DNA from: Propionibacteriaceae bacterium | GTDB lineage: Bacteria > Actinomycetota > Actinomycetes > Propionibacteriales > Propionibacteriaceae | Length of the DNA: 64,000 bases | NCBI GenBank assembly: GCA_009782915.1 | Contig: WRIC01000003.1 | Location: forward strand, 15,195-79,194 | Direction of reading: 5' to 3' | Shown: piece after piece, positions 1 to 64,000 of the stretch | Numbering within the stretch: position 1 is the first letter of the stretch | Layout: each line of letters starts with the position of its first letter | Notes under the pieces: model-generated | What the model was told of the DNA's origin: nothing | The model's database searches: none | Seen by the model: the letters and a program-made list of their open reading frames with translations, nothing else | Program-made: the position numbers and the translations under genes

Positions 1-798
1 ACCCGACCCCGAACCACGATCAAATATGTCCGAGAAATCAGTAAACGGATACATCCACATGGAGGAAAGATTGTGGGCAACATGCAAAGCGATACTCGCC
101 TCAATCCCACCGGTGCGATAGGCCAGCCACCACAACAGCAAAGCCAAACAAAAATAGAACACATTCAGCCACAAATCCTGGGCATGGTGAAGATAAGCAA
201 ACACCGCAGCCGGGAGAATAGCTGACAGGACCAACCCCAGCCAGCGTACTGGAACAATCGCGCACACCAGTTTCGGCAGCAGGGCCCTCGCCTGAAACTC
301 CTCGCCCGCACACTGCAACGGAGTCGTCAGCAGTATCACAATAATCATGAACCAGGTGTACGGCTTCAACTCCATGTCGGCCAACCCGAAACTATCAGCA
401 CCCACGACAGCAAACTCACCCAGAGTCAACACCACGTACCCAAGAACAAAAATCCCCAAACACTGAAGCAGCCACCTCCAGCGCATCCGCCCCACCACCG
501 AAACCATCCAGCCGAACCCTTGGCGGAAAAAAATCAACCCAACCAGGGTGCACAGCACAATGTCAAAGGCCAGTACGAGGTTGTTCGACAGGAAAGAAAC
601 TGGGGTTGTTTTCGCTGACTCATCCAAAGTAGAGGGATCGACGAGCACCATGATGACCATGTAGAGCACCATCACAAAAAACGACACCACCGCGTAGGAA
701 GCCAAGGCGATCAGCGCCCACCACCAGCGACGCGACGGCACCTGGAAAAACTCCATGTAGTTCTTCACAGTGACCGGTAGGACTGGGCCTTCCCTCAT
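1..798 (-). CDS. CPBP family intramembrane glutamic endopeptidase (CAAX/Abi type), third paralog of a tandem trio; its 3' end runs off the window
   Basis: It is absent from the ORF track because there is no stop inside the window. My minus-strand translation from the ATG at 796-798 gives MREGPVLPVTVKNYMEFFQVPSRRWWWALIAL...PLQCAGEEFQARALLPKL...LAYRTGGIEASIALHVAHN. This is colinear with the two upstream paralogs. There is an ATGA start/stop overlap with 795..1913. Confidence 0.75.
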   Translation of the reverse strand, partial: MREGPVLPVTVKNYMEFFQVPSRRWWWALIALASYAVVSFFVMVLYMVIMVLVDPSTLDESAKTTPVSFLSNNLVLAFDIVLCTLVGLIFFRQGFGWMVSVVGRMRWRWLLQCLGIFVLGYVVLTLGEFAVVGADSFGLADMELKPYTWFMIIVILLTTPLQCAGEEFQARALLPKLVCAIVPVRWLGLVLSAILPAAVFAYLHHAQDLWLNVFYFCLALLLWWLAYRTGGIEASIALHVAHNLSSMWMYPFTDFSDIFDRGSGSG

Positions 799-1913
799 GA
801 TGCTGGGCCTTTCGTGATGGTCTCATTATTGTAGGGAAATGTCGCTGCGGGGAAAACCGGAACCGCGGTGTTGGGCACGAGGGCAGGATCGGGAACCCAA
901 AGACGTACTGTGGTGTTGATCCGGGGAAGATCCTCCTGGGAAGCAACAACCGGAGGATCGATCGTGACATCTGACCAGAAGGCTCGCGGTTTCACCACTA
1001 CAGGTTGACCAGCTGCTGGGGCGGAGAGTCGAACTATTCCTCGCCGTCGCCCGACATAGTCGATGAGAAGAACCAGACCAAGATCCAACCCAATGTAGGC
1101 CAATCCAAAGGGCGACCCGGTTCCGTCGCTTCGATCAAATAAGTCAGAAAAATCCTGGAAAGGAATCATCCACAAGGCCCACAGGTTGTTGGCCAGGTGG
1201 AGTGCGATGCTGGCCTCAATACCGCCAGTACGGTAGGCAAGCCACCACGCCATGAGAGCGAAACAAACGTAGTCGAGGTTCAGCCAGAAATCCTGCGCAT
1301 TGTGCATAACCGTGAACAAGATTGCCGGCAAAATAGCTGAGAGAAGCAACCCCAGGTGACGAATCGGTACGATCGCGGCGATCAATTTGGGCAGAAGAGC
1401 TCGTGCCTGAAACTCCTCCCCCGCGCATTGCAGGGGGGTGGTCAACACTATCGTGGCGATCACAAACCAGGTGTAGGGTTTCCATTCCATGTCATCTGCG
1501 CCGAAGTGTTCAACCCCCAAGAACGCAATCTCCCCCAGAGCCACCACACCATATCCGACCATGGCGATCCCCAAGGCGAGCAACAACCACCGCCACCGCA
1601 TACGCCCCACCACAGAACACAACCACCCGAAACCCTGGCGGAAAAACACGAAAGCAATGAGGGTGCACAAGGCAATATCGGTTGCGTTGTAAAGGTTGTT
1701 GCCTAAGAAATCCGACGGTGAGGTGGTGTCAGGGTCCTCAAATGCGTTCTGATCGAGCCTAACCCACACGAGCACCACGATCACCATGACCACCACGAAC
1801 GCAACACCGTACGCCACTAATGCGATCAGAGCCCACCACCATCGTCGTGCAGGCACCTGGAAGAACTCATAATAATTTTTCCAGGTGATTGGCAGAAACC
1901 CCCCTCGATTCAC
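795..1913 (-). CDS. CPBP family intramembrane glutamic endopeptidase (CAAX/Abi type) with a Pro-rich C-terminal tail of about 100 aa
   Basis: 372-aa ORF with multiple TM segments. Motifs present: EEFQAR (EExxxR), FTVMHNAQD and HLANN (HxxxN). Confidence 0.85.
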   Translation of the reverse strand: MNRGGFLPITWKNYYEFFQVPARRWWWALIALVAYGVAFVVVMVIVVLVWVRLDQNAFEDPDTTSPSDFLGNNLYNATDIALCTLIAFVFFRQGFGWLCSVVGRMRWRWLLLALGIAMVGYGVVALGEIAFLGVEHFGADDMEWKPYTWFVIATIVLTTPLQCAGEEFQARALLPKLIAAIVPIRHLGLLLSAILPAILFTVMHNAQDFWLNLDYVCFALMAWWLAYRTGGIEASIALHLANNLWALWMIPFQDFSDLFDRSDGTGSPFGLAYIGLDLGLVLLIDYVGRRRGIVRLSAPAAGQPVVVKPRAFWSDVTIDPPVVASQEDLPRINTTVRLWVPDPALVPNTAVPVFPAATFPYNNETITKGPAS

Positions 1914-3130
1914 TGGTGCGGGTCCTCAGGTGGCTGGTTTTCCGGAAGCTCCTCCCAAGGCCGAGCACGATCAGCGGTCAACAAACCCGAGCTGCCAAAA
2001 CCACCGGTAGGTATCTGTGGAACGGCAGGTGCTTGTCTGTCAGGTGTGGAGCCCCAGGTTGGCGCCAACTCGCGGAAAGTGGTGGTGATGCGGGGAAGAT
2101 CCTGCTCGGTGGCAGTCACTGGTGGTTCGGCGGTGAGATTGGTGAGGAAAAGCTGAGGTTTGGACACTATCGCCCAGGCAGCTGCGGGGGCAGATTCCCG
2201 TACCAAGCCACGACGGCGGGCCAAGAAATCAAGAAGAAGAACCAAGACCAACTGGCCAAAAAGATCAACCAAAAGCAAAGGGGAGGCCACACCCGACGAA
2301 CGGTCAAACATGTCAGTCATATCCATGAACGGCAGCATCGACATGGAGAACATGTTGTTGACCACATGGAAAGCAATGGATGCCTCCAAACCGCCCGTAC
2401 GGTAAACCAACCACCACAGCATGAAACCCAAGGTGACGTAATAGATGTTCAGCCACAGGTCTTCAGCCATGTGCATGAGCATGAAACATGTGGTCGACAC
2501 CACAGCCGCCACCACGAGGCCAGCCAGCTTGTGGGGAATCAGCGCGGTGAGAATGCGGGAGAAAAACCCTCGCACAACAATCTCTTCGCTCGCCGATTGG
2601 AGCGGAGTGGTCAGCAGGATAGCCCCGATCATGAACCAGGTGTACGGCTTGAGCTCCAGTGGTCCGAAAAACTCCCGTGGATCAGACAAGACAACAATAT
2701 CGATGAAGTAGATCACCACGTACCCAAGAGCAAGGACCCCCAGAGCCAACCCAAACCACGACCAGCGCATCCTGCCCACCACCGACATGAGCCACCCAAA
2801 ACCCTGGCGATAGAACAGCCATGAGAAGAGGATCGCCACCGGAATGAGTGAAACAATGAGCACATTGTTGAACAGGAAAACACTCGGGGAGCCCACCATC
2901 CCTTGAGTTAACTGCATCAACTCAGGATCAATGACCATAGCAATGATCGACACAATAAGGAGAACAAAAAAAGCGGCTACCAGGAACGCGACTAAAACAA
3001 TCAGGGCCCACCACCAGCGCCGCGCCGGCACCTGATAGAAGCGCATATAGTCTTTGAGCTCAGTGGGCTGAAACAACTTCGGTTGCACCGGGGCATACTG
3101 AGTGGCAAATGGATCAGTCATCTGTGACAT
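1910..3130 (-). CDS. CPBP family intramembrane glutamic endopeptidase (CAAX/Abi type), first gene of the tandem trio
   Basis: 406-aa ORF with motifs SEEIVVR, MLMHMAED and FHVVNN. It has the same architecture as its neighbours. There is a 4-nt overlap with the next paralog. Confidence 0.85.
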   Translation of the reverse strand: MSQMTDPFATQYAPVQPKLFQPTELKDYMRFYQVPARRWWWALIVLVAFLVAAFFVLLIVSIIAMVIDPELMQLTQGMVGSPSVFLFNNVLIVSLIPVAILFSWLFYRQGFGWLMSVVGRMRWSWFGLALGVLALGYVVIYFIDIVVLSDPREFFGPLELKPYTWFMIGAILLTTPLQSASEEIVVRGFFSRILTALIPHKLAGLVVAAVVSTTCFMLMHMAEDLWLNIYYVTLGFMLWWLVYRTGGLEASIAFHVVNNMFSMSMLPFMDMTDMFDRSSGVASPLLLVDLFGQLVLVLLLDFLARRRGLVRESAPAAAWAIVSKPQLFLTNLTAEPPVTATEQDLPRITTTFRELAPTWGSTPDRQAPAVPQIPTGGFGSSGLLTADRARPWEELPENQPPEDPHQ

Positions 3131-3190
3131 ACCACTAGTCTGTCACAATCTGATGCCGTGCGTGTCAGTGGGGACAGGCACCACCAATCA

Positions 3191-3522
3191 CGTCCCCCTG
3201 CGGAGCGTAGCGACTCGCAGGGCCCAGACCACCTAGTTGTTTGACTGTAGAGTCTGGATTCTGCGAGTCGCTGCGCTCCGCAGAATGACGATGTTAGAGG
3301 GTACGTGTGACAGGGGGACGGCATGACAGGCACCCCTGTCACGTCCTATTCCCCTTGCCGTCTCCCTGAGTTCCCCTTCCGCGTCTCCCTGCGCGAAGTC
3401 GCAGGGTCCAGACTACACAGCTGCCCAACTGTGGAGTCTGGATTCTGCGAGTCGCTTCGCTCCGCAGAATGACGATGTTCGAAGGCATGGGACTGTGACA
3501 GTTCATACCGTCCCCCTGTCAC
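3191..3522. repeat. Repeat island: two complete Family-B bipartite palindromic elements (3191-3290, 3383-3474) and two Family-A GTGAC-box hairpins (3305-3341, 3495-3522)
   Basis: The sequence reads CCCTGCGGAGCGTAGCGACTCGCAGGGCCCAGAC, spacer, GTCTGGATTCTGCGAGTCGCTGCGCTCCGCAGAATGACG. It also contains GTGACAGTTCATACCGTCCCCCTGTCAC. Both recur throughout the window. Confidence 0.9.
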
Positions 3523-3538
3523 GAACTAGAATGGTCTT

Positions 3539-4063
3539 ATGAGTATGTCTGCTGATGTTCGCGAATGGAAGAACTGGGTTTCCTTGGTGGCCCGGTTGAT
3601 CCTGGGGGTGGTGCTCGTGTGGGCGGGGTTGTCGAAAATCACCAACCTGGAGGGGTCGGTCCATGCGACCTCGGCGTACCAAATCCTGCCCTATGAGCTC
3701 GCCCGAGTGGTGGGGTACGCTCTACCGTTTATCGAAATCGCCGTGGGAGCCATGCTCATTGTGGGGTTCTTCACCCGTGCGATGGGGTTGATTGGTGCGC
3801 TGATGATGCTTGCTTTTGTGATCGCCATCGCTAGTGTGTGGGCGCGCGGGATCGCCATCGACTGTGGATGCTTCGGTGACGGTGGACCCATCGACCCCGC
3901 TGAAGCCATGGCGAAATACCCCTGGGAGATCGCCCGAGACCTCGGCTTGATGGCGTGCGGAATCTGGCTCACCCTGCGCAAGAAGCAGTTCCTCGCAGTC
4001 GATGGCTGGTTGTTCCGCCCCGTCGAAGAGATCCTGGCCCGCCAAGACCGTCGACACCGCTGA
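3539..4063 (+). CDS. MauE/DoxX family membrane protein (redox-associated)
   Basis: 174-aa ORF with 4 predicted TM segments and the CGCFG motif typical of MauE-like proteins. It lies next to the sulfide-oxidation genes. Confidence 0.7.
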   Translation: MSMSADVREWKNWVSLVARLILGVVLVWAGLSKITNLEGSVHATSAYQILPYELARVVGYALPFIEIAVGAMLIVGFFTRAMGLIGALMMLAFVIAIASVWARGIAIDCGCFGDGGPIDPAEAMAKYPWEIARDLGLMACGIWLTLRKKQFLAVDGWLFRPVEEILARQDRRHR

Positions 4064-4383
4064 GTGTGACCAAAGGGGACGGGGCGTTTGTCACACGCGC
4101 CCGTCACCCTGCGGAGCGAAGCGACTCGCAGGGTCCAGAAACACCAGTTGTATGACTGTGGAGTCTGGGTTCTGCGACTTCGCGCAGAATGACGGGGTAG
4201 GGTTGCGCAGAATGACGGGGTAGGGTTGCGCAGAAAGACAGGGAAGGGATGCCACTCGGCGGTAGTGTGACAAGGTGCCTGTCCCCTTGTCACAGTCCCG
4301 CGCAGGTGTGACAGTTCATACCGTCCCCTTGTCACACTGTCGCACTCACGCAGAGTGGGTCAGTTAGTACCGTCCCCAGTCAC
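4064..4383. repeat. Repeat island containing Family A and Family B units and a tandem array
   Basis: Components by direct reading: a Family-A unit (4064-4095); a Family-B element (4097-4190); a 23-bp tandem array GCGCAGAATGACGGGGTAGGGTT x2.7 (4182-4245); and three Family-A hairpins (4266-4293, 4307-4334, about 4358-4383). Each unit matches copies elsewhere in the window. Confidence 0.9.
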
Positions 4384-4385
4384 AC

Positions 4386-4556
4386 TTAGCGGTGATGGGA
4401 GGCGGCAATCACCTTCAGCATGCGGATATTGATGCCGATCAGGCGCCATAGTTGGACGAATACGTTCTTGCGTGCCTTCAAGGTTTTCTTGGTGGGCAGG
4501 GGTGCAACAGCGATGCGCTCCATGATCCCCGGATCAAATTCTAAAACTTCGTTCAT
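4386..4556 (-). CDS. Candidate 56-aa small protein immediately downstream of sqr
   Basis: It falls below the ORF-track size cut-off. My translation is MNEVLEFDPGIMERIAVAPLPTKKTLKARKNVFVQLWRLIGINIRMLKVIAASHHR*. It starts 10 nt after the sqr stop on the same strand and has an amphipathic or hydrophobic C-terminal half. I recognise no family. Confidence 0.35.
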   Translation of the reverse strand: MNEVLEFDPGIMERIAVAPLPTKKTLKARKNVFVQLWRLIGINIRMLKVIAASHHR

Positions 4557-4566
4557 GGTTTTTCTC

Positions 4567-6024
4567 TCATTCCGGGATCATCCACCACAGGATGCGTGCC
4601 TTGGCTTTGTGAAGGAACAGGATGTGCAGCAAATGCTTCATCCAGTGCCCAGCGAGACCGATCTCACCAGAGGTGCCTTTCTCGTCACGCCCAGTGTTCG
4701 GATGGGCCTGCCAATCGGGTACGACCGGGTGCATCGTCATCGACGCGGCAGAACCCTTAAACAGTCCCATTCCCGCTGATGCGATACATGCCGCACCCAT
4801 GCCAGTCATGGGCGAGGAGTACGCCGGTTTGTTCTTGCCTTTGATGCGATCCACCACCGTCAACACAACAGTCTTGGCGATGATACCCGAGGGCATTCCA
4901 GTACGCGGGGGTGCGGGAGTGATGACCGTACCATTCGGCGAAGTGCGCGGAACAGAAATCTGGTGGGGTGGAGCAAACGCAATCCCAGCTGCAAACATGT
5001 TGTCGTACTTCGGGGACTGATAGGTCTTCGGCCAATCATCAGCCGTCCAATTCTCGTAGGCCCCAGCGCCATAGTTGGCGTCCACTTTCATGAACCCAGC
5101 CGGGTTGAACACCTCGTCAGTGATGTCCTTGCCTTTCTTATCGAACGCTTTCATGTCAGCGCCCTTGAACGGTGGAAGGAGCATCGCAAAATCGAACTCC
5201 AACTCATGGGTGGAGCCATCCAACTGCTCATAGTGGATGACACCGGGTTCGATCTTCGAGCAATGGGCGCCCACGATCGCTTGGACACCGCGCTCACGAT
5301 AGAGCGACTCTGTCCACAGCCGTGACGTGGTTTGGAACCCCTGCTGGGTGAACGTCATGCCCCCCACACCGAAGTCGCCGAGCTCGGCTTCATTGGTGAG
5401 ATAGTAGACCTCCGCATTGTCGCGTACGCCCTCCTCGCGCAGAACATGCTCAAGGTTGAAGGTGTACTCGAAAGCCGCGCCCTCGCAGGTGCAGGTTCCG
5501 TGACCGGTACCCACCACGAAACGCAGTTTCTTTCCTTGACGGCAAGACTCGATCGCCTTCTGGAGATGCTCATTGGCCTCATGGGCGTGGGATGCCGTAC
5601 ACACCGACACAGTATTGCCGGCGTCAGGTCCCAACCCCTCAGTGGCCGCGAAATTCAACTTCGGGCCGGTGCAGTTGATGAGATAGTCATACTCGATCTC
5701 CACAGTTTGACCCTTGGTCTCTTCCATGGTCGATTCGGCCACTACGTACGGTGACTCGTGACCATTGCCACCCTCAGGGTAGACGGCTGTGGCGAGCCCC
5801 TGATGGAACTCGATCTTCTTGCGTTGATAGAGGGGCGCCAAGGGGAACAGCACCTTCTCTTGTTTCATTTTGCCCACACCCACCCAAATATTGGAGGGAA
5901 TCCAATTCCATTGGGAGTTTGGTGAGACAACGATCACCTCGTGGTTTTTGCCGAGGATTCTCTTGGCATGCAGTGCTGCGGTGTGACCTGCCACACCCGC
6001 ACCCAAAATCAGTAGACGCGCCAT
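4567..6024 (-). CDS. sqr: Sulfide:quinone oxidoreductase (FAD-dependent pyridine nucleotide-disulfide oxidoreductase family)
   Basis: 485 aa with an N-terminal GAGVAG dinucleotide fold. Three SQR-type cysteine contexts are present: VCTASHA, GTCTCEGAAFEY and GAACIASAG. It is divergent from a CoADR-rhodanese gene. Confidence 0.75.
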   Translation of the reverse strand: MARLLILGAGVAGHTAALHAKRILGKNHEVIVVSPNSQWNWIPSNIWVGVGKMKQEKVLFPLAPLYQRKKIEFHQGLATAVYPEGGNGHESPYVVAESTMEETKGQTVEIEYDYLINCTGPKLNFAATEGLGPDAGNTVSVCTASHAHEANEHLQKAIESCRQGKKLRFVVGTGHGTCTCEGAAFEYTFNLEHVLREEGVRDNAEVYYLTNEAELGDFGVGGMTFTQQGFQTTSRLWTESLYRERGVQAIVGAHCSKIEPGVIHYEQLDGSTHELEFDFAMLLPPFKGADMKAFDKKGKDITDEVFNPAGFMKVDANYGAGAYENWTADDWPKTYQSPKYDNMFAAGIAFAPPHQISVPRTSPNGTVITPAPPRTGMPSGIIAKTVVLTVVDRIKGKNKPAYSSPMTGMGAACIASAGMGLFKGSAASMTMHPVVPDWQAHPNTGRDEKGTSGEIGLAGHWMKHLLHILFLHKAKARILWWMIPE

Positions 6025-6111
6025 GGGGCCACCTGCTTAGCTAGTTTCATGGTGCCAACGTACACCCGCACCACCGGTCACACAAGGGCACAACCAAAGA
6101 CATGGACACAC

Positions 6112-6140
6112 TAGCCAAGGTATACCCCCTGGGGTATACT
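6112..6140 (+). promoter_or_regulatory. Putative promoter of the CoADR-RHD gene (-35 TAGCCA, -10 TATACT), compatible with a leaderless or near-leaderless transcript
   Basis: TATACT lies at 6135-6140 and ends 7 nt before the ATG at 6148. No Shine-Dalgarno sequence lies between them. A 17-nt spacer separates it from a weak -35 at 6112-6117. Confidence 0.4.
6120..6139. promoter_or_regulatory. Perfect 9-2-9 palindrome GTATACCCC-CT-GGGGTATAC; a CsoR/CstR-type operator candidate
   Basis: I read it directly. It sits in the 123-bp sqr / CoADR-RHD divergent intergenic region and overlaps the putative -10. It resembles the ATACCC...GGGTAT operators of the CsoR/CstR family, as recalled from memory. Confidence 0.5.
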
Positions 6141-6147
6141 GGTCGCC

Positions 6148-7827
6148 ATGTCTGTTCATAGATATATCATCGTTGGTGGGGTCGCTGGCGGAATGTCCGC
6201 AGCTGCGCGACTACGCAGGCTCGACGAGTCAGCCTCCATCATTGTGCTCGAGCGCGGGAACTATGTGTCCTTCGCCAACTGTGGGCTACCGTACTACGTC
6301 TCCGGGGAGATAGAAGCTGAAGACGCCCTGCTCCTGCAGACACCAGCATCCCTAGCTGCATCGCTCAACTTGGAGGTACGTGTTGGGCATGAGGTGGTGG
6401 CCCTTGATGCCAGCAAACATCAGGTGAAGGTCGCCACCCCCAGCGGTGAAGAGGTTCTCGAGTACGACACACTGATTCTCTCCCCCGGGGCTGTGGCCTC
6501 GCGCCCCCCCATTGAAGGACTCGACCACCCACGCGTCCACACTTTGCGAACCATCGATGATGCACGCAAACTAGAGAAAGCCGCAGGGTTGGGCGGAACC
6601 GCGGTCGTGCTGGGTGCGGGATTCATCGGACTCGAAGGGGCCGAAGCCCTCGCGCATCGCGGACTAGACGTCCATGTGGTCGAATTCGCCCCCCACGTAC
6701 TGCCACCGTTAGAAAATGAACTAGCAACCCTCGTACGCCAAGAAATGCGGGCCATGGGAATGGCGGTCCGCGAATCGGTGGGCGCATCCAAGATCGACGA
6801 CGAAGGGGGTCGGGCGCTGGTTCACCTCAACAACGGGGAGACGATCACCGCGGACACTGTTGTGTTGGCCACCGGGGTGACCCCCGACACTGCGTTGTTC
6901 GCTGAAGCCGGTGTAGTGTGCGAGCGCGGATTCATCGTGGTGGACGCCCATGGTAAAACCAATGTGGAGGATGTTTATGCCGTCGGGGACGCCACGTTGA
7001 GCAAGGATGCGATCACCAAGAAGGATCGCCCCAACCAGCTTGCTGGGCCCGCCAACCGTGCTGGGCGACTCGTCGCTGATGCACTCGGACCTCGTGGTGC
7101 TCGCGATATCCCGACCGTACTAGGAACCGCAATCCTGCGCATGGGGAAACTCACTGCTGCGATGACCGGCGCGAATCGTGGTGCCCTGGAGGATGCGGGG
7201 ATCTCGTACACCACCATTCACGTGCATCCCGCCAACCACGCAGGTTATTTCCCTGGTGGTACACAGATGCACCTCATCGTGCACATAGATCCCACCACCG
7301 GGCGAATCCTGGGCGCACAAGGTGTGGGCCAGGATGGGGTTGATAAACGCATCGACGTTCTGGCGACCGCGATCCGTGGTGGGCTCACTGCTGCGGACCT
7401 CATCGACATTGACCTGTGTTACTCCCCGCCGTTTGGCTCCGCCAAAGACCCCATCACCATGATCGGTTTCGTGGCCGACAACGTGTTGAGTGAGCAGACT
7501 TCACTGTGGTACCCCGAGCAGTTGGAGTGGGCGCGTAGTTCTGCTTTGGTCTTGGACGTACGTACCGCCAAAGAATTCGCGACCGGGCACCTGCCCGAGG
7601 CGGTGAACATCCCCCATGTGGAGTTGCGCGGGCGCCTGGAGGAGGTACGCGCGTTAGCTGGGGATCGCCCCATCGCGGTGATGTGCCAATCGGGGGTACG
7701 CTCCTACATTGCACACCGAATCCTCGCCGGCAACGGTTTCACCTCACAGACCCTCTCCGGTGGCATGCTCACCCTGCGGGCCTGGCTAGGTGACGAAGCA
7801 TCCACCGTACTCACCGCCACGGTGTGA
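6148..7827 (+). CDS. CoA-disulfide reductase with a C-terminal rhodanese domain (CoADR-RHD / CoA persulfide reductase type)
   Basis: 559 aa. It has a GGVAGG FAD fold, the redox Cys motif SFANCGLPY, a second GAGFIG fold, and a C-terminal rhodanese active-site loop CQSGVRS. Confidence 0.85.
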   Translation: MSVHRYIIVGGVAGGMSAAARLRRLDESASIIVLERGNYVSFANCGLPYYVSGEIEAEDALLLQTPASLAASLNLEVRVGHEVVALDASKHQVKVATPSGEEVLEYDTLILSPGAVASRPPIEGLDHPRVHTLRTIDDARKLEKAAGLGGTAVVLGAGFIGLEGAEALAHRGLDVHVVEFAPHVLPPLENELATLVRQEMRAMGMAVRESVGASKIDDEGGRALVHLNNGETITADTVVLATGVTPDTALFAEAGVVCERGFIVVDAHGKTNVEDVYAVGDATLSKDAITKKDRPNQLAGPANRAGRLVADALGPRGARDIPTVLGTAILRMGKLTAAMTGANRGALEDAGISYTTIHVHPANHAGYFPGGTQMHLIVHIDPTTGRILGAQGVGQDGVDKRIDVLATAIRGGLTAADLIDIDLCYSPPFGSAKDPITMIGFVADNVLSEQTSLWYPEQLEWARSSALVLDVRTAKEFATGHLPEAVNIPHVELRGRLEEVRALAGDRPIAVMCQSGVRSYIAHRILAGNGFTSQTLSGGMLTLRAWLGDEASTVLTATV

Positions 7828-7950
7828 CAGGGGGACGGTATGAATTGTCACACCCCACCTCGTCACACCCCTGCAACACAAGGGGACGGGGCGTTTGTCA
7901 CACCCTGGGCGTTTGTCACACCCTATGTGACAAACGCCCCGTCCCCTTGT
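7823..7950. repeat. Four Family-A GTGAC-box units, including an inverted pair
   Basis: The units are GTGACAGGGGGACGGTATGAATTGTCAC, CAAGGGGACGGGGCGTTTGTCAC, GGGCGTTTGTCACA and GTGACAAACGCCCCGTCCCCTTG. The first contains the TGA stop of the preceding gene. Confidence 0.9.
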
Positions 7951-8000
7951 GTTGCTGACCAATAGACCAACTAGTTCTCGACCAACCGAAAGGAATCACT

Positions 8001-8183
8001 ATGTGTCGACCAGTACCCTGCAATGTCTGCGGGAAAACAACCTGGGCCGGATGTGGCCAGCATGTTGCCCAGGTCAAAGCAACAGTCCCCGCGAGCGATT
8101 GGTGCGGCGGCAAGCACACCCCCGAGGAGATCGCAGCCGCCAAACCCGAGGGTGGATTCTTCTCCCGCATGTTCGGCCGCTAA
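8001..8183 (+). CDS. Small cysteine-rich protein (60 aa), conserved-hypothetical type
   Basis: The sequence begins MCRPVPCNVCGKTTWAGCGQHV...CGG. An AAGGA RBS lies 7 nt upstream. I recall similar small Cys-rich ORFs in other actinobacteria but cannot name the family. Confidence 0.55.
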   Translation: MCRPVPCNVCGKTTWAGCGQHVAQVKATVPASDWCGGKHTPEEIAAAKPEGGFFSRMFGR

Positions 8184-8294
8184 GCCCCACCTCTGCCACG
8201 CTCACCCACCGTGTCACGCTAATCCACCGTGTCTATTCGCGGAACACACCCAGCCCGTCTTTCCGCGGAGCGGACAGTGAGGCACAACCCCCTC

Positions 8295-8451
8295 GTCACC
8301 CTGCGGAGCACTGCGAGTCGCGCTGGCGCGCTCCGCAGCACCACGACGCAGACCAAGGGCAGGGATGCTTGCATTCATGCCGAGGTCAAGGAAGTGGTTG
8401 ACGAACGAAGTGAGGAACACAGGCTCCGCGACTCGCAGGGTCCAGACTACC
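8295..8451 (+). repeat. Left copy of a 157-bp perfect inverted repeat flanking adk
   Basis: A base-by-base comparison shows 8295-8451 equals the reverse complement of 9356-9512. It is a Family-B long arm interrupted by a roughly 77-bp insert (8342-8418), followed by a Family-B L arm. Confidence 0.95.
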
Positions 8452-8620
8452 CAGTTGTCCCACTGTGGAGTCTGGATTCTGCGACTTCGCGCAGAAAGAC
8501 GGGGTCGGGTGCGCAGAAAGACGGATTGGGGGGTGATAAACGCCGACGGACGGGGGTGTGTTAAATACGCCCACACTCGCAACTGTCATTCTGCGCGAAG
8601 TCGCAGAATCCAGACTCCAC
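8452..8620. repeat. Family-B spacer and R arm, GCGCAGAAAGACGG short tandem, Family-A variant (GTGATAAACGCCGACGGACGG), and a solitary Family-B arm (8585-8620)
   Basis: By direct reading, each unit matches other copies in the window. Confidence 0.8.
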
Positions 8621-8649
8621 ATTCACACGAATCAGGCTTCTGGGCGCTA

Positions 8650-9213
8650 TCACTTGTGAAGTGAACTGATAATCCGATCATGGACGGTGTCCACATCGCC
8701 GAGACCGTCGACCTCAACGAGGAGACCGCGTTCGCGGTAGAAGGTGAGAAGCGGGGAGGTCTCATGCTCGTACACCTCAATACGGTGGCGCATCGTCTCC
8801 TCGGTGTCATCGGTACGCCCCTCAATGGCAGCCCTCTTCTTCATGCGCTCGGCTAAAGTTGCAGCATCAACCACGAGGGAGATCGCTGCATCCAGTTCCA
8901 TATCGAGCCCCGCAAGGATTTCCTCCAAATCATGGGCCTGGTGGATCGTACGTGGGAAACCATCCAACAGGAACCCTGGTTGAGCATCCGGCTGGGCAAG
9001 TCGGTCAGCGACAAGAGCCTCCACAACCGAATCTGGTACGAGATCACCAGCGTCGATGATCGCTTTCACCTGGAGACCCAACTCGGTTTCGTTAGCAATA
9101 TTCCACCTGAAGAGTGCACCAGTCGAAATCTCTGGGATCCCCAGTTCCTCAGCAACTTTCGTACCCTGTGTTCCCTTCCCGGCGCCCGGAGGACCCATGA
9201 TCAGCAATCTCAC
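8650..9213 (-). CDS. adk: Adenylate kinase, short (zinc-less lid) type
   Basis: 187 aa with P-loop GPPGAGKGT and LLDGFPRT. GTG start with an AAAGGA RBS. It is not embedded in the usual secY-adk-map context. Confidence 0.9.
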   Translation of the reverse strand: MRLLIMGPPGAGKGTQGTKVAEELGIPEISTGALFRWNIANETELGLQVKAIIDAGDLVPDSVVEALVADRLAQPDAQPGFLLDGFPRTIHQAHDLEEILAGLDMELDAAISLVVDAATLAERMKKRAAIEGRTDDTEETMRHRIEVYEHETSPLLTFYRERGLLVEVDGLGDVDTVHDRIISSLHK

Positions 9214-9299
9214 CTACTCATCCTTTCCCTAGGATTCCCCATCACCATGAACTCTACTCTTTAGACCAGTACGCTAGCCAGCAACGCTACCCCGATCCA

Positions 9300-9355
9300 G
9301 TCATTCTGCGGAGCGTAGCGACTCGCAGAATCCAGAAACCGCAGTCGGCCAACTA
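9300..9355. repeat. Family-B arm plus spacer adjoining the right inverted-repeat copy
   Basis: GTCATTCTGCGGAGCGTAGCGACTCGCAGAATCCAGA followed by a spacer. Confidence 0.85.
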
Positions 9356-9512
9356 GGTAGTCTGGACCCTGCGAGTCGCGGAGCCTGTGTTCCTCACTTC
9401 GTTCGTCAACCACTTCCTTGACCTCGGCATGAATGCAAGCATCCCTGCCCTTGGTCTGCGTCGTGGTGCTGCGGAGCGCGCCAGCGCGACTCGCAGTGCT
9501 CCGCAGGGTGAC
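9356..9512 (-). repeat. Right copy of the 157-bp perfect inverted repeat flanking adk
   Basis: It is the reverse complement of 8295-8451 with no mismatch over 157 bp, including the same nested insert (9389-9465). Confidence 0.95.
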
Positions 9513-9573
9513 AGCGTGGGCAACACAAGGGGACATACCTTTGTGTCGCGCAGAAAAACGGAATAGAGGGAGT

Positions 9574-9600
9574 GTGACAAGGGGACAGTCCCCATGTCAC
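9574..9600. repeat. Family-A hairpin GTGACAAGGGGACAGTCCCCATGTCAC, overlapping the pheA stop codon
   Basis: By direct reading, the stop TGA is the complement of 9597-9599, inside the GTCAC. Confidence 0.85.
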
Positions 9601-10523
9601 GAGTCCAAGGATTCCAGGGGGTTGAGAATGGTGAACATCCAGGTGTCCGCCTCTTCGAAATCACCGTCGCGTACCCCATCGTTGACAACCTGGGGTACCC
9701 GATCGGCGCGAGGGTAGGAACCCAGAAACAGAACCTCACGACACGTACGATGCAGTCCCATGAGCGCTTCCTGAAGTCGGCGCTCAGCAATGTGGCCCTC
9801 AGCATCAATCGAGAAATGATAGTTGCCGATCTTGTCCTTGGTGGGGCGCGACTCGATGCGACACAGATTGATCCCGCGCAAAGAAAACTGCTCCAAAACC
9901 TCCATCAGGCCACCGGGATGATCCTCATTCAAGTGAACAACCAAACTAGTTTTGTCATGGCCGCATGGTGGTTCGGGCGGGAAAGGCCGGGCCACCAAGA
10001 TGAAGCGGGTGACCGCATTCGGGTTGTCAGCGACACCCGAAGCCAGCGCCTTCAACCCATAAAGTTCACCAGCAGCCGAGGAACAAATCGCCGCGTCGTA
10101 GGGCGAATCCAGGTGGGAGACCTGCTCTGCTGCGGCAGCCGTGGACCCCTTCTCGGTGACCTCCGCATCAGGAAGATTCTCGGCCAGCCACTGGCGTACC
10201 TGGGCTGCCGCATGAGGATGGGTGACAATGTGACGTACGTCGTTCATCGAAGTGCCCGGGCGACTGTAGAGCCCGAACACCACAGGAAGCAGAATTTCCG
10301 CACGAATCTGGAGCAGCTCACCAGCCGATAGGGAATCACTAGTAGCCGTGACGATTCCCTCGATCGAGTTTTCGATGGGTACGATCCCGGCCTCCACATG
10401 ACCAGCTCTGACCGCATCCAGGCAGGAGGTCACCGAAGGGAAAGGCTGAGTCTCACTGTCCAACCCCAAGGTCAGCAGGGCCTCATGTGTGAAAGTCCCC
10501 TCGGGACCCAGGTATCCAAGCAT
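9597..10523 (-). CDS. pheA: Prephenate dehydratase
   Basis: 308 aa. N-terminal LGPEGTFTHEA, PDT domain, ESRPTK motif and a C-terminal ACT domain. Confidence 0.9.
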   Translation of the reverse strand: MLGYLGPEGTFTHEALLTLGLDSETQPFPSVTSCLDAVRAGHVEAGIVPIENSIEGIVTATSDSLSAGELLQIRAEILLPVVFGLYSRPGTSMNDVRHIVTHPHAAAQVRQWLAENLPDAEVTEKGSTAAAAEQVSHLDSPYDAAICSSAAGELYGLKALASGVADNPNAVTRFILVARPFPPEPPCGHDKTSLVVHLNEDHPGGLMEVLEQFSLRGINLCRIESRPTKDKIGNYHFSIDAEGHIAERRLQEALMGLHRTCREVLFLGSYPRADRVPQVVNDGVRDGDFEEADTWMFTILNPLESLDS

Positions 10524-10634
10524 CCCCTCACAATACCGACAACTGCTCGCAGCTGCGCGTCATTCTGAAATCTGAGAGTGTTGATCATGCAAGCAGTATG
10601 GGCAACAGAGTTGCAGCATTGGTTACCCACCTTT

Positions 10635-10670
10635 CGTCTTTCTGCGCGAAGTCGCGAATCCAGACTCCAC
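10635..10670. repeat. Solitary Family-B short arm
   Basis: CGTCTTTCTGCGCGAAGTCGCGAATCCAGACTCCAC. Confidence 0.8.
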
Positions 10671-10685
10671 AGGTGCAACTGCCCA

Positions 10686-10800
10686 AAGGGGACGGGGCGT
10701 TTGTCACATTCTGACAACAATTGTTGTTTAGCCAGACGTGTTCCATTGAGTTTCAGGTAGTGATGGGGTGGCGGGAAATGTGACAAACGCCCCGTCCCCA
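10686..10800 (+). mobile_element. Family-C MITE-like element, copy A (about 115 bp, 24-26-bp terminal inverted repeats)
   Basis: The termini are AAGGGGACGGGGCGTTTGTCACATT and AAATGTGACAAACGCCCCGTCCCC. The internal core is GACAACAATTGTTGTT...CAGACGTGTT...GGTGG. It aligns with 47378-47492 and, in reverse orientation, with 60433-60547. Confidence 0.8.
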
Positions 10801-10817
10801 TTTGTCCGTTTGTCACA

Positions 10818-11303
10818 CTACTGGTTGAGGGGTACGTGGAAGGACTCGGTGGCCCGTACTGTTGCTTGGGCGCGCTGGCGTACCTCACCACGGTGATTGA
10901 TGGTCTCGTACTCGATCCCCAGGATGCCCACCTCGGGTTTGGTCTGTGAGCGCCGTTTCGAGGTGATGCGCCCAACAAGACTCAGTCGGTCCCCCGGGCG
11001 TGTGGCGCTCGGCCAGGCAAGAGCAACACCCAACCCGATCGTGTCAGTGAAACCCGCATCACACAACAGTCTCATGGTCATCGCCGCGGTGTGCCACCCC
11101 GAAGCCGACAATCCATGAAACGCGGTCTCCTGAGCGGTGTCATCACCCAGATGCCCCGGCTGCGGATCATAGGTTCGGGCAAAGTCAATGATCTCCTCCG
11201 CAGTCACCTCAATCTCTATCGTTGACCGAAAAGTGTCGCCACCATTGATCGCATCCAACCAATCAGACTCATACATGGTCCTATGGTACGCGCGTAAGCT
11301 CAC
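10818..11303 (-). CDS. MaoC-like (hotdog-fold) dehydratase family protein
   Basis: 161 aa. Size and sequence pattern fit MaoC/hotdog proteins. The call is from memory; no catalytic motif was verified. Confidence 0.6.
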   Translation of the reverse strand: MSLRAYHRTMYESDWLDAINGGDTFRSTIEIEVTAEEIIDFARTYDPQPGHLGDDTAQETAFHGLSASGWHTAAMTMRLLCDAGFTDTIGLGVALAWPSATRPGDRLSLVGRITSKRRSQTKPEVGILGIEYETINHRGEVRQRAQATVRATESFHVPLNQ

Positions 11304-11309
11304 CCGCCC

Positions 11310-11432
11310 CCGTCTTTCTGCGCACTGCGAGTCGCGCTGGCGCGCTCAGCAGCACAGGCTCCGTCGCAGAATCCAATGAACAGTCGACAATTGTCCAGTC
11401 TGATGGGCCCTGCGACTTCGCGCAGGGAGACG
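11310..11432. repeat. Family-B element, long-arm variant
   Basis: The sequence is CGTCTTTCTGCGCACTGCGAGTCGCGCTGGCGCGCTCAGCAGCACAGGCTCCGTCGCAGAATCC, spacer, CCCTGCGACTTCGCGCAGGGAGACGG. Confidence 0.85.
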
Positions 11433-11487
11433 GTGGTAGAAGCACATGGGTGCCAGTGAAGCGGGCATCGCTGCCATGTTGCTGGGT

Positions 11488-11769
11488 TCACAGACCAAAC
11501 TCTGCACGCCGATTCTCAGGAACCAGTTCCACGAACTCATCATGGGTGGAGATATAGGCAGAAATAAACGGACAATAGGGCAGGACGCTCCATCCTTCGT
11601 CTCGCGCATGAGTTAGTACGTGGCGTACGAGACCCCCTGCGATCCCCTGACCTGAATACTCCTGGGGTACCTCGGTGTGGGTGAGTGCCATGTGTTCCCC
11701 CTTGGTACGAAACGTGACCAACCCCACGAGCTCACCATCACTACGCGCCTCAAACTTGGTACCCACCAT
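11488..11769 (-). CDS. GNAT-like N-acetyltransferase (short YjdJ-type, about 93 aa)
   Basis: The C-terminal part of the ORF, ELVGLVTFRTKGEHMALTHTEVPQEYSGQGIAGGLVRHVLTHARDEGWSVLPYCPFI, fits the short GNAT family. The track ORF extends to 11895 across a repeat unit, so I prefer the ATG at 11767-11769. Confidence 0.6.
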   Translation of the reverse strand: MVGTKFEARSDGELVGLVTFRTKGEHMALTHTEVPQEYSGQGIAGGLVRHVLTHARDEGWSVLPYCPFISAYISTHDEFVELVPENRRAEFGL

Positions 11770-11837
11770 CGAATAGTCCACAGCACCATCGTCCCATACC
11801 GAGGTCAAAGATAACAGGATGTGGCAAGAAAGCAGAC

Positions 11838-11874
11838 GGTGACAAACGCCGACGGACGGAGGTATTTTTGTCAC
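11838..11874. repeat. Family-A variant GTGACAAACGCCGACGGACGGAGG...TTTGTCAC
   Basis: It matches the variant at about 8536-8560. Confidence 0.7.
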
Positions 11875-11875
11875 T

Positions 11876-13264
11876 ATGCTGGGGACTATGGACATCGAGG
11901 TAGCTCAGTGGTTGGTGTCGGGTGACGCTGAGGAAGCCATCTCCTTCGCCGAGAGTTTCGATGATCCCACCAGCCTGCGTACCGGCGAAAAACTACGCCA
12001 GCTCCTCCCTGCTGACAAGGCTGTTGCCGTACTCGATCTGGTCACTTGTCGCCGACGGGCCGTACCCAAACTCGGTGAGCTCGCCCCCCTGCTCTATCTC
12101 ACCCGGGACTCCCTCGAACAGGCCACCCGCTGGGATGTGGCCCAGTGGAGGGCACGGCGCCTAGTCGAGTACGCGGTGACCAGTGTGACGGACGGCGGAT
12201 GTGGTGTCGGAATCGACTCCCTAGGATTCCTGGCTGCCGGACTCAACGTTATCGCCCTGGAACGCGACCCTGTGTTGGCCACTTTTGCTACCGCGAACCT
12301 GCGCGCTGTTGTGGGGGAGCAATCCACTCAATGGGGACCCACCACAGTTCAGATCGATGGACCCTGCGACGGAGCCTGTGCTGCGGAGCGCGCCAGCGCG
12401 ACTCGCAATGCGCAGGGAGACGACCCACTCCGTCTTTCTGCGCGAAGTCGCAGAATCCAGAAACCACAGTCATGCGGTGATGATGCGGCTCCATCCTTTG
12501 AGGTACGAACTATCGACCTCACCGAGTCAGAGGATTGGATGCCCACCGAGGACCACCACGTGCTATTCCTGGACCCTGCTCGGCGTACTTCGCGGGGACG
12601 CTCCTGGGACATCAAAGACCTAAGTCCCTCGTGGGAGTTTGTTGAATCGATGATCGGACGGGTTCCCGGTGGGGTGGTGGCCAAACTCGCCCCAGGGTTC
12701 CCTCATCACCTGCTCCGCGATGAGGACCACGTCACCTGGGTTTCTCACCACGGCACCTTGGTGGAAACCACACTGTGGGCGGGTCTCGATGTTCCCTCAC
12801 GCCGGGATGTGATCGTGATCACCAAAGGAGCGAAGGGGCTTGGCCCGCAACTGAACACTCTCCACATCGGCGATCACCAGCTTCCCGCCCCTGGTCCTCT
12901 TGGGCAGTACGTCTATGAGCCTGATCCTGCGATCATTCGTGCTGGTGGAATCCCGGATATTGCCCAGCTCACCTCTAGTCATCCTGTCGCTGAATCCATC
13001 GCGTACCTCACCAGCGACCTTCTGATCCCAACCCCCTTTGCCACTGCTTTCCGGGTGATCGAGGTTTTCCCCTATAGCGAGAAGGCCCTCAAGTCGTGGG
13101 TACGCTCCACCAAGATCGGCACCTTGGAGATTAAGGTACGCGGACTCGGCATCGACCCCGCTGAGCTTCGCCCCCGCCTCAAACTCGCAGGCAAAACCCA
13201 GGCCACCATCATCCTCACCCCCACCATCCATGGCCCGCAGAACCTGGTAGTTGAGCGACTATAA
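11876..13264 (+). CDS. Class I SAM-dependent methyltransferase with a THUMP-like C-terminal region, carrying a repeat-derived in-frame insert
   Basis: 462-aa continuous ORF with SAM motif I DGGCGVGIDS. The C-terminal half resembles THUMP-like-domain methyltransferases. The call is from memory. Confidence 0.7.
   Translation: MLGTMDIEVAQWLVSGDAEEAISFAESFDDPTSLRTGEKLRQLLPADKAVAVLDLVTCRRRAVPKLGELAPLLYLTRDSLEQATRWDVAQWRARRLVEYAVTSVTDGGCGVGIDSLGFLAAGLNVIALERDPVLATFATANLRAVVGEQSTQWGPTTVQIDGPCDGACAAERASATRNAQGDDPLRLSARSRRIQKPQSCGDDAAPSFEVRTIDLTESEDWMPTEDHHVLFLDPARRTSRGRSWDIKDLSPSWEFVESMIGRVPGGVVAKLAPGFPHHLLRDEDHVTWVSHHGTLVETTLWAGLDVPSRRDVIVITKGAKGLGPQLNTLHIGDHQLPAPGPLGQYVYEPDPAIIRAGGIPDIAQLTSSHPVAESIAYLTSDLLIPTPFATAFRVIEVFPYSEKALKSWVRSTKIGTLEIKVRGLGIDPAELRPRLKLAGKTQATIILTPTIHGPQNLVVERL
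12358..12470 (+). repeat. Family-B element (long arm plus short arm) lying in frame inside the methyltransferase ORF
   Basis: The DNA reads GGACCCTGCGACGGAGCCTGTGCTGCGGAGCGCGCCAGCGCGACTCGCAATGCGCAGGGAGACG...CGTCTTTCTGCGCGAAGTCGCAGAATCCAGAAACC. It is translated as GPCDGACAAERASATRNAQGDDPLRLSARSRRIQKPQ. Confidence 0.9.
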
Positions 13265-13265
13265 C

Positions 13266-13288
13266 AAAGGGGACGGGGCGTTTGTCAC
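13266..13288. repeat. Family-A unit AAAGGGGACGGGGCGTTTGTCAC between two convergent genes
   Basis: It contains the cydDC stop codon (complement of 13285-13287). Confidence 0.9.
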
Positions 13289-16200
13289 ATGGTGAGTACG
13301 CGATCGCAGCGCGCTGCTACGGACTCATCGTGGGAGATAACCAGGATGGGGCGCTGATCTACACCAGCGAATAGTTCATCCATGAGGGCATCGGCGGTTT
13401 CACGATCCAGGTGTTCGGTTGGTTCATCGAGGATCAGCAAACGATAGTCACCCACGAACAGCCGCGCGAGAGCCAGGCGGCGAGCCTCCCCACCCGACAG
13501 GCCCACACCCATTTCACCTGTTTGACGGTCCAACGGAATATCTAAACCAGCCTCCACCAAAGCCGCGCGTACCTCATCTTCGGAAGCATCCTTATTCCCG
13601 ATGCGAACATTCTCAGAAATCGTGGTGGAGAAAATGTGGGCATCCTGCGCAAGATAACCGATCCGGCCCGCAGTCACCAGCTCACCATCCACCACAGGAA
13701 TCAACCCCATGATTGTCGCCGCCAATGTGGTCTTGCCCACACCGGAGGGACCCATCACACCCACAGCTTCACCGGCACGAAGACTCAACTCCAACCCATC
13801 AGCAACACGGTCAAAACCAGGCCACCCAATCGCGAGCCCCTTCGCCACCAGGGACGGCTCCTCGCTCGCATCGCGCACCTGAACATCCCCGATCCCGATC
13901 GGCGGCGCATCAATAATCGACGTCACGCGCAACAGAGATGCCTTCGCCCGAGTCCAGGTTTGGGCGGCTTGAGCGAAGTTCGCAAACACCTCATGCAACG
14001 CTAAGGGTACGAGCACCATCACCGCGAGCATTGTCTCCCCCAAAGACCCGTTAACCACACCCACAGCACCAATAATCAGACCACCCAGGACGCCAATCCC
14101 CGAAGCCAACACCTGCAACCCTGCGCCGATCCCCTTGGCCCACGCTGACTTTTCCTCAACATCAACAAGCGCCTGATCCACCGCGTCCATCCGCTCAATG
14201 GCCTGCCCGCGCGCTCCATAGGCAGCCAGGTCAATCGCATTACGCGACAGGTCATGAACCACCACACCCAGGTCGCCACGCAGGGGTACGGCTCGTTCAT
14301 CATCGCGCAGGGACACCCGCTGGGTCAGCCAGGGGACGAGCAGACCACCCCCGATAGCTGACACCAACACGGCCACAGCAACACCTGGGGAGAACACAGC
14401 CAACATCGCGCACACACCTAGGACCACCACACCAGCCGACAGGAAGGGCTGCACGATGCGGACAATCACATCCTCGATACCATTCACATCAGCCACCACC
14501 CGTACCAACAAATCACCCTGCTTGCGGCCCAACAACGTGGTTTTCGCCAGAGCTTGGTAGGTCTTCAACCGAAGGGCCGACTGCATGGACAGGGCAACCG
14601 AGTGTCCCACCAGGCGCTCCACGTACCGGAAAACCCCACGCGAGATACCAAAGAACCGCACCCCCACCGCAGCCACAGCCAGCGCCTCAAACAGCGGATG
14701 CTGGGCGGCACGCGACAACATCCACGCCGAGGTACCCATCAGCGCAATCGTTGCCCCCGAGGCTAGCGCACTGAGCAGGATCGCCAACGCGAGACGACCC
14801 TTCGCACCGGGCACGGCATTCAGCAGGCGGTACACCAACCTCAGCAAAGGGGAACCTTTCGCCAGGAGAGAGGGTACGGGTTTCTCTTCATCTTCAACCA
14901 GTACGGGCGGGCGCTTCTCACCCGTGGCGTCTCCGGTGTTGTCTTGTGAAGTCTCCTGGGTTTCTTCGGGTTCCTCACTTTCATCAGAAACCGTAGCTTC
15001 CACCAACTCTCCAGTTTTATCCGGCTTCTCCAAGCTTCCAGCTGTCTCCAGTTCCTCCGCTTCCATGGCGGTTTCACCAACGACCTCTCCCCCAGTTTCG
15101 TCAGCCAGTGCTGGCAATGATTCCACGTCGCGTGGGTTGATTTCGACGACACGATCAGCTTCCTGCAGTACGGCCGATCTGTGCGACACCACGAGTGCTG
15201 TGGCACCCGAGTCGCGCACACTGCTGAGCACCTTCGCCTCCGTATCAGTGTCCAACCCTGCTGTTGGCTCATCCAGGATCAAAAAGCGAGCCGTACCATA
15301 ATTGATTCGGGCCAGGGCGCGGGCAATACCCACCCGGCGACGCTCCCCCACTGAGAGCCCCTCCCCTTCTTCCCCGACTTCACGGGAGGGTTCCAGGTTT
15401 CCAGCCCCCGCTAAACCTAGAACCTCGCGTACCTGCTCTTCGGTGGCTTGCCGATAACCCAGGCGTACGTTATCGGCAATCGTGCCATCGAGCATTCCGG
15501 GGATCTGCGGGACATAAGCGATCGTTTCACGCCACCTGTCCAGATCGAGTACACGGGCGTCCACACCACCCAAGGTCAGCGCCACATCCTCAGTTTCACT
15601 GGGGGTGAGGAAACCCAGGATGCAGTTCACGACAGTGGTCTTACCGCCACCGGATTTCCCGGCGAGGGCAACAATCTCACCAGGGTTGACCTCAAGGGTG
15701 AAGGGTCCCACGGTGGTGCCCGTCTGCGGGTAGGTGTACGCGAGGTTGTTGATCACCACCGAGGGTGGGTAGTTGTCATCCCCCGTCTTTCTGCGGGAGG
15801 TCGCAGAATCAATAAGCACACTGGGTAGCGAGATAGTATCTGGACCCTGCGAGTCGCTTCGCTCCGCAGGGTGACGGGAGGGGGGGGCATCATCCGCAGG
15901 GAGACGGGGAGGGAGTGCACCGTCCGCAGTAAGACGGGGAGGGAGTGCACCGTCCGCAGGGTGACTAGGTTCGGGGACACCGGCGCGGTCGATTTCTTTG
16001 AAAGCCGCCTCAGCGGCAGCCAATCCGTGGGCGGAGTCGTGATAATGGACACCCACTTGGCGAATGGGCAGATAAACCTCGGGGGCGAGAACAAGAACGA
16101 ACAATGCGGCATAGAAATCCACCTGCCCGTAGAGCAGGCGCGTACCAATCACTAAAGCGATCACCGCCACAGCCAGTGTGGCGAATAATTCCAAGGTGAA

Positions 16201-16983
16201 GGCCGACAGAAAAGCCATACGCAGGATCCCTAGGGTTTCACGGCGGTTGGCATGTTCGGTACGTTTCAGACCTTGGGCTTGAGCCTTGGCACGACCAAAC
16301 ACCTGAAGGGTGGGTAATCCCGAGATGAGGTCTGCGAAATGGTTGGCGAGACGGGCCTGAAAAGCCCACCTGGTAGCAATCTTTTTCTCAGTGTTTTTCC
16401 CGATCAGAATCATGAGGATAGGAATGAACGGAATGGTCACAGCAATGATCGCTGCAGAGAGCAGGTCATTGGTCACCACAGCAACCAGGAGAATGACCGG
16501 TACGGTTGCGGCCAGCAACAGTTGGGGAAGATATTTAGAGAAATACCCATCAAGGGCATCCAACCCTTGAGTCACCAGGTTAACCAGGTTCGACGAGGAG
16601 GATGTCTGATGCGCGGGATGATCCAAGCGGGCAGCAAGAATATCCCTGCGCAACTGGGATTTCACAGCAGCAGAGGTACGCTGGGCGAGCCACGCGGACA
16701 ACCAGGCGAGAATCCCACGACCAACCAAAACAAGGATCAACAACCCCACAGCCAACGCAACACCCTCCATGGTGTGGGAGGCAAACACATCGGTCACAGA
16801 CCGCGAGATCAGATGGGCTTGACAAAGGATCAGTACGGCAGTCAGGCATCCCACCACCACACCAGAGATGAGATACCCCTTGGTTGCTGAGGCTCGCCTA
16901 ATCAGCCGAGGATCAATCGGACCACGCCCGCGCTGCTTCTCGGTCGAGGGTTGGGTTTCAGTTTCTGCCATGTCATCCTTCAC
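13285..16983 (-). CDS. cydDC: Fused CydD-CydC thiol-reductant ABC exporter (two TMD-NBD halves in one 1232-aa polypeptide)
   Basis: Walker A motifs GKSGGGKTT and GPSGVGKTT; signatures LSVGERRR and LSGGEARR; Walker B LILDEPT in both halves. An acidic linker of about 70 aa joins the halves. It sits downstream of cydAB. Confidence 0.85.
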   Translation of the reverse strand: MKDDMAETETQPSTEKQRGRGPIDPRLIRRASATKGYLISGVVVGCLTAVLILCQAHLISRSVTDVFASHTMEGVALAVGLLILVLVGRGILAWLSAWLAQRTSAAVKSQLRRDILAARLDHPAHQTSSSSNLVNLVTQGLDALDGYFSKYLPQLLLAATVPVILLVAVVTNDLLSAAIIAVTIPFIPILMILIGKNTEKKIATRWAFQARLANHFADLISGLPTLQVFGRAKAQAQGLKRTEHANRRETLGILRMAFLSAFTLELFATLAVAVIALVIGTRLLYGQVDFYAALFVLVLAPEVYLPIRQVGVHYHDSAHGLAAAEAAFKEIDRAGVPEPSHPADGALPPRLTADGALPPRLPADDAPPSRHPAERSDSQGPDTISLPSVLIDSATSRRKTGDDNYPPSVVINNLAYTYPQTGTTVGPFTLEVNPGEIVALAGKSGGGKTTVVNCILGFLTPSETEDVALTLGGVDARVLDLDRWRETIAYVPQIPGMLDGTIADNVRLGYRQATEEQVREVLGLAGAGNLEPSREVGEEGEGLSVGERRRVGIARALARINYGTARFLILDEPTAGLDTDTEAKVLSSVRDSGATALVVSHRSAVLQEADRVVEINPRDVESLPALADETGGEVVGETAMEAEELETAGSLEKPDKTGELVEATVSDESEEPEETQETSQDNTGDATGEKRPPVLVEDEEKPVPSLLAKGSPLLRLVYRLLNAVPGAKGRLALAILLSALASGATIALMGTSAWMLSRAAQHPLFEALAVAAVGVRFFGISRGVFRYVERLVGHSVALSMQSALRLKTYQALAKTTLLGRKQGDLLVRVVADVNGIEDVIVRIVQPFLSAGVVVLGVCAMLAVFSPGVAVAVLVSAIGGGLLVPWLTQRVSLRDDERAVPLRGDLGVVVHDLSRNAIDLAAYGARGQAIERMDAVDQALVDVEEKSAWAKGIGAGLQVLASGIGVLGGLIIGAVGVVNGSLGETMLAVMVLVPLALHEVFANFAQAAQTWTRAKASLLRVTSIIDAPPIGIGDVQVRDASEEPSLVAKGLAIGWPGFDRVADGLELSLRAGEAVGVMGPSGVGKTTLAATIMGLIPVVDGELVTAGRIGYLAQDAHIFSTTISENVRIGNKDASEDEVRAALVEAGLDIPLDRQTGEMGVGLSGGEARRLALARLFVGDYRLLILDEPTEHLDRETADALMDELFAGVDQRPILVISHDESVAARCDRVLTM
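15781..15965 (-). repeat. Family-B element plus a 30-nt tandem array lying in frame inside the CydD half
   Basis: The coding strand reads ...CTGCGGACGGTGCACTCCCTCCCCGTCTTA x2.5, then GTCACCCTGCGGAGCGAAGCGACTCGCAGGGTCCAGA, spacer, GATTCTGCGACCTCCCGCAGAAAGACGG. It is translated as ADGALPPRLTADGALPPRLPADDAPPSRHPAERSDSQGPDTISLPSVLIDSATSRRKTG. Confidence 0.9.
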
Positions 16984-17050
16984 GAATCGCTGGGTCTCAT
17001 TCTAGGGGGTGGGACAGTGGGAGGTAGGCACCGAGTCACACCCCACCACT

Positions 17051-17172
17051 GTCATTCCGCGGAGCACTGCGAGTCGCTTCGCTCCGCGGAATGACGGTGG
17101 TGGTGGGTCGGTGGGTGTGTGACAAACGCCCCGTCCCCTGGGACAGGTGTGTGACAAACGCCCCGTCCCCTG
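17051..17172. repeat. Family-B palindromic arm (17051-17095) and two Family-A units (17119-17140, 17151-17172)
   Basis: The arm is GTCATTCCGCGGAG...CTCCGCGGAATGAC. The Family-A units are GTGACAAACGCCCCGTCCCCTG x2. Confidence 0.9.
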
Positions 17173-17182
17173 GGGCAAATAA

Positions 17183-17210
17183 GTACGGGGCCGCTGACGC
17201 GACCCCGTAC
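17183..17210 (-). terminator. Hairpin GTACGGGG-N12-CCCCGTAC followed on the minus strand by TTATTTG; possible terminator or attenuator between cydB and cydDC
   Basis: By direct reading the stem is 8 bp and the U-tract is weak. Confidence 0.4.
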
Positions 17211-17229
17211 GTTGGTTTAGTGACAATGA

Positions 17230-18381
17230 TCAGTTCTGTGTGTTGACTGTCAAAGCAGGAATACTCACCGTGTTCAGGCGGCGCCTGAAGACGAAGAAGT
17301 AGCTCCATGCTGTGTAAGCCAGAACCACAGGCACCAAGCACACGGCCGCGATGGTCATGAGCGTGAGTGTGTGATTCGAGGAAGCAGCACTGGTCATATC
17401 GATCAGGGTCTTGTCAGCGAAGCCGAGGCCCGTGTTCATGTGGAGGAAGATCATCACAACGAGCATGGCTGTTGCGATAGTCGTACCAATGAACGCCCAT
17501 CCGTCACGCTTCTTGGAGTTCATCCACCAAGCGAAGCACAGACCGGCAAGGGCCAAGATTCCGACAACCCAGGCGAGCAGACCGAACAGGTCGGTTGCAC
17601 CTTCACCGGGGAACCAGGGAACACCCAGTACACCGTTCGGGCCCATGCGGAGGTTACCCCAGACCACGAAGATCAGCATGAGAACTGCTGCCACGAGGCC
17701 GAGAGTGCTACCGTATTCTTGGGCACGATCATGGACGGCACCCCTGGTCTTCAACGCCACGAAGTATGCTCCGTGTGCGAGGAAGAGGGCAACAAACAAC
17801 AGGCCACCAACAAGGGCGAAGACGTTGGTCAACACCACGAGCAGGAGGTTCCATTGATCGAGTCCACCGGCCACAAAGACCGCTTCGTTACCGAAGGCAG
17901 CTGGGGCCATACCCACTGGAATACCAGCGAGGAACCATGCGAAACCAACACCGAGAACCAGTGCGGGGATGAATGATCCAATGGCCATCAGCCAATCCCA
18001 GGTGTACCTCCACTGGGGGGCTTCCCTCTTGGAACGATACTCGAAGGCGACACCACGAAGGATGAGGCCAACAAGGACCAGGAACAAGGGGAGATACAAA
18101 CCGGAGAAGAGGGTTGCATACCAGGCTGGGAAAGCGGCGAATGTCGCACCACCAGCGGTCAGCAACCATACTTCGTTACCATCCCAGTGAGGTCCAATGG
18201 TGTTGATAACCACGCGACGTGCCTGGTCATCTTTGCCCTTCTCGCCTTTACCGAGGAAGGGAACCAACATTGCGACACCAAAGTCGAATCCTTCAAGAAC
18301 GAAGAACCCAATCCAGAGCACCGCAACAAGAATGATCCACAGTGGCTGTAGGCCGAAAGCTTCAGCAGCTAAAATAGTCAT
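17230..18381 (-). CDS. cydB: Cytochrome bd ubiquinol/menaquinol oxidase subunit II
   Basis: 383-aa polytopic protein with a typical CydB N-terminus (LQPLWIILVAVLWIGFFVLEGFDFGVAML). It starts 14 nt downstream of cydA. Confidence 0.9.
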   Translation of the reverse strand: MTILAAEAFGLQPLWIILVAVLWIGFFVLEGFDFGVAMLVPFLGKGEKGKDDQARRVVINTIGPHWDGNEVWLLTAGGATFAAFPAWYATLFSGLYLPLFLVLVGLILRGVAFEYRSKREAPQWRYTWDWLMAIGSFIPALVLGVGFAWFLAGIPVGMAPAAFGNEAVFVAGGLDQWNLLLVVLTNVFALVGGLLFVALFLAHGAYFVALKTRGAVHDRAQEYGSTLGLVAAVLMLIFVVWGNLRMGPNGVLGVPWFPGEGATDLFGLLAWVVGILALAGLCFAWWMNSKKRDGWAFIGTTIATAMLVVMIFLHMNTGLGFADKTLIDMTSAASSNHTLTLMTIAAVCLVPVVLAYTAWSYFFVFRRRLNTVSIPALTVNTQN

Positions 18382-18395
18382 GATTCATTCCTTTC

Positions 18396-19871
18396 TCAGT
18401 ACGCGAAGGAGAGCTCTTCGCCCTCATCCTTGATGGAAACCTTTTCAGCGGCTGGCAGACCCATCTTGATGTACTTGAGCAACAGGCCGACCTCAACTAC
18501 TGCGAGGAGACCATAGATTGCGGTGTACAACACCAGGGACAACCAGACGGGACCCGTACCCACAGTGGGGGAAAGGCCTTGAAGTGTTGGCATAACGCCG
18601 TTGACGATCCAGGGCTGACGACCCATCTCGGTGAAAATCCAACCGAAAGAGTTCGCAAGCAACGGAAGCACAGGCATGCAGATAGCCAAGCAGGTCCAGA
18701 ACCAACCGGGGTTTGGAACCTTGCCACCGCGTGTGACAACGAGCATCACGATGCCGCCCAGCATAGCTAGGAAGCCAATACCCATCATCAAGCGGAAGCT
18801 CCAGAAGGAAACACCCACGCTGGGGACCATGTTAGCTTCAGCCAACGACCCTTGGATAGCGGAATAGGAGGTGGTTTGTAGAGACGAACCTTCCACCCAT
18901 TCGCCAGCCTTACGATCAAAGAACCGATAGCCGTTGGGGCCAATCTGATTTGCTTTGACATCGTCAATGGTTTGAATGTTCTTCGTACCATAGAGCCAGT
19001 TCAGCAAACCTGGGAATACTTCAGCCTTGGGAACGATCTGGAAGCCAACCTTGGCAGAGTCAGCGAGTGGCTCTTTCAGGTTTTCAGCGGCAGCCATCTT
19101 CATGGGCTGGTGTGTCACCAGCTGCTTTCCGAGGAAGTCGCCAGTCACGATGGTGAAAACGCCAGCGATGACGAGAACCCATGCGCCCATCTTGAGGCCC
19201 TTGCGGTACGCGGTCAAGTCACCCTTGGGTGCCTTCTCCTTGGAATTCTTGACCAAGAGATAGAAAGCAGCACCAGCCATGAAACCACCAGCTGTCACGA
19301 AGGACGCTGCGATGGTGTGTGGCCACTGGGTGAGGAAGGCCGGGTTCAAGATCACCTGAAGGAGGCTATCCAGCTCTGCGCGCTGGGTGGCCGGGTTGTA
19401 GCTTGCACCCGTGGGGTTCTGCATCCACGCATTAGCTGCGACGATGAAGATTGATGAAATGAAGGTACCAATCGCGCCAAGCCAAATGGTGACGAGGTGG
19501 GCCTTCTTGGACAAGCGATCCCACCCGAAGATCCACATTCCAAGGAAGGTGGATTCGAGGAAGAACGCGATAAGGGCTTCAAGGGCGAGAGGAGCACCGA
19601 AGATGTCCCCGACGAAGCGGGAATACTCCGACCAGTTCATACCGAACTGGAACTCCTGCACGATACCCGTGACAACCCCCATTGCGAAGTTAATCAGAAA
19701 CAAACGTCCAAAGAACTTCGTCAAACGCAAATAGGCATCATTGCCTGTTTTGTTCCAGATGGTCTGTAGCACCGCGGTCAACACACTCAATGCGATCGTG
19801 AGAGGCACGAACAAGAAGTGGTAGACCGTTGTGATGCCAAACTGCCACCTGGCAATGGTATCCGGACTCAT
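18396..19871 (-). CDS. cydA: Cytochrome bd oxidase subunit I (proximal copy)
   Basis: 491 aa with WQFGITTVYHF (haem ligand His), WPHT, a Q-loop and GWIFTEMGRQPW. Confidence 0.9.
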   Translation of the reverse strand: MSPDTIARWQFGITTVYHFLFVPLTIALSVLTAVLQTIWNKTGNDAYLRLTKFFGRLFLINFAMGVVTGIVQEFQFGMNWSEYSRFVGDIFGAPLALEALIAFFLESTFLGMWIFGWDRLSKKAHLVTIWLGAIGTFISSIFIVAANAWMQNPTGASYNPATQRAELDSLLQVILNPAFLTQWPHTIAASFVTAGGFMAGAAFYLLVKNSKEKAPKGDLTAYRKGLKMGAWVLVIAGVFTIVTGDFLGKQLVTHQPMKMAAAENLKEPLADSAKVGFQIVPKAEVFPGLLNWLYGTKNIQTIDDVKANQIGPNGYRFFDRKAGEWVEGSSLQTTSYSAIQGSLAEANMVPSVGVSFWSFRLMMGIGFLAMLGGIVMLVVTRGGKVPNPGWFWTCLAICMPVLPLLANSFGWIFTEMGRQPWIVNGVMPTLQGLSPTVGTGPVWLSLVLYTAIYGLLAVVEVGLLLKYIKMGLPAAEKVSIKDEGEELSFAY

Positions 19872-20033
19872 AGCGGAAAACTTATCGTTTTCTCCAAGCT
19901 AATGCAATTCACCTGTCCTTATTAATGAACAGGCTTGCGAAGATAACTTTCATCCTGTAGTGCATGGCTTGGACACCGATGACATCTTCTCAACGGTGCT
20001 GATGTTTCTTTGGAGGGTACGAGTTGGGCCTTT

Positions 20034-21542
20034 TTAGTACGCAAAGGAGAGCTCATCATCGTCATTTTTGATGGTGATCTCTTCAGCTTCTGGTAAACCC
20101 ATCTTGATGTATTTCAGCAACAAACCAACCTCGACCACTGCGAGCACCCCATACAAGACAGTGAACCCGATCAGTGTGAACAGTGCAGGGCCTGTCCCCA
20201 CAAACGGAGAGTGGCCTTCAGCGGTGGTCATGACACCGTTGACGATCCAGGGTTGGCGTACCATTTCTGTAAAAATCCATCCGAAGGAATTACCCAGCAG
20301 CGGGAACAGCGGCAGTGCGAGACACACCAGTGTCCACAGCTTGCGAGGTTGAGGTATCTTTTTTCTGTCTGTGGCAACCAGGAGGAGGATTCCACCCACA
20401 CCGGCCAGGAAACCTAGTCCCATCATCAAACGGAAACTCCAGAAGGCGACTGGAACATTGGGTGCAATGGAGTAGGAGTCCGGAACATGATCGTTGACCC
20501 CATAGTTCAGATAGAGCACACTGCTTTCTCCGTACTGCAAAGGTGTTCCTTCGATCCATCTCCCATTAGGAGAGGTACGGTCCCAGTGATGATACCCCTG
20601 AGTGTCCACTTGGTATGTCAGGATTGTTTCCATATCTGGGGCGATCATTGTTCCATAAAGTACGTTGATCAGTCCCGGGAAAACCTCAACACCCGGAATG
20701 ATCTGGAAACCAACCTCCCCGCCTTTGCCCACATACTCAGGGGACAACAGGTTTTCTGCTGCCGCCATTTTGATGGGTTGGCTGACCACCATTTCTTTGC
20801 CCAACAAATCACCAGTGATGACAGTGAGCACCCCGGAGACGATCAGAATCCAGGAACCAAACCGCAGCCCCGTACGATAGGCACTCACATCATCTGCAGG
20901 GGCCTTGTCGCGGGCTTTGGTGACGAAGAGGTAGAAAGCTATCCCAGCCATAAAACCACTACCCACCATCATGGAGGTGGCGATGGTGTGAGGCCATTGG
21001 GTGAGGAACACCGGGTTGGCGATGACTTCGGTGAAGCTATCCAAGGTGGCACGATTCTGCTCAGGATCATAATGTGCCCCGGTGGGATTTTGCATCCATG
21101 CATTAGCGGCAACAATAAAGATTGATGAAATAACCGTACCCATCGCTGCAATCCAGATGGACAACAGATGAACCCTCTTCGACAAACGGTCCCACCCGAA
21201 GATCCATATCCCCAAGAAAGTGGATTCGAGGAAGAACGCAATCAGAGCTTCCAGGGCCAGTGGAGCGCCGAAGATGTCCCCCACAAAACGGGAATACTCC
21301 GACCAGCCCATGCCGAATTGAAACTCCTGCACGATGCCTGTGACAACCCCCATAGCGAAGTTGATCAAAAACAGACGCCCAAAGAACCTGGTTAACCGCA
21401 AGTAGGCATCTTTGTCTGTGTTGTACCACAGGCTCTGCAACACCGCTGTGAGCACACTCATAGATATGGTCAGAGGTACGAACAGGTAGTGGTAAACCGT
21501 GGTGATGCCAAACTGCCAGCGAGCAAGACTATCCGGACTCAT
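20034..21542 (-). CDS. cydA: Cytochrome bd oxidase subunit I paralog (distal copy) with no cognate cydB of its own
   Basis: 502 aa. It has a very similar N-terminal 260 aa and C-terminal region to 18396..19871 but a divergent, longer Q-loop segment. It carries its own related leader sequence. Confidence 0.85.
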   Translation of the reverse strand: MSPDSLARWQFGITTVYHYLFVPLTISMSVLTAVLQSLWYNTDKDAYLRLTRFFGRLFLINFAMGVVTGIVQEFQFGMGWSEYSRFVGDIFGAPLALEALIAFFLESTFLGIWIFGWDRLSKRVHLLSIWIAAMGTVISSIFIVAANAWMQNPTGAHYDPEQNRATLDSFTEVIANPVFLTQWPHTIATSMMVGSGFMAGIAFYLFVTKARDKAPADDVSAYRTGLRFGSWILIVSGVLTVITGDLLGKEMVVSQPIKMAAAENLLSPEYVGKGGEVGFQIIPGVEVFPGLINVLYGTMIAPDMETILTYQVDTQGYHHWDRTSPNGRWIEGTPLQYGESSVLYLNYGVNDHVPDSYSIAPNVPVAFWSFRLMMGLGFLAGVGGILLLVATDRKKIPQPRKLWTLVCLALPLFPLLGNSFGWIFTEMVRQPWIVNGVMTTAEGHSPFVGTGPALFTLIGFTVLYGVLAVVEVGLLLKYIKMGLPEAEEITIKNDDDELSFAY

Positions 21543-21639
21543 AAGCTGAAACTTATTCGGTTCTCAAGACTAAAGCAATTTTTGGCACCCCAATCAGCTA
21601 CACTGGGTGATACCTGCCACCATGAAAAAGGAGCCCATC

Positions 21640-22401
21640 ATGGGAACTGCCCTCATTATTATTGTCATCCTCGCTGTTTTGATCGTACTGTGGATTATTG
21701 GTGTCTATAACCGTATGGTCAAAGCCGAGAATCAGGTCGAATCGTCGTGGAACCAAATCGATGTGGAACTTCATCGCCGTTATGATCTCATCCCGAATCT
21801 GGTCAACACTATTAAAGGTGCGACCTCCCATGAGCAGGACACCTTGGAGGGTGTCATTGGGTTGAGGAATTTCGCTGCTGGTTTGGCAGGTTCCAAAGCT
21901 GACCCGGCAGCACGTGCCAAAGCCGAGGAGCAGTTGACTTCACAGCTGAGGAGCCTGGTGAATGTGACGATCGAAAGATATCCGGAGCTGAAAGCGAACG
22001 AGAACTTCCTGAAGATGCAGGATGATTTGAAAATGATTGAGGATCGTCTCGCCAATGCACGCCGGTATTACAATGCGAATGTTGAAAACTTCAACACTCT
22101 CATCAAGTCTTTCCCGAATTCGATGATCGCGGGTGGTCGCTTCACGAAGGCGACATACTTCCAGATCCAGGATCCCGAGTTGCGCTCCAACCCGGTTGTT
22201 GATTTTGGTACGCCATCAGCTGCCGCAGCCCCCGCAGCTGCTCCCGCTGCCGTACCTGAAGTGGCTGCTGCTCCTGCCCCAGCAGAAACCCCGATGATCC
22301 CCACCCAGGTCTCTGATCCTTTCCCGGAAACCCCAGCACCGGCTGGTGACTATTCCCAACCGGATTTCTCCCAGCCATCTGGGGTGAAAGACGACAAGTA
22401 A
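21640..22401 (+). CDS. lemA: LemA family protein
   Basis: It has an N-terminal TM segment (ALIIIVILAVLIVLWIIGVY) and the LemA signature ARRYYNANVENFN. I chose the start at the ATG preceded by AAGGAG (21628-21633). The track ORF begins at 21607. Confidence 0.85.
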   Translation: MGTALIIIVILAVLIVLWIIGVYNRMVKAENQVESSWNQIDVELHRRYDLIPNLVNTIKGATSHEQDTLEGVIGLRNFAAGLAGSKADPAARAKAEEQLTSQLRSLVNVTIERYPELKANENFLKMQDDLKMIEDRLANARRYYNANVENFNTLIKSFPNSMIAGGRFTKATYFQIQDPELRSNPVVDFGTPSAAAAPAAAPAAVPEVAAAPAPAETPMIPTQVSDPFPETPAPAGDYSQPDFSQPSGVKDDK

Positions 22402-23118
22402 GTGTTGAAAGACGACAAATACGAGAATCTAGCAAGTGCCCCCTATCCGATTGTTATCTTCGACATCGATGGGACACTGATCAACACCATCGATCTCATT
22501 GTTGCCTCCTATCGCCATGCCCTGATGAGTGTTGTGGGTGAGGAAGGCGATGAGACGGAGATTCGTCGCTGGATTGGTCGCCCACTCATGGACGCCTTTG
22601 GCAGCCTCCACCCGGACAAAGCCCCTGAGTTGCTCGACACCTATCTCGAATGGAACCACCAACACACCCCAGAGATGCTCGCCGAGTACGAGGGTGTCTC
22701 ACAGATGATTGATGATCTTCTTGATTCATCTCTGCGCATAGGTGCTGCCACCTCGAAACGCCGTGAACCAGCACGGTGGTGCCTGGAACTAGCTGGGTTA
22801 GCTGGTCGCGTACCACTACTGGCAGCCGCAGAGGACACCACCGCCCACAAACCCCATCCCGAACCCCTGTTGCATGCCTTGGCCCATCTCGGTGGTCACC
22901 CCAGCGAGGCTGTCTATGTTGGGGATGCTGTGGTCGACATCCAAGCCGCGCACGCAGCGGGCATGGATTCGATAGCGGTCACTTGGGGAGCAGGGGTGGA
23001 ACGTGACCTTCGAGACGGTCAACCCACCGCCATGGTGAACACGATTGGCCAATTAACAAATATTCTTCTCGGCTCCTCCCCCACGCTCACCACACCACCG
23101 TCCGAGGGAATTTTCTAG
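22402..23118 (+). CDS. HAD-superfamily hydrolase (phosphoglycolate phosphatase / PpaX-like)
   Basis: Motif I FDIDGTL, motif II ATSK, motif IV VGDAVVD. The GTG start directly abuts the lemA stop. Confidence 0.8.
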   Translation: MLKDDKYENLASAPYPIVIFDIDGTLINTIDLIVASYRHALMSVVGEEGDETEIRRWIGRPLMDAFGSLHPDKAPELLDTYLEWNHQHTPEMLAEYEGVSQMIDDLLDSSLRIGAATSKRREPARWCLELAGLAGRVPLLAAAEDTTAHKPHPEPLLHALAHLGGHPSEAVYVGDAVVDIQAAHAAGMDSIAVTWGAGVERDLRDGQPTAMVNTIGQLTNILLGSSPTLTTPPSEGIF

Positions 23119-23198
23119 AAAATATGAGCTTTCGTGAGAAAACTCTTGTGAGAGGGGCTTGGTATTCCTCCTTGTCAACTGGGGGAATCCCGTGAAGC

Positions 23199-23229
23199 TT
23201 GACCGCTATTCGCGCCCACTAGGTAGAAT
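23199..23229 (+). promoter_or_regulatory. Possible promoter (TTGACC-19 nt-TAGAAT) for the large secreted-protein gene
   Basis: The hexamers were read directly, but the spacer is longer than optimal. It would give a 5' UTR of about 175 nt. Confidence 0.3.
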
Positions 23230-23409
23230 CTCATAGTGGATTCCATGCCAGCGGGACACAGCTTTCGATGTCTGGAGTCACTGTGATAACGCCACCGACC
23301 GGCGCAAGGGAAGCGTCGCCCAACCATCCACCCAGATCATGAAACGGGGGAACCACCTCATGAGAAACACATTAGTTCATTCCTCCGACGTGTTTTCGTA
23401 GGAGAAACA

Positions 23410-26400
23410 ATGAAAAAGATCATACCCACACTTCTAGCACTCGTCATGCTGGCCTTCCTCGTACCTTTTTCTGCATCCGCAGAACAAAAGGTATCCAACC
23501 CAACCGTACGCGGGGGAATCGATGGACTCGACTCCAACCCACTCGTCGGCGAACACAACAGCTATGCCTGGTGTAGCGAGATGTTCCACCAAACAGAAGG
23601 CGACTATCTGTGGGTGGGCATGAACAGGGACCTCGCCGGGAATATTCTCGCCCGTGGCGCCAACAACACCCCCGGGATGTATCAAGTTTTCTCCATCCCT
23701 GAACCCAATGGTGACATGGCTGGAAGGATCTACCGGCAACGAGCCTCCGATCCTGATGCCGCGTGGGAACTGGTCTATGCCAGCCCGATTGTTTCCGGGT
23801 TCCGTCGAATGATCGTCTTCAATGACGACCTCTATGTGGTCGGTGCCACCACGAACACACCCGTGGCTGACTATTCCATGGTCTTCCGCTTCTCCAAAGA
23901 CTTCAAACCCGGTGACAAGCCAGAGATCGTTTTCTGGGAGAATCTGCCCAGCGACAACAACGAGCACTTCCGTGCAGCCACAGCCACCGACACTGAACTT
24001 TACGTAGGCACCTTCGATTCGAAGATCTATGTGACCAATGGGCGTGATCTGACCAACCTGACACCGAATGCTGGCAACAACTCTGTTGGATGGACGCAGT
24101 TCATCGACTTCGCTGACTATGGGATCACCGACTCCGTCTGGGATATTTTGGCCTTCAACGGTTCCATCTATGCCTTCCTCGCCTACAAGGCTTATCTCGA
24201 TCCGGCCACCATTACTAGCGCTGAGGATATCGAGTTGCGTGGATTCCGCGTGGTCAAGATCACACCAGGGCCGAATGGTTTGGACGTACGAGAAATCGTG
24301 GGTGATGACGGTTCGCCGTACCCCTTCGGAATGGGCTCCACCTCCACGGCTTCAGCTTCCGGATTCCTGTCCACCACCTTCGACAAAGACTATGTCTATG
24401 TCACTACCTTTGCCTCCGGACCAGCCATTGCTGTTGCCATGTTGCGTGGATACTACAAAGAAGCCTTCACCATGCTCTTTGCGCCCGCCCAGATCTACCG
24501 TTTTGATGATCAAGACAAGTGGGAGGTTCTCGTTGGTGATCGCCAAGGGGATCGTGTGGCTGTTGATTCCGCTGGGCGACCCGTACCCCATGTGGGCAAT
24601 CAGCGCGCTGGCTTCTCACTCCTACCAGATGACAAAGCCAACGTGTCCTTCAACCAATACACCTGGTGGATGGCTGAGCATGAAGGAAAGCTGTACGCCA
24701 CCACCTGGGATATGAGCACCTTCAAGGAACAGTACGCGGTGTTCACCAACAGGTATATCGACACCCAGCGCCCCGGTGCGGGAGCCGTCCTCAATGCTCA
24801 CTATGCTGATCTTGCACGACTCCATTTCTTGTTGATGCGTGACGCTCACCTGATCGACTTTGATGCCATCGCCACCAGTTTGGATATGTATCTCCAAGGG
24901 ATCGAAGGAACCACTATTGAAACCCCCGAAGAGTTGCGGGGAATCGTCCAAGGAGCCGTAGGCATTATAGCTAGGGCTCTGCCAACCGCTGACTTCCGAG
25001 CAGCGATATTGTGGCTGATCGATATCATCATCGAAGTCATTGAAGAAACCGACGACAACGAACTCAGCGCCCGTGAACTCACAGCATTGATCATGGAGTA
25101 TTTCTCCTTCACCAGCGAATACTTCGCTGACGGATCAGATCCTGCTGGATTTGATCTGTTCGTCACCGACGATGGCCGCAACTTCAACCCTGTGACCGTC
25201 AACGGTTTCGGCGACAAGTTCAACTATGGCGGACGCGTGATGGTCTCCTCTGAGCATGGACTCCATGTGATGACCGCCAACCCCTTCAAAGGTGGGCAAG
25301 TCTGGAGAGCCGACCCCATGACCCTCGGGGTTTATCCCAATGGACCAACACAGGTGTCGTTGTCGAAGAACTCATCAACAGTGATGACCGTACTGGTCAC
25401 AGACGCCGGGTCAACAAATTCCACCCTGCAGATGAACTACAACAGTGCCATTGTCACTGCACAACTCATCAAGAGGGCAACCACAGATGTGGACGACATC
25501 ACGTGGGACAACCGGATTGTCATGAACCCTGCCAAGAACACTCGACAATATGTGGTTACTGAGACAGTCAACACCCATAAGGCCGACATCTATGATGTGG
25601 TGCTGACACCGAATGCCAGTGGGCGCGAAGATGTGACCCTCACCTTCTCGATTGATGGGATCGCCGCCTCGCGTACTGTCAACGTCGGTGTCAACTCAAC
25701 CACCCCCGGCGATAAATCCGCTCTGGCGAGTCTCATCAACGAGGCCAGCTATCTGAGCCGGTCCGACTACGAAACCGACTCGTGGAAGGTCTTCCTGTTG
25801 GCCTACACCGAGGCCCTGACCATCTACAACAAGAACGCCTCACAAGCAGAAATCAGTGCAGCCATTCTGGGGCTCACCCTTGCCATGGATGGTCTGGTGT
25901 TGTCTGTCGCACCCGAGGGATACACCACGATCACCACTGAGGATGACCTGAGAAAGATGAAGGTCAACGGCAAATATTGGCTAGCCAACGACATCGAACT
26001 CACCAAACCGTGGGCGCCCATCGCCCACTTCACCGGCACCCTGGATGGCAACGGCCACACCATCAGTGGGCTAACCATCAACAACCCGAACCTCTGCGAT
26101 CAAGGTATGTTCCGCTACGCCACTAGTGGAGCCACCTTCAAAGACCTCGAACTCGTGGTCTCTGACGCTGGTGTGAAAGGCTACTGCCACGTTGGGGCCC
26201 TGGTTGGTTTGGCCGACGGAGTCAAGATCATTGGTGTACGGGTCAACCTGGGAGATGGCGGTGTCAACGGCTACATCTATGTCGGTGGAATTGTTGGGCG
26301 AGCCAACAACTCGGTCATCGCTGGCTCCTTCGTTTATGGACGAAACGGACTCAACGAGATCTATGCTGGTCATCCCGAATCCAAGGCGGATGTTCACGTC

Positions 26401-27810
26401 CAAGCTCGCTACACCGTTGACAGCTGGGTTGGTGGCATGGTCGGATACTCGTACCACACCGCTATCTCGTCTAGCGCCTCGTACGTCAATGTCACTGGTT
26501 ATTCCGGCGTGGGTGGCCTCGTGGGCTACGCCTATGGGACAGGAATCGAAAACTCCTTCGCCCGTGGATATGTCCATGGTTTGGTGACCACGACGGGAAC
26601 CGCTGCCAAACCTGTGATCCACTATGGTGAAAACATCGGTGGTCTCATTGGCACGGTTGCTGGGACCTGTGCCTTCGAGAATGTGTACGCCACAGGTGTG
26701 GTGGAAAGTGATGGGAACCGTCGGATCAATCCTTTGATTGGGTACGCCTCCAGCCACGCTATCTTCCGTGGACACAGCTACTATGACACCGATGTGGCAG
26801 CCAAGTCCACCGTCGGTGAGCAGGACATGTCTAACCTGTCCGATCAAAGAGTCCATGGGGTCTCCACCGCTGACATGCGTTCGATCAAGACCTTCACCAA
26901 GGGTGGGGCCACCTGGGACTTCGACACCATCTTCGATATCGGCTGGTTCAATGGCACCCCCGCTGCGACGGACACCTATCCGTACTTCAAGCTGGGACTA
27001 GCCCTGCAATCGAGCCCGCCGATCATTCGCGGAGTCACCTCGAGTTCATCGACCATCACTGGGGTGGGAACTAGTGCTGCGGCCACAATCGCAGTGACCC
27101 TGCCCACGGGTGCAACCGTGCAAACCTACACCGACAACAACCTCGAATGGAGCGTCCAGGTTCCACCATCGGTCACGTTGGAGGAGGGCGATGAGATTCA
27201 GGTGACGCAGATCGAAGTGGGTCTGGAAGAAAGTCAGCCCGCCCAAGTGGTTGTGGAATCCTATAGCCCAATCAACATCACTGCGACCATGGATGTGGAC
27301 AACCGTAGTGGGGCTACTGGCCAGCAGCAGATCGGTGACGTACTGAGGTATTCGGTGACTATCACCAACACTGGGCTCGAATCCCAGTGGGCGGATCGTC
27401 TCCAGATTGTTGAGGTTGTTCCCCAAGGAATGACACTGATTCCTGGGACCGTACGTTATGGGTCCGACACTGTTCGTGGAACATCGTTGAGCTACGCTGT
27501 TCCCCAGAATTCGAGCACAACCAGTGTTCGTGGGTATTCTATGAACACCACAACCGGGAAACTGGAGATTCGTTTGGGCGATGTGAAACTTGCTGGTGGG
27601 ACAAGTATCACCATCGAATTCGATGTTCGCATCGATTCTCTAGGCAAGACCACGGTGTTGAAGGGTACTGAGGTGATCGCCAACCGCGTCTCCTTGGATT
27701 CCCCAGACAACAACGTGATCACCTGGGTGCTCATTGACCAGGAGGGAACCACTCATCAGTCATCCGAGATCACACAGCAGTGCCTGATCTCGCCAGACAC
27801 CGACGAGTAA
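23410..27810 (+). CDS. Large secreted multidomain surface/adhesin-like protein (GLUG-type repeats, Ig-like domain, DUF11-like C-terminal repeat); no LPXTG signal
   Basis: 1466 aa. The signal peptide is MKKIIPTLLALVMLAFLVPFSASA. A FIVAR-like three-helix segment follows (DKSALASLINEA...). There are repeated GGLVG/GGIVG/GGMVG GLUG-like motifs around nt 26050-26700. A DUF11-like segment, DVLRYSVTITNTGLES...VVPQGMTLIPGTVRY, is also present. An AGGAG RBS precedes the start. Confidence 0.8.
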   Translation: MKKIIPTLLALVMLAFLVPFSASAEQKVSNPTVRGGIDGLDSNPLVGEHNSYAWCSEMFHQTEGDYLWVGMNRDLAGNILARGANNTPGMYQVFSIPEPNGDMAGRIYRQRASDPDAAWELVYASPIVSGFRRMIVFNDDLYVVGATTNTPVADYSMVFRFSKDFKPGDKPEIVFWENLPSDNNEHFRAATATDTELYVGTFDSKIYVTNGRDLTNLTPNAGNNSVGWTQFIDFADYGITDSVWDILAFNGSIYAFLAYKAYLDPATITSAEDIELRGFRVVKITPGPNGLDVREIVGDDGSPYPFGMGSTSTASASGFLSTTFDKDYVYVTTFASGPAIAVAMLRGYYKEAFTMLFAPAQIYRFDDQDKWEVLVGDRQGDRVAVDSAGRPVPHVGNQRAGFSLLPDDKANVSFNQYTWWMAEHEGKLYATTWDMSTFKEQYAVFTNRYIDTQRPGAGAVLNAHYADLARLHFLLMRDAHLIDFDAIATSLDMYLQGIEGTTIETPEELRGIVQGAVGIIARALPTADFRAAILWLIDIIIEVIEETDDNELSARELTALIMEYFSFTSEYFADGSDPAGFDLFVTDDGRNFNPVTVNGFGDKFNYGGRVMVSSEHGLHVMTANPFKGGQVWRADPMTLGVYPNGPTQVSLSKNSSTVMTVLVTDAGSTNSTLQMNYNSAIVTAQLIKRATTDVDDITWDNRIVMNPAKNTRQYVVTETVNTHKADIYDVVLTPNASGREDVTLTFSIDGIAASRTVNVGVNSTTPGDKSALASLINEASYLSRSDYETDSWKVFLLAYTEALTIYNKNASQAEISAAILGLTLAMDGLVLSVAPEGYTTITTEDDLRKMKVNGKYWLANDIELTKPWAPIAHFTGTLDGNGHTISGLTINNPNLCDQGMFRYATSGATFKDLELVVSDAGVKGYCHVGALVGLADGVKIIGVRVNLGDGGVNGYIYVGGIVGRANNSVIAGSFVYGRNGLNEIYAGHPESKADVHVQARYTVDSWVGGMVGYSYHTAISSSASYVNVTGYSGVGGLVGYAYGTGIENSFARGYVHGLVTTTGTAAKPVIHYGENIGGLIGTVAGTCAFENVYATGVVESDGNRRINPLIGYASSHAIFRGHSYYDTDVAAKSTVGEQDMSNLSDQRVHGVSTADMRSIKTFTKGGATWDFDTIFDIGWFNGTPAATDTYPYFKLGLALQSSPPIIRGVTSSSSTITGVGTSAAATIAVTLPTGATVQTYTDNNLEWSVQVPPSVTLEEGDEIQVTQIEVGLEESQPAQVVVESYSPINITATMDVDNRSGATGQQQIGDVLRYSVTITNTGLESQWADRLQIVEVVPQGMTLIPGTVRYGSDTVRGTSLSYAVPQNSSTTSVRGYSMNTTTGKLEIRLGDVKLAGGTSITIEFDVRIDSLGKTTVLKGTEVIANRVSLDSPDNNVITWVLIDQEGTTHQSSEITQQCLISPDTDE

Positions 27811-27826
27811 AGCCGGGGGAATCACA

Positions 27827-27866
27827 CAGTGGGTCGTCTTGTTCGCAAGGCGACCCACTGTTGTTA
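27827..27866 (+). terminator. Rho-independent terminator: 15-bp stem with a TTCG loop, then TTGTTAA
   Basis: The sequence is CAGTGGGTCGTCTTG-TTCG-CAAGGCGACCCACTG, 17 nt after the stop of the large gene. Confidence 0.7.
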
Positions 27867-27944
27867 AGGGGACGGGGCGTTTGTCACGAGGGGACGGGGC
27901 GTTTGTCACATACAGTGTGACACGGGGACGGTATGAACTGTCAC
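27866..27944. repeat. Three Family-A units
   Basis: AAGGGGACGGGGCGTTTGTCAC x2, then GTGACACGGGGACGGTATGAACTGTCAC. Confidence 0.9.
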
Positions 27945-27994
27945 ACACCGTCCGTGGGCAGTCACAGTCCTGTCCGGGGACTATTGTGGAACCC

Positions 27995-28846
27995 ATGCAA
28001 CCGTCGGTGACCAGAACTGCGATCGTCATGACACTCGCTGCGATCATCAGTGTTCAAGTGGGTTCCTCGCTGGCTAAGGATCTGTTTGAGATCACTGGTC
28101 CAGTGGTAATGGTGTGGTTACGCCTCACCACGGCAGCGATCATTCTTCTGGGTTTCGTACGCCCGAATCTGAGTGGCCATTCTCAGCGGGACTGGCTGGT
28201 TCTTGGTGGATATGCTCTGGCATTGGTGGGAATGAATACTGCCTTCTATCAGGCGATCGAGCGGATCCCCATCGGTTTGGCTGTGACCTTCGAGTTTTTG
28301 GGGCCACTAAGTGTTGCTCTAGCAAAAAGTCGGGGGGTACGCGACCTGCTCTGGGTGGGTCTCGCAGGACTCGGGGTGGCCCTATTGGGATGGTCCCCCG
28401 GCTCCCTGTCGTTGACAGGTGTCGGGTTTGCTCTGCTGGCAGGACTCTGCTGGGCGGGGTATATCCTCATCACCCCGCACGTGGGGAGATGTTGGAGTGG
28501 TGGGCAACCAGTGCTTGTCGCCAACCTTGCTGGTTCCCTTGTTCTGCTGATTCCCGTACTCCACATCGCGGGAGGTATCCTCGCCACACCCTGGGTATGG
28601 GTAATCGGTTTAGCTGTCGGGTTGCTCAGTTCCGTCATCCCGTACCTCCTGGAACTGCGTGCACTGCGCACCCTCGACCAACGAATCTTCTCCATCCTGA
28701 TGTCCCTCGAACCCGCCATGGCGGCCTTGGCCGCCCTCATCATTCTCAGCGAACGGCTCAGCCCCACTGATGTCATCGCCATGGTCTGTGTGATGATCGC
28801 CTCCATCGGTATCACCTGGACTTCCCGCAGTAGCTATGTTGGTTAA
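27995..28846 (+). CDS. EamA/DMT-family transporter (RhtA-like)
   Basis: It is a ten-TM protein with two EamA halves. I chose the start at the ATG at 27995 because the upstream part of the track ORF translates Family-A repeats. Confidence 0.8.
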   Translation: MQPSVTRTAIVMTLAAIISVQVGSSLAKDLFEITGPVVMVWLRLTTAAIILLGFVRPNLSGHSQRDWLVLGGYALALVGMNTAFYQAIERIPIGLAVTFEFLGPLSVALAKSRGVRDLLWVGLAGLGVALLGWSPGSLSLTGVGFALLAGLCWAGYILITPHVGRCWSGGQPVLVANLAGSLVLLIPVLHIAGGILATPWVWVIGLAVGLLSSVIPYLLELRALRTLDQRIFSILMSLEPAMAALAALIILSERLSPTDVIAMVCVMIASIGITWTSRSSYVG

Positions 28847-28896
28847 TACTGGCCCCATTTGTCGCAGGTAACTGTGTCGGTGGGACAGGCACTCCC

Positions 28897-29080
28897 TCGT
28901 CATTCTGCGGAGCACTGCGAGTCGCGCTGGTGCGCTCCACAGCACAGGCTCCGCGACTCGCAGAATCCAGAAACCATGACTCACCTCCGTCATTCTGCGG
29001 AGCGCAGCGACTCGCAGAATCCAGAATCCACAGTCGCATTAATGTGATTTCTGGACCCTGCGACTTCGCGCAGGGTGACG
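28897..29080. repeat. Family-B long arm plus a complete bipartite Family-B element
   Basis: The sequence is GTCATTCTGCGGAGCACTGCGAGTCGCGCTGGTGCGCTCCACAGCACAGGCTCCGCGACTCGCAGAATCCAGA, then GTCATTCTGCGGAGCGCAGCGACTCGCAGAATCCAGA, spacer, TCTGGACCCTGCGACTTCGCGCAGGGTGACG. Confidence 0.9.
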
Positions 29081-29091
29081 GAGGGTGGTGA

Positions 29092-29733
29092 GTGGGACAG
29101 AGATGCCTGTCCCCATACAATAGAGGGGTGAATCAGTCCCCACGGGTGCCGACCAGTCGGCTGAGTCCTCCACCGGCAGAGGTGTTGGCGAAGCGACGGG
29201 GAATCAACCGTATACTCATAGCACTCGTGGTGATGGTGGCAGCACCGGCGCTGATCTATATTCTCGGCAACAAACTCGTCGACCAGCAGATTAACTCCTG
29301 GATGAGAACACCCACCATTCGTTTCAACGAAGTCACCCAGGTCACTATGCCCAAGGCGGGGAAATATGTCGTCTGGTCATCGGTGGAAGGACCACAGTGT
29401 TCACTGAGTAAGGATGGGGTAGACATCCACCTCTATCCCCATGAGAGTCCCTACGCTCCCCAATACCCTGTGGGCTCCTTTCATATCGACACTCCCGGTA
29501 CCATCACCATCGAATGCATCTACGACGATGAGGAAGCATACGCGAGGATCTCCACAGAGTCGCCCAATGTGAAAATTGCACTGCTCAAGCTTGGAACCTG
29601 GGGTTTGACTTTCATTGTCGGTGTGATCGGAGCCGTCATGACCGTGGTGGCTCTAGCTAAGAATCGCGATGAGAAGAAGCAGCAGTTTGCTCCCACCATG
29701 TACGCAGCTCCGCCGTGGCCTCCTCGACACTGA
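29092..29733 (+). CDS. Hypothetical two-TM membrane protein (start uncertain)
   Basis: 213-aa ORF with TM segments ILIALVVMVAAPALIYIL and LTFIVGVIGAVMTVVALA. I recognise no family. Its 3' end overlaps cca convergently by 77 nt. Confidence 0.45.
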   Translation: MGQRCLSPYNRGVNQSPRVPTSRLSPPPAEVLAKRRGINRILIALVVMVAAPALIYILGNKLVDQQINSWMRTPTIRFNEVTQVTMPKAGKYVVWSSVEGPQCSLSKDGVDIHLYPHESPYAPQYPVGSFHIDTPGTITIECIYDDEEAYARISTESPNVKIALLKLGTWGLTFIVGVIGAVMTVVALAKNRDEKKQQFAPTMYAAPPWPPRH

Positions 29734-31081
29734 CCGGCCCGCGATCCAAACGCCTTTCCAACAGAAACCCGTACGCCTGACCAACCTCGCGACCCGGCCC
29801 GATACCGAGAATCTCCATGATCTGGTTCCCATCCAGATCAGGGCGAATAGCATCCAATTCTTCTTGGGCAGCCAACTCATCGATACGCCACTCCAGTTCA
29901 TCATAGGCCCGACGCAGACGCTCCGCCTTGGCTCGAATCCGGGTCGTACAATCAGAGCGAGTCAGCATGTGGAGTCTCTCCAATTCCTCACCCGCGTCAC
30001 GCACATAACGGCGTACCGCTGAATCAGTCCACTGGGCTTCACCATAACCATGGAAACGCAGATGCAATTCGATGAGCTGGGCCACCGACTCCACAACCTC
30101 TTTGGGATACCTCAACTTTGCCAGGCGAGACCTAGCCATCTTGGCTCCCACCACATCATGGTGATAGAAACTCACCTTCCCACCAGCCTCCAGGCGACGA
30201 GTTTTAGGTTTACCAATGTCATGGAGGAGAGCAGCTAGACGGTTGACCAGATCGGGGGAATGGTTGCGCTGTTTCTCCAAAGCTATCGCCTGATCCAACA
30301 CAGTCAGCGAATGCTGATAAACATCCTTATGGTGGTGGTGTTCATCAACCTCCAGTTGCATGGCCGACAATTCGGGCAGGAACTGATCAGCCAAACCAGT
30401 TCGAACAAGAATATCCAGCCCCACACGCGGTGAATCAGTCAGCAGTAGCTTCGACAACTCGTCGCGGATTCTTTCCTGGGAAATGATCGACAGACGATCA
30501 GCCATATTCTGCATCGCCGCAATAATTTCTGGTACGGGCCGGAAACCGAAACGTGAAGAAAACCTCGCAGCCCGCATCATGCGCAACGGATCATCAGAAA
30601 AGGACATCTCCGGGGTTGATGGGGTCCGAAGAACCCCCTCCAGCAAGTCCACTTGTCCACGGAAAGGATCCACCAAAGAAAAGTCTTCACAGTTGACAGC
30701 CATCGCGTTGATCGTGAAATCCCGCCGGAGAAGATCATCGTCAATCCGATCACCGAATCTCACCTCTGGTTTGCGGGAATCCGCCTGGTAGGTATCCGCA
30801 CGGAAAGTAGTGATCTCAACCTGCCACTGACGATCATCGCCGTGCAGGATCGTACCCAAGGTTCCAAAATCGCGACCCATATCCCACAGTGGTCCGCCCA
30901 GACCCTTCAGAATCTTTTCAATATCGTCCGGGCGTGCCGATGTCGTGAAATCGAGGTCCTCAGATTCCACACCCAGCATGGCGTCACGAACCGTACCCCC
31001 AACGAGGTAGAGAGAAAACCCGGCCTCGGTGAACCCACGAACCAGTGGCTCAGTCACCGACCGAGTGAAAGACAGGTCCAT
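29657..31081 (-). CDS. cca: CCA-adding tRNA nucleotidyltransferase (PcnA/PcnB family with HD domain)
   Basis: 474 aa with LVGGTVRD, DLDF, a RRDFTINA-type motif and an HD region LLHDIGK. Confidence 0.85.
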   Translation of the reverse strand: MDLSFTRSVTEPLVRGFTEAGFSLYLVGGTVRDAMLGVESEDLDFTTSARPDDIEKILKGLGGPLWDMGRDFGTLGTILHGDDRQWQVEITTFRADTYQADSRKPEVRFGDRIDDDLLRRDFTINAMAVNCEDFSLVDPFRGQVDLLEGVLRTPSTPEMSFSDDPLRMMRAARFSSRFGFRPVPEIIAAMQNMADRLSIISQERIRDELSKLLLTDSPRVGLDILVRTGLADQFLPELSAMQLEVDEHHHHKDVYQHSLTVLDQAIALEKQRNHSPDLVNRLAALLHDIGKPKTRRLEAGGKVSFYHHDVVGAKMARSRLAKLRYPKEVVESVAQLIELHLRFHGYGEAQWTDSAVRRYVRDAGEELERLHMLTRSDCTTRIRAKAERLRRAYDELEWRIDELAAQEELDAIRPDLDGNQIMEILGIGPGREVGQAYGFLLERRLDRGPVSVEEATAELRTWWEQTAASSHRDS

Positions 31082-31083
31082 AC

Positions 31084-31530
31084 TCAGGCGTTGACGACTT
31101 CCACAGGAACATGCGCGGTCACCGCATCATGAAGTTTGATCGCGATGGTGTGCGTACCCAAGGTTTTGATCGGTTTCACCACCGAGATGCTGCGCTTATC
31201 CAGTGCAGGCCCACCAGCTGATTTCACTGCCTGAGCCAACCCGGCAGGAGTCACAGCACCAAACAGGGTTCCAGCTTCACCGGCGCGAGCCTTGATCTTG
31301 ATCGACAATCCCTCCAATTGGGTGCGCAATTCTTCAGCATGATCCACGCCACGAATCTCGCGGGCATCACGAGCGCGCTTGATCCCCTCGATCTGCTTCT
31401 CAGCTCCACGGGTCCATGCGATAGCGCGCCCCTGGGGGAGAAGAAAGTTGCGACCGTACCCGGAACGCACCTCAACAATGTCACCAGCAATACCCAGTTT
31501 GTCGACTGCCGTCGTGAGAATGAGTTTCAT
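31084..31530 (-). CDS. rplI: 50S ribosomal protein L9
   Basis: 148 aa beginning MKLILT...VDKLG..GDIVEV..GYGRNFLLPQG. Confidence 0.95.
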   Translation of the reverse strand: MKLILTTAVDKLGIAGDIVEVRSGYGRNFLLPQGRAIAWTRGAEKQIEGIKRARDAREIRGVDHAEELRTQLEGLSIKIKARAGEAGTLFGAVTPAGLAQAVKSAGGPALDKRSISVVKPIKTLGTHTIAIKLHDAVTAHVPVEVVNA

Positions 31531-31540
31531 GATCTACTCC

Positions 31541-31774
31541 TTACCGGCCAGAGGAGGCATAGGGCAGGAGAGCGACTTCGCGGGCATTCTTGATAGCCTG
31601 AGCGACTTTGCGCTGATCCTGGACAGTGAGCCCTGTCACGCGGCGTGAACGGATCTTGCCACGGTCAGAGATGAACTTGCGAAGAAGAGTGACATCCTTA
31701 TAGTCGATTTCACCGAGGTAAATTGTCTTCACCGGGATGAATTTCTTCTTCATGATTGGCTTACGTGCGGCCAT
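31541..31774 (-). CDS. rpsR: 30S ribosomal protein S18
   Basis: 77 aa from the ATG at 31772-31774 ([11 protein letters not shown]...[25 protein letters not shown]). The longer track ORF is an upstream read-through. Confidence 0.95.
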
Positions 31775-31826
31775 TGTGGTGCTCCCTTTCTTGAGCCCGG
31801 CTGTGATGCCGGAATGTGCCTGGTGG

Positions 31827-32303
31827 TTAGAACGGCGGGTCCTCGGATTGTGCATTAGCCCACGGATCGTTGACTGGTGCTGCGGGTTCACCCGAAGCTG
31901 CCGGCGACCATCCCGCAGAACCGCCCTGGGCTGAGCCAGATGGATTGCGGGTGACCTTGGCTGTGGAATAGCGCAAAGCCGGACCGATTTCGTCGACATC
32001 AATCTCGAAGACTGTTCTGCGTTCCCCCGACTGTGTCTCATAGGAGCGAGACTTGAGTCGGCCTTGAACAATAACTCTCATCCCCTTGCTCAGCGACTCG
32101 GTGACATTTTCTGCCACCTGACGCCACACCGAGCAGTTGATGAACATGGCATCCCCATCTTTCCATTCGTTGGTTGCCCGATCGAAGGTACGTGGGGTGG
32201 AGGCCACAGTGAAGTTTGCTACCGCTGCCCCAGAGGGTGTGAAGCGGAGTACGGGATCGTCGGTGAGATTACCGACGAGCGTGATAGTTGTATCGCCTGC
32301 CAT
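31827..32303 (-). CDS. ssb: Single-stranded DNA-binding protein
   Basis: It has an OB-fold N-terminus ([18 protein letters not shown]) and an acidic C-terminal tip DPPF. Confidence 0.95.
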
Positions 32304-32360
32304 TATTTGATCCTTTGACTAGATTTCGATGATCCCAGGGTAGTGAAAGCCTCTGACAAT

Positions 32361-32693
32361 TCAGGCAGACTTCTTGGGTCCCTTGATCTTCTTCGCCTTT
32401 TTTGCCGTGAGCTCGGGACGAACCACATGGGTTCGCAACACATTTTCATCGATACTCATCCGGCGGTTGAGTTCCTTGACCACGTCAGGATCAGCGTCCA
32501 TGTTGAGCACAACATAGATCCCTTCGGACTTTTTCTTGATTTCGTACGCGAGACGGCGACGGCCCCAAATATCGGTGTTGGTGACGACTCCACCGGCTTC
32601 GCTCACGACTGTGAGGTGTGCTTCGATGATGCCTTCAACTTGGCGGTCATCAATCTCAGGATCGAGAATGACCATCATTTCATAACTACGCAT
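32361..32693 (-). CDS. rpsF: 30S ribosomal protein S6
   Basis: The sequence begins MRSYEMMVILDP. It is the first gene of the rpsF-ssb-rpsR-rplI operon. Confidence 0.95.
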   Translation of the reverse strand: MRSYEMMVILDPEIDDRQVEGIIEAHLTVVSEAGGVVTNTDIWGRRRLAYEIKKKSEGIYVVLNMDADPDVVKELNRRMSIDENVLRTHVVRPELTAKKAKKIKGPKKSA

Positions 32694-32803
32694 GAGTGTA
32701 GGTCTCCTTTGGACTATCGGCCACGGGGATATCCCGGAGCAGGAGAGAGGCGCCTGAACGCCGACCGCTTAGTCTACTTCAGCAGGTACGCAGTTGTCAC
32801 TTT

Positions 32804-32864
32804 GTGACAAGGTGCCTGTCCCCTTGTCACACTCTTTGTGACAAGGTGCCTGTCCCCTTGTCAC
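32804..32864. repeat. Tandem pair (33-bp period) of the Family-A hairpin GTGACAAGGTGCCTGTCCCCTTGTCAC
   Basis: By direct reading, the second copy contains the stop codon of the downstream-facing gene 32861..33586. Confidence 0.9.
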
Positions 32865-33586
32865 ACTGCCGGGGCGTCTTTGCCGAAATCGGAACCGAAC
32901 CCACGGCGCTCACCACGACCCAGAGCCTTGTTGCCGTGGGAGACAATACCCACCACGAGCAGGATAGCCACAGCGGTGAAAGCAACCACCAGGAAAACGA
33001 TCTCAATGAGCATGACATGCTTGGATGTCCCAGGAATCACCCCAGCAACACCCAACGTACTCGGTGAAGCACTCGGCCCCTCATCGGATGGTGCAACATA
33101 GGACTGGAATTCTGTGGGTTCCTCCGTGGGATCATCCTCAGGTTCCGGCTCCTCCGGTGGAGCAGTGATCTTGCCTTTGGCACTGCCCTGACTTCCGTTG
33201 TAGAGGCTATCCCCAGGGAAAGAAACACTCACCGTGAAGCTGGAAGGAAAACCATCACCATCCGGAATGGAGCCAATCGCTGAAAAACTGCCGTCACCAC
33301 CAGTGACCGCCACCGAGTCAATCTGCCCATAACTCGTGGACAGGTTCACCATTGTGGCGACCAGGCCACGTCCACCACCAGTCAGTGATCCGGTGACCAT
33401 GAAAGCCTGACCAGGGTTAACCTCCGAGGGGCTCACCGACACTGAGGTGGCGGTGCCCGTCTTGCTCACTGGTTTCGTTGTTGCGGGGGCCGGGGGGGTT
33501 TCCGTTTCAGGATCTGCTGAAGCAAACAATGGTGCCCCCATGGTGGCAAGACACATCAGGGCGACCAGGACACCTATCCTCGCCAT
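32861..33586 (-). CDS. Secreted, C-terminally membrane-anchored hypothetical protein
   Basis: From the ATG at 33584-33586 there is a signal peptide MARIGVLVALMCLATMGAPLFASA. A Thr/Pro-rich linker, a probable beta-rich domain, an acidic stretch, a C-terminal TM segment and a basic tail follow. The track ORF extends to 33772. Confidence 0.5.
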   Translation of the reverse strand: MARIGVLVALMCLATMGAPLFASADPETETPPAPATTKPVSKTGTATSVSVSPSEVNPGQAFMVTGSLTGGGRGLVATMVNLSTSYGQIDSVAVTGGDGSFSAIGSIPDGDGFPSSFTVSVSFPGDSLYNGSQGSAKGKITAPPEEPEPEDDPTEEPTEFQSYVAPSDEGPSASPSTLGVAGVIPGTSKHVMLIEIVFLVVAFTAVAILLVVGIVSHGNKALGRGERRGFGSDFGKDAPAV

Positions 33587-33822
33587 CTGCACTCTGAGTC
33601 GTCTCACCAAGCCTCCATTATGATTTCTTGTTGGGTTTGTCTTTGGTTCACTGGATTGATCGTACGCGACACCACTGGGGCCCGCGTACTGGTTACTCCA
33701 CCGATTCAACCTTTCGAATAGCTCCTCATTGGTGTCCCCTACCAACATTTGTTGGTCAACAACGTGCACCAATCACTACTTCGTCTTATCCATAGTGTAC
33801 TCGCAAGTACTAGAGTGAGTCC

Positions 33823-35493
33823 ATGAGCACACTGCGCGCCACCACACTCCCACCTTGGCACACTCTCGCCGAATTGAACCGTACCTTCAATCCTGACTTG
33901 CGAGGATGGTTCGACACCGAACCCCAGCGGGTCAAAGAATTGACTATCACAGCCGGCGACCTCTACGTCGATTTGTCCAAGAACCTGATCACCCCCCAGG
34001 TACGCCAGGCGCTGGTTGATTTGGCATCCGCGATGGACATCCCCACTCGCCGAGACGCCATGTTTTCTGGGGAAGTCATGAACGTGACCGAGAATCGTCG
34101 CGTCCTGCACACAGCCCTGCGTCGCCCCCGTGGTGATTCCCTCGAGGTGGACGGCATCGATATTATTCCCCAGATCCATGAGGTCCTTGATCAGGTTTAT
34201 GCCTTCGCCGAGAAGGTACGCTCCGGGGCTTGGGTGGGCGCATCGGGCAAGAAAATCCGTACGGTCGTTAATATCGGGATTGGTGGATCTGATCTGGGTC
34301 CAGCCATGGTCTATGAGGCACTGCGCCCGTACGCCAAAGAAAACCTGGAATGCCGTTTCGTGTCCAATATTGATCCGAGCGATCTCGCCGAGAAGGTGTC
34401 CGATCTTGATCCGGAAACAACGCTGTTTATTGTGGTGTCCAAGACTTTCACCACCTTGGAGACTCTCACCAACGCGCGCCTGGCCCGCGGGTGGTTGTGG
34501 GATGGTTTGGAAGCCAAGGGTGTCATCGGCGACTCGGATACTAGCCGGGCGGGCGCTGTCGCCCAACATTTCGTGGCGGTGTCCACCGCGCTCGACAAGG
34601 TGGAGGCTTTCGGGATCGACCCAGCCAACGCCTTTGGTTTCTGGGATTGGGTGGGTGGCCGCTACTCTGTGGGCTCTGCTGTGGGGACCAGTCTTGCTGT
34701 GGGTTTCGGACCGGAGGTTTTCGGCGAATTCCTCGCCGGAATGTACGCGATGGATCGTCATTTCTGTCGTGAACCATTGGACCGGAATCTGCCTGTTCTC
34801 ATGGGTTTGCTGGGGGTGTGGTACCGCAACTTCCTGAACATGGCCAGCCACGCCGTACTGCCCTACACCCAGTATCTTCACCGTTTCACCGCCTATCTTC
34901 AGCAGTTGACGATGGAGTCCAATGGCAAACAGGTACGCGCCGATGGGACGGCGGTCAACACGGACACCGGTGAGGTGTATTTCGGGGAGCCGGGCACCAA
35001 TGGTCAACACGCGTTCTATCAACTCCTGCATCAGGGCACCCAGATCATTCCCGCTGATTTCATTGCTGTCGCCACACCAGCCCACGGTCTCAAAGATGGT
35101 GACACCGATGTCCACGAGCTACTATTGGCGAATTGTTTCGCACAAACCAAGGCTCTGGCTTTCGGCAAGACCGAGGATGAGGTACGCGCCGAAGGGACTG
35201 CCGAGGAGTTGGTTGCTCACCGCATCTTTGCTGGCAACCGCCCCACGACCACCATCCTCGCCCCCGGATTAACCCCCTCGGTGGTGGGCCAACTAATCGC
35301 CCTCTACGAGCACATCACTTTCGTTCAAGGAATCATCTGGGGTATCGACTCCTTCGACCAGTGGGGTGTCGAGTTGGGTAAACAGCTCGCCATGGAAATC
35401 GCCCCCGCCATCCAAGGAGACGTCAGCGCGTTAGGCGCCCAAGACCCCTCCACCCAGTCCCTCATCCGCTACTACCGCGACAACCGAGCCTAA
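33823..35493 (+). CDS. pgi: Glucose-6-phosphate isomerase
   Basis: 556 aa with the typical PGI motifs DxSKTFTT(L)ET ([12 protein letters not shown]) and GGRYS. Confidence 0.95.
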
Positions 35494-35500
35494 ACCCCAT

Positions 35501-35546
35501 CCGTGTCCACAGTTAGCGGTCATGATGACCGTTTACTGTGGACGGG
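35501..35546. repeat. Family-D palindrome (copy D1) between convergent pgi and the aldo/keto reductase; likely bidirectional terminator hairpin
   Basis: The sequence is CCGTGTCCACAGTTAGCGGTCATGATGACCGTTTACTGTGGACGGG, with arms GTCCACAGT/ACTGTGGAC and CGGTCAT/ATGACCG. Confidence 0.8.
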
Positions 35547-35602
35547 AACCCGGGGACAGGCGTCGCGCTGTCCCACCGCCGTCCCCCTGTCACAGTCCTA
35601 GG

Positions 35603-36424
35603 TCAGAAACCGTTGAAATCTTGGGGTTCGGCGCAGATCTTCGTACCTGTGGCAAGAGCATCAATGGCGACGAGGTCACCACAGGAGAGTTCCAGCTTTT
35701 CGGCATCAAGGTTTTCTTTGATGCGTACGGGGTTGGCTGACTTGGGTAGCGGAATGAAACCGTTGGCGAGATGCCAGGCGAGAACCACTTGGGCTGGCGT
35801 GGCCTCCAGGCGTACTGCTATCTCGTTGAGCGCCGGATCATCAAGATAATGTCCGCGACCCAGTGGGGCATAACTCTCGGTGAGGGTTCCCTGGTCGGTG
35901 TTCGCTTGAGCAACCGCGGTGTTAGGGAAACCCGGATGGAGCTCGACCTGGTTGATTGCGGGTACGACACCAGAGCCAGCGATAGCTTGAAGGTGGTCGG
36001 GGTTGAAATTGGAGACACCAATGGACTTGGTCAAACCCTTGTTGCGCAGTGTGATGAGAGTGTCCCAGGCCTTCTGATAGAGACCCAGACCAGGGGCGGG
36101 CCAATGAATCAGGTAGAGATCCACATAGTCGAGATTGAGCTTCATCAGTGAGGTGGCCAGAGCAGCTTCGGGGTCATGGAGATCATCAGTCCAGGTTTTC
36201 GTGGTAACGAAGATGTCGTCACGATCCAGCCCACACGACTTCAGCCCCTTGCCGACACCCACCTCATTCTCATAGATCGTCGCCGTGTCGATATGTCGAT
36301 AACCAACTTCGATTGCTTGGATCACCAGTGCTTCCGCTTCTACGTCACTGACCCTCCACGTGCCATACCCCATCGACGGGATCTCGTACCCATCATTCAT
36401 GACACTCATCAACTCAGACATCAC
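35603..36424 (-). CDS. Aldo/keto reductase (2,5-diketo-D-gluconate reductase-like)
   Basis: 273 aa with GYRHIDTA and IHWP motifs. Confidence 0.85.
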   Translation of the reverse strand: MMSELMSVMNDGYEIPSMGYGTWRVSDVEAEALVIQAIEVGYRHIDTATIYENEVGVGKGLKSCGLDRDDIFVTTKTWTDDLHDPEAALATSLMKLNLDYVDLYLIHWPAPGLGLYQKAWDTLITLRNKGLTKSIGVSNFNPDHLQAIAGSGVVPAINQVELHPGFPNTAVAQANTDQGTLTESYAPLGRGHYLDDPALNEIAVRLEATPAQVVLAWHLANGFIPLPKSANPVRIKENLDAEKLELSCGDLVAIDALATGTKICAEPQDFNGF

Positions 36425-36470
36425 GTCTCCCTTCCATCAGCCAGTGTACTCCCGCAGGTCCCCATCCAGA

Positions 36471-36795
36471 GTCGTCTCCCTGCGCGAAGTCGCAGGCGTC
36501 CAGACGACCACAAGGGACGTACCTTTTGTGCTGTCTCGTTGGGTTTGCATCTATCCGTCCTTCAAGATTCCGTCGACAACACAAAAGGTACGTCCCTTGC
36601 GGTCCAGTCGTCTCGGTAGCCACCCTCTCCGTCATTCCGCGGAGCGAAGCGACTCGCAGAATCCAGACCCAAGAGTCGAACAACTGCGTAGTCTGGGCCC
36701 TGCGAGTCGCTTCGCTCCGCAGGGTGACGTTGACGCGTGACAAACGCCCCGTCCCCTTTTGATATTTGATAGTGACAAACGCCCCGTCCCCTTTT
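36471..36795. repeat. Repeat island upstream of cbiMQO containing Family A and Family B units and a 20-bp inverted repeat
   Basis: Components by direct reading: a Family-B short arm (36471-36505); a perfect 20-bp inverted repeat with a 49-nt spacer (36511-36530 and 36580-36599); a complete Family-B element in reverse orientation (36631-36728); and two Family-A units (36737-36759, 36772-36795). Confidence 0.9.
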
Positions 36796-36887
36796 GATAG
36801 TCCCCTTTTGATATGGTCACCGCCGCTTCTACACGGGCCCACTGTTAGACTGGGGTGCGTTGCGCTTTGACGCTGAAAGGCACTCCC

Positions 36888-37904
36888 ATGCACATGACTG
36901 ACGCTCTGGTTTCACCAGCAGTGGGGCTTGCCATGGATGTGGTTGCGGGGGCGGTGATCGCCGGTACGGTGGCACGAATCAAGAAGGACCAATTCGCCGA
37001 CAAAAAGGTGCCACTGATGGGGGTTGCGGGGGCACTCATCTTCGCTGGGCAGATGATCAACTTCGCTATACCGGGTACGGGTTCCTCGGGGCATATTGGG
37101 GGTGGAATCCTGCTGGCTGCACTCGTGGGTGCTGTGCCTGCCTTCCTCACGATGACGGTTGTCCTCACGATCCAGTGCCTCTTCTTTGCTGATGGTGGTC
37201 TGCTCGCACTGGGATGCAATATCTTCAACCTGGGGGTCATCCCCTGCCTGATCATTTTCCCTCTACTTGTTGCCCCGATTTTTTCAGGAGGTACGAGCCG
37301 TACCCGCCTCACTGTGGGCTCACTTCTGGGAGTGATCCTGTCCCTCCAACTGGGCGCCCTGGGTGTGGTCCTCCAAACCCTCTTCTCCGGGATCGTGGAA
37401 CTCCCGTTCACTGTATTCCTCGCCACCATGCTGCCCATCCACCTGGTCATCGGTGTCATCGAAGGGATCATCACCGCCGCAGTCCTCAGTTTCGTGTACG
37501 CCATGCGCCCTGAACTCCTGGGTACAGCCACGCCGCAGAACACTCCCCCATCGTCGAAGAAACTCCTCATCACATTAGCAACCGCCACGGTTATCATTGC
37601 CGGGGGTCTCACCTGGTTCGCCTCCACTAACCCCGATGGTTTGGAGTGGGCCATCAGCCGTACCACCGAAAAAACCGGAACCCAGGAACCTGAGGGAGCC
37701 ACCGGAATCCACCAGGGGGCCGATGATGCCCAAAACACCACGGCGGGCTTCCCGGATTATTCCCTGCCCGGCAATCCGGACAATCCCGCGGGCGCACCTA
37801 TCAGTGGTCTCGTGGGCGCAGGGCTCACCTTCCTGGTTGCAGCCGGTTCAGGGTTGGTGATCTCGCGAATCAAGAAACGCGGGCGGGTCACAGTCGATGC
37901 CTGA
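36888..37904 (+). CDS. cbiM: ECF-type metal (Co/Ni) transporter substrate-capture component CbiM/NikM fused to a PDGLE (CbiN-like) domain
   Basis: N-terminal MHMTDALVSP (compare the MHIPDG consensus), GSSGHIGG, and a C-terminal TNPDGLEW motif plus TM segment. I chose the start at the ATG at 36888 with a GAAAGG RBS. Confidence 0.8.
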   Translation: MHMTDALVSPAVGLAMDVVAGAVIAGTVARIKKDQFADKKVPLMGVAGALIFAGQMINFAIPGTGSSGHIGGGILLAALVGAVPAFLTMTVVLTIQCLFFADGGLLALGCNIFNLGVIPCLIIFPLLVAPIFSGGTSRTRLTVGSLLGVILSLQLGALGVVLQTLFSGIVELPFTVFLATMLPIHLVIGVIEGIITAAVLSFVYAMRPELLGTATPQNTPPSSKKLLITLATATVIIAGGLTWFASTNPDGLEWAISRTTEKTGTQEPEGATGIHQGADDAQNTTAGFPDYSLPGNPDNPAGAPISGLVGAGLTFLVAAGSGLVISRIKKRGRVTVDA

Positions 37905-38673
37905 CGTCAGCGCACGGGTACGCGAACTGCGCGCCCTCGACAATCTCTCCCTCGGTGACACGATCATCCACCGCCTACATCCCCTGGTGAAACTCATCAT
38001 CACAGTGGTGTTCATTGTGGTGGTTGCCTCCTTCAACAGGTACGCCTTCGTGTCGCTGACCCCGTACCTCTTCTATCCGTTCATTCTCATGGCCCTGGCC
38101 GAACTCCCCTACACGGTGGTGGGTGCGCGGGTTCTTGTCGCGCTCCCGTTTTGCCTGTTCGCCGGGATCGGCAATGTTTTCTTCGACCGTGACCCGGCGT
38201 TTACTCTCGGTAGCCTCACCGTGAGCCTGGGTGTGCTCTCCTTGGCGACGATTCTGCTGAAAATGTATCTGTGTGTCATGGCTGCGCTCATCCTGGTGGC
38301 CACCACGCCGTTCACCGATCTCACCTTTCAACTGCGCCGACTCAAGGTGCCGATGATCTTCATCATGGTCTTCGAGATGACCTACCGTTATATTGGTGTG
38401 CTTTTCGAGGAGGTACGCGCCATCATCACCGCGTACCGCCTGCGCTCCGGGGCAACCAAAGGCCCGCACATCACCCATGCAGGATCCTTCCTGGGCCAGC
38501 TCACTGTTCGCGCACTGGATCGCGCCGAACGGGTTCATGTCGCGATGCGCTGTCGCGGGTATTCCCTGCGCGCCAGTGATCGCCCAAAACGACCACTGCG
38601 AGCCAGTGAGATCATTGCGCTAGTGTTGGTGTGTCTAGCGATTATTGGTCTTCGATTTTTCACGATTGGGTAG
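37897..38673 (+). CDS. cbiQ: ECF transporter transmembrane (T) component CbiQ
   Basis: 258-aa polytopic protein located between cbiM and cbiO. Its start overlaps the cbiM end by 8 nt. Confidence 0.8.
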   Translation: MPDVSARVRELRALDNLSLGDTIIHRLHPLVKLIITVVFIVVVASFNRYAFVSLTPYLFYPFILMALAELPYTVVGARVLVALPFCLFAGIGNVFFDRDPAFTLGSLTVSLGVLSLATILLKMYLCVMAALILVATTPFTDLTFQLRRLKVPMIFIMVFEMTYRYIGVLFEEVRAIITAYRLRSGATKGPHITHAGSFLGQLTVRALDRAERVHVAMRCRGYSLRASDRPKRPLRASEIIALVLVCLAIIGLRFFTIG

Positions 38674-38675
38674 GT

Positions 38676-39368
38676 ATGCTCCACGTCACTGATTTGGTCA
38701 TCGACTACCCCGACGGTACGCGCGCAGTGGACGCGTTGAGTTTCTCCCTCACCCCTGGTGAAACTGTGGCTCTCATTGGTGCTAACGGTGCAGGGAAAAC
38801 CTCTCTACTATTGGGGCTGGTGGGCATTCTCCCGTCGACCAGTGGGGAGATTGTGGTCGCAGGTCAGCAGTTGACGAAGAAGACTCTTCGCGAGGTACGC
38901 GCCAAGGTTGGCCTGGTTTTCCAGGACCCTGATGATCAACTGTTCATGCCCACTGTGGGTGAGGATGTGGCTTTCGGCCCGCGCAGTTTCGGTTGTGATG
39001 ACCAGGAAACAGCCGTACGCGTGGAGTCGGCATTGGCTGGTTTGTCGATCGGCCACCTGGCTTCTCGCTCCCCATTGAAACTCTCCGCTGGTGAGAAACG
39101 TCTCGGCGCAATCGCGACCGTACTCTCCATGAAACCCGAACTGCTGCTCTTTGATGAGCCCACTGCTTTCCTCGACCCGAAGGCCCGGCGCAACCTCATC
39201 ACCGTGATGTCGGAGCTCCCCCAAGCGAAACTCATCGCCACCCACGACCTGGATTTTGCTCGCCAGGTGTGTTCGCGCGTCCTGCTCATCGAAAAAGGAA
39301 AACTCATCACCGACACAGGCTTGGATCTTCTCGATGATCCCGTAGCCCTAGAATCCTCCGGTCTCTGA
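38676..39368 (+). CDS. cbiO: ECF transporter ATPase CbiO
   Basis: Walker A GANGAGKTS, signature LSAGEKRL, Walker B LLLFDEPT. The ATG lies 2 nt after the cbiQ stop. Confidence 0.85.
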   Translation: MLHVTDLVIDYPDGTRAVDALSFSLTPGETVALIGANGAGKTSLLLGLVGILPSTSGEIVVAGQQLTKKTLREVRAKVGLVFQDPDDQLFMPTVGEDVAFGPRSFGCDDQETAVRVESALAGLSIGHLASRSPLKLSAGEKRLGAIATVLSMKPELLLFDEPTAFLDPKARRNLITVMSELPQAKLIATHDLDFARQVCSRVLLIEKGKLITDTGLDLLDDPVALESSGL

Positions 39369-39468
39369 GGTGTAACCAACCGTTTCAACGCACTATGTCT
39401 GAGCGTTGGTGCGCTGTGTCTGGGTGTTGGCGCAACTTTTGTCGTACCCATCTGGCAGGGTTAATCCC

Positions 39469-40902
39469 ATGAACGAAACGACGTGGATTTTGGTGGCCGC
39501 CTTGGGGGGGTTCATCTTTGGATGCCTGGTGATGTTTGTGGGATACACCCTGCGGCGCAACATCACCAATGAAAAGATCCAAGCAGAGTTGGCCCGCGCC
39601 CAAGCTGAGGTGGAGAAAGCTCATGCCAATACGGCGAATGCGCATGCTGAGTCAGCGGAATATCAGGTCCAACTCGCCAACCAGAAGGTACTGATTTCGA
39701 CTGCTGAAGTGGAGAAGAAGGTCGCCTTGGAACAGGCTGAGCAATTGCGCAAAGACCGCGAGACCATGCTCAACGCCTACAAGGCTCTCTCCTCGGAAGC
39801 CCTCGACAAACAGACTCAGACCATGGATGCCAAAGCTGATCAGCGGATGAAAGACACCGAGAAGGTCATGACATCGATGAAAGAGTCCGTTCAACAACTC
39901 CAGGATCGATTGCACAAAATGGATAAGGAGAGGGCTGAGAACACAGCCACCATGATCGCTCAGGTGCAATCTGTGCAGCTGGCTGAGGAGCAGCTCCGCA
40001 AAGAAACCTCGACCCTGGTCAAGGCTCTAGCGAAACCACAGGTACGCGGGGCTTGGGGTGAGTTGCAGTTGAAACGTACTGTTGAACTGGCTGGAATGGT
40101 CGACCATTGTGACTTCATTCTCCAAGACACATCCACTAGTGACGACAAAACCATTCGCCCCGATATGAAAGTCAACTTAGTGGGTGGCAAATTCCTCTAT
40201 GTGGATTCCAAGACACCTCTGCAAGGATTCCTGGATGCGGAAGCCGCTAACACCGATGAGGGGTACGCCACAGGCATGGAGGGTTTCGCCAAGCACGTTC
40301 GCGAACACATCCGTCAACTATCGTCCAAGAATTATTGGAAAGCCGATGTGGGTAGTCCCGAGTTCGTGATCCTCTTCCTGCCCAGCGAGGCATTGCTGCA
40401 GCTTGCTTTGGAGTACGCGCCGGATCTCATCGAGTTCGCTGCGCCGAAGAACATCATGCTCGCCACACCCACCACCTTGATCACAACACTGCGATCAGTG
40501 GCGTACGCCTGGACCCAGGACTCTTTGGCTGAGTCTGCCAAAGAGGTCACGGGGTTGGGTCGGGAACTCTACGAGAGACTCGCCACCATGGGTGGACACT
40601 TCGACAAGTTGGCACGGGGGCTCGAGAGTGCTGTGGGTGCCTATAACGATGCTGTGGGATCCCTGGAGGGTCGCGTGCTCGTCTCGGCTCGTAAACTCCG
40701 TGATCTCAAGGTTTCTGAAGCCGAATTGAAAGAACTACCCCTGGTGACCAGCGGGACCCGTCCACTGTCGGCAGGAGAGTTAGTGGACAGCGCCCAGGAG
40801 ATACCCACCACTGTGGGGCGCTCACGGGCATTGACCGCTGTGCAAGAAGTTTCCTCGGGTTCTGATGGTGAGGGGCAGCCGCTCGATAGAGTTTCCCTAT
40901 GA
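39469..40902 (+). CDS. rmuC: DNA recombination protein RmuC
   Basis: It has an N-terminal TM segment, a long coiled coil and an RmuC nuclease-like C-terminal domain. I chose the start at MNETTWILVAAL. Confidence 0.85.
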   Translation: MNETTWILVAALGGFIFGCLVMFVGYTLRRNITNEKIQAELARAQAEVEKAHANTANAHAESAEYQVQLANQKVLISTAEVEKKVALEQAEQLRKDRETMLNAYKALSSEALDKQTQTMDAKADQRMKDTEKVMTSMKESVQQLQDRLHKMDKERAENTATMIAQVQSVQLAEEQLRKETSTLVKALAKPQVRGAWGELQLKRTVELAGMVDHCDFILQDTSTSDDKTIRPDMKVNLVGGKFLYVDSKTPLQGFLDAEAANTDEGYATGMEGFAKHVREHIRQLSSKNYWKADVGSPEFVILFLPSEALLQLALEYAPDLIEFAAPKNIMLATPTTLITTLRSVAYAWTQDSLAESAKEVTGLGRELYERLATMGGHFDKLARGLESAVGAYNDAVGSLEGRVLVSARKLRDLKVSEAELKELPLVTSGTRPLSAGELVDSAQEIPTTVGRSRALTAVQEVSSGSDGEGQPLDRVSL

Positions 40903-42110
40903 CCATGGAATCCAGCCCAGAAAAACCCGTACCCCTGCGGGAGATGGCCTCAGCGGTGAAAAGCTATGTTGAACGCTGTGGTCGAATCTGGGTGTCCGCT
41001 CAAATCATTGAGTTGAATAAGCGAAAAGGATTCAACTTCCTCACCCTTCGTGACACCAGCGAAGAAGTGTCGGTGTCCGTGACCTTAACAACTGCAATCT
41101 TGGATGCTGCTGGACCGGTGAGCGAAGGAATGGCAGTCACCGCTGAACTCAAACCCACGGTGTGGCTGAAATATGGTCGGCTCAGCTATGAGTGCTCCAG
41201 CTTGCGCCCTACTGGTGAAGGCCAGCTACTCGCCCAGATTGAACACCTGAAACGTCTCCTCCAAGCTGAGGGACTCTTCAATGCTGAGTTGAAGAAACCC
41301 CTTCCGGTGTTACCGAAAGGGATTGGGCTCATCACAGGAAAGGACTCAGCCGCGGAACGTGACGTGGTGGTGAACGTCCACAACCGATGGCCGGCGGCCC
41401 AACTTCACATTCGCAACACCCTGGTCCAGGGGCCCACTGCCGCAGCCCAAGTGATTCAAGCGCTCAGTGAACTAGATGATGACCCACAGGTGGACGTCAT
41501 AGTCATCGCTCGTGGGGGCGGGTCGGTCGAAGACCTTCTCCCGTTCTCTGATGAGGCTCTTGTTCGCGCAACCAGCAAGGCGCGTACCCCCATCGTGTCG
41601 GCGATCGGACACGAGGTGGACACCCCCATACTTGATCTTGTTGCTGACCTGCGCGCCTCCACACCCACTGATGCTGCTAAGCGCATCGTGGTGGATATGG
41701 CTGAAGAAATGGCGGGAATCAGTGGGGCTCGCGAGCGGATGGTCTCGGTCCTTCGCTCCTGGATCGACAACCAAGTCACTGCACTCAATCAATGGCGTCA
41801 GCGCCCGGTGTTGAAAGACCCTCTGTCACGGTTTGATGTCTACAGCCAACAGATTAGTTCTTTGCGTGGCCAGCTTCTTTCCGCTGTACGCCAAAGGTTG
41901 GATCGCGAATCCACCCAGGTCTCTTCGTCGCGGGCACTGGTCAACTCACTTGGTCCGCAGTCAGCTTTAGCGCGAGGTTACTCGATCCTCGTCGATGCTG
42001 AGGGCAAAAACATTTCCAGCGTGAAGGAAACCACCATCGGTTCAGATCTGAGCGCCCACCTCAGTGATGGACAACTGACACTCACAGTCAAAAACAAAGG
42101 AGAATCATGA
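40899..42110 (+). CDS. xseA: Exodeoxyribonuclease VII large subunit
   Basis: 403 aa with an OB-fold N-terminus. It has an ATGA overlap with rmuC and is followed by xseB. Confidence 0.9.
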   Translation: MTMESSPEKPVPLREMASAVKSYVERCGRIWVSAQIIELNKRKGFNFLTLRDTSEEVSVSVTLTTAILDAAGPVSEGMAVTAELKPTVWLKYGRLSYECSSLRPTGEGQLLAQIEHLKRLLQAEGLFNAELKKPLPVLPKGIGLITGKDSAAERDVVVNVHNRWPAAQLHIRNTLVQGPTAAAQVIQALSELDDDPQVDVIVIARGGGSVEDLLPFSDEALVRATSKARTPIVSAIGHEVDTPILDLVADLRASTPTDAAKRIVVDMAEEMAGISGARERMVSVLRSWIDNQVTALNQWRQRPVLKDPLSRFDVYSQQISSLRGQLLSAVRQRLDRESTQVSSSRALVNSLGPQSALARGYSILVDAEGKNISSVKETTIGSDLSAHLSDGQLTLTVKNKGES

Positions 42111-42334
42111 CTGAACCCCAATCCCCCCCGGATCAAGAACCACCAGAACTCAGCTATGAGCAGGCCCGCGATGAGCTCATTACGGTGGTGAACCGTCTCG
42201 AATCGGGAACAGAGAACCTGGAAGAATCCATGCAGCTCTTCGACCAAGGTCAGCGCCTGGCTACCCTGTGTGAAACCTATCTCACCGATGCGCGGGCAGT
42301 GATCGATGCCCATCAGGAGAAGCAGGCGAACTAG
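42107..42334 (+). CDS. xseB: Exodeoxyribonuclease VII small subunit
   Basis: 75 aa containing LSYEQARDELITVVNRLESG. It overlaps xseA by 4 nt. Confidence 0.9.
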   Translation: MTEPQSPPDQEPPELSYEQARDELITVVNRLESGTENLEESMQLFDQGQRLATLCETYLTDARAVIDAHQEKQAN

Positions 42335-42413
42335 AGGCAGACTCACCTCTTCGACACCATGGGTGAGGTGGTTGCTGGTTGACGCACCACGCCCAAGAGA
42401 GGATTATAGACGG

Positions 42414-43118
42414 ATGCATGAAGAAACGATCACCCTGGCCCGCAGTGAAGCGGACGGGTATGAGATCGCCTTACGCCAACGAATAATCGGTGAAACAACC
42501 ACCGATGAGTTGATCATCAATGGTGTATTCGCCATGGATTCGATGCGTACCAAATCAGAAATAGCTCTCGGCGAAGCCCTCGGTGACCAACCAGGTCGCG
42601 TACTCGTTGGGGGACTCGGACTCGGATTCACCTGCGAATACCTGCTCGACCAGGGGGCAACCCACATTGATGTGATCGAATTGTCCTCAGCCCTGATCGA
42701 ATGGGCTGAAGCAGGTCTGACCCCCACCTTAGATAAAGTAGCCCACGACTCCCGTGTAGAACTTCACCATGGTGATGCCGGGATGCTACTCGCTGGGCAA
42801 CCAGCCATCCCCGGGCTCTTTGGTCCCTGGGATGGAATCTGTCTCGACATCGATAACGGTCCAGAATTCCTCATCCACGAAAACAATGCCAAACTGTATA
42901 CCCGTGAAGGAATCACAGCCTGTTTGGGCCATCTCAACCAGGGTGGAAAAATGGCCATTTGGTCGCAAGGACCCTCCAAAGAGTTCTGGCTCGACCTAAC
43001 CAGCATCGACCCTGAATCCACCGAACGCCTCATCATGGTTGATCGTGGAAACCGTCGTGCCGACTACGCGATCTACACCATCAACAAACCCCAAGATGGT
43101 GACACTGAACCAGTGTGA
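42414..43118 (+). CDS. Spermidine-synthase-like SAM-dependent methyltransferase
   Basis: GGLGLGFT motif I and a spermine/spermidine synthase-like layout. I chose the start at the ATG at 42414. Confidence 0.6.
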   Translation: MHEETITLARSEADGYEIALRQRIIGETTTDELIINGVFAMDSMRTKSEIALGEALGDQPGRVLVGGLGLGFTCEYLLDQGATHIDVIELSSALIEWAEAGLTPTLDKVAHDSRVELHHGDAGMLLAGQPAIPGLFGPWDGICLDIDNGPEFLIHENNAKLYTREGITACLGHLNQGGKMAIWSQGPSKEFWLDLTSIDPESTERLIMVDRGNRRADYAIYTINKPQDGDTEPV

Positions 43119-43131
43119 GGTGCTCAATGAA

Positions 43132-43480
43132 CCCTGCGACTTCGCGCAGGGAGACGGGGTCAGGTCAGCACAAACGAGGTTAGGTCAGCACAGACCGGGT
43201 TGAGTCAACACCGACCGGGTTGAGTCAACACCGACCGGGTTGGGTGTCTCCCTGCGCTCTCTTTCCCCGTCACCCTGCGGAGCGAAGCGACTCGCAGGGT
43301 CCAGACACCACATTGATACGACGATACCCCCGTCACCCTGCGCGAAGTCGCAGGGTCCAGAAACCACATTGATACGACGATGGAGTCTGGATTCTGCGAG
43401 TCGCTTCGCTCCGCAGAATGACGGTGGTGAGTGTGCTCCGCAGAATGACGGTGGTGAGTGTGCTCCCTAGAATGACGGTG
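43132..43480. repeat. Repeat island containing Family-B arms, a tandem array and tandem half-arms
   Basis: Components by direct reading: a Family-B short arm (43132-43158); a tandem array with a period of about 20 bp, GACCGGGTTGAGTCAACACC-like, x4.5 (43158-43248); and a Family-B compound element with two L arms, one R arm and tandem GCTCCGCAGAATGACGGTGGTGAGTGT half-arms (43268-43480). Confidence 0.9.
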
Positions 43481-43489
43481 GTGTTGCAG

Positions 43490-44296
43490 TCAGCGACCGA
43501 ATCGGCGTTCGCGTTGGGCGAAAACCCTGAGGGCTCGAAGGAAATCCACGCGGCGAAAATCGGGCCACAGTGCTTCATGGAAATAGAACTCCGAATGGGC
43601 GGACTGCCATATGAGGAAGTCGGAGAGCCTCTGCTCCCCTGAGGTGCGAATAATCAGATCAGGATCAGGTTGGCCGGCGGTATAGAGATGGTCAGAGATC
43701 ATATCGATCTCCACAGTCTCAGAGAGCTCCTCCAGGGTCGTACCCTTGGAAGCCTCTTTTGCTAGCAAGGAACGGAAAGCATCACGTAACTCGTGGCGCC
43801 CGGCATAGGACACCGCAACATTAATGTGCATCCCCGTGTTGGCTTCAGTGCTCTGGGCGGCCCCACGCAGAGCTTGGGCTGTTTGATCAGGAAGAAGATC
43901 CAAGGCCCCCACGAGCTGAACCTTCCACTGGCCATGGGCTGCCAGGGATTCCACCAGCGAGACAATCACATCGAGGAGTGGTCCCACTTCGTCGTCAGCG
44001 CGATCCAGGTTGTTCGGTGACAGCACCCAGAGGGTCACGATCCCAATACCCACATCATCACACCAGGAGGCGAACTCCGCTAAACGCATCGCCCCAGCTT
44101 CATATCCTGCTGCGGAGGTTTCCCCTGGTGCATTAAGCCGCGCCCAGCGCCGATTACCATCAGCCATGACGGCCACGTGGTGGGGCAAGCGATCCTTATC
44201 CAGTGACGCGAGCAGTCTTCTCTCATAGGTGGTGTAGAGCAGACCAGTTGGTCGAAGCCGCTGTTGAACAGCTTGAATACGCTCACCCATACTCAC
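43490..44296 (-). CDS. uppS: Isoprenyl transferase (undecaprenyl/decaprenyl diphosphate synthase family)
   Basis: 268 aa with HVAVMADGNRRWA and a C-terminal RRFG. Confidence 0.9.
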   Translation of the reverse strand: MSMGERIQAVQQRLRPTGLLYTTYERRLLASLDKDRLPHHVAVMADGNRRWARLNAPGETSAAGYEAGAMRLAEFASWCDDVGIGIVTLWVLSPNNLDRADDEVGPLLDVIVSLVESLAAHGQWKVQLVGALDLLPDQTAQALRGAAQSTEANTGMHINVAVSYAGRHELRDAFRSLLAKEASKGTTLEELSETVEIDMISDHLYTAGQPDPDLIIRTSGEQRLSDFLIWQSAHSEFYFHEALWPDFRRVDFLRALRVFAQRERRFGR

Positions 44297-44433
44297 GAGA
44301 GTACCCTATTGGGCAAGCCGCCGTGCCCACCACTAAGAACCTGGCCCCTGACGAGTGTGTTTGCCCCTGCGCTCCGAAGAGAGTAGATTACCTACGGTAA
44401 CGTAACTTACTGAACCGTAACCAAGGAGATTCA

Positions 44434-45138
44434 ATGACTGCCACAGCGGAGAAAACGCTGATCGAAACCCCCCTAGAAGACCTGGTTCCGCTTAAGCGTC
44501 CCCTTCTTCGCGGATGGCTCCACGCGGGAACCGTACCCCTCATCGCTGCTGGAATCATTGTCCTCATCTGTATCGCCCCCGGTGGCATCAACAAGGCCTC
44601 TCTCGCGGTCTATCTGGGGTGCGCGGTTCTGCTTTTCTCCAACTCTGCGGTCTACCATATTTTTCCGTGGGGTGACACAGTTAAAGCAGTCCTTCGACGC
44701 ATTGACCACGCCAACATCTATCTCTTTGTCGCAGGCACCTACACACCTTTGTCGGTGATGCTTCTCACCGGAACTTCACGGATCACCATCCTCGCGCTCA
44801 TCTGGGGGCTTGCCGTGGCCGGAGTGCTCTTCCGTGTCCTGTGGATTTCGGCACCACGCTGGCTCTATTCCGCGATGTACGTGGTCATGGGCTGGGCAGC
44901 AGTATGGTGGCTACCCGAATTCTGGCGCAACGGCGGACCAGCCATCGTCATCCTCATTCTCGCCGGTGGGGTGATCTACTCGCTCGGCGCAGTGGTCTAT
45001 TCACGGAAATGGCCTGACCCGTCCACGAAGTACTTCGGTTTCCACGAGGTTTTCCATGCCTGTACGGTCGCAGCAGCCGCCTGCCACTGGGTAGCAGTAT
45101 TCCTCGCCGTACTTCAACTGCGTGCAGCACTCCTGTAG
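44434..45138 (+). CDS. Hemolysin III / PAQR family membrane protein
   Basis: 234 aa, 7 TM, with conserved His/Asp contexts (SAVYH, RIDHANIY, FHEVFH). Confidence 0.85.
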   Translation: MTATAEKTLIETPLEDLVPLKRPLLRGWLHAGTVPLIAAGIIVLICIAPGGINKASLAVYLGCAVLLFSNSAVYHIFPWGDTVKAVLRRIDHANIYLFVAGTYTPLSVMLLTGTSRITILALIWGLAVAGVLFRVLWISAPRWLYSAMYVVMGWAAVWWLPEFWRNGGPAIVILILAGGVIYSLGAVVYSRKWPDPSTKYFGFHEVFHACTVAAAACHWVAVFLAVLQLRAALL

Positions 45139-45188
45139 AGCGTGACTTGGGGCCTATCCCCGTGTGACTCGGTGCCTGTCCCCGAGCG

Positions 45189-46436
45189 CTAGGCGATCCT
45201 CGTACCTTTAGCCAAGGCTCGGTACGGAATCTTGAGTCGATTCACAGTGAGTACGAAGAAACCCGCACCAAGCAGAAGATTCACTGCTAACCCTAGCGGC
45301 CATACTGGATAGCTCTCAGCAGGAGGTCGTGGTTTGACCGGTGACTGCGGAACATCAATCACCACCCCATTCTTTTTCACGGTCACTGTACCATCGTCAT
45401 TGTGGATAACTTCATAGGGGGCGCCAGTGTAACCAGTGTAATAAAGTTCATAACACTCATCGATCTGTTTGGCCGGTGGTCTACTCATTTCCCTCACCAT
45501 CACGCTAAGTCCATGCAGAACGTCAATATCGCCCATATCGACTGATGAGGACACTGGTGCGGCATCAGCGACCACCACATAAGGGTTCGGAACAAACAAC
45601 CACCAGACCTTGTCGATGCGAGTTTCGTCTCGTTCCCTGGTCATCCAATGGCACTGATCAGCAGGAGGTTCCGGAGCAACCATGTATTCACCCTGATCAG
45701 TCTTCTCCCAGTATTCATCCCATTGGCGTTCATAGCTTCTCTTCTCTTCTTTAGTGACCCCCCAGACTTCCACCTCCATCTCTTCTTCCAGGAAAGGAAG
45801 AGTGAACAACATAACCAGCGGGGAGATAATCGACAGCAGGGCAATAGATAAATAGGTCATCACTGTCGATGCCGCAGCGCGATTGAACAGAGCCGACCAT
45901 CCTAATCCGATGGCGCACATGACAGCGATTAAAAGGAAGATGACGACCAAACAGACAAGAACCATCCACACAGAGATATTGCCGAAAAACATTGATGCTC
46001 CCAGGGAAGGCGAGGCGGCGACCAAGAAAGCCCCAGCGGTCAGCCAAGCTGCGATGAGTTTTCCACCGGCAATCTCAGCAGCTGACAGACCAGTGGCTTG
46101 CAGGGTCGCCAAGGTGCCAGCACTGCGGTCACCATTGATTGATGTTGCAGTAAAGGCTGGTGCGACAACAAGACTCAGACCCATCAGGAGGAGAACGATG
46201 ATCGAGAAAGCCATGGGACCAGCGCCAGTGTCTGAAAGCTCGACCGGGTTGGTTACACGGGAAAGACGGTAAGAAAAGCTGTCATAGACCGTCCACATGA
46301 TCAGGGAAGTGATCAGGGCGAGGACAACAGCCCAAGCAATCAATGCCCACAACCATTTCTTTGAGCGCAGCCGTTGCATGACCTCTAGATTGACCACTGT
46401 GGCCAATCCACGAAGGGACACTGACCAGGTGTTCAT
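45189..46436 (-). CDS. ABC-2 type transporter permease with a large extracytoplasmic loop
   Basis: 415-aa polytopic protein. It overlaps the upstream ABC ATPase gene by 4 nt. Confidence 0.7.
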   Translation of the reverse strand: MNTWSVSLRGLATVVNLEVMQRLRSKKWLWALIAWAVVLALITSLIMWTVYDSFSYRLSRVTNPVELSDTGAGPMAFSIIVLLLMGLSLVVAPAFTATSINGDRSAGTLATLQATGLSAAEIAGGKLIAAWLTAGAFLVAASPSLGASMFFGNISVWMVLVCLVVIFLLIAVMCAIGLGWSALFNRAAASTVMTYLSIALLSIISPLVMLFTLPFLEEEMEVEVWGVTKEEKRSYERQWDEYWEKTDQGEYMVAPEPPADQCHWMTRERDETRIDKVWWLFVPNPYVVVADAAPVSSSVDMGDIDVLHGLSVMVREMSRPPAKQIDECYELYYTGYTGAPYEVIHNDDGTVTVKKNGVVIDVPQSPVKPRPPAESYPVWPLGLAVNLLLGAGFFVLTVNRLKIPYRALAKGTRIA

Positions 46437-47377
46437 CGGCGCTCCTCATCTAGCTGCAAATAGGTTTCTTCTAAGCGCCCAGTCACAGGTGTGAGTGTGT
46501 GCACAGGAACATCAGCGCGTATGGCCATCTTCAACAATTGCCACGCAGATTCTATGGTGTCGAGAGTAATCAGACACTCTCCTGCGGTTCCCGGGGCCTC
46601 CTGCCAGTCGATACTGGAATTGGTTAAGAATGATTGGAGGGCACTCGGGTCGAGAGCTCCCATTTTCCACCCGCGAGCTACACCTTCGAAGGCAGTTGGC
46701 TCGGTGAGTACCGTACGTCCCTTTGATAAGAAGACCGCATGGTCAGTGAACTCCTCTAGTTCAGACAAAACATGCGACGAGATGAGGATTGTTTTTCCCT
46801 GGGAGGCAAGATCGCGAACAATGTCACGCAGGTCAATACGAGAACGAGGGTCCAGGCCGGATGCCGGCTCATCCAAGAGAAGAACCTCAGGATCATGGAT
46901 GAGGGCTCTAGCCAAACCCAAGCGCTGTTTCTGGCCACGCGACAAGACCCGCGCGGGGCTATCAGCGAATTCACCAAGATAGAGCTTGTCGAGTAGTTCC
47001 CGACCACGCGAGGTTGCCTCGGTTTTCTTCATACCGTACGCCCGACCAAAGGTGGTGAGTATCTCCACACAGGTCAGGGCATCCCAGGTTCCAAACGAAT
47101 CAGGCATCCACCCAACGCGACTGCGCGCCTGGTGGTTGTGAACAACAATGTCGAGACCGCAGACACTGGCGGTTCCCTCATCAGGTTGGAGCAAACCAGC
47201 CAAGATCAGAAGCAGTGTTGTTTTACCTGAACCATTAGGTCCAATGAGCGAGGTCACTGCGCCAGCTGGTGCAACAAAAGACACCCCGTCAACAGCACGA
47301 ACCGAACCAAAAGCCCGTTTCACATCCGTGGCAACAATCCCCGCAAGTGTGTCATCCATGTTTCCAGTGTCCCACAT
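46433..47377 (-). CDS. ABC transporter ATP-binding protein
   Basis: Walker A GPNGSGKTT, signature LSRGQKQR, Walker B LLLDEP. The start is uncertain: either 47377, which abuts the MITE-like element, or 47359. Confidence 0.85.
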   Translation of the reverse strand: MWDTGNMDDTLAGIVATDVKRAFGSVRAVDGVSFVAPAGAVTSLIGPNGSGKTTLLLILAGLLQPDEGTASVCGLDIVVHNHQARSRVGWMPDSFGTWDALTCVEILTTFGRAYGMKKTEATSRGRELLDKLYLGEFADSPARVLSRGQKQRLGLARALIHDPEVLLLDEPASGLDPRSRIDLRDIVRDLASQGKTILISSHVLSELEEFTDHAVFLSKGRTVLTEPTAFEGVARGWKMGALDPSALQSFLTNSSIDWQEAPGTAGECLITLDTIESAWQLLKMAIRADVPVHTLTPVTGRLEETYLQLDEERR

Positions 47378-47492
47378 AAGGGGACGGGGCGTTTGTCACA
47401 TTCAGACAACAACTGTTGTTCTACCAGACGTGTTTCATCGTTTAGGGTAGTGACAGGGTGGAGAGAAATGTGACAAACGCCCCGTCCCCTTT
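47378..47492 (+). mobile_element. Family-C MITE-like element, copy B
   Basis: It has the same TIRs and core as copy A, with roughly three-quarters internal identity by eye. It begins immediately after the ATG of the ABC ATPase ORF. Confidence 0.8.
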
Positions 47493-47500
47493 GGGTAGGG

Positions 47501-47567
47501 TAGACAAACGCCCCGTCCCCTTTTAGCGTGACAAACGCCCCGTCCCCTTTTAGCGGGCGTTTGTCAC
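47501..47567. repeat. Three further Family-A half-units; the last contains the pepN stop codon
   Basis: TAGACAAACGCCCCGTCCCCTTTT, GTGACAAACGCCCCGTCCCCTTTT and GCGGGCGTTTGTCAC. Confidence 0.9.
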
Positions 47568-50179
47568 GCGCTGGTGTCGGCTTGGCGGGCTAGGCGAGCG
47601 CAGATGATCTCTTCGCGGTTGGCGAGGATGAGGCGGCGCAGAGCTGGGAGTCGTGCGCCCAGATCATCCAACCACTGATCGGTCACCTCAAGGACGTCGA
47701 TCTCAGTGTCGTCCAGGAGCTGCAAGGGATAGAGCATGTTCACGATGTTTTGGCGCATCTCGTTGGTCCGGGTTTCCCAGACCTGCTCAATGATCGAGAA
47801 ATACTCACCGACGAACTCTCTGAGCAATTCGGGTTTCATCTTCGTGGTCATCAAACCAGCAAGAACCCGGCGCTGGGTCGCATTAGAGATCGTGTCATCG
47901 AGAACACCGCGCCTCCAGGCAGCCCTCTTCGCCTCGGGTGTGGGAAGAGCAGCCTGTACCCCTTCGGCTCGTTCCCTGCCAGACAAAGTATTGTCGCGGG
48001 CAAGTTCCTCATCAATCGCTGAAGAGTCAAGCTGACCATTGGCCACCAGGTGGGTGAGCAGATCCCAACGAACCTCGGTGTCCACCACCAGGCCAGGAAT
48101 CACCTGACCACCCGAATAGACACCGGCGAGTTGATCCCACTGCGACTGGTTGGCTGCCAAAACAGCACCCGCCTTGAAGAACTGGAGTTGCTGATCTGAA
48201 CCTGGGGTCACCTGTTCAGCGAATTGCAGGAGCTGGTCAGCCACAGCAATTTGGGTGTTCACCCTCGCGTCCTTTGCCACATAGAGCCGTACGGCAGTAT
48301 GCAATCGGGTTAACGCAGACATCAGCGTCATCGAGTTCTTCTCCGAGGTCACAGCACTCAACGCGATGTTGATGTAGGTGCTGGGCGCCAGGTCACCATC
48401 ACGAACGCTATCCCACAGTGAACTCCAGATGAGCGCCCTGACCAGTGAGTCGTCGATCACAGGGAGAAGCTCCGGCAAGGCGGCACGACTAGTCTCATCG
48501 AGGCGTACCTTGGCGAAAGTCAGATCCAGGTCATTGATGAGCAGAAGATCAGGAACCTTCTTTCCTGACAGCTCCTCCACCTCACTCAGCGCACCATCGA
48601 TGATGGTCTCCACGCTCCAGAGCTGCACAACCCTGTCACCCACCCGGTCGTACCCGGCGATCTGAATCTTGTGCGGGCGAAGAGACGGGGTCACATTGAT
48701 CTCAGGAAGACCACGATGGGGGATCTCCTTGAACCGCGCATACACCGCAGCAGGCTCCTGAGCAATCGACACCCGGGTGTAGGTTCCATCGCTCACCTCT
48801 ATGATCGGGCTCAAGGTGGTCACCCCGGCCTCCTGCAGCCACACCCGTGACCACTGCTGCAAGTCCTGACCTGAAGTAGCCTCAATCTCAGCGAGAAAAT
48901 CAATCAGCGTGGCATTGGATTCAGCGTACTTGGTCAGATAGTTGTGCACACCAGCTAGGAAGGCGTCCTCCCCCACCCAGGCAACAAGTTGTTTGAGTAC
49001 GGAGGCACCCTTGGCGTAAGTGATCATATCGAAGTTGACCAGAACATCATCCAGGTCACGGATGTCAGCCATGATCGGATGGGTGGTGGGCAACTGATCT
49101 TGGGCGTACCCACGAAGTTTGCGGGTGGCATTGAAATCAGTCCAGCCATTCACCCACCGGGTGTTGTTGACCGATGCATAGTGGGCCATGAACTCAGCAA
49201 ATGACTCATTCAGCCACAGATCATCCCACCACACCATGGTGACCATGTCCCCAAACCACATGTGCGCCTGCTCGTGCAGGATCGTGTTCGCACGCGCAGC
49301 CAGATCAGCTTCGAGGGGTTTGGAACGGTGAATATAGTGATCCTCGGTGAGTGTCACAGCGCCAATATTCTCCATAGCCCCAAAGTTGTATTGGGGTACG
49401 AAAACCTGGTCGTACTTCTCGTAGGGGTAGGGAATCTTGAAAGACTTCTCGAAGAATTCAAACCCGCGACGCGTAATGTCAATGATATTGTCAGCGTCCA
49501 TGTGCTGGGCCATGGATTCACGCACATAAACCCCCAGAGGGATCGTACGCCCATCAGTGGACTGATAGGTGTCACTCCACTGGCGATAGGGCCCAGCAAT
49601 CACAGCTGCCAGATAGGTGGACATGATGGGGGTTTCATCAAAAGACCAACACAGAGAGCCTTGTTGCGTTGTTGTCGGATCGGGGGTCGGTTGGTTAGAG
49701 ATCACAATCCAGTCTGGGGGGGTCACCACACAGAAGGTGAAACGGGCTTTCATATCAGGCTGCTCGAAACAAGGAAAGATACGGCGAGCATCAGCAGTCT
49801 CACATTGGGAATACAGATAGGTCCGGCCATCAGCGGGGTCGACAAAACGATGGAGTCCTTCACCGGTGTGAGAGTATTCACCCTCAGCTTTGACGATCAG
49901 TTCATTGGTTGCACCCAAGTTGGACAGATGAATCCGAGAATCAGCAAACACCTCATCGACATCAAGCTCCTCCCCGTTGAGCTGGAGAAATGTCACCTTC
50001 TCAGAGATCAGATCCACGAAGGAAGAGGCCCCCGCCTCCACACAGGAAAACTTGATGGCCGTTGTGACGGCGAACCTTTCCTCCCCTGTGGTGAAATCCA
50101 GATCAACAAGGTAACTCTGGGCGGTAACCAACCCTGCCCGTTGTTGGGCTTCTTCCCTGGTGAGATTAGTTCCTGGCAT
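47564..50179 (-). CDS. pepN: Aminopeptidase N (M1 family)
   Basis: 871 aa with GAMEN and HEQAHMWFG...E (HExxH-18-E). Confidence 0.95.
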   Translation of the reverse strand: MPGTNLTREEAQQRAGLVTAQSYLVDLDFTTGEERFAVTTAIKFSCVEAGASSFVDLISEKVTFLQLNGEELDVDEVFADSRIHLSNLGATNELIVKAEGEYSHTGEGLHRFVDPADGRTYLYSQCETADARRIFPCFEQPDMKARFTFCVVTPPDWIVISNQPTPDPTTTQQGSLCWSFDETPIMSTYLAAVIAGPYRQWSDTYQSTDGRTIPLGVYVRESMAQHMDADNIIDITRRGFEFFEKSFKIPYPYEKYDQVFVPQYNFGAMENIGAVTLTEDHYIHRSKPLEADLAARANTILHEQAHMWFGDMVTMVWWDDLWLNESFAEFMAHYASVNNTRWVNGWTDFNATRKLRGYAQDQLPTTHPIMADIRDLDDVLVNFDMITYAKGASVLKQLVAWVGEDAFLAGVHNYLTKYAESNATLIDFLAEIEATSGQDLQQWSRVWLQEAGVTTLSPIIEVSDGTYTRVSIAQEPAAVYARFKEIPHRGLPEINVTPSLRPHKIQIAGYDRVGDRVVQLWSVETIIDGALSEVEELSGKKVPDLLLINDLDLTFAKVRLDETSRAALPELLPVIDDSLVRALIWSSLWDSVRDGDLAPSTYINIALSAVTSEKNSMTLMSALTRLHTAVRLYVAKDARVNTQIAVADQLLQFAEQVTPGSDQQLQFFKAGAVLAANQSQWDQLAGVYSGGQVIPGLVVDTEVRWDLLTHLVANGQLDSSAIDEELARDNTLSGRERAEGVQAALPTPEAKRAAWRRGVLDDTISNATQRRVLAGLMTTKMKPELLREFVGEYFSIIEQVWETRTNEMRQNIVNMLYPLQLLDDTEIDVLEVTDQWLDDLGARLPALRRLILANREEIICARLARQADTSA

Positions 50180-50320
50180 GATGAGTCCTTCCTCAATTGG
50201 CGAGTCGTCTCATTCTTCCAGACAATGACACCGTATGACAGTGGGTCAGTGGGGACAAGGCAGTGCAAACCGCTTCGAGTCACCACCGCGCAAGACCATC
50301 GTCCGCGGTAGACTTTCCTT

Positions 50321-51241
50321 ATGGAGACATCCCTGCGTCGCATGAGGAATATTACTCTGGACCCCCGCTCGGTTACTGAGCAGCCCCGAGGGAGGGTGCA
50401 GCGCCTGACGGTGGTGCCACGCGGGCTGGCTCCCGTGGATGCTCTGATTGCTCGGCCCGAGAAACCTGAGCGCCTCATCTTCCACTTCATCGGTTTCAAC
50501 CAAGCCATGGGCCCCTGGGAGGCTGCCAAGCTGGCCATGTGGGCATCTATTTCATCAGCCACCATCGTGACCTGCGAACTACCGGGGTTTTCTCGCTATG
50601 GGCAACCCTTGTCCACGAAGGTACGCCAGGACCTTCTCGATGGTGACCCCCAATCGTGGGGGGCGCTCACCTGGTCCTACCTCCAAGCAGCTGTCCGGGC
50701 TGGAGAAATCGACACCTTCGATTCTGTGGAGGTGTCTGGGGTTTCCACCGGCTGTTCCCTGGCGACCGCCGTGTTGCCCACCATCCAGTCCTCCCACGAT
50801 GTCATCGCCCTCACTCTCATGGAACCCATCACTTTGGCGATTCGAACCATTGGTCGTCTGGCCATCCACAACGCTTTCGATTGGGTACGCCTGATGCAGA
50901 ATGCTCCGCGAAACTACCCCAGCACCTGGGCCCGCCAAGCGAGCTATCGCCAATGGAGGGAACCTAATCTGCGCTATATTTTCCCGGATTTCCTCGCCTC
51001 GGTCACTATGCTCGCCGGCGACGACACTGGCGTACGCCTGGATGAGCTCACTCTCCCCACTACTCATCTGGCTCGTGGTGGGTTGTCGAAACTCTGCGCT
51101 GCCGAAGAGTTTTCTCGGCTCAATGAGAAACTGGCCGCTAAGAAAATCCAGGGAACCACGACAACGATTTCTGGGCTCGGGCATCAGTTCTGGCAATGCC
51201 TTCCTGGGATTGATGCCTTGGCCCGTTTGATCTATCAGTGA
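50321..51241 (+). CDS. Putative alpha/beta-fold hydrolase
   Basis: 306 aa with a possible nucleophile elbow GVSTG. I recognise no closer family. Confidence 0.45.
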   Translation: METSLRRMRNITLDPRSVTEQPRGRVQRLTVVPRGLAPVDALIARPEKPERLIFHFIGFNQAMGPWEAAKLAMWASISSATIVTCELPGFSRYGQPLSTKVRQDLLDGDPQSWGALTWSYLQAAVRAGEIDTFDSVEVSGVSTGCSLATAVLPTIQSSHDVIALTLMEPITLAIRTIGRLAIHNAFDWVRLMQNAPRNYPSTWARQASYRQWREPNLRYIFPDFLASVTMLAGDDTGVRLDELTLPTTHLARGGLSKLCAAEEFSRLNEKLAAKKIQGTTTTISGLGHQFWQCLPGIDALARLIYQ

Positions 51242-51244
51242 GAA

Positions 51245-52642
51245 TCAGGATTGCTCTTCGTTGAAGACATGCCCTGATCCATGGAACCGTGAATCGGGAT
51301 CATCCCTGAACCTGGACATCTGGCCTTCGAAGATAACGTGCACCGTATCTGTTGGTCCATTCCTGTGCTTAGCCACGATCAGATCAGCCTCACCCGGTTC
51401 GATGGTTTTGTCGTAATAGTCGGCACGATGCAACAGGATCACCATGTCTGCATCCTGTTCCAGGGAGCCTGATTCACGCAGATCAGACAGTAGTGGTTTC
51501 TTGTCGGCGCGGTTTTCTGTTCCACGATTCAACTGGGAGATCGCCACCACAGGAATATCTAACTCTTTGGCCATCAACTTGATTTGGCGTGAAAACTCCG
51601 ACACCTCCAGCTGGCGGGACTCAACCTTGCGCCCAGAGGTCATGAGCTGAATATAGTCAATGACAATGAGTTTCAGGTCGTGATGTTGTTTCAGCCGGCG
51701 AGCCTTGGCGCGTATCTCCAACATGGTCAGGTTGGGGGAATCGTCAATATACAGTGGCGCCGAAGAGATCTGTGTGGTGACTGCGCTGAGGTTATCCCAA
51801 TAGTCTTCGAGTTTGCCGGTACGAATGTTTTTCAATGGTACGGAGGCCTCAGCGGACAGCAATCGCATCATGATCTCTTGTGCACTCATTTCTAGAGAAA
51901 ACACAGCTGTGGTCATCATGTTTCGTACCGCAGCACTGCGAGCAATATCCAAGGCAAGAGTTGATTTACCAATCGAGGGGCGAGCAGCAACAATGATCAT
52001 CTGCCCAGGATGCAAACCATTGGTGAGGGAGTCGAGTTGGGTGAAACCTGTGGGCACCCCGTGCAACCGCCCACCATGAGCTGCCAAGGCATCCATCTCA
52101 TCCCAGGTGTCTTGCAGTAGTTCCGACACCCGCTGGTAGTCCTCCCCTGAAACACCATCAGAGATCTCGTACATCGTCTGTTGTGCCTTATCAACAATGT
52201 CATCAACCTCGCCCTGCCCGGCGTACCCTAATTGCGCGATGCGAATAGATGCCTCCACCAATCGGCGGAGAATGGCCTTCTCGCGTACGATCTCGGCATA
52301 GTATTCACCATTAGCCGCAATTGATACTGCCCCATACAGATCAGAGATGTAGGGATATCCACCAGCGCGAGCAATGGCGCCACGTTTGTTCAGATCCTCG
52401 GCAACAGTGATAGCATCGGCAGGTATTCCCTGGGAGTAAAGACTGAGAATTGTGTCAAAAATGAGTTCATGGGCGGGTTTGTAGAAGTCGCGACTTTTCA
52501 CGATGCTCATCACATTGGCGATAGCATCCTTGCTCATGAGCATGGCCCCTAAAACAGATTGCTCCGCTGCGATGTCTTGTGGTGGTGTTCGATCCGGGGT
52601 CTCGACAGCAGCAAATGGTATCTCTTGAGTGATAGTCATCAT
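51245..52642 (-). CDS. dnaB: Replicative DNA helicase DnaB (no intein)
   Basis: N-terminal PPQDIAAEQSVLGAML, Walker A ARPSIGKST, and RecA-like C-terminal motifs. I chose the start at the ATG at 52640-52642 with an AAAGGA RBS. The track ORF extends to 52738. Confidence 0.9.
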   Translation of the reverse strand: MMTITQEIPFAAVETPDRTPPQDIAAEQSVLGAMLMSKDAIANVMSIVKSRDFYKPAHELIFDTILSLYSQGIPADAITVAEDLNKRGAIARAGGYPYISDLYGAVSIAANGEYYAEIVREKAILRRLVEASIRIAQLGYAGQGEVDDIVDKAQQTMYEISDGVSGEDYQRVSELLQDTWDEMDALAAHGGRLHGVPTGFTQLDSLTNGLHPGQMIIVAARPSIGKSTLALDIARSAAVRNMMTTAVFSLEMSAQEIMMRLLSAEASVPLKNIRTGKLEDYWDNLSAVTTQISSAPLYIDDSPNLTMLEIRAKARRLKQHHDLKLIVIDYIQLMTSGRKVESRQLEVSEFSRQIKLMAKELDIPVVAISQLNRGTENRADKKPLLSDLRESGSLEQDADMVILLHRADYYDKTIEPGEADLIVAKHRNGPTDTVHVIFEGQMSRFRDDPDSRFHGSGHVFNEEQS

Positions 52643-52802
52643 CGTCCTTTCCTGCTGATCTCGACCAGGGACTTTCGTCGAGTAGCTGGTACTACTCTGG
52701 CCGAAGGGTCTGACATTTCTTGGATCGGCGTGTCGCATCCTTGGATCGTCCCTGTGGGAATGGCCTCGAAACTACTCCCAGTTAGATTCATCTCCTAACC
52801 AT

Positions 52803-53090
52803 TAATCCACACCGCCTTGTGGGTAGATGTGGATGAATCCATCTCTGAGCGCGAAGTTATCCACAGGACCCTGTGGATGATTCCTTTTCTTTGGTGGAAA
52901 ACTTCCGCGACATGCCGTCGCACTTGGGGAAATGCTCTCGCCAGGAAAAAATCTTGGATTTTTACGCCTGATTCCACCATGTGGATCACGTGGACAACCC
53001 AGGGGCCCACCTGATAATTACATCACCGCGGAGACTCGCCCCAGGATTGCGACTGCATGGGGATTCCTTATTATCCACAGGTTATCCACA
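52803..53090. promoter_or_regulatory. Cluster of DnaA boxes: 3 perfect TTATCCACA plus at least 5 one-mismatch boxes
   Basis: Perfect boxes lie at 52857-52865, 53071-53079 and 53082-53090. One-mismatch boxes are TAATCCACA (52803-52811), TGTGGATGA (52828-52836 and 52872-52880), TGTGGATCA (52980-52988) and CGTGGACAA (52989-52997). An A/T-rich stretch lies at 52944-52965. Confidence 0.7.
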
Positions 53091-53238
53091 AAGACAAAAT
53101 CGTCGCCTTGACTGTTTCCCCTTGCTACAAAAGACTATGTCACCTGGCGGGACTACCTCAGGCTACCTTTTTCTGTGGTTGATTCCCCGGTTTTCCCCCG
53201 TTGAGCAGTACGATGGGTTGTCTACCTAGGAGATAATC

Positions 53239-53451
53239 ATGGAGACTAGCTACCTCGTTGGGGGAATGAGTTGTGAGAATTGTGTGAAGCATGTTCTTCA
53301 GGAGGTACGCCAGGTTGTTGGTGTCACTGACGGGAGTCTCGACTTGAGTGGTCGCCTTGTCCTCATCTCTGAGCAGGTTCTCGATTTTTCCTTGGTGTCA
53401 GCGGCAGTTGCCGAGGCAGGTCATTACACGCTCACTGCTGAAGCCGAGTGA
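53239..53451 (+). CDS. copZ: Heavy-metal-associated (HMA) domain protein, CopZ-like metallochaperone
   Basis: 70 aa with the GMSCENC metal-binding motif. Confidence 0.8.
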   Translation: METSYLVGGMSCENCVKHVLQEVRQVVGVTDGSLDLSGRLVLISEQVLDFSLVSAAVAEAGHYTLTAEAE

Positions 53452-53468
53452 GGACCACCCGACAGTTT

Positions 53469-53493
53469 CCTGAGAGTTTCTCAGGTTTCTCTT
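53469..53493 (+). terminator. Hairpin CCTGAGA-GTT-TCTCAGG followed by TTTCTCTT
   Basis: By direct reading it begins 18 nt after the copZ-like stop. Confidence 0.5.
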
Positions 53494-53520
53494 GGATTTC
53501 TTGAGACTATCCGATAGAAT
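53492..53520 (+). promoter_or_regulatory. Putative sigma-70-type promoter TTGGAT-17 nt-TAGAAT for the transglycosylase gene
   Basis: Hexamers and spacing were read directly. An AAGGAG RBS at 53541-53546 precedes the GTG at 53554. Confidence 0.45.
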
Positions 53521-53553
53521 AACAACTCAACACTCTTCCCAAGGAGAACGTCT

Positions 53554-54723
53554 GTGGCCATCCTCAAGCCCTCCTTCGTCAGACCCATCGTCTTGACGCT
53601 CGTCGGCGTACTGATGATCAACCTCATTGGTTTCGGGCTCCATCTCGCCCTAGGCAAACCAGTCACCCTCATCATTGATGGTGAAACAACCACCACACGA
53701 CTTGTCTCCGGGAATGTTGGAGTAGTCTTCCTCAAAAACGACATCACCCTCCAACCAGGTGACCTCGTCTCCCATGACATCACCGAAACAGTCACCACCG
53801 ACATGGTCATCACCATCGAGTATTCCCGCCCCATCGACCTGACACTCAACGGTCAACGCGGGACCTACTGGACCAACTCTGCGAGCGTCAACTCACTCAT
53901 CGACGACCTTGGGTTAGCGGAAGCATCGATCAAAGTCTCCCCCAACCGTCAAGCACAGATACCCCGCGAAGGGATGGCTGTGACCATTGAAACCGGTCAC
54001 GACATTGTCTTAACCGCTGACGGCACCACACAGACAGTACATGGGTACGGCACGGTGCGTACCGCCCTCAATGATTTGGGCATCATCTGGGGCGAGGATG
54101 ACATCATCACCCCAGACCCGAGCTCCATGCTGGCCGATGAGCTGGCGGTGACCATCATTCGAGTACGCCACGAAACAATCACCCGCCAAGCACCCATCCC
54201 CTTCGAGATCAACAACACCAAAGACCCCGCCCAACCCCTCGGCAAAGTGTCAGTGAGCATCCCCGGAGTCAATGGGCTCAAAGACCAAACAGTGGTCGTC
54301 ACCTTCCACGATGGTGAAGTCTTCGTTGAAAAAGTAATCGCCGAAGAAGTGCTCACCGAACCAGTCACCCAGGTGCAAACCACCGGTTCGAAACCCCCCG
54401 ATGTGTTGGCCAATGTTTCCCCAGGTTCTGCCCAAGCCATCGCGTACGACATGGTCAAAGCCCGTGGCTGGAGTGACGCCGAGTTCCAATGCCTGGTCAA
54501 CCTGTGGCAGCGAGAATCAGGGTGGCGTACCACCGCAGGCAACAAGAAGTCTGGCGCCTACGGTATCCCCCAAGCCCTACCAGGTTCCAAGATGGCCTCA
54601 GCTGGACCCGACTGGCAGACCAACCCTGCCACACAAATCAAGTGGGGTCTAGGCTACATTTCCAAGAGGTACGGAACCCCCTGTGGCGCCTGGAATTCAT
54701 TCCTGGCCAAGGGATGGTACTAA
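53554..54723 (+). CDS. Cell-wall lytic transglycosylase with RpfB-like architecture (N-terminal TM, DUF348 repeats, G5 domain, C-terminal lysozyme-like domain)
   Basis: 389 aa. The C-terminus reads WQRESGWRTTAGNKKSGAYGIPQALPGSKM...GWY. The repeated upstream beta-rich modules are typical of DUF348/G5 proteins. Confidence 0.75.
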   Translation: MAILKPSFVRPIVLTLVGVLMINLIGFGLHLALGKPVTLIIDGETTTTRLVSGNVGVVFLKNDITLQPGDLVSHDITETVTTDMVITIEYSRPIDLTLNGQRGTYWTNSASVNSLIDDLGLAEASIKVSPNRQAQIPREGMAVTIETGHDIVLTADGTTQTVHGYGTVRTALNDLGIIWGEDDIITPDPSSMLADELAVTIIRVRHETITRQAPIPFEINNTKDPAQPLGKVSVSIPGVNGLKDQTVVVTFHDGEVFVEKVIAEEVLTEPVTQVQTTGSKPPDVLANVSPGSAQAIAYDMVKARGWSDAEFQCLVNLWQRESGWRTTAGNKKSGAYGIPQALPGSKMASAGPDWQTNPATQIKWGLGYISKRYGTPCGAWNSFLAKGWY

Positions 54724-54853
54724 GCACTCAACAAGGAAACGCCTTCCCCCGCGTCGATTTCTCGACTAAACTGAGTTTGTCCATCTGCGCGGAACAAACG
54801 CAGATAGTGACGGTTGGTCTACCCCCAATGAACTGCCAACCACTGAGAGGAAC

Positions 54854-55117
54854 GTGGAGATTATTATGGAAACAAGCGATGGAAAGGTCGTGTTGTCAGT
54901 CACTGAAAAGAACCGCCTTCGAGGCCAAAAAGCTCTCAAAGGTTCGACTGTGCTCCAAAATATTCAGAATTTGAAAAAGACGGCTACCGCAGCCCAACAA
55001 GAACTCGATGAGGCTGTTGCACAGGCACGCGCCGAAGGATACTCCTGGGTTGCCATTGCCGCTGGTCTTGGGGTCTCCCCCCAAGGTGCTCGACAAAAAT
55101 ACCTGCGCCTAGGCTGA
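54854..55117 (+). CDS. Small hypothetical protein with a probable C-terminal helix-turn-helix
   Basis: 87 aa. The C-terminal segment GYSWVAIAAGLGVSPQGARQKYLRL resembles HTH segments. The start could instead be the ATG at 54866. Confidence 0.4.
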   Translation: MEIIMETSDGKVVLSVTEKNRLRGQKALKGSTVLQNIQNLKKTATAAQQELDEAVAQARAEGYSWVAIAAGLGVSPQGARQKYLRLG

Positions 55118-55166
55118 TAGGGCAAGGATCGCTCGCCACCATCGACCATGATGAGGTCATCGCGGA

Positions 55167-55760
55167 CTAGAAGACTGCGATGTTCTTGATCATGTCCAAA
55201 CAGTCGTCGAAGTCCGCCTGTGGTGGCTCCAGGCGAGTGAAACAGAGGATGTCATAGGTCCAATCCCCGTTCGCCATCACCGCCATGAGACCATGGGGGG
55301 CAGCAGCATTGGGCGACGACATATCAAAGGTAAACCCGTATCCGGAATGGTTTTTTCCCACGATTTCCATCGTTTCACCCAGGGTCGTCTCGGGTTGGCC
55401 ACCGATACCGGGTCGCAGTTCGGAATCAACATAGTCTTTGACGCTCCACTGCGTACCATTTTGTTTATTCACTTCAGCGATATTCCAGACATTCAACAAA
55501 ATCTTGCCTGTCTTTGACTCATAATCGAAAGCATCCTCAGCTCCAGCATTGGCCGGAGCGCTCCAACCCTCAACAGGAATGAGTACGGCATTGGATCCTT
55601 TCATGGGATCATCGTTGGTGGGCTCATTATCGGGAAGATCCGTGGGCATCCCAGTGATCGGCGCTGGAGGTGGTGTCGGGTCAATGGGTTCGGCGCACCC
55701 CACCAGAGCAATAGCCAGCCCCACAGCAATACCTGCGCCAAGAATACGTCGTACCGACAT
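55167..55760 (-). CDS. Lipoprotein, function unknown
   Basis: Signal peptide with lipobox LVGC (MSVRRILGAGIAVGLAIALVGCAEP). Confidence 0.65.
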   Translation of the reverse strand: MSVRRILGAGIAVGLAIALVGCAEPIDPTPPPAPITGMPTDLPDNEPTNDDPMKGSNAVLIPVEGWSAPANAGAEDAFDYESKTGKILLNVWNIAEVNKQNGTQWSVKDYVDSELRPGIGGQPETTLGETMEIVGKNHSGYGFTFDMSSPNAAAPHGLMAVMANGDWTYDILCFTRLEPPQADFDDCLDMIKNIAVF

Positions 55761-55788
55761 AAGAATCTCCTTTGTTGCCCCGCCAGGG

Positions 55789-55861
55789 AGCCGCCTTGCG
55801 GAATCGAACCGCAGACCTGCTCATTACGAGTGAGCCGCTCTACCGACTGAGCTAAGGCGGC
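55789..55861 (-). tRNA. tRNA-Thr (anticodon CGT), CCA not encoded
   Basis: I folded the cloverleaf manually. Acceptor stem GCCGCCT/AGGCGGC, D stem GCTC/GAGC, anticodon stem GCTCA/TGAGC with loop CTCGTAA, T stem TGCGG/CCGCA with TTCGATT. It is 73 nt with discriminator T. Confidence 0.9.
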
Positions 55862-55935
55862 GTACCTATGAAAAGTAACCTCATTAACTATACCGGTTAG
55901 TCCAATTCTTGCGGAAATAGCCGACCAGCCGCAGC

Positions 55936-55980
55936 GTGACAGTTCATACCGTCCCCCTGTCACATACCATTTGTCACACA
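55936..55980. repeat. Family-A hairpin GTGACAGTTCATACCGTCCCCCTGTCAC plus a half-unit
   Basis: It is identical to the unit at 3495-3522. Confidence 0.9.
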
Positions 55981-56046
55981 CTGCAATTTTTCATAATAAA
56001 CTCCCTGGGGTTCATGGTCGCGGTGGATGTCTCGTAGGATCAAAGG

Positions 56047-56547
56047 GTGATGGATTGGATCAACTCTCAGCCGTTTGTGATTGCTGCGTTGTTTTTGACT
56101 GCAGTTGCTGCGGTACGATCCCAACTCACGTATCTGCTTGGCCGAGGGATCCGCGCTGGTGTGGTCCGAGTAGCATGGGCCACCACCATGGCCCAAGACA
56201 AGCAACCCAAGGCCGTTGCATCCCTGCAAAAATGGGGGTGGCCACTGATCCCACTGAGCTTCCTCACTGTCGGATTCCAAACCGCCGTACAACTCACTGC
56301 AGGACTCGTCGGATGGCGCTACCTGCCGTACACCCTTGCCTCAATACCCGGATGGATACTCTGGGGAGTTGTCTATGCCGCTGGTGGGCTTGCCGCCTTC
56401 GCTGGAATCCTCGCCCTGTGGCACCAATCGTGGTGGCTCGTCCTCCTAGCCATCGTGGTTGTCACAGGAATCATCATCACCATCGTGAAGGTGAGAAATA
56501 GAGTCAGGTATGCATCTACCGATGTTGCACCAGTGAAAGTGTCCTGA
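56047..56547 (+). CDS. Small polytopic membrane protein (DedA/VTT-like, tentative)
   Basis: 166 aa with 4-5 hydrophobic segments. The family assignment is weak. Confidence 0.5.
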   Translation: MMDWINSQPFVIAALFLTAVAAVRSQLTYLLGRGIRAGVVRVAWATTMAQDKQPKAVASLQKWGWPLIPLSFLTVGFQTAVQLTAGLVGWRYLPYTLASIPGWILWGVVYAAGGLAAFAGILALWHQSWWLVLLAIVVVTGIIITIVKVRNRVRYASTDVAPVKVS

Positions 56548-56566
56548 ACTCAGTCACCCCAACCCC

Positions 56567-56775
56567 GTCACCCTGCGGAGCAAAGCGACTCGCAGGGCCC
56601 AGAAATCACATTTAAATCACTGTGGAGTCTGGATTCCGTGACTACGCACGGAATGACCGGGGTAGGGGGAGTCTGGATTCCGTGACTACGCACGGAATGA
56701 CCGGGGTAGGGGGAGTCTGGATTCTGCGAGTCGCTTCGCTCCGCAGAATGACAGGGGTGAGTCGCGGAGCCTGTA
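56567..56775. repeat. Family-B element whose R arm is triplicated with a 44-bp period (56625-56756)
   Basis: The sequence is GTCACCCTGCGGAGCAAAGCGACTCGCAGGGCCCAGA, spacer, then GAGTCTGGATTCCGTGACTACGCACGGAATGACCGGGGTAGGGG x2, then a canonical R arm. Confidence 0.9.
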
Positions 56776-56787
56776 CTAGGCAGAAGA

Positions 56788-58146
56788 TTACTGGGAGGCG
56801 TACTTCAAACAATCCTTGGTTGTTGAACATTCATCACCAATACGCAGCGGGGCGATGATGCCCTGCGCCCTGAGTTCCAGCAAGCGAGCAGTCACCTGCT
56901 CTTTGATGTGGTACGGCGACAAGGTGTTGATGTAAATCTTGGTGTCCCCCTCGAAACCCGCCACTGTTGACACTCGCCATTTAATGTTGATGCGCCAAGG
57001 CATCGGTTCTCCAACCTGCGGGGGAACATGATGCCACTCCTCATTGCAGGGGACCTCCCGACCACTGGCTGCATGAATCGCATGAATGAGGTTCGACATC
57101 TCTCGTACCTCCAGGTCGGTATGCTCCCAGGGATAAACATGGGAAGATTTCGAGAAAATCTCTATCGTCGGATAACGGTGACCGAAACCAGCGAAAGCAA
57201 CAGCACCATCATTCTCAGCAATCAACAGATTCTGGTCAATCGCATAATTCACACCCGAGTCGTTGAAAAAATTTTCATTCGCCCGTACGCGCGAAATCAC
57301 TCGATCAACATTGTCACCATGCTCATCGATAGCCACCAGCTGTTTATGAAGGTGATCGAAACTAGCTCCCGCTGCCTGCAACCAGTTCTGGAAAACCGCC
57401 ACATAGCGAACATGGGGGTTGGTTTGGTAGAGATTGTTCATCGTGTGAATCGTCAACCTGGTGTACTGCTCATGCTCCTCAACACTGAGACACCCAGCGG
57501 AGGCAAGCTCCGCAGTAGACCGGGCCCCATCGGCCCAATGGCGTCGCGCAATGACAACATCGTGGCCGCCACCAAAAAAACTGTCAGCCTGTTCGATGAT
57601 GCGATCATGATCCATGGAAGCGATTTCTTCGGAACTCTTTCCCGCCAAACGCATCTTGGCCGACTGGACAGCCATGACATGGCGCCGACCCTGATCGGTT
57701 GACAGGTAGTGCAGTTTGCGGGCGGCCTCAGCCTGCGTTAGTTCGAAGCCATAGTTTTCATGCCAGTACGCATAACTGACGATCTCAAAAAGGTTAGGTA
57801 CGACACGGAACTCGGCTAAGGTCTCAAAGAGCTGCTCGGCGGGGGTGTTCTCCAGCAACTGCCACCGGTCACGAATGATCCTCGATTTCTCTGGTGGGGT
57901 TTCCAGGTATCGGGCGGAACAAAAAGCGCATGCATGGGTCCAATCAGTGTCCGAGACTGGCCCACTGTTTTTGTCCTCGCGCGGAAGAGGGCGCTCGCTT
58001 CGACCACTGACCGTCCACACTCGCGTACCTGTGGAAGGGTTGACCTGTTTGATCGTTCCATCACCCATCGTCATCAGAAACGCTGGTTGCGGTGCAACCG
58101 GTATACCCACAGTGCCCATCCTTAACCATGGAGCGAAGCCCCTCAA
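56788..58146 (-). CDS. Galactose-1-phosphate uridylyltransferase-like HIT-superfamily protein (DUF4921-type; start uncertain)
   Basis: It has a Cys/His cluster HACAFC near the N-terminus and a FDHLHKQ (HxHxQ) nucleotidyl-transfer motif. Alternative starts are at 58074 and 58068. Confidence 0.65.
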
Positions 58147-58250
58147 CAGTACTCGACCAGTGTACCGAATCCACCACAGGTCATAGTGTCATGAACACGT
58201 CAGTGCCGGTGACGTAGCGCATCACCGACTTTCGTGGCACAGTTAATACT

Positions 58251-58937
58251 ATGCACATCCTTGTCGTTGATGATGATCAAGCCGTACGCGATTCCCTGGC
58301 TCGCTCCCTGCAATACACCGGCTACCAGGTGACTTCGGCCCAAGACGGGATTGATGCTTTAGCCAAACTCTCCAGTGGACAGGTTGATGCTGTCATCATG
58401 GATGTGATGATGCCACGCCTCGATGGGTTGGAGGCGACACGGATGCTGAGATCCTCGGGCAACGACGTACCTATTCTTATTCTGACAGCCCGCGATGCTA
58501 TCGAGGATCGTGTTGATGGTTTAGACGCGGGCGCTGATGACTATATGGTCAAGCCTTTCGCCCTTGATGAGCTTCAGGCTCGCTTGCGGGCCCTGACGCG
58601 TAGAGCCCACAGTACGGACGAGGGTAGCCCAGTCCAGTTGCTGTCTTTTTCTGATCTGACCTTGGACCCGCAGGCCCGCGAGGTCACCAGGTCGGGTCGC
58701 CAGATTTCTTTAACCCGCACCGAGTTTGCTTTGCTCATGGCGTTCATGGAGAATCCTCGCCGAGTCTTGGAGCGGGGCTGGTTGTTGAATGAAGTGTGGG
58801 GGTTTGATTTCCCGACCACCGCCAACTCCCTGGAAGTATATATCGGCTATTTGCGTCGGAAGATTGAAGCTGAGGAGGGCTCACGCCTCATCCACACCGT
58901 CCGTGGGATCGGTTATGTCCTGAAGGAAACCGGATAG
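58251..58937 (+). CDS. OmpR-family response regulator
   Basis: It has a receiver domain (VVDDD...MDVMMP...) and a winged-helix output domain ([12 protein letters not shown]...IHTVRGIGY). Confidence 0.9.
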
Positions 58938-60377
58938 ATGGGTTGGCTTGCGTCAGCGATCAGGACCTTTGCCCATCGGGTACGGACCTCGCTACGCTAT
59001 CGCCTGGTTTTCCTCACCGCTTTGACGATCGTGTCGGCAGCAGCTATCTCCGGTGTGGGGACCTACCAAGCGGCGCGGGTCTCACTCTACAGCCAACTCG
59101 ATTTGGAGTTGCTCTCGATCGCTGAGAAGGTTGCCTCCCAGCTTGCTTTCGACTTTCAGGGTTCAACAGTCAGCGAAACCACGTCGTTGGATGCGCAAAA
59201 TGTGGTTGCTGTGGTGGTTGCCGCTAATGGGAACAAGGAAATCCTGGTTGGTGATCGCGAGGAGCCACTGATTACTGGTGCTGCTGAGATTGCGGTCGCC
59301 AGGATTCAAGCGGGTTCATCGGTACGCAATGGGGTGTCTGAAGCGTCGGTGACCTACCGGGTGGTGGCTGTTCCTTTTACTGATGCCTCTAATGGGGATG
59401 CCTATGCCCTGGTGATTGCCCGTGTTTTGGGGCCCACCTCCGCTGGGTTATACAACCTGTCTTTGTTGCAATGGTTTATTGGGATATGTGCTGTGTTGCT
59501 GTCGTGTGTGGCAGCGATCTTTGTTGCGGGGGCCACACTGAACCCGATCCGCGACCTCACAGAAGTTGTCCAAGAGGTCACCTCCACCCAGGAATTATCC
59601 ACCATCGACGTACGTGGAGCTATGGAGGTTGCCGATCTTCAGTTGTCTTTCAACAAAATGATGGACTCACTGGTGGCATCGCGCAGTCAACAAAACCGTT
59701 TCATCGCAGACGCTGGCCACGAACTGCGTACCCCATTGACGTCCTTGAGAACCAATGTGGAGTTACTCATCGCCGATGAAGGCTCACAGATGCTGCCCGA
59801 GGGGGCTCGCAAAGAAATCCTCTCCGATGTGGCAGCCCAATTGGGGGAGTTCACTTCACTGATCAACGACCTGGTGGCTTTGAGTCGCGGGCAGAGCGCT
59901 CCCGATGATTTCCAGGATGTTGATTTTGCGGAGGTTGTTCACCAGGCTGTGGAAAGGGTTCAGCGTCGCGGACCGAACTTGACCTACGACGTGGTACTTG
60001 AAGATATTTTCGTACGCGGGGATGCTGCTAGTTTGGAGCGGGCGGTCACCAATCTTTTGGACAATGCCGTGAAGTATTCTCCCGTGGAATCAACCATCAC
60101 GGTACGCCTGAGTACGCAGGGCCTGGTGATCTCCGATGAGGGACCGGGTATCGCAGCGGAGGATCTCCCCCACATCTATGAACGTTTCTATCGCTCTGAT
60201 TTGTCCAGGCATGCCCCCGGTACAGGACTGGGTTTGTCGATCGTCGACCAAACGATCACCGCCCACGGTGGAACCATCGACTATCAAACCTCCCCTGCCG
60301 GTGGCGCACAGTTCACGATCAGAATCCCCCATCTGGTTGTCAATCAGGAACCCCCGTACGAGTCTCCCGCAGCGTGA
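58938..60377 (+). CDS. Sensor histidine kinase (two TM, HAMP, HisKA, HATPase_c)
   Basis: H-box ADAGHELRTPL, N-box LDNAVKYSP, G-box GTGLGLSIV. The ATG abuts the response-regulator stop. Confidence 0.9.
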   Translation: MGWLASAIRTFAHRVRTSLRYRLVFLTALTIVSAAAISGVGTYQAARVSLYSQLDLELLSIAEKVASQLAFDFQGSTVSETTSLDAQNVVAVVVAANGNKEILVGDREEPLITGAAEIAVARIQAGSSVRNGVSEASVTYRVVAVPFTDASNGDAYALVIARVLGPTSAGLYNLSLLQWFIGICAVLLSCVAAIFVAGATLNPIRDLTEVVQEVTSTQELSTIDVRGAMEVADLQLSFNKMMDSLVASRSQQNRFIADAGHELRTPLTSLRTNVELLIADEGSQMLPEGARKEILSDVAAQLGEFTSLINDLVALSRGQSAPDDFQDVDFAEVVHQAVERVQRRGPNLTYDVVLEDIFVRGDAASLERAVTNLLDNAVKYSPVESTITVRLSTQGLVISDEGPGIAAEDLPHIYERFYRSDLSRHAPGTGLGLSIVDQTITAHGGTIDYQTSPAGGAQFTIRIPHLVVNQEPPYESPAA

Positions 60378-60432
60378 CAAAGGGAGCGTGACAAAGGGGA
60401 CGGGGCGTTTGTCACATTTCTCTCCAGTGACA
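60376..60432. repeat. Family-A units, including a partial tandem duplication of the adjacent MITE-like terminus
   Basis: The first GTGAC (GTGACAAAGGGAGC) carries the histidine kinase stop codon. It is followed by GTGACAAAGGGGACGGGGCGTTTGTCACATTTCTCTCCA, which duplicates the first 39 nt of the next copy. Confidence 0.85.
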
Positions 60433-60547
60433 AAGGGGACGGGGCGTTTGTCACATTTCTCTCCACCTCATCATTTCCTCAGGCAATGAAACACGTCTGA
60501 CCGAACAACAATTGTTGCCAGAATGTGACAAACGCCCCGTCCCCTTT
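60433..60547 (-). mobile_element. Family-C MITE-like element, copy C (reverse orientation)
   Basis: Its reverse complement aligns end to end with copies A and B. Its distal TIR contains the pfk stop codon (complement of 60549-60551, just outside). Confidence 0.8.
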
Positions 60548-60548
60548 G

Positions 60549-62792
60549 TCACGCTGGCTCACGGTTGAGGGAATCGAGGACACCTTTGAGAGGCAACCAC
60601 CAGGGGTCCTGGGGGCGCTGGGCGTCGTTGTCCATGGCTGCCATAGCTTGGTCGATATGGGTGAACCCGATAGCGTTACGGGAGGTGCCGACACACATGA
60701 TCGATGTGTCGTGGGTGTTGATCTGGTTCGCAACCTGGGTGATCGCCGCTTCGGTGAGTCGTGTCGCCAGCAACCGATCAGCAGGGGTGGGGGTCACACC
60801 TTGTTGGGTGTGGCCAATGATGAGGGTACGGGTGTCGTACCTCCCCCCACCTTCCTCATCAAGCAGGTGAGCAATCGTGTCAGTGGTGTAATTCTTGGAG
60901 GCATTCTCGTTGCGTACTGCCAAGAAAAACGAGCGCCCATTGTCATCGAAACTCTTCTTAATCCACGTGATGTCCTGCCCCAAGGATTCCATGGTGATCG
61001 GTTTTTCCGGAAGGTACACCTGCTCGGCGCCACCAGCCAAACCACCCAGGAGAGCCAAGAAACCCGAGTTCCGCCCCATGGTTTCGATCACAAAACACCG
61101 CCTATTGGCTGAAGCGGACATCCTGACCTGGTCAATGGATTCGACCACATGGTTGAGGGCGGCATCAGCACCCACAGCCATCACTGTTCCCGGAAGATTA
61201 TTGTCAATCGCAACAGGAACGCAGACGATCGGGATCTGGAGCCCCGGGTAGCGGGAACGCTCAGCATCAATCAGAGACGCTGTTTGGTACCCCGTCCATC
61301 CACCAATAATGACCAGGGCATCGATCTTCGCGGTTTCCAATGATCGGGAAATCGCATAAAGCTCCTCAACTACTGGGGTGTGGCGCCTCGTACCCAAAGC
61401 TGCCCCCGCCTCGTACGCCCAACCATCAACGTCCTTCCAGACCAGTTCCTGGAGCCGACCCTCCGCCAACCCAACGAAAGAGTCGTTGATTCCTATCATC
61501 TGGAACCCCCGCGAGATGCCCAACCAGGTGGCCATGGAAGCCGCGGTGTTCATTCCGGGGGCGAGTGCACCCGCATGAATGATGCCGATCCTCTTGTCAG
61601 TCTTCTTCGATTCAGTACGGTGGGGGGTGGTCAATTCGTTGAAAACACCCAGCAGACTGCGGTATTCCGTACCGCGTTTATCCAGAACGTGATCGTACTG
61701 GCCCTCCTTGATGAGGGTGGTGACACTGCGGGTTTCGGGTATGGCGGTGGCTAGAGGAAGGCGTACGATCTGTTCACCACGAAGACCGAACACCTCGGGG
61801 GGTTGGATGTCTGTCGAGGTGAGGAGGTGGGCTGTTGCTTCGAAACCAAGCCAGGTGGGTGCCCACCGGTCATATGCACTCGGGGTTCCACCGCGTTGAA
61901 CATGACCGAGGATAGTGACCCGTACCTCCTCATTGAGACCCTCTTCGATGACCTCGCGTACATGGTCGGTGGTGATCGGTTCGCCGTCGCGGGTTTTCGC
62001 CCCCTCGGCAACCACCACGATGGAATCCTTGTGACCTGCTTGGCGTGATCGCGTGAGCTGATCACACATGGCTTGCTCCCAGCCGTCTTCGGGGGGAACC
62101 TCAGGAATGAGCAGATAGTCGCCGCCCCCACACAGCGCTGCTGCGAGGGCGAGATATCCACAATTGCGACCCATGATCTCCACGACAAAACAGCGTTGAT
62201 GCGAGGCAGCAGTCGATGAGATCGCATCCATAGCATCGCGTATTCTGTGGAGGGCGGAATCGACCCCGATAGTCATGTCGGTTCCCACCAGGTCGTTATC
62301 GATGGACCCCATGAGTCCAGCGCACATGAGTCTGGGGTGGGCGTTGGCTTGGTCGGTGGTTATCTTGTTCTGCTCGGTGAGCTCGGTGATGAGGTCCGGC
62401 CAGTTCTCGTGGAACTCGTTCAGACCCGCGAGCGAACCATCCCCGCCGATGACAATGAGCCGGTCGATCCCCTTCTCAACCAGGTTACCTGCTGCAGTGA
62501 GTTGGCCTTCCCGGGTGGTGAACTCCTTGCATCGAAAGGTGCCAATGGCCGTACCCCCCTTGCCGAGGATCCCCGAACCATCCTCCCAGGCGAGTTGGGT
62601 GATCCCGTCCCCCCCATCAATCATGCCCTGATAGCCTTCACGGATCGCGTACGGTGTGGCACCGGCGAAAAGGGCGGTCCGCATCACAGCCCTGATCGCA
62701 GCGTTCATCCCCTGAGCATCACCCCCACTAGTGAGTACCCCAATGCTCTTTCCCGTGGCACTACCCCGCAACTCCTCAGCCTTCACATGCAT
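60549..62792 (-). CDS. pfk: 6-phosphofructokinase, long tandem-duplicated (eukaryote-like) form
   Basis: 747 aa. The first half has TSGGDAQGMNAA, GGDGSL and MGRNCGYLAL. The second half repeats the fold (IIHAGALAPGMNTA, IIGGWTGY, TMGRNSGFLAL). Confidence 0.9.
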   Translation of the reverse strand: MHVKAEELRGSATGKSIGVLTSGGDAQGMNAAIRAVMRTALFAGATPYAIREGYQGMIDGGDGITQLAWEDGSGILGKGGTAIGTFRCKEFTTREGQLTAAGNLVEKGIDRLIVIGGDGSLAGLNEFHENWPDLITELTEQNKITTDQANAHPRLMCAGLMGSIDNDLVGTDMTIGVDSALHRIRDAMDAISSTAASHQRCFVVEIMGRNCGYLALAAALCGGGDYLLIPEVPPEDGWEQAMCDQLTRSRQAGHKDSIVVVAEGAKTRDGEPITTDHVREVIEEGLNEEVRVTILGHVQRGGTPSAYDRWAPTWLGFEATAHLLTSTDIQPPEVFGLRGEQIVRLPLATAIPETRSVTTLIKEGQYDHVLDKRGTEYRSLLGVFNELTTPHRTESKKTDKRIGIIHAGALAPGMNTAASMATWLGISRGFQMIGINDSFVGLAEGRLQELVWKDVDGWAYEAGAALGTRRHTPVVEELYAISRSLETAKIDALVIIGGWTGYQTASLIDAERSRYPGLQIPIVCVPVAIDNNLPGTVMAVGADAALNHVVESIDQVRMSASANRRCFVIETMGRNSGFLALLGGLAGGAEQVYLPEKPITMESLGQDITWIKKSFDDNGRSFFLAVRNENASKNYTTDTIAHLLDEEGGGRYDTRTLIIGHTQQGVTPTPADRLLATRLTEAAITQVANQINTHDTSIMCVGTSRNAIGFTHIDQAMAAMDNDAQRPQDPWWLPLKGVLDSLNREPA

Positions 62793-62863
62793 ACCCCCAT
62801 CGTAGTGCGCCCAAGGTCAGCAGAGCGCAAAGGGGACGTACCCTTTATCTTCTAGAAGTCCTT

Positions 62864-62906
62864 CCCGTCCACAGTTAGCGGTCATTATGACCGTTTTCTC
62901 TGGACG
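62864..62906. repeat. Family-D palindrome, copy D2
   Basis: CCCGTCCACAGTTAGCGGTCATTATGACCGTTTTCTCTGGACG. Confidence 0.85.
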
Positions 62907-62940
62907 CGGAGGGCACTCTACCCAAGTGTCACCTCCACCG

Positions 62941-63008
62941 CCTCCCTGCGCACTGCGAGTCGCCCTAGCGGGCTCCGCAGCACAGGCTCCGTCGCAGGGT
63001 CCAGATAT
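62941..63008. repeat. Family-B long arm
   Basis: CCTCCCTGCGCACTGCGAGTCGCCCTAGCGGGCTCCGCAGCACAGGCTCCGTCGCAGGGTCCAGA. Confidence 0.85.
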
Positions 63009-63060
63009 CACACTTGCACGGCGACGAGCCTAGCGGATTCACATCCCACCGCTTTTGTGT

Positions 63061-63498
63061 TCACACCGACGGTTTCAGAGTCTTGACAAACCGACGGTCA
63101 GCAGGCGCAAGTGCTGACTCGATCCCAGTGTCATAGGTCACAAAGATGCCATCGCGGGAGGCAGCAAGATTCACCAAATGGAAATCGGTGACTTGTCGAT
63201 ACCCTCGCATGGAACCAGTGCTGATGAATGGATCATCGAGTGAAGCGTTCTCAGCCCAGTATTCATGTTGCGATCGACGCCGTACCCTGCCCAGGGCTAC
63301 CAAAGCATCAGCGCATGTGGCACCAGGATTAATCACCGGGTTGGACAGTAATCTAAGAAATCCTTGTTCCGTTGTTGCACATGTTGCGAAATGATCAGCA
63401 GTACGCAGCCAGCTCACTGCCAAGTTGTGATACGGATGAATCCCAAGGTGTGCTGCTAGTAGGAGGTTCACGTCGAGAAGGAAAACCTTGCTAGCCAT
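63061..63498 (-). CDS. vapC: PIN-domain ribonuclease toxin (VapC family)
   Basis: 145 aa from the ATG at 63496-63498 (MASKVFLLDVNLLLA...). It has PIN-type acidic residues. Its start overlaps the upstream small ORF by 8 nt, a typical TA arrangement. Confidence 0.8.
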   Translation of the reverse strand: MASKVFLLDVNLLLAAHLGIHPYHNLAVSWLRTADHFATCATTEQGFLRLLSNPVINPGATCADALVALGRVRRRSQHEYWAENASLDDPFISTGSMRGYRQVTDFHLVNLAASRDGIFVTYDTGIESALAPADRRFVKTLKPSV

Positions 63499-63748
63499 GG
63501 ATAGACTCCAGGTAGTGGCTGAGAAAGTCCTCCTCCTCGATTCGTTTGATCTCTTCAACGGTGAGCGGTGGTCTATCCGGATGGAAAATGAGAAAGTCCT
63601 CTTCTGGTGCATCCAGCAGGGCGTCGGCCTTCTCCACCAGACGTACGAGCGTGGCGGCCTTAGGTTCACCGGGCACCTGGTGGCGGGCCAGGATGGCCGA
63701 AAGTCGCGGAGTCTGGGTCAGGTGTATGCGCTGACGAGTGGCAGTCAT
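63491..63748 (-). CDS. Type II antitoxin partner of VapC (about 85 aa; start uncertain)
   Basis: It is a small ORF translationally coupled to the PIN gene. I chose the start MTATRQRIHL; the track ORF extends to 63784. Confidence 0.6.
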   Translation of the reverse strand: MTATRQRIHLTQTPRLSAILARHQVPGEPKAATLVRLVEKADALLDAPEEDFLIFHPDRPPLTVEEIKRIEEEDFLSHYLESIHG

Positions 63749-63899
63749 AGTAGTAATGGTAGCCTCCTTTGAGCGAAGTGGCATCCACTACCCATGGAGG
63801 TGGATGCCACTTAAGCGCATGAGTCGTACCTCCACACTAGTGATCGCTCCATGCGTATCGTGGTGTTATACACAGGCTAAATTCCCCGGAATCCCCCTT

Positions 63900-63943
63900 C
63901 CCGTCCACAGTTAACGGTCATTATGACCGTTTTCTCTGGACGG
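63900..63943. repeat. Family-D palindrome, copy D3
   Basis: CCCGTCCACAGTTAACGGTCATTATGACCGTTTTCTCTGGACGG. It has the same orientation as D2 and differs from it at one position within the core. Confidence 0.85.
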
Positions 63944-64000
63944 GAAAGGTGCGATCTTGGATTCACTGACTAGGTGGCAACAAAGTGAAGGAACAGCAAG

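Follow-up and report, generated by a model that had tools for sequence, protein, structure and literature searches.

The two arms of the long inverted repeat that surrounds the adenylate kinase gene adk in this Propionibacteriaceae genome are halves of palindromic, REPIN-like doublets of about 215 bp, and they are not special to adk. In the 64-kb stretch of DNA that was analysed (the window), 14 arms of a long type, nine of a short type and six of a type termed Family B were found, about 29 altogether, where none is expected by chance. They form approximately 20 clusters, nearly all located between open reading frames, and about 12% of the window is covered by repeats. The same arm types also occur in a related genome (L003). 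As a whole explanation we consider it probable that the adk arms belong to this family, that a single recent copying of one module from the right to the left side of the gene created the perfect repeat, and that adk itself has been a bystander.

A repeat search across the window showed that positions 8295-8451 are the exact reverse complement of 9356-9512 (157/157), in agreement with the initial annotation. This pair is the longest exact repeat in either orientation in the window; the runners-up measure 57 bp (tandem) and 43 bp. Inward of the perfect arms, the next 33 nt contain six mismatches (18%), and similarity extends to about 8509 and 9291 (92% over 222 nt, perfect part included). The looser similarity had previously been placed on the outer sides, where comparison of the arm flanks revealed a random level only. 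At a divergence of 18%, an uninterrupted run of 157 identical positions would arise with a probability of about 3e-14, so the perfect repeat reflects a discrete and recent copy event rather than family-level similarity. The 904-bp interval between the arms had been described as containing only adk. It does hold one real gene, but further pieces of repeats are present within 8452-9355: each doublet has its second arm there, and tail repeats (8489-8533) and one single arm (8585-8628) lie in it as well. The coordinates of all features are compiled below.

Table. Repeat elements and gene features at the adk locus (window coordinates).
Feature	Position	Strand	Evidence or remarks
Left arm of perfect inverted repeat, outer arm of left doublet	8295..8451		100% in ENA contigs L001 and L021 and JGI contig L045
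Layout of left arm	8295-8309; 8310-8341; 8342-8420; 8421-8451		Host arm; Family-B module; 79-bp insertion; remaining module and host arm
Right arm, outer arm of right doublet	9356..9512		Insertion at 9387-9465; 100% with both junctions in JGI contig L043, outer junction also in ENA contig L019
Segment that would invert by inter-arm recombination (904 bp)	8452..9355		Arrangement of L045
Insertion, left copy	8342..8420		79 bp net, CAC at both junctions; sequence comparison
Insertion, right copy	9387..9465		Reverse complement of left copy; sequence comparison
Whole left element	8295..8533		Arm, loop (~8452-8465), short-type second arm (~8466-8510), tandem 22-nt tail (8489-8511, 8511-8533)
Whole right element	9300..9512		Long-type second arm (9300-9336), loop, outer arm; RNA fold z = -4.9
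Direct repeats GCGACTCGCAG in right element	9318-9328, 9486-9496		Bound the 157 bp missing in L044
Single short-type arm just downstream of adk	8585..8628		Inverted repeat with 8464-8500 (33 nt exact)
adk, adenylate kinase (187 aa, short type without lid zinc finger)	8650..9213	-	NF001381
-10-like TAGAGT within AGAGTAGAGTT, ~40 nt upstream of adk start	9250..9260	-	Also upstream of adk in L003; sequence comparison

Each side of adk carries one doublet, whose outer arm contains a nested 39-bp Family-B module that itself bears a 79-bp insertion; the second arms differ in type, being short on the left and long on the right. Folded as RNA, both whole elements form hairpins (z = -4.9 on the right, z = -3.5 on the left). 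The four intact Family-B copies of the window (at approximately 11322, 12421 in reverse complement, 28899 and 62944) read ...GCAGCACAGGCTCC..., and it is at this point that extra sequence is present in both adk-flanking arms. The shared insert of about 77 bp reported in the initial annotation is the same insertion in both arms, although its net size is 79 bp (76 bp plus a 3-bp duplication, CAC). Its absence from the remainder of the window was confirmed, and no further copy was present in any fetched locus. When all fetched loci were searched with the insert by sensitive blastn, the known copies were the sole matches besides a weak, non-significant similarity over 20 nt within another nested arm (L001:430-449). 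No match to an exact 28-mer of the insert occurred in the genome_contigs collection, which does not contain this species, or in the JGI metagenome_contigs. As the same-species sequence searched comprises 64 kb plus about 13 kb, the remainder of the genome may contain further insert-bearing modules or a cognate transposase. The insertion lacks terminal inverted repeats, folds no better on its own than shuffled sequences (z = -0.43), and contains no tRNA-like gene detectable by ARAGORN. At gathering thresholds, Rfam matched one tRNA only in the whole window. Two side observations concern the repeat content of the window: a coding gene contains one repeat copy in frame, and a distinct, true MITE-like family, whose perfect termini measure 24 bp, forms no part of the adk arms.

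The arms are copies of each other, as had been proposed in preference to independent insertions: they share the same 79-bp insertion and are identical at 157 of 157 positions, while the rest of their host elements is only about 75-82% alike. A contig of a sister strain (L044) is informative as to when this occurred. From 9600 down to 8160 it shows two mismatches to the window in about 800 aligned nucleotides (approximately 99.8% identity), whereas identity falls to about 91% in the adjacent pheA coding sequence. The left arm of L044 is canonical and unmodified (GAGTCGC-TTC-GCTCCGCAG), which implies that the copy is very recent. The right element of L044 is a deletion derivative that lacks 157 bp between the 11-bp direct repeats GCGACTCGCAG and keeps the Family-B junction GGAGC/ACTGCGAGTCGC. 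In total, at least four large indels and one module copy distinguish the adk spacers of the window from those of L044.

These comparisons are consistent with the following course of events. The adk arms are two neighbouring members of a dense REPIN-like family that has colonised the intergenic spacers of this genome, with one doublet (arm, loop, inverted arm) on each side of adk. A single, very recent copying step would then have carried the Family-B module with its insertion from the right element to the left one, whose outer arm had been plain until then. We infer the direction of this step from one short contig, L044. The route may have been short-tract gene conversion, the two inverted elements being 0.9 kb apart, or the module may have inserted into the hairpin tip of the arm. 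The two routes look alike here: the host-arm bases beside the module are already identical in the unconverted left arm of L044. That one event would have produced the 157-bp perfect inverted repeat, which now offers a substrate on which homologous recombination of the RecA type could invert the 904-bp segment, and such an inversion would be nearly neutral.

A collapsed or misjoined repeat, the alternative raised in the initial annotation, is hardly credible as the source of the perfect identity. Short-read assemblies do break inside the arms, and ENA contig L001 has a different junction at 9389. However, three independent assemblies agree, and as both arms are reproduced in two assemblies besides that of the window, the repeat is not an artefact. 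JGI contig L043 corresponds to window positions 8580-10197 and includes the complete right arm with both junctions; L001 and L021 contain the complete left arm with both junctions; and L019 spans the outer junction on the right and continues for 141 nt into the arm, the whole insert included. The ends of L019 and L021 lie exactly 141 nt inside an arm, which is where an assembly with k = 141 should stop on meeting a true repeat. Moreover, the ancestral synteny is restored by the arrangement in the window, an outcome not expected from a chance misjoin. Contig L001 corresponds to window positions 8295-9389 and departs from the window exactly at the insert boundary, where it continues into an intact Family-B copy beside an NfeD/flotillin locus. 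The order NfeD-flotillin-SpoU-LytB in L001 matches that of a relative (L041), in which NfeD has a neighbour other than adk. This makes the join in L001 either derived or chimeric, and adjacency of NfeD and adk is not ancestral. It may represent a rearranged strain or a MEGAHIT chimera. A search for NfeD homologues yielded proteins of at most 74% identity and no same-species locus, and an adk-based scan of the JGI metagenome contigs likewise detected no same-species locus.

The product of adk matched the NCBIfam adenylate kinase model NF001381 over residues 1-186 (246 bits; cutoff 187), and its closest homologues are also named adenylate kinase. In two related Propionibacteriaceae MAGs (L002 and L003), whose adk is 79-81% identical, the order SQR-CoADR-p60-adk-pheA-p161 and the gene orientations are kept. 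No repeats surround adk in these relatives, and the spacers of L003 are nearly empty (39 bp and about 3 bp, versus 383 and 466 bp here). Gene order thus indicates that adk is a resident, ancestral gene that never moved and is a bystander to the repeats. That adk lies outside the secY-adk-map cluster, as pointed out in the initial annotation, holds, but this is a lineage-wide trait unrelated to the repeat, and L002 keeps map directly after adk. The motif at 9250-9260 is a candidate internal promoter, judged from its sequence and conservation; consensus scans for sigma-70 promoters and terminators returned nothing. The gene probably has its own promoter inside the 904-bp segment, with transcription predicted to begin near 9240-9250 on the minus strand.

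This evidence bears on two further suggestions, both of which we regard as very improbable. In one, the repeats would delimit adk, in the manner of a composite transposon, as a cassette that was mobilised, as raised in the initial annotation, or horizontally acquired. Besides its position outside the usual cluster, the contrast in L044 between the near-identical adk region and the diverged pheA, and its location beside a different locus in L001, could be taken to favour this idea. However, adk keeps its place and orientation between p60/CoADR and pheA in L002, L003 and L044, map follows adk in L002, no transposase or recombinase is present nearby, and the deviating context in L001 is derived or chimeric given the neighbour of NfeD in L041. 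The island of near-identity was rejected as the mark of a cassette: the tract passes both arms, extending from 9600 to at least 8160, and its boundary coincides with the pheA stop rather than with the repeats. The other suggestion is a programmed invertible switch in which a site-specific recombinase acts on the arms and controls adk expression. An inverted repeat around a single gene and the inverted arrangement in contig L045 would fit such a switch. Against it, the genes from about 10 kb to the left to 11 kb to the right of the locus encode no recombinase domain, the arms are ordinary members of a dispersed family, a near-identical strain does without them, relatives have no repeats around adk, and adk is normally an essential housekeeping gene with a likely promoter inside the segment. 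Recombinase and transposase domains were absent from the genes of 1-20.5 kb (Pfam) and from 30 scanned ORFs of 21.6-58.9 kb, with about ten ORFs either unscanned or without Pfam match.

A role of the arms at the RNA level, either as a long stem around adk in a pheA-adk read-through transcript that is processed by RNase III, or as local hairpins acting as terminators or mRNA stabilisers, is improbable, though less so than a cassette or a switch. REP elements have been reported in both of the latter functions. In the predicted minimum-free-energy structure of a transcript from 9525 to 8285 both arms pair completely, each element also folds locally, and co-transcription of pheA and adk is plausibly ancestral given that the two genes are only 39 bp apart in L003. 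However, complementary arms pair automatically, and their pairing is no evidence of function. The long read-through stem proposed in the initial annotation is thermodynamically trivial and requires transcription from upstream of 9512, whereas the conserved -10-like motif argues for an internal promoter. In addition, local hairpins would form first during transcription, no terminator-like site was found, Rfam gave no match at E <= 1 over 8150-9650, and the near-identical strain does without the arms.

A further reading, compatible with the preferred explanation of a recent module copy, is that the arms recombine homologously and invert the adk segment within the population, so that both orientations coexist. 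We regard it as quite possible, if somewhat short of probable. Contigs in both arrangements were recovered from one JGI sample (3300002505): contig L043 has the orientation of the window (pheA flank, arm, right interior), whereas L045 joins p60 flank, arm and right interior. L045 matches window positions 8119-8451 followed by the reverse complement of 8580-9355 at 1109 of 1109 nt, so that the inversion anticipated in the initial annotation has a base-for-base counterpart, although mis-traversal by the assembler could yield the same contig. A perfect identity of 157 bp is well above the minimum for RecA recombination, and the candidate promoter inside the segment means that inversion should be tolerated. 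On the other hand, the arm is longer than the apparent k-mer (k = 81 is suggested by the overlap of exactly 80 nt between L022 and L045) and probably also longer than the reads. A de Bruijn graph does not then tell the two orientations apart, and both traversals can be output by a merging pipeline. The inner junction is the same in both JGI contigs, and no contig was found to join the pheA flank through an arm to the left interior, as the reciprocal junction would. When the peptide encoded by the arm was compared with 5.8 billion proteins, the only matches were two JGI ORFs, those of L043 and L045; exact look-ups of three arm-spanning ORFs gave no matches. Because the arm exceeds short reads and assembly k-mers, L043 and L045 suggest flipping but fall short of proof, and recombinational inversion of the segment is put forward tentatively.

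Among known systems, the elements at adk most closely resemble REPINs, that is, REP doublets which form hairpins and are mobilised by RAYT transposases (Bertels & Rainey 2011, PMC3116915, PMC3337134). Shared traits are the two short imperfect palindromes inverted around a spacer in a hairpin of about 110 nt, the tens of copies per 64 kb that lie mostly between genes, the occurrence of single arms and of more complex arrangements, and an arm sequence conserved across related species. Differences are the lack of a RAYT (Y1 transposase) among the scanned genes of the window, the nesting of a module within an arm and of an insertion within the module, and the in-frame copy. Furthermore, described REPIN-RAYT systems are mainly proteobacterial, whereas the host here is actinobacterial. 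Like the Correia elements of Neisseria, which are MITEs, the adk elements are small, non-autonomous, inverted-repeat-bearing, dispersed, located beside genes and possible substrates of recombination. The doublets have inverted arms, but no target-site duplication or defined terminal repeats of a transposase family could be recognised in them; L003, which is empty at adk, is too diverged to define a target-site duplication, and the insertion with CAC at both junctions is without terminal inverted repeats.

Long inverted repeats, such as those of plastids (flip-flop) or copies of rrn or IS, invert by homologous recombination and are kept identical by copy correction. At adk, too, perfect inverted copies bracket a segment and the isomers differ in orientation only, but the arms are a mere 157 bp long and very recent, and one short-read contig suggests the second isomer. 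Invertons have repeats of about 10-40 bp, usually an adjacent invertase gene, and a segment that usually contains a promoter or part of a gene. Apart from an inverted repeat around a small segment the adk locus differs in every respect: its 157-bp arms belong to a dispersed family, a whole housekeeping gene is enclosed, and no recombinase domain occurs within about 10 kb on either side. Nor does it resemble a composite transposon or mobile cassette, given the synteny in L002, L003 and L044 and the lack of a transposase; L001 is the sole deviant context.

The analysis reveals no new regulatory or mobile system for adk and no demonstrated function of the repeats. A wider reading, which we find rather doubtful, is that uncultured Propionibacteriaceae, which probably come from termite guts, contain an undescribed, hierarchically nesting palindromic family that copies its sub-modules into hairpin tips of other copies, even in frame into genes, and has just made a 157-bp perfect inverted repeat around an essential gene whose segment flip-flops naturally (L043 versus L045). 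The same elements would drive larger rearrangements, such as the join in L001, and a rapid turnover of indels between strains less than 0.2% apart in point substitutions. Should sequencing reads bear out both orientations, the locus would be a natural, recombination-driven flip-flop of a housekeeping gene without a dedicated recombinase. The locus also calls for caution in metagenome assembly of such repeat-rich genomes. The sister strain is almost free of point differences, yet the spacers around adk differ by large indels and by one module copy that led to a long perfect inverted repeat. The locus thus offers a dated, step-by-step example of interspersed palindromic repeats restructuring a bacterial chromosome.

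Upon re-alignment, the 157-bp perfect inverted repeat reported around adk was recovered in full: the reverse complement of 9356-9512 matched window positions 8295-8451 at 157 of 157 nucleotides. An exhaustive maximal exact repeat search of the 64-kb window ranked it as the longest exact repeat in either orientation, followed by a 57-bp tandem repeat and by matches of 43 bp and 41 bp between repeat copies. Arm-versus-arm alignment reached 222 nt at 92% identity with all differences confined to the final 65 nt, six mismatches falling within the first 33 nt inward of the perfect block. The initial annotation had described looser similarity outward of both arms, but the extension is inward only; outside, similarity is at random level. 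At 18% divergence, a run of 157 consecutive identities has a chance of about 3e-14; the block must thus be a discrete recent copy, which family resemblance does not explain. The 904-bp interval between the arms contains one real gene, adk, as had been noted. The window DNA is chromosomal; its G+C content is 56%, and its genes include rpsR, rplI, dnaB, pgi, uppS, xseA and cydABDC.

Features of the adk locus and of the repeat families (window coordinates)
Feature	Position	Strand	Remarks
Left doublet	8295-8510		tail repeats extend to 8533
Right doublet	9300-9512
adk	8650..9213	minus	187 aa; NCBIfam NF001381, 246 bits (cutoff 187)
79-bp insertion	8342-8420 (left), 9387-9465 (right)		CAC at both junctions
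Duplicated doublet tails	8489-8533, 4190-4240, 43400-43460, 56621-56724
Second family, MITE-like units (three pairs)	10684-10803, 47376-47493, 60431-60548
Second family, other sites	7873-7955, 4075-4094, 13269-13288, 17119-17170, 27868-27909, 36737-36791
Third palindromic repeat	35495-35548, 62860-62913, 63894-63946		at gene ends

Assembly error, which had been raised as a possible source of the perfect identity, was rejected because both arms and all four junctions are reproduced outside the window. ENA ERZ27257320 is a MEGAHIT assembly (k = 141) of a strain nearly the same as that of the window. Its contig L021 corresponds to window 1-8435 (one mismatch) and its contig L019 to 20523-9372 (two mismatches). 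Both end exactly 141 nt into an arm, which is the behaviour of a k = 141 graph at a true repeat with two outer flanks. A third contig, L001, matches 8295-9389 at 100%, from the start of the left arm through adk to 34 nt into the right arm. In JGI 3300002505, contig L043 is the exact reverse complement of 8580-10197, spanning the end of pheA, the complete right arm and adk.

The nearest reference genomes are two Propionibacteriaceae MAGs, Co333_bin13 (L002; adk identity 81%) and Nt197P3bin38 (L003; 79-80%). In both, the order and orientations of the genes for SQR, CoA-disulfide reductase, a 60-aa protein (p60), adk, pheA and a MaoC-like protein are kept. The location of adk beside pheA and away from secY is therefore a lineage-wide trait, and its orientation in the window is ancestral. 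The spacers flanking adk measure 39 bp and about 3 bp in L003, against window spacers of 383 and 466 bp, which indicates that the repeats entered the adk spacers later. Judged from these sequence comparisons, adk is a bystander of the repeats. The proposal that it forms a mobilised cassette or composite transposon was dismissed on the grounds of conserved synteny and the lack of a detectable transposase: recombinase or transposase domains were found neither in the genes of window 1-20.5 kb nor in 30 further window ORFs scanned. In L002 a methionine aminopeptidase gene (map, 6561-7406) directly follows adk; this looks like a remnant of a secY-adk-map arrangement, lost or moved in the present sub-lineage. 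The matching site is window 8184-8649, and map is present there neither in the window nor in L003. The cysteine-rich p60 ORF (8001-8183), next to a CoA-disulfide reductase/rhodanese gene, is 75-85% identical in L002 and L003, where it has the same neighbour; it had no NCBIfam match.

Interspersed repeats cover about 12% of the window. The principal family consists of palindromic doublets about 110-120 bp long, in which an arm such as GTCACCCTGCGGAGCGAAGCGACTCGCAGGGTCCAGA is followed by a loop of about 20 nt and an inverted arm. Fourteen long-type and nine short-type arms were counted in the window, where none is expected by chance. The family also occurs elsewhere in L003 and thus predates this species. 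In Family B the apical loop of an arm is replaced by a 39-bp module, ACTGCGAGTCGCGCTGGCGCGCTCCGCAGCACAGGCTCC; four intact copies, hosted by both long-type and short-type arms, are found in the window and two more in L001. The perfect 157 bp coincide exactly with the outer arm of each doublet flanking adk and consist of (i) 15 nt of host arm, (ii) 32 nt of module, (iii) the 79-bp insertion, and (iv) 31 nt of module and host arm. The inner arm is of the short type in the left doublet but of the long type in the right one, so the two elements are not whole-element duplicates. Doublet tails (22-44 nt, ...GCGCAGAAAGACGGGGT...) are tandemly duplicated two to three times at several sites.

The insert had been seen only in the two arms, and neither the window nor any of the fetched loci yielded a further copy; an exact 28-mer of it had no match in JGI metagenome contigs or in reference genomes totalling 596 Gb. 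The insert lacks terminal inverted repeats, folds no better than shuffled sequences (z = -0.43), matches no Rfam family and is not tRNA-like.

The history of the copy can be traced with L044, a sister-strain contig (JGI 3300042604). From window position 9600 down to 8160, it differs at two positions in about 800 aligned nt, as opposed to 31 mismatches in 351 aligned nt of the pheA coding sequence (9601-9951). This sharp change in divergence coincides with the pheA stop rather than with the repeats, which suggests a recent inter-strain homologous-recombination tract or a strain-chimeric contig. Differences in the near-identical part are almost exclusively repeat indels. The right element of L044 is no more than a 45-bp hairpin, GTCACCCTGCGGAGCACTGCGAGTCGCTACGCTCCGCAGAATGAC, which keeps the Family-B junction between GGAGC and ACTGCGAGTCGC and lacks the 157 bp that the window has between 11-bp direct repeats (9318-9328 and 9486-9496); this hairpin therefore derives from a Family-B doublet by deletion. 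On its left side, L044 matches the window at 100% across 54 nt of loop and inner arm, and its arm is canonical (GAGTCGC-TTC-GCTCCGCAG) with neither module nor insertion. Its TTC loop is not regenerable by simple module deletion. Most economically, the left doublet of the ancestor would have been plain and the right one of the Family-B type; module and insertion would then have been copied into the left outer arm in the window lineage, and deletions would have followed in the L044 lineage. The view that the arms are duplicates or are being homogenised is thereby supported and refined to a recent copy into the left arm. Since point divergence between the two lineages in the adk region is below about 0.3%, recency alone accounts for the perfect identity, and continuing homogenisation is not needed. 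The copy may have been made by gene conversion or by insertion of a mobile module, and the position of the module, which occupies the hairpin tip in long-type as well as short-type arms, agrees with either. As the host-arm bases beside it were identical before the event, judging from the L044 left arm, the two routes are inseparable.

Inversion of the adk segment, proposed at the outset, finds a candidate product in L045, a second contig of JGI 3300002505. Its 1109 nt equal, base for base, window 8119-8451 joined to 8580-9355 in reverse complement, and thus lead from the p60 flank through the arm to the right-hand interior end, as in the inverted arrangement; L043 has the window orientation. 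A pair of this sort is what the initial annotation had proposed to look for. The gene caller predicted a chimeric 105-aa ORF in L045, which clusters with a 91-aa ORF of L043. There are reasons for caution, as assembler traversal of the arm could yield the same contig. A k-mer graph with k < 157 is identical for either orientation, and the overlap of L022 with L045 is exactly 80 nt, suggesting k = 81. Older JGI pipelines combined several short-read assemblies, a procedure that can output a repeat traversed both ways. Moreover, L043 and L045 share one inner junction; the reciprocal one appeared in none of the contigs of the collections searched. True coexistence of both orientations is quite possible, although we lean slightly against it. 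Inversion should be tolerated because a candidate internal adk promoter lies within the segment: AGAGTAGAGTT, with a -10-like TAGAGT (9250-9260), precedes the adk start by about 40 nt and is conserved upstream of adk in L003. A sigma-70 scan returned nothing. An RmuC-family gene is located at 39406-40902. In Escherichia coli, rmuC mutants show raised inversion at short inverted repeats; the presence of such a gene in an inverted-repeat-rich genome is probably coincidental.

The agreement of L001 (k141_2714619) with the window ends precisely at the inner boundary of the insert (9389). From this join (L001:9700-9830), the contig continues through an intact, insertion-free Family-B copy into NfeD, flotillin, SpoU, IspH and onward. 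This order matches L041, a locus of a relative in which NfeD has a neighbour other than adk, so the join is derived. Either ectopic recombination between repeat copies has rearranged a co-occurring strain, or MEGAHIT built a chimera via the shared repeat. The way in which the contigs connect (two flanks enter 8295-8435 and a single path leaves) implies that, in ERZ27257320, the right inner junction of the window type was either pruned or rare. As to the RNA level, the two arms are predicted to pair completely in a transcript across both, and each element is also predicted to fold locally. However, full pairing is automatic for complementary arms and needs pheA read-through, and the sister strain is without the arms altogether. 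Neither a terminator-like site nor an Rfam match was found at the arms/adk locus.

A Family-B arm plus a short arm lies in frame (12356-12472) within a THUMP-like methyltransferase ORF (11876..13264), adding about 22 residues; at the same site, the repeat in the L003 orthologue is shorter. This copy resembles the Rickettsia palindromic elements. A second family, built on the 20-mer GGGGACGGGGCGTTTGTCAC (n = 19, 18 perfect), includes MITE-like units of about 110-120 bp with perfect inverted termini of about 24 bp and related interiors. It was seen only in loci of this species; L002 and L003 showed no copy. A third repeat, the small palindrome CCGTCCACAGTTAGCGGTCATnATGACCGTTTnCTGTGGACGG, may represent a family of terminator hairpins. 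Elsewhere in the window, a 1466-aa ORF (23410-27810) had no Pfam match at E <= 1e-5, and paralogous duplications comprise tandem Rce1-like genes (17-554 and 1132-1669) and cytochrome bd subunit I genes (18390-19909 and 20029-21580).

The window elements, which have inverted REP-like arms, can form hairpins, are present in high copy number and tend to lie outside genes, appear to behave like REP/REPIN doublets (PMC3337134, PMC3116915) or MITEs. On 64 kb of sequence we would not file them as REPINs, which are defined by their RAYT association. They differ from invertons, as no recombinase was found and the long arms belong to a dispersed family, and from composite transposons in their conserved synteny and lack of a detected transposase. 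The nesting of insertion in module and module in arm, and the in-frame copy, are unusual details. The arms are interspersed palindromic repeats of a known kind that have created a recombination substrate, and interest in them would rise if read-level data showed a real flip-flop and real repeat-driven rearrangements.

Follow-up and report, generated by a model that had tools for sequence, protein, structure and literature searches.

Probable in-frame insertion of a dimer of CGTC-tagged REP elements in a methyltransferase gene of a Propionibacteriaceae bacterium

RESULTS

A repeat dimer within a methyltransferase ORF

A conserved methyltransferase gene in the 64,000-nt stretch of DNA analyzed here (the window) most likely carries an in-frame insertion of two CGTC-tagged REP elements, arranged as a dimer, in the segment encoding a surface loop; the probability of this reading was put at about 85%. 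A sequence-only reading of the same DNA had noted that the 462-aa ORF at 11876..13264 (+) reads through a repeat, and this was borne out. One uninterrupted frame crosses the repeat at 12358-12473, which consists of a 65-nt long-loop arm in reverse orientation, an 8-nt spacer, and a 31-nt short arm (Table 1). Similarity to other copies extends from 12358 to about 12473 (alignments end at 12471 to 12473, and at most at 12484), amounting to ~114 to 116 nt, or 38 codons. The encoded peptide, GPCDGACAAERASATRNAQGDDPLRLSARSRRIQKPQ, covers residues 162-198 (nt 12359-12469).

Read on the minus strand, the long arm has the layout CGTC-TCC-CTGCG-(42-nt structured loop)-CGCAG-GGT-CCA, with the translation GPCDGACAAERASATRNAQGD. 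It is 92% complementary to 62939-63003 and 91% to 11311-11375; together with 28912-28969, these copies (84 to 92% identity) uphold the earlier claim that the same arm occurs between genes, and 8293-8341 and 9466-9512 match it as well. The short arm, CGTC-TTT-CTGCG-CGAAGT-CGCAG-AAT-CCAGA, is translated as RLSARSRRIQ. At 12430-12461 it is 100% identical to 8471-8502 (minus strand), and it is 92 to 98% identical to copies in the related Propionibacteriaceae MAG WRIJ01. The chance expectation for a 64-nt search pattern was 0.00. The gene-internal copy appears to be young enough to have kept 91 to 100% identity to intergenic copies.

With inward-facing tags, both of them CGTC, the pair is a tail-to-tail (TT) dimer under the TT/HH definitions of PMC3733652. 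The dimer is palindromic, and the stems of both arms open with a T-T mismatch (TCC/GGT and TTT/AAT), as in a minor subvariant comprising 17 arms. In the predicted RNA fold, which was stronger than that of shuffled controls (z = -2.5), the tag-proximal halves of the two arms pair over 13 bp, two of them G-U. The dimer is flanked by an 8-nt direct repeat, ACCACAGT, a candidate for the target-site duplication that, with terminal inverted repeats, would mark a MITE. Its right-hand copy is part of the conserved spacer of the family, and if the two copies marked its ends, the insert would measure 122 nt and be out of frame.

Table 1. Coordinates of the host gene, the repeat arms, the neighboring insertion, and sister copies in the window
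Feature	Position	Strand	Basis
Host methyltransferase gene (probable start at 11888)	11888..13264 (ORF opens 11876)	+	ORF list, PF18096, NCBI protein identity, ortholog starts, model
Long-loop CGTC-tagged REP arm	12358..12422	-	91-92% identity to 11311-11375 and 62939-63003
8-nt spacer ACCCACTC between two inward-facing CGTC tags	12423..12430	.	Sequence
Short CGTC-tagged REP arm	12431..12461	+	100% identity to 8471-8502(-)
Start of conserved spacer AACCACAGTCAT, which trails the CCAGA tail in intergenic head-to-head dimers	12462..12473	+	Alignments to other copies
Fused cydDC gene, 1232 aa, immediate neighbor of the methyltransferase gene	13285..16983	-	ORF list, synteny
Second in-frame REP insertion, in cydDC	15781..15970	-	Sequence; ortholog comparison
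Intergenic sister copy: long arm 11311-11375, 26-nt spacer, inverted short arm	11311..11432	+	Sequence, repeat alignments
Intergenic long-arm sister copy, closest relative, 92% identical	62939..63003	+	Repeat alignments
Intergenic long-arm sister copy, 84% identical	28912..28969	+	Repeat alignments

The host protein and the site of insertion

Because the orthologs (N terminus MD(I/V)EVA) and NCBI protein FWG08_01415 (458 aa, 100% identity to the methyltransferase) begin at the fifth codon of the ORF, the true gene probably starts with the ATG at 11888 and encodes 458 aa. By sequence, the host appears to be a class I SAM-dependent methyltransferase with a C-terminal THUMP-like domain, of the PG_1098 / 3ll7 type. 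Both a Rossmann-fold methyltransferase domain with a GxGxG motif and a C-terminal PF18096 domain (residues 389-450, E = 9e-20, Pfam) are present. The best structural match of the AlphaFold model (pLDDT 87, pTM 0.82) was 3ll7, with E = 1.8e-20, which was also matched at the sequence level; the next was the TGS1 methyltransferase domain.

The insert had been placed between the N- and C-terminal halves of the protein. In the model, the site instead falls inside the Rossmann fold, with helix 132-148 on one side and strand 208-212 on the other. The sole stretch with pLDDT below 50 is residues 150-201, which are without secondary structure. The site would thus be a length-variable loop within the fold, with the extra residues predicted to be disordered.

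Comparison with orthologs

On the alignments and the model, the methyltransferase copy appears to be a dispersed repeat that was inserted in frame in this lineage and left the gene intact. The ortholog alignment that had been proposed as a check on insertion came out this way, as the block was missing from 19 orthologs. In the nearest of these (58% identical) the loop is about 55 residues shorter, and the usual length of the family is 377 to 390 aa versus 458 aa here. Of those 55 residues, about 17 were not recognizable as repeat derived; in other orthologs the number of extra residues in this loop ranges from 0 to about 45. The gene order adk-pheA-MaoC-GNAT-methyltransferase-cydDC is conserved with relatives, confirming the orthology.

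Several other candidates were considered. A split gene was rejected because a single uninterrupted ORF spans both halves, and the methyltransferase gene was rejected as the source of the repeat because the family is present across phyla. The extra loop of ortholog P0003 at the same site was considered as a decayed repeat copy, and its alignment was no better than shuffles (P = 0.73). A metagenome scan with the methyltransferase returned only distant relatives, at most 38% identical, and no empty-site allele from a close strain. An exact-protein look-up for P0001 matched no contig, and a 42-aa insert-peptide query against proteins gave no candidate; the source protein itself was also missed by that query.

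It is very improbable that the insertion inactivated the gene, leaving either a recently disabled ORF in which stops have yet to accumulate or a protein that no longer works. The insert does lie within the catalytic Rossmann domain, and the family evolves fast, with 51 to 58% identity among syntenic orthologs versus about 70% for cydDC. However, all 73 of the columns invariant across 20 orthologs were retained on either side of the insert, among them the SAM-binding and DPxRR motifs (D106-G108-C109-G110-G112 and D233-P234-R236-R237), 264 codons remain open downstream, and the model is confident outside the loop. The length variation of this loop in other orthologs also speaks against a lost function, as does the insert in cydDC described below, which repeats the pattern in a far more conserved gene.

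An assembly artifact, with a repeat copy stitched into the gene or contigs joined through a common repeat, is hardly credible. The source is a metagenome-assembled genome and the repeat is abundant, which makes it a typical source of assembly errors, but both flanks belong to one orthologous gene in the same frame and in conserved gene order. The copy also differs by 8 to 9% from every other long arm in the window and is therefore not a duplicated read path. Moreover, an independent assembly of a sister lineage has an analogous insert in two contigs of different sources.

Further coding insertions at the same locus

The sequence-only reading had counted two in-frame occurrences in the window, and cydDC was confirmed as the second. 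Its product is 1232 aa long versus 1156 to 1173 aa in syntenic orthologs, three of which (69 to 72% identical) lack the block. The insert lengthens the linker between the membrane and ATPase domains of the CydD half by about 51 residues. The earlier label, which assigned it to the same "Family-B" as the methyltransferase insert, proved imprecise: the insert has no long arm and is built from three partial heads, followed by a 40-nt arm that a spacer separates from an inverted short arm. Only the short arm is therefore common to the two inserts, and it is read in opposite orientation and in a different frame (RLSARSRRIQ in the methyltransferase, LDSATSRRKT in cydDC). The claim that frame and orientation differ between the two genes accordingly holds for the short arm and lapses for the long arm, to which it had been applied.

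In the sister lineage, a related repeat with a GGTC tag adds about 85 residues to a different loop of the orthologous methyltransferase, and this repeat has intergenic copies nearby. The comparison suggests that it entered the ortholog independently. In all, three independent coding insertions were found at one syntenic locus across two Propionibacteriaceae lineages.

The repeat family in the window

Fourteen repeat clusters make up 4.5% of the window, and the family occupies much of the intergenic DNA of this genome. Among 166 arms, 86 had the tag CGTC and 59 had TGTC. The stem reads A-N-N-CTGCG / CGCAG-N'-N'-T, with four fully complementary variants covering 127 arms. The stem-flanking triplets covary (ATC/GAT in 47, ATT/AAT in 47, ACC/GGT in 29, and ATG/CAT in 4 arms), and the 8-bp hairpin stem is kept by compensatory changes. 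The tail CCAGA(A/T/C/G) was found in 127 of the 166 arms. Loops were most often 6 nt long (105 arms), with 13 to 16 nt in 34 arms and 27 to 48 nt in about 20, the methyltransferase long arm included. Inverted dimers with 20- to 26-nt spacers are present; head-to-head dimers, such as the sister copy at 11311..11432 between the MaoC-like and GNAT genes, are found across phyla, and the methyltransferase copy is of the rarer tail-to-tail type. An Rfam search of the window at gathering thresholds returned only a tRNA.

Reading frames and stop codons

Only 2 of the 14 clusters lie in genes and 12 are intergenic, in a window with a coding fraction of about 87%. Of 82 exact copies in 71 loci of other genomes, none was inside a credible gene, and none of about 26 clusters in loci of WRIJ01 was in a gene. 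These counts fit the earlier suggestion of filtering for frame-preserving insertions. Six open frames crossing repeats in the WRIJ01 loci all resembled noncoding read-through on inspection, and one long repeat-spanning frame in a Riflebacteria locus was an upstream extension of a racemase-type gene.

Across the inserted region four of six frames are open, so that retention of the ORF was not improbable. An excess of stop-free frames had also been raised as a test. Taken singly, the arms gave a weak result: both are stop free in all six frames, with P = 0.06 to 0.11 per arm for their base composition, which is weakly unusual. The excess was evident for the whole 114-nt copy, which has no stop in any of the six frames versus 5.6 expected (P = 0.0016, mononucleotide shuffle). 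This state exceeds what selection on a single frame needs.

The stop-free copy is one argument for supposing that the element, or this copy, was selected for translation, its arms being open in all frames and either the arginine-rich peptide RLSARSRRIQKPQ or an mRNA hairpin lending the host, an RNA-type methyltransferase, a novel trait such as RNA binding, pausing during translation, or a change in mRNA stability. The in-frame copies in two neighboring genes, with a third in the sister-lineage ortholog, speak for it as well, as do the 7 basic residues of the insert, the THUMP-like domain of the host, of a type usually tied to RNA binding, and the strong predicted RNA fold. Selection for translation is nevertheless unlikely, since the short arm of the methyltransferase insert recurs in cydDC in the opposite orientation and another frame, a result that also tells against the earlier idea of an element evolved to be translatable. 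The inserts lie at nonhomologous sites and derive from different arm types. The per-arm lack of stops is weak, the frames are not independent of each other owing to the palindromy, and stops do occur in other frames of the intergenic sister copies and of the cydDC cluster. The insert is, furthermore, predicted to be disordered, and orthologs function without it. Because gene-internal copies are rare and the frame of the short arm differs between genes, the data favor the survival of rare frame-preserving insertions in tolerant loops over an element built for translation.

Occurrence in other genomes and search for a mobilizing enzyme

The 24-nt core of the short arm is letter-identical and multicopy in at least 20 genomes of at least 7 phyla; labels on core-bearing genomes include Actinomycetota, Pseudomonadota, Desulfobacterota, Riflebacteria, Oligoflexia, Binatia, and Margulisbacteria. 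The Pelovirga terrestris M08fum and Ruaniaceae KH17 assemblies are among those with the core. The core had no match in 2.9 million viral contigs or in a plasmid collection, and no match to the exact DNA strings of the arms was found in the literature. Neither the window nor about 0.5 Mb of related loci yielded a mobilizing enzyme. The genes that lie between repeats have housekeeping roles (MauE/DoxX, adk, and others), and Pfam scans of ten repeat-flanked ORFs gave housekeeping families only. A phmmer search with an E. coli RayT sequence had no match among the ORFs of the window and the 71 loci, and all-against-all ORF clustering in the 71 loci revealed no transposase. The clustering did show a type-I restriction-like gene block common to four genomes.

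DISCUSSION

Under the favored reading of an in-frame REP insertion, the element would have spread via a single-strand, hairpin-recognizing route (a RAYT-like tyrosine transposase or another trans-acting enzyme) or through recombination between copies, and selection would have removed nearly all genic insertions. The methyltransferase insertion may have survived because its length of ~114 nt (38 codons) kept the frame, the frame used was stop free, and the loop was tolerant. The added peptide would most likely be a neutral passenger, and the element may still be able to form a strong hairpin in the mRNA.

The repeat has the defining features of the CGTC-tagged REP superfamily, fitting its layout and none of the four described families. 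In common with that superfamily are the unpaired CGTC/TGTC tag, an 8-bp stem usually opening with an A-T pair, the CCA tail, a predominance of head-to-head dimers with conserved spacers, and a mostly extragenic distribution with occasional in-frame genic copies and no transposase gene located beside the copies in the loci covered here. The superfamily definition also admits CCTC as a tag variant and stems of 8 to 9 bp. The stem ends found here, ATTC...GAAT, are presumably the same as those of CGTC-1. The superfamily (Di Nocera, De Gregorio & Rocco 2013, BMC Genomics 14:522, PMC3733652) takes in Neisseria dRS3 and Rickettsia RPE-4 and RPE-6; in-frame genic copies are documented, with REP dimers inside genes coding for 20 to 38 residues and clusters for more. 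Its tabulated intragenic peptides include SFPRKRES and LDSRFRGND, which are part of the grounds for equating the stem ends with those of CGTC-1; none of the peptides encoded by the arms described here is in that table. Unlike in the described families, the inner stem is CTGCG/CGCAG, and the loops are of 6 nt (CGAAGT), 13 to 16 nt, or about 40 nt and structured, versus 4 to 5 nt in the four families. Clusters are common here whereas they are rare for the CGTC families (PMC3733652), and some of the hosts (Actinomycetota, Riflebacteria, Desulfobacterota, and others) are outside the five phyla listed in 2013.

Like the Rickettsia palindromic elements (RPE; Ogata et al. 2000, 2002), the repeat forms palindromes in frame in unrelated housekeeping genes at fold-compatible sites. 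RPE hosts include RNA methyltransferases, and RPE-4 and RPE-6 are CGTC-type REPs. In Rickettsia, however, nearly half of the copies in some RPE families lie within ORFs, compared with a small minority here, and RPE-1 codes for a conserved peptide whereas the reading frame varies here. The host, a Propionibacteriaceae MAG that may come from a termite gut to judge by the MAG names, is also without the marks of an obligate intracellular alphaproteobacterium. The tag-stem-tail layout, inverted doublets, and large clusters are shared with the Neisseria dRS3 / REPIN populations (CGTC-1), for which a Group 2 RAYT has been proposed as the mobilizer (Bertels & Rainey preprint 10.1101/2021.07.10.451892). 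The stem core differs, and dRS3 is best known as an integration target rather than a coding insert. Alternating short hairpins in mosaic arrays, heterodimers of differing loop length, and G-U pairs suggesting an RNA role recall E. coli REP/BIME and Pseudomonas REPINs, but the GT[AG]G tag and the REP-flanked cognate RAYT of those systems were not seen here, where the tag is CGTC/TGTC.

The methyltransferase insert is thus a new example of a type of in-gene event already known from Rickettsia and other bacteria (PMC3733652, PMC10969869). With it, the in-frame REP "decoration" of proteins, so far reported mainly from Rickettsia and a few Proteobacteria, reaches Actinomycetota. The independent entry of related repeats into separate loops of one gene in the two sister lineages amounts to a natural experiment on which loops tolerate about 40 to 85 extra residues. 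For annotation, the results carry the warning that long ORFs in REP-rich metagenome-assembled genomes can hold repeat-derived segments and that repeat arrays generate many spurious ORFs.

CGTC-type REPs are not known to have a dedicated transposase, and the identity of the hairpin core across phyla bears on what mobilizes them. A tentative extension, on balance doubtful, is that the repeat belongs to an undescribed, currently active branch of CGTC REPs that has moved between phyla and owes its uniformity to a conserved enzyme or host factor acting in trans. Were this so, the repeat would be a continuing supply of new protein loops in the two Propionibacteriaceae lineages compared.

Insertion into the methyltransferase gene

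The sequence-only reading had described a repeat read in frame through a methyltransferase ORF. This was confirmed, and the peptide it quoted was found to be residues 162 to 198 (nt 12359-12469). The gene itself probably spans 11888..13264, since the fifth codon of the ORF is the first residue in the orthologues and in the NCBI protein. The product was 100% identical to FWG08_01415 of a Propionibacteriaceae metagenome-assembled genome (MAG), while 1,523 homologues were typically 377 to 390 aa long. All columns invariant in an alignment of 20 sequences (73/73) were retained, including D106/G108/C109/G110/G112 and D233/P234/R236/R237. The AlphaFold model (pLDDT 87, pTM 0.82) matched PG_1098 (3ll7; E = 1.8e-20), which was also matched by sequence, as well as the TGS1 methyltransferase domain, and the C terminus was a THUMP-like domain (PF18096). 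The sole low-confidence segment, residues 150 to 201, had no secondary structure and was flanked by helix 132-148 and strand 208-212. The model therefore puts the insert inside the Rossmann fold, not between the N- and C-terminal halves as had been proposed.

In the orthologue alignment that the sequence-only reading had suggested as a check, most of the 20 sequences had no residues at the insert position. In the closest orthologue (P0002, 58% identical) the loop was ∼55 residues shorter, and the P0002 locus contained no repeat copies and had short intergenic regions. The order adk-pheA-MaoC-GNAT-methyltransferase-(SIMPL)-cydDC-cydBA was found again in five database loci (L076 to L080), which shows orthology of the methyltransferase. 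By these comparisons, the segment is an insertion into a real orthologous gene.

Similarity of the insert to other copies had a sharp left edge at 12358 and a gradual right edge at ∼12473, so that the recognizable element is ∼114 nt, or 38 codons. As had been claimed, its long arm was that of intergenic copies, with 12358-12422 being 91 to 92% complementary to 11311-11375 and 62939-63003, and 12430-12461 was 100% identical to 8471-8502 (-). The chance expectation for a 64-nt pattern was 0.00 occurrences. The CGTC ends of both arms pointed toward each other. The predicted RNA fold had a 13-bp central stem, including two G-U pairs, and an outer stem TGGA..CTGCGAC/GTCGCAG..TCCA; for the 171-nt insert region the energy was -68 kcal/mol (z = -2.5 versus shuffles), and with DNA parameters the fold was not significant (z = -1.4).

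Coordinates and composition of the features
Feature	Position	Strand	Description
Methyltransferase ORF	11876..13264	+	462 aa
Insert, part 1 (+ strand reading)			reverse complement of long arm CGTC-TCC-CTGCG-(42 nt)-CGCAG-GGT-CCA
Insert, part 2			8-nt spacer ACCCACTC
Insert, part 3			short arm CGTC-TTT-CTGCG-CGAAGT-CGCAG-AAT-CCAGA
Insert, part 4			first 12 nt of the spacer usual after the tail
CydDC	13285..16983	-	69-72% identical to three syntenic orthologues
P0008 insert	L078 10790-11119; L079 5872-6201		related GGTC-tagged palindromic repeat
AAGGGGACGGGGCGTTTGTCACA copies	4073, 7880, 10686, 13267, 27866, 27888, 47378, 60394, 60433	sense	23-nt repeat
AAGGGGACGGGGCGTTTGTCACA copies	7929, 10782, 17121, 17153, 36739, 36774, 47472-47530, 60527	antisense	23-nt repeat
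Spurious ORFs from REP arrays	3691..4335, 10472..10978, 36414..36893	-	150-220 aa

Insertions in cydDC and in a sister lineage

An in-frame insertion of the same "Family-B" repeat had been proposed in cydDC. The insertion stood, as a block of ∼51 residues was missing from 3/3 syntenic orthologues, at the linker joining the membrane and ATPase domains in the CydD half. The label did not, because the long arm is absent; in the DNA, three partial heads precede a 40-nt arm, which a spacer separates from an inverted short arm. The short arm was common to both genes, encoding LDSATSRRKT in cydDC versus RLSARSRRIQ in the methyltransferase.

The orthologous methyltransferase of a sister Propionibacteriaceae lineage (P0008, 508 aa) carried an in-frame insert of ∼85 residues in a different loop, present in two independent assemblies (L078 and L079, from ENA and JGI data). 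Its DNA was 75 to 96% identical to four intergenic repeat clusters of the same locus, and the unit GGTCATCCTGCC-GAAG-GCAGGACCC had the tag-stem layout of the window repeat. This is a third insertion, independent of the two in the window.

In the same two loops, further orthologues in alignment A1 bore repetitive or low-complexity inserts of their own; P0011, for instance, had TDPT-rich tracts, and P0007 and P0009 had repeats of the PTES type. In this family, both loops are general hot spots of length variation.

Architecture and distribution of the repeat

In the window (G+C, 56%), 14 arm clusters accounted for 4.5% of bases, most commonly as inverted dimers with CGTC ends outward and a 20- to 26-nt spacer. 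At least 71 stretches (L001 to L071), from at least 20 genomes, contained the exact 24-mer CTGCGCGAAGTCGCAGRRTCCAGA, the short-arm core, against about 0.02 chance matches expected in 596 Gb by our own arithmetic, with identical flanking architecture throughout. The core was multicopy in genomes of at least seven phyla, and the genome labels include Propionibacteriaceae, Coriobacteriia, Ruaniaceae, Burkholderiales, other Betaproteobacteria, Pseudomonas, Alcanivorax, Desulfuromonadales/Pelovirga/Geobacteraceae, Riflebacteria, Oligoflexia, Binatia, Marinamargulisbacteria, and lake MAGs labeled "Rickettsia typhi"; two of the assemblies (Pelovirga terrestris M08fum and Ruaniaceae bacterium KH17) had no MAG label. 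The core had no match among 2.9 million viral contigs, and blastn of a plasmid collection with a 181-nt window array (43260-43440) also returned none.

Across 166 arms, the unpaired tag was CGTC in 86 and TGTC in 59, and the tail was CCAGA. Outside CTGCG/CGCAG, the remaining three stem positions covaried in four complementary variants (ATC/GAT, 47; ATT/AAT, 47; ACC/GGT, 29; ATG/CAT, 4), and this covariation is direct evidence of selection on the hairpin.

The CGTC-tagged REP superfamily is defined by features that the repeat shares, namely, a CGTC or TGTC tag, an 8- to 9-bp stem opening A-T, a CCA tail, mainly head-to-head dimers, and no adjacent transposase (PMC3733652). That superfamily includes Neisseria dRS3 (CGTC-1), according to Di Nocera et al. 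(2013), and Rickettsia RPE-6 and RPE-4 (CGTC-1 and CGTC-4) (PMC3733652). The window repeat differs from the described families in its CTGCG stem core, its loops (6, 13 to 16, or ∼40 nt versus 4 to 5), its frequent clustering, and hosts that include phyla outside the 2013 list. The same paper tabulates in-frame intragenic copies, with dimers encoding up to 38 residues and RNA methyltransferases among the hosts; none of the peptides of the window arms was present in that table. In-frame REP/RPE insertions have also been reviewed (PMC10969869), and the methyltransferase case is a further example of a known phenomenon.

Other repeats and paralogues in the window

A second, unrelated 23-nt repeat had about 19 window copies, whose orientation tracked transcription. 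Most sense copies lay 3 to 56 nt past the stop of a + strand gene (3 nt in the case of the methyltransferase), and most reverse-complement copies lay just downstream of - strand genes; the repeat appears to be a 3'-end or terminator-associated motif. A 190-nt inverted repeat (8295-8484 and 9323-9512, 97%), made of REP arrays including partial long arms, surrounds the adenylate kinase gene (8650..9213, -) and could favor inversion or hairpin formation around this essential gene. Tandem paralogues occur at 795-3130 and 18396-21542, with three similar - strand genes in series at a spacing of ∼1,115 to 1,175 nt. Two adjoining paralogous ORFs of ∼490 to 500 aa shared 72 to 82% nucleotide identity; from their size and position beside cydDC, they are putatively cydA-like. 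REP arrays also produced spurious ORFs, since they are G+C-rich and stop-poor, and these overlapped real genes or intergenic regions. In REP-rich genomes, automated annotation will yield false proteins.

Probable filtering of insertions and proposed mechanism

The sequence-only reading had left a choice between strong filtering for frame-preserving insertions and an element evolved to be translatable. Filtering was supported. The repeat is dispersed in highly identical copies and strongly depleted from coding DNA: long ORFs cover about 87% of the window, yet 12/14 clusters were intergenic. Among the matches listed in 71 loci of other genomes, 0/82 exact copies lay inside a credible gene, and the same held for the loci examined from WRIJ01, a related MAG (0/∼26 clusters).

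Adaptation for translation did not match the data as a whole. The insert arms had no stop codon in any frame, which, given composition, was mildly unusual for each arm (P = 0.11 and 0.06); the whole 114-nt copy gave P = 0.0016, but its frames are non-independent owing to the palindrome. However, the frame used differed from gene to gene, sister long arms contained one or two stops, and the cydDC cluster contained 10, as expected. Across 12357-12480, 4/6 frames were open, and therefore roughly one insertion in five would retain an ORF by chance. The observations match rare frame-preserving insertions that survived in permissive loops: the inserts sit in disordered loops or linkers and the host genes are intact.

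Mobilization would occur in trans, by a hairpin-recognizing single-strand DNA enzyme. The literature disagrees on the enzyme for CGTC elements, as Di Nocera et al. identified no transposase dedicated to them (PMC3733652), whereas Bertels and Rainey (10.1101/2021.07.10.451892) assigned a Group 2 RAYT (REP-associated transposase) to the Neisseria elements. No candidate mobilizer was detected in the window and the 71 listed loci with an approximate RayT query sequence, nor was a mobilizer gene that co-occurs with the core identified among these loci. The inserted peptide is probably neutral; for intragenic REP inserts, neutrality has been proposed to follow from linker or loop positions (PMC3733652). 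The case is of some interest for its actinobacterial host, the repeated colonization of one orthologous gene, and a hairpin core that is identical across phyla.
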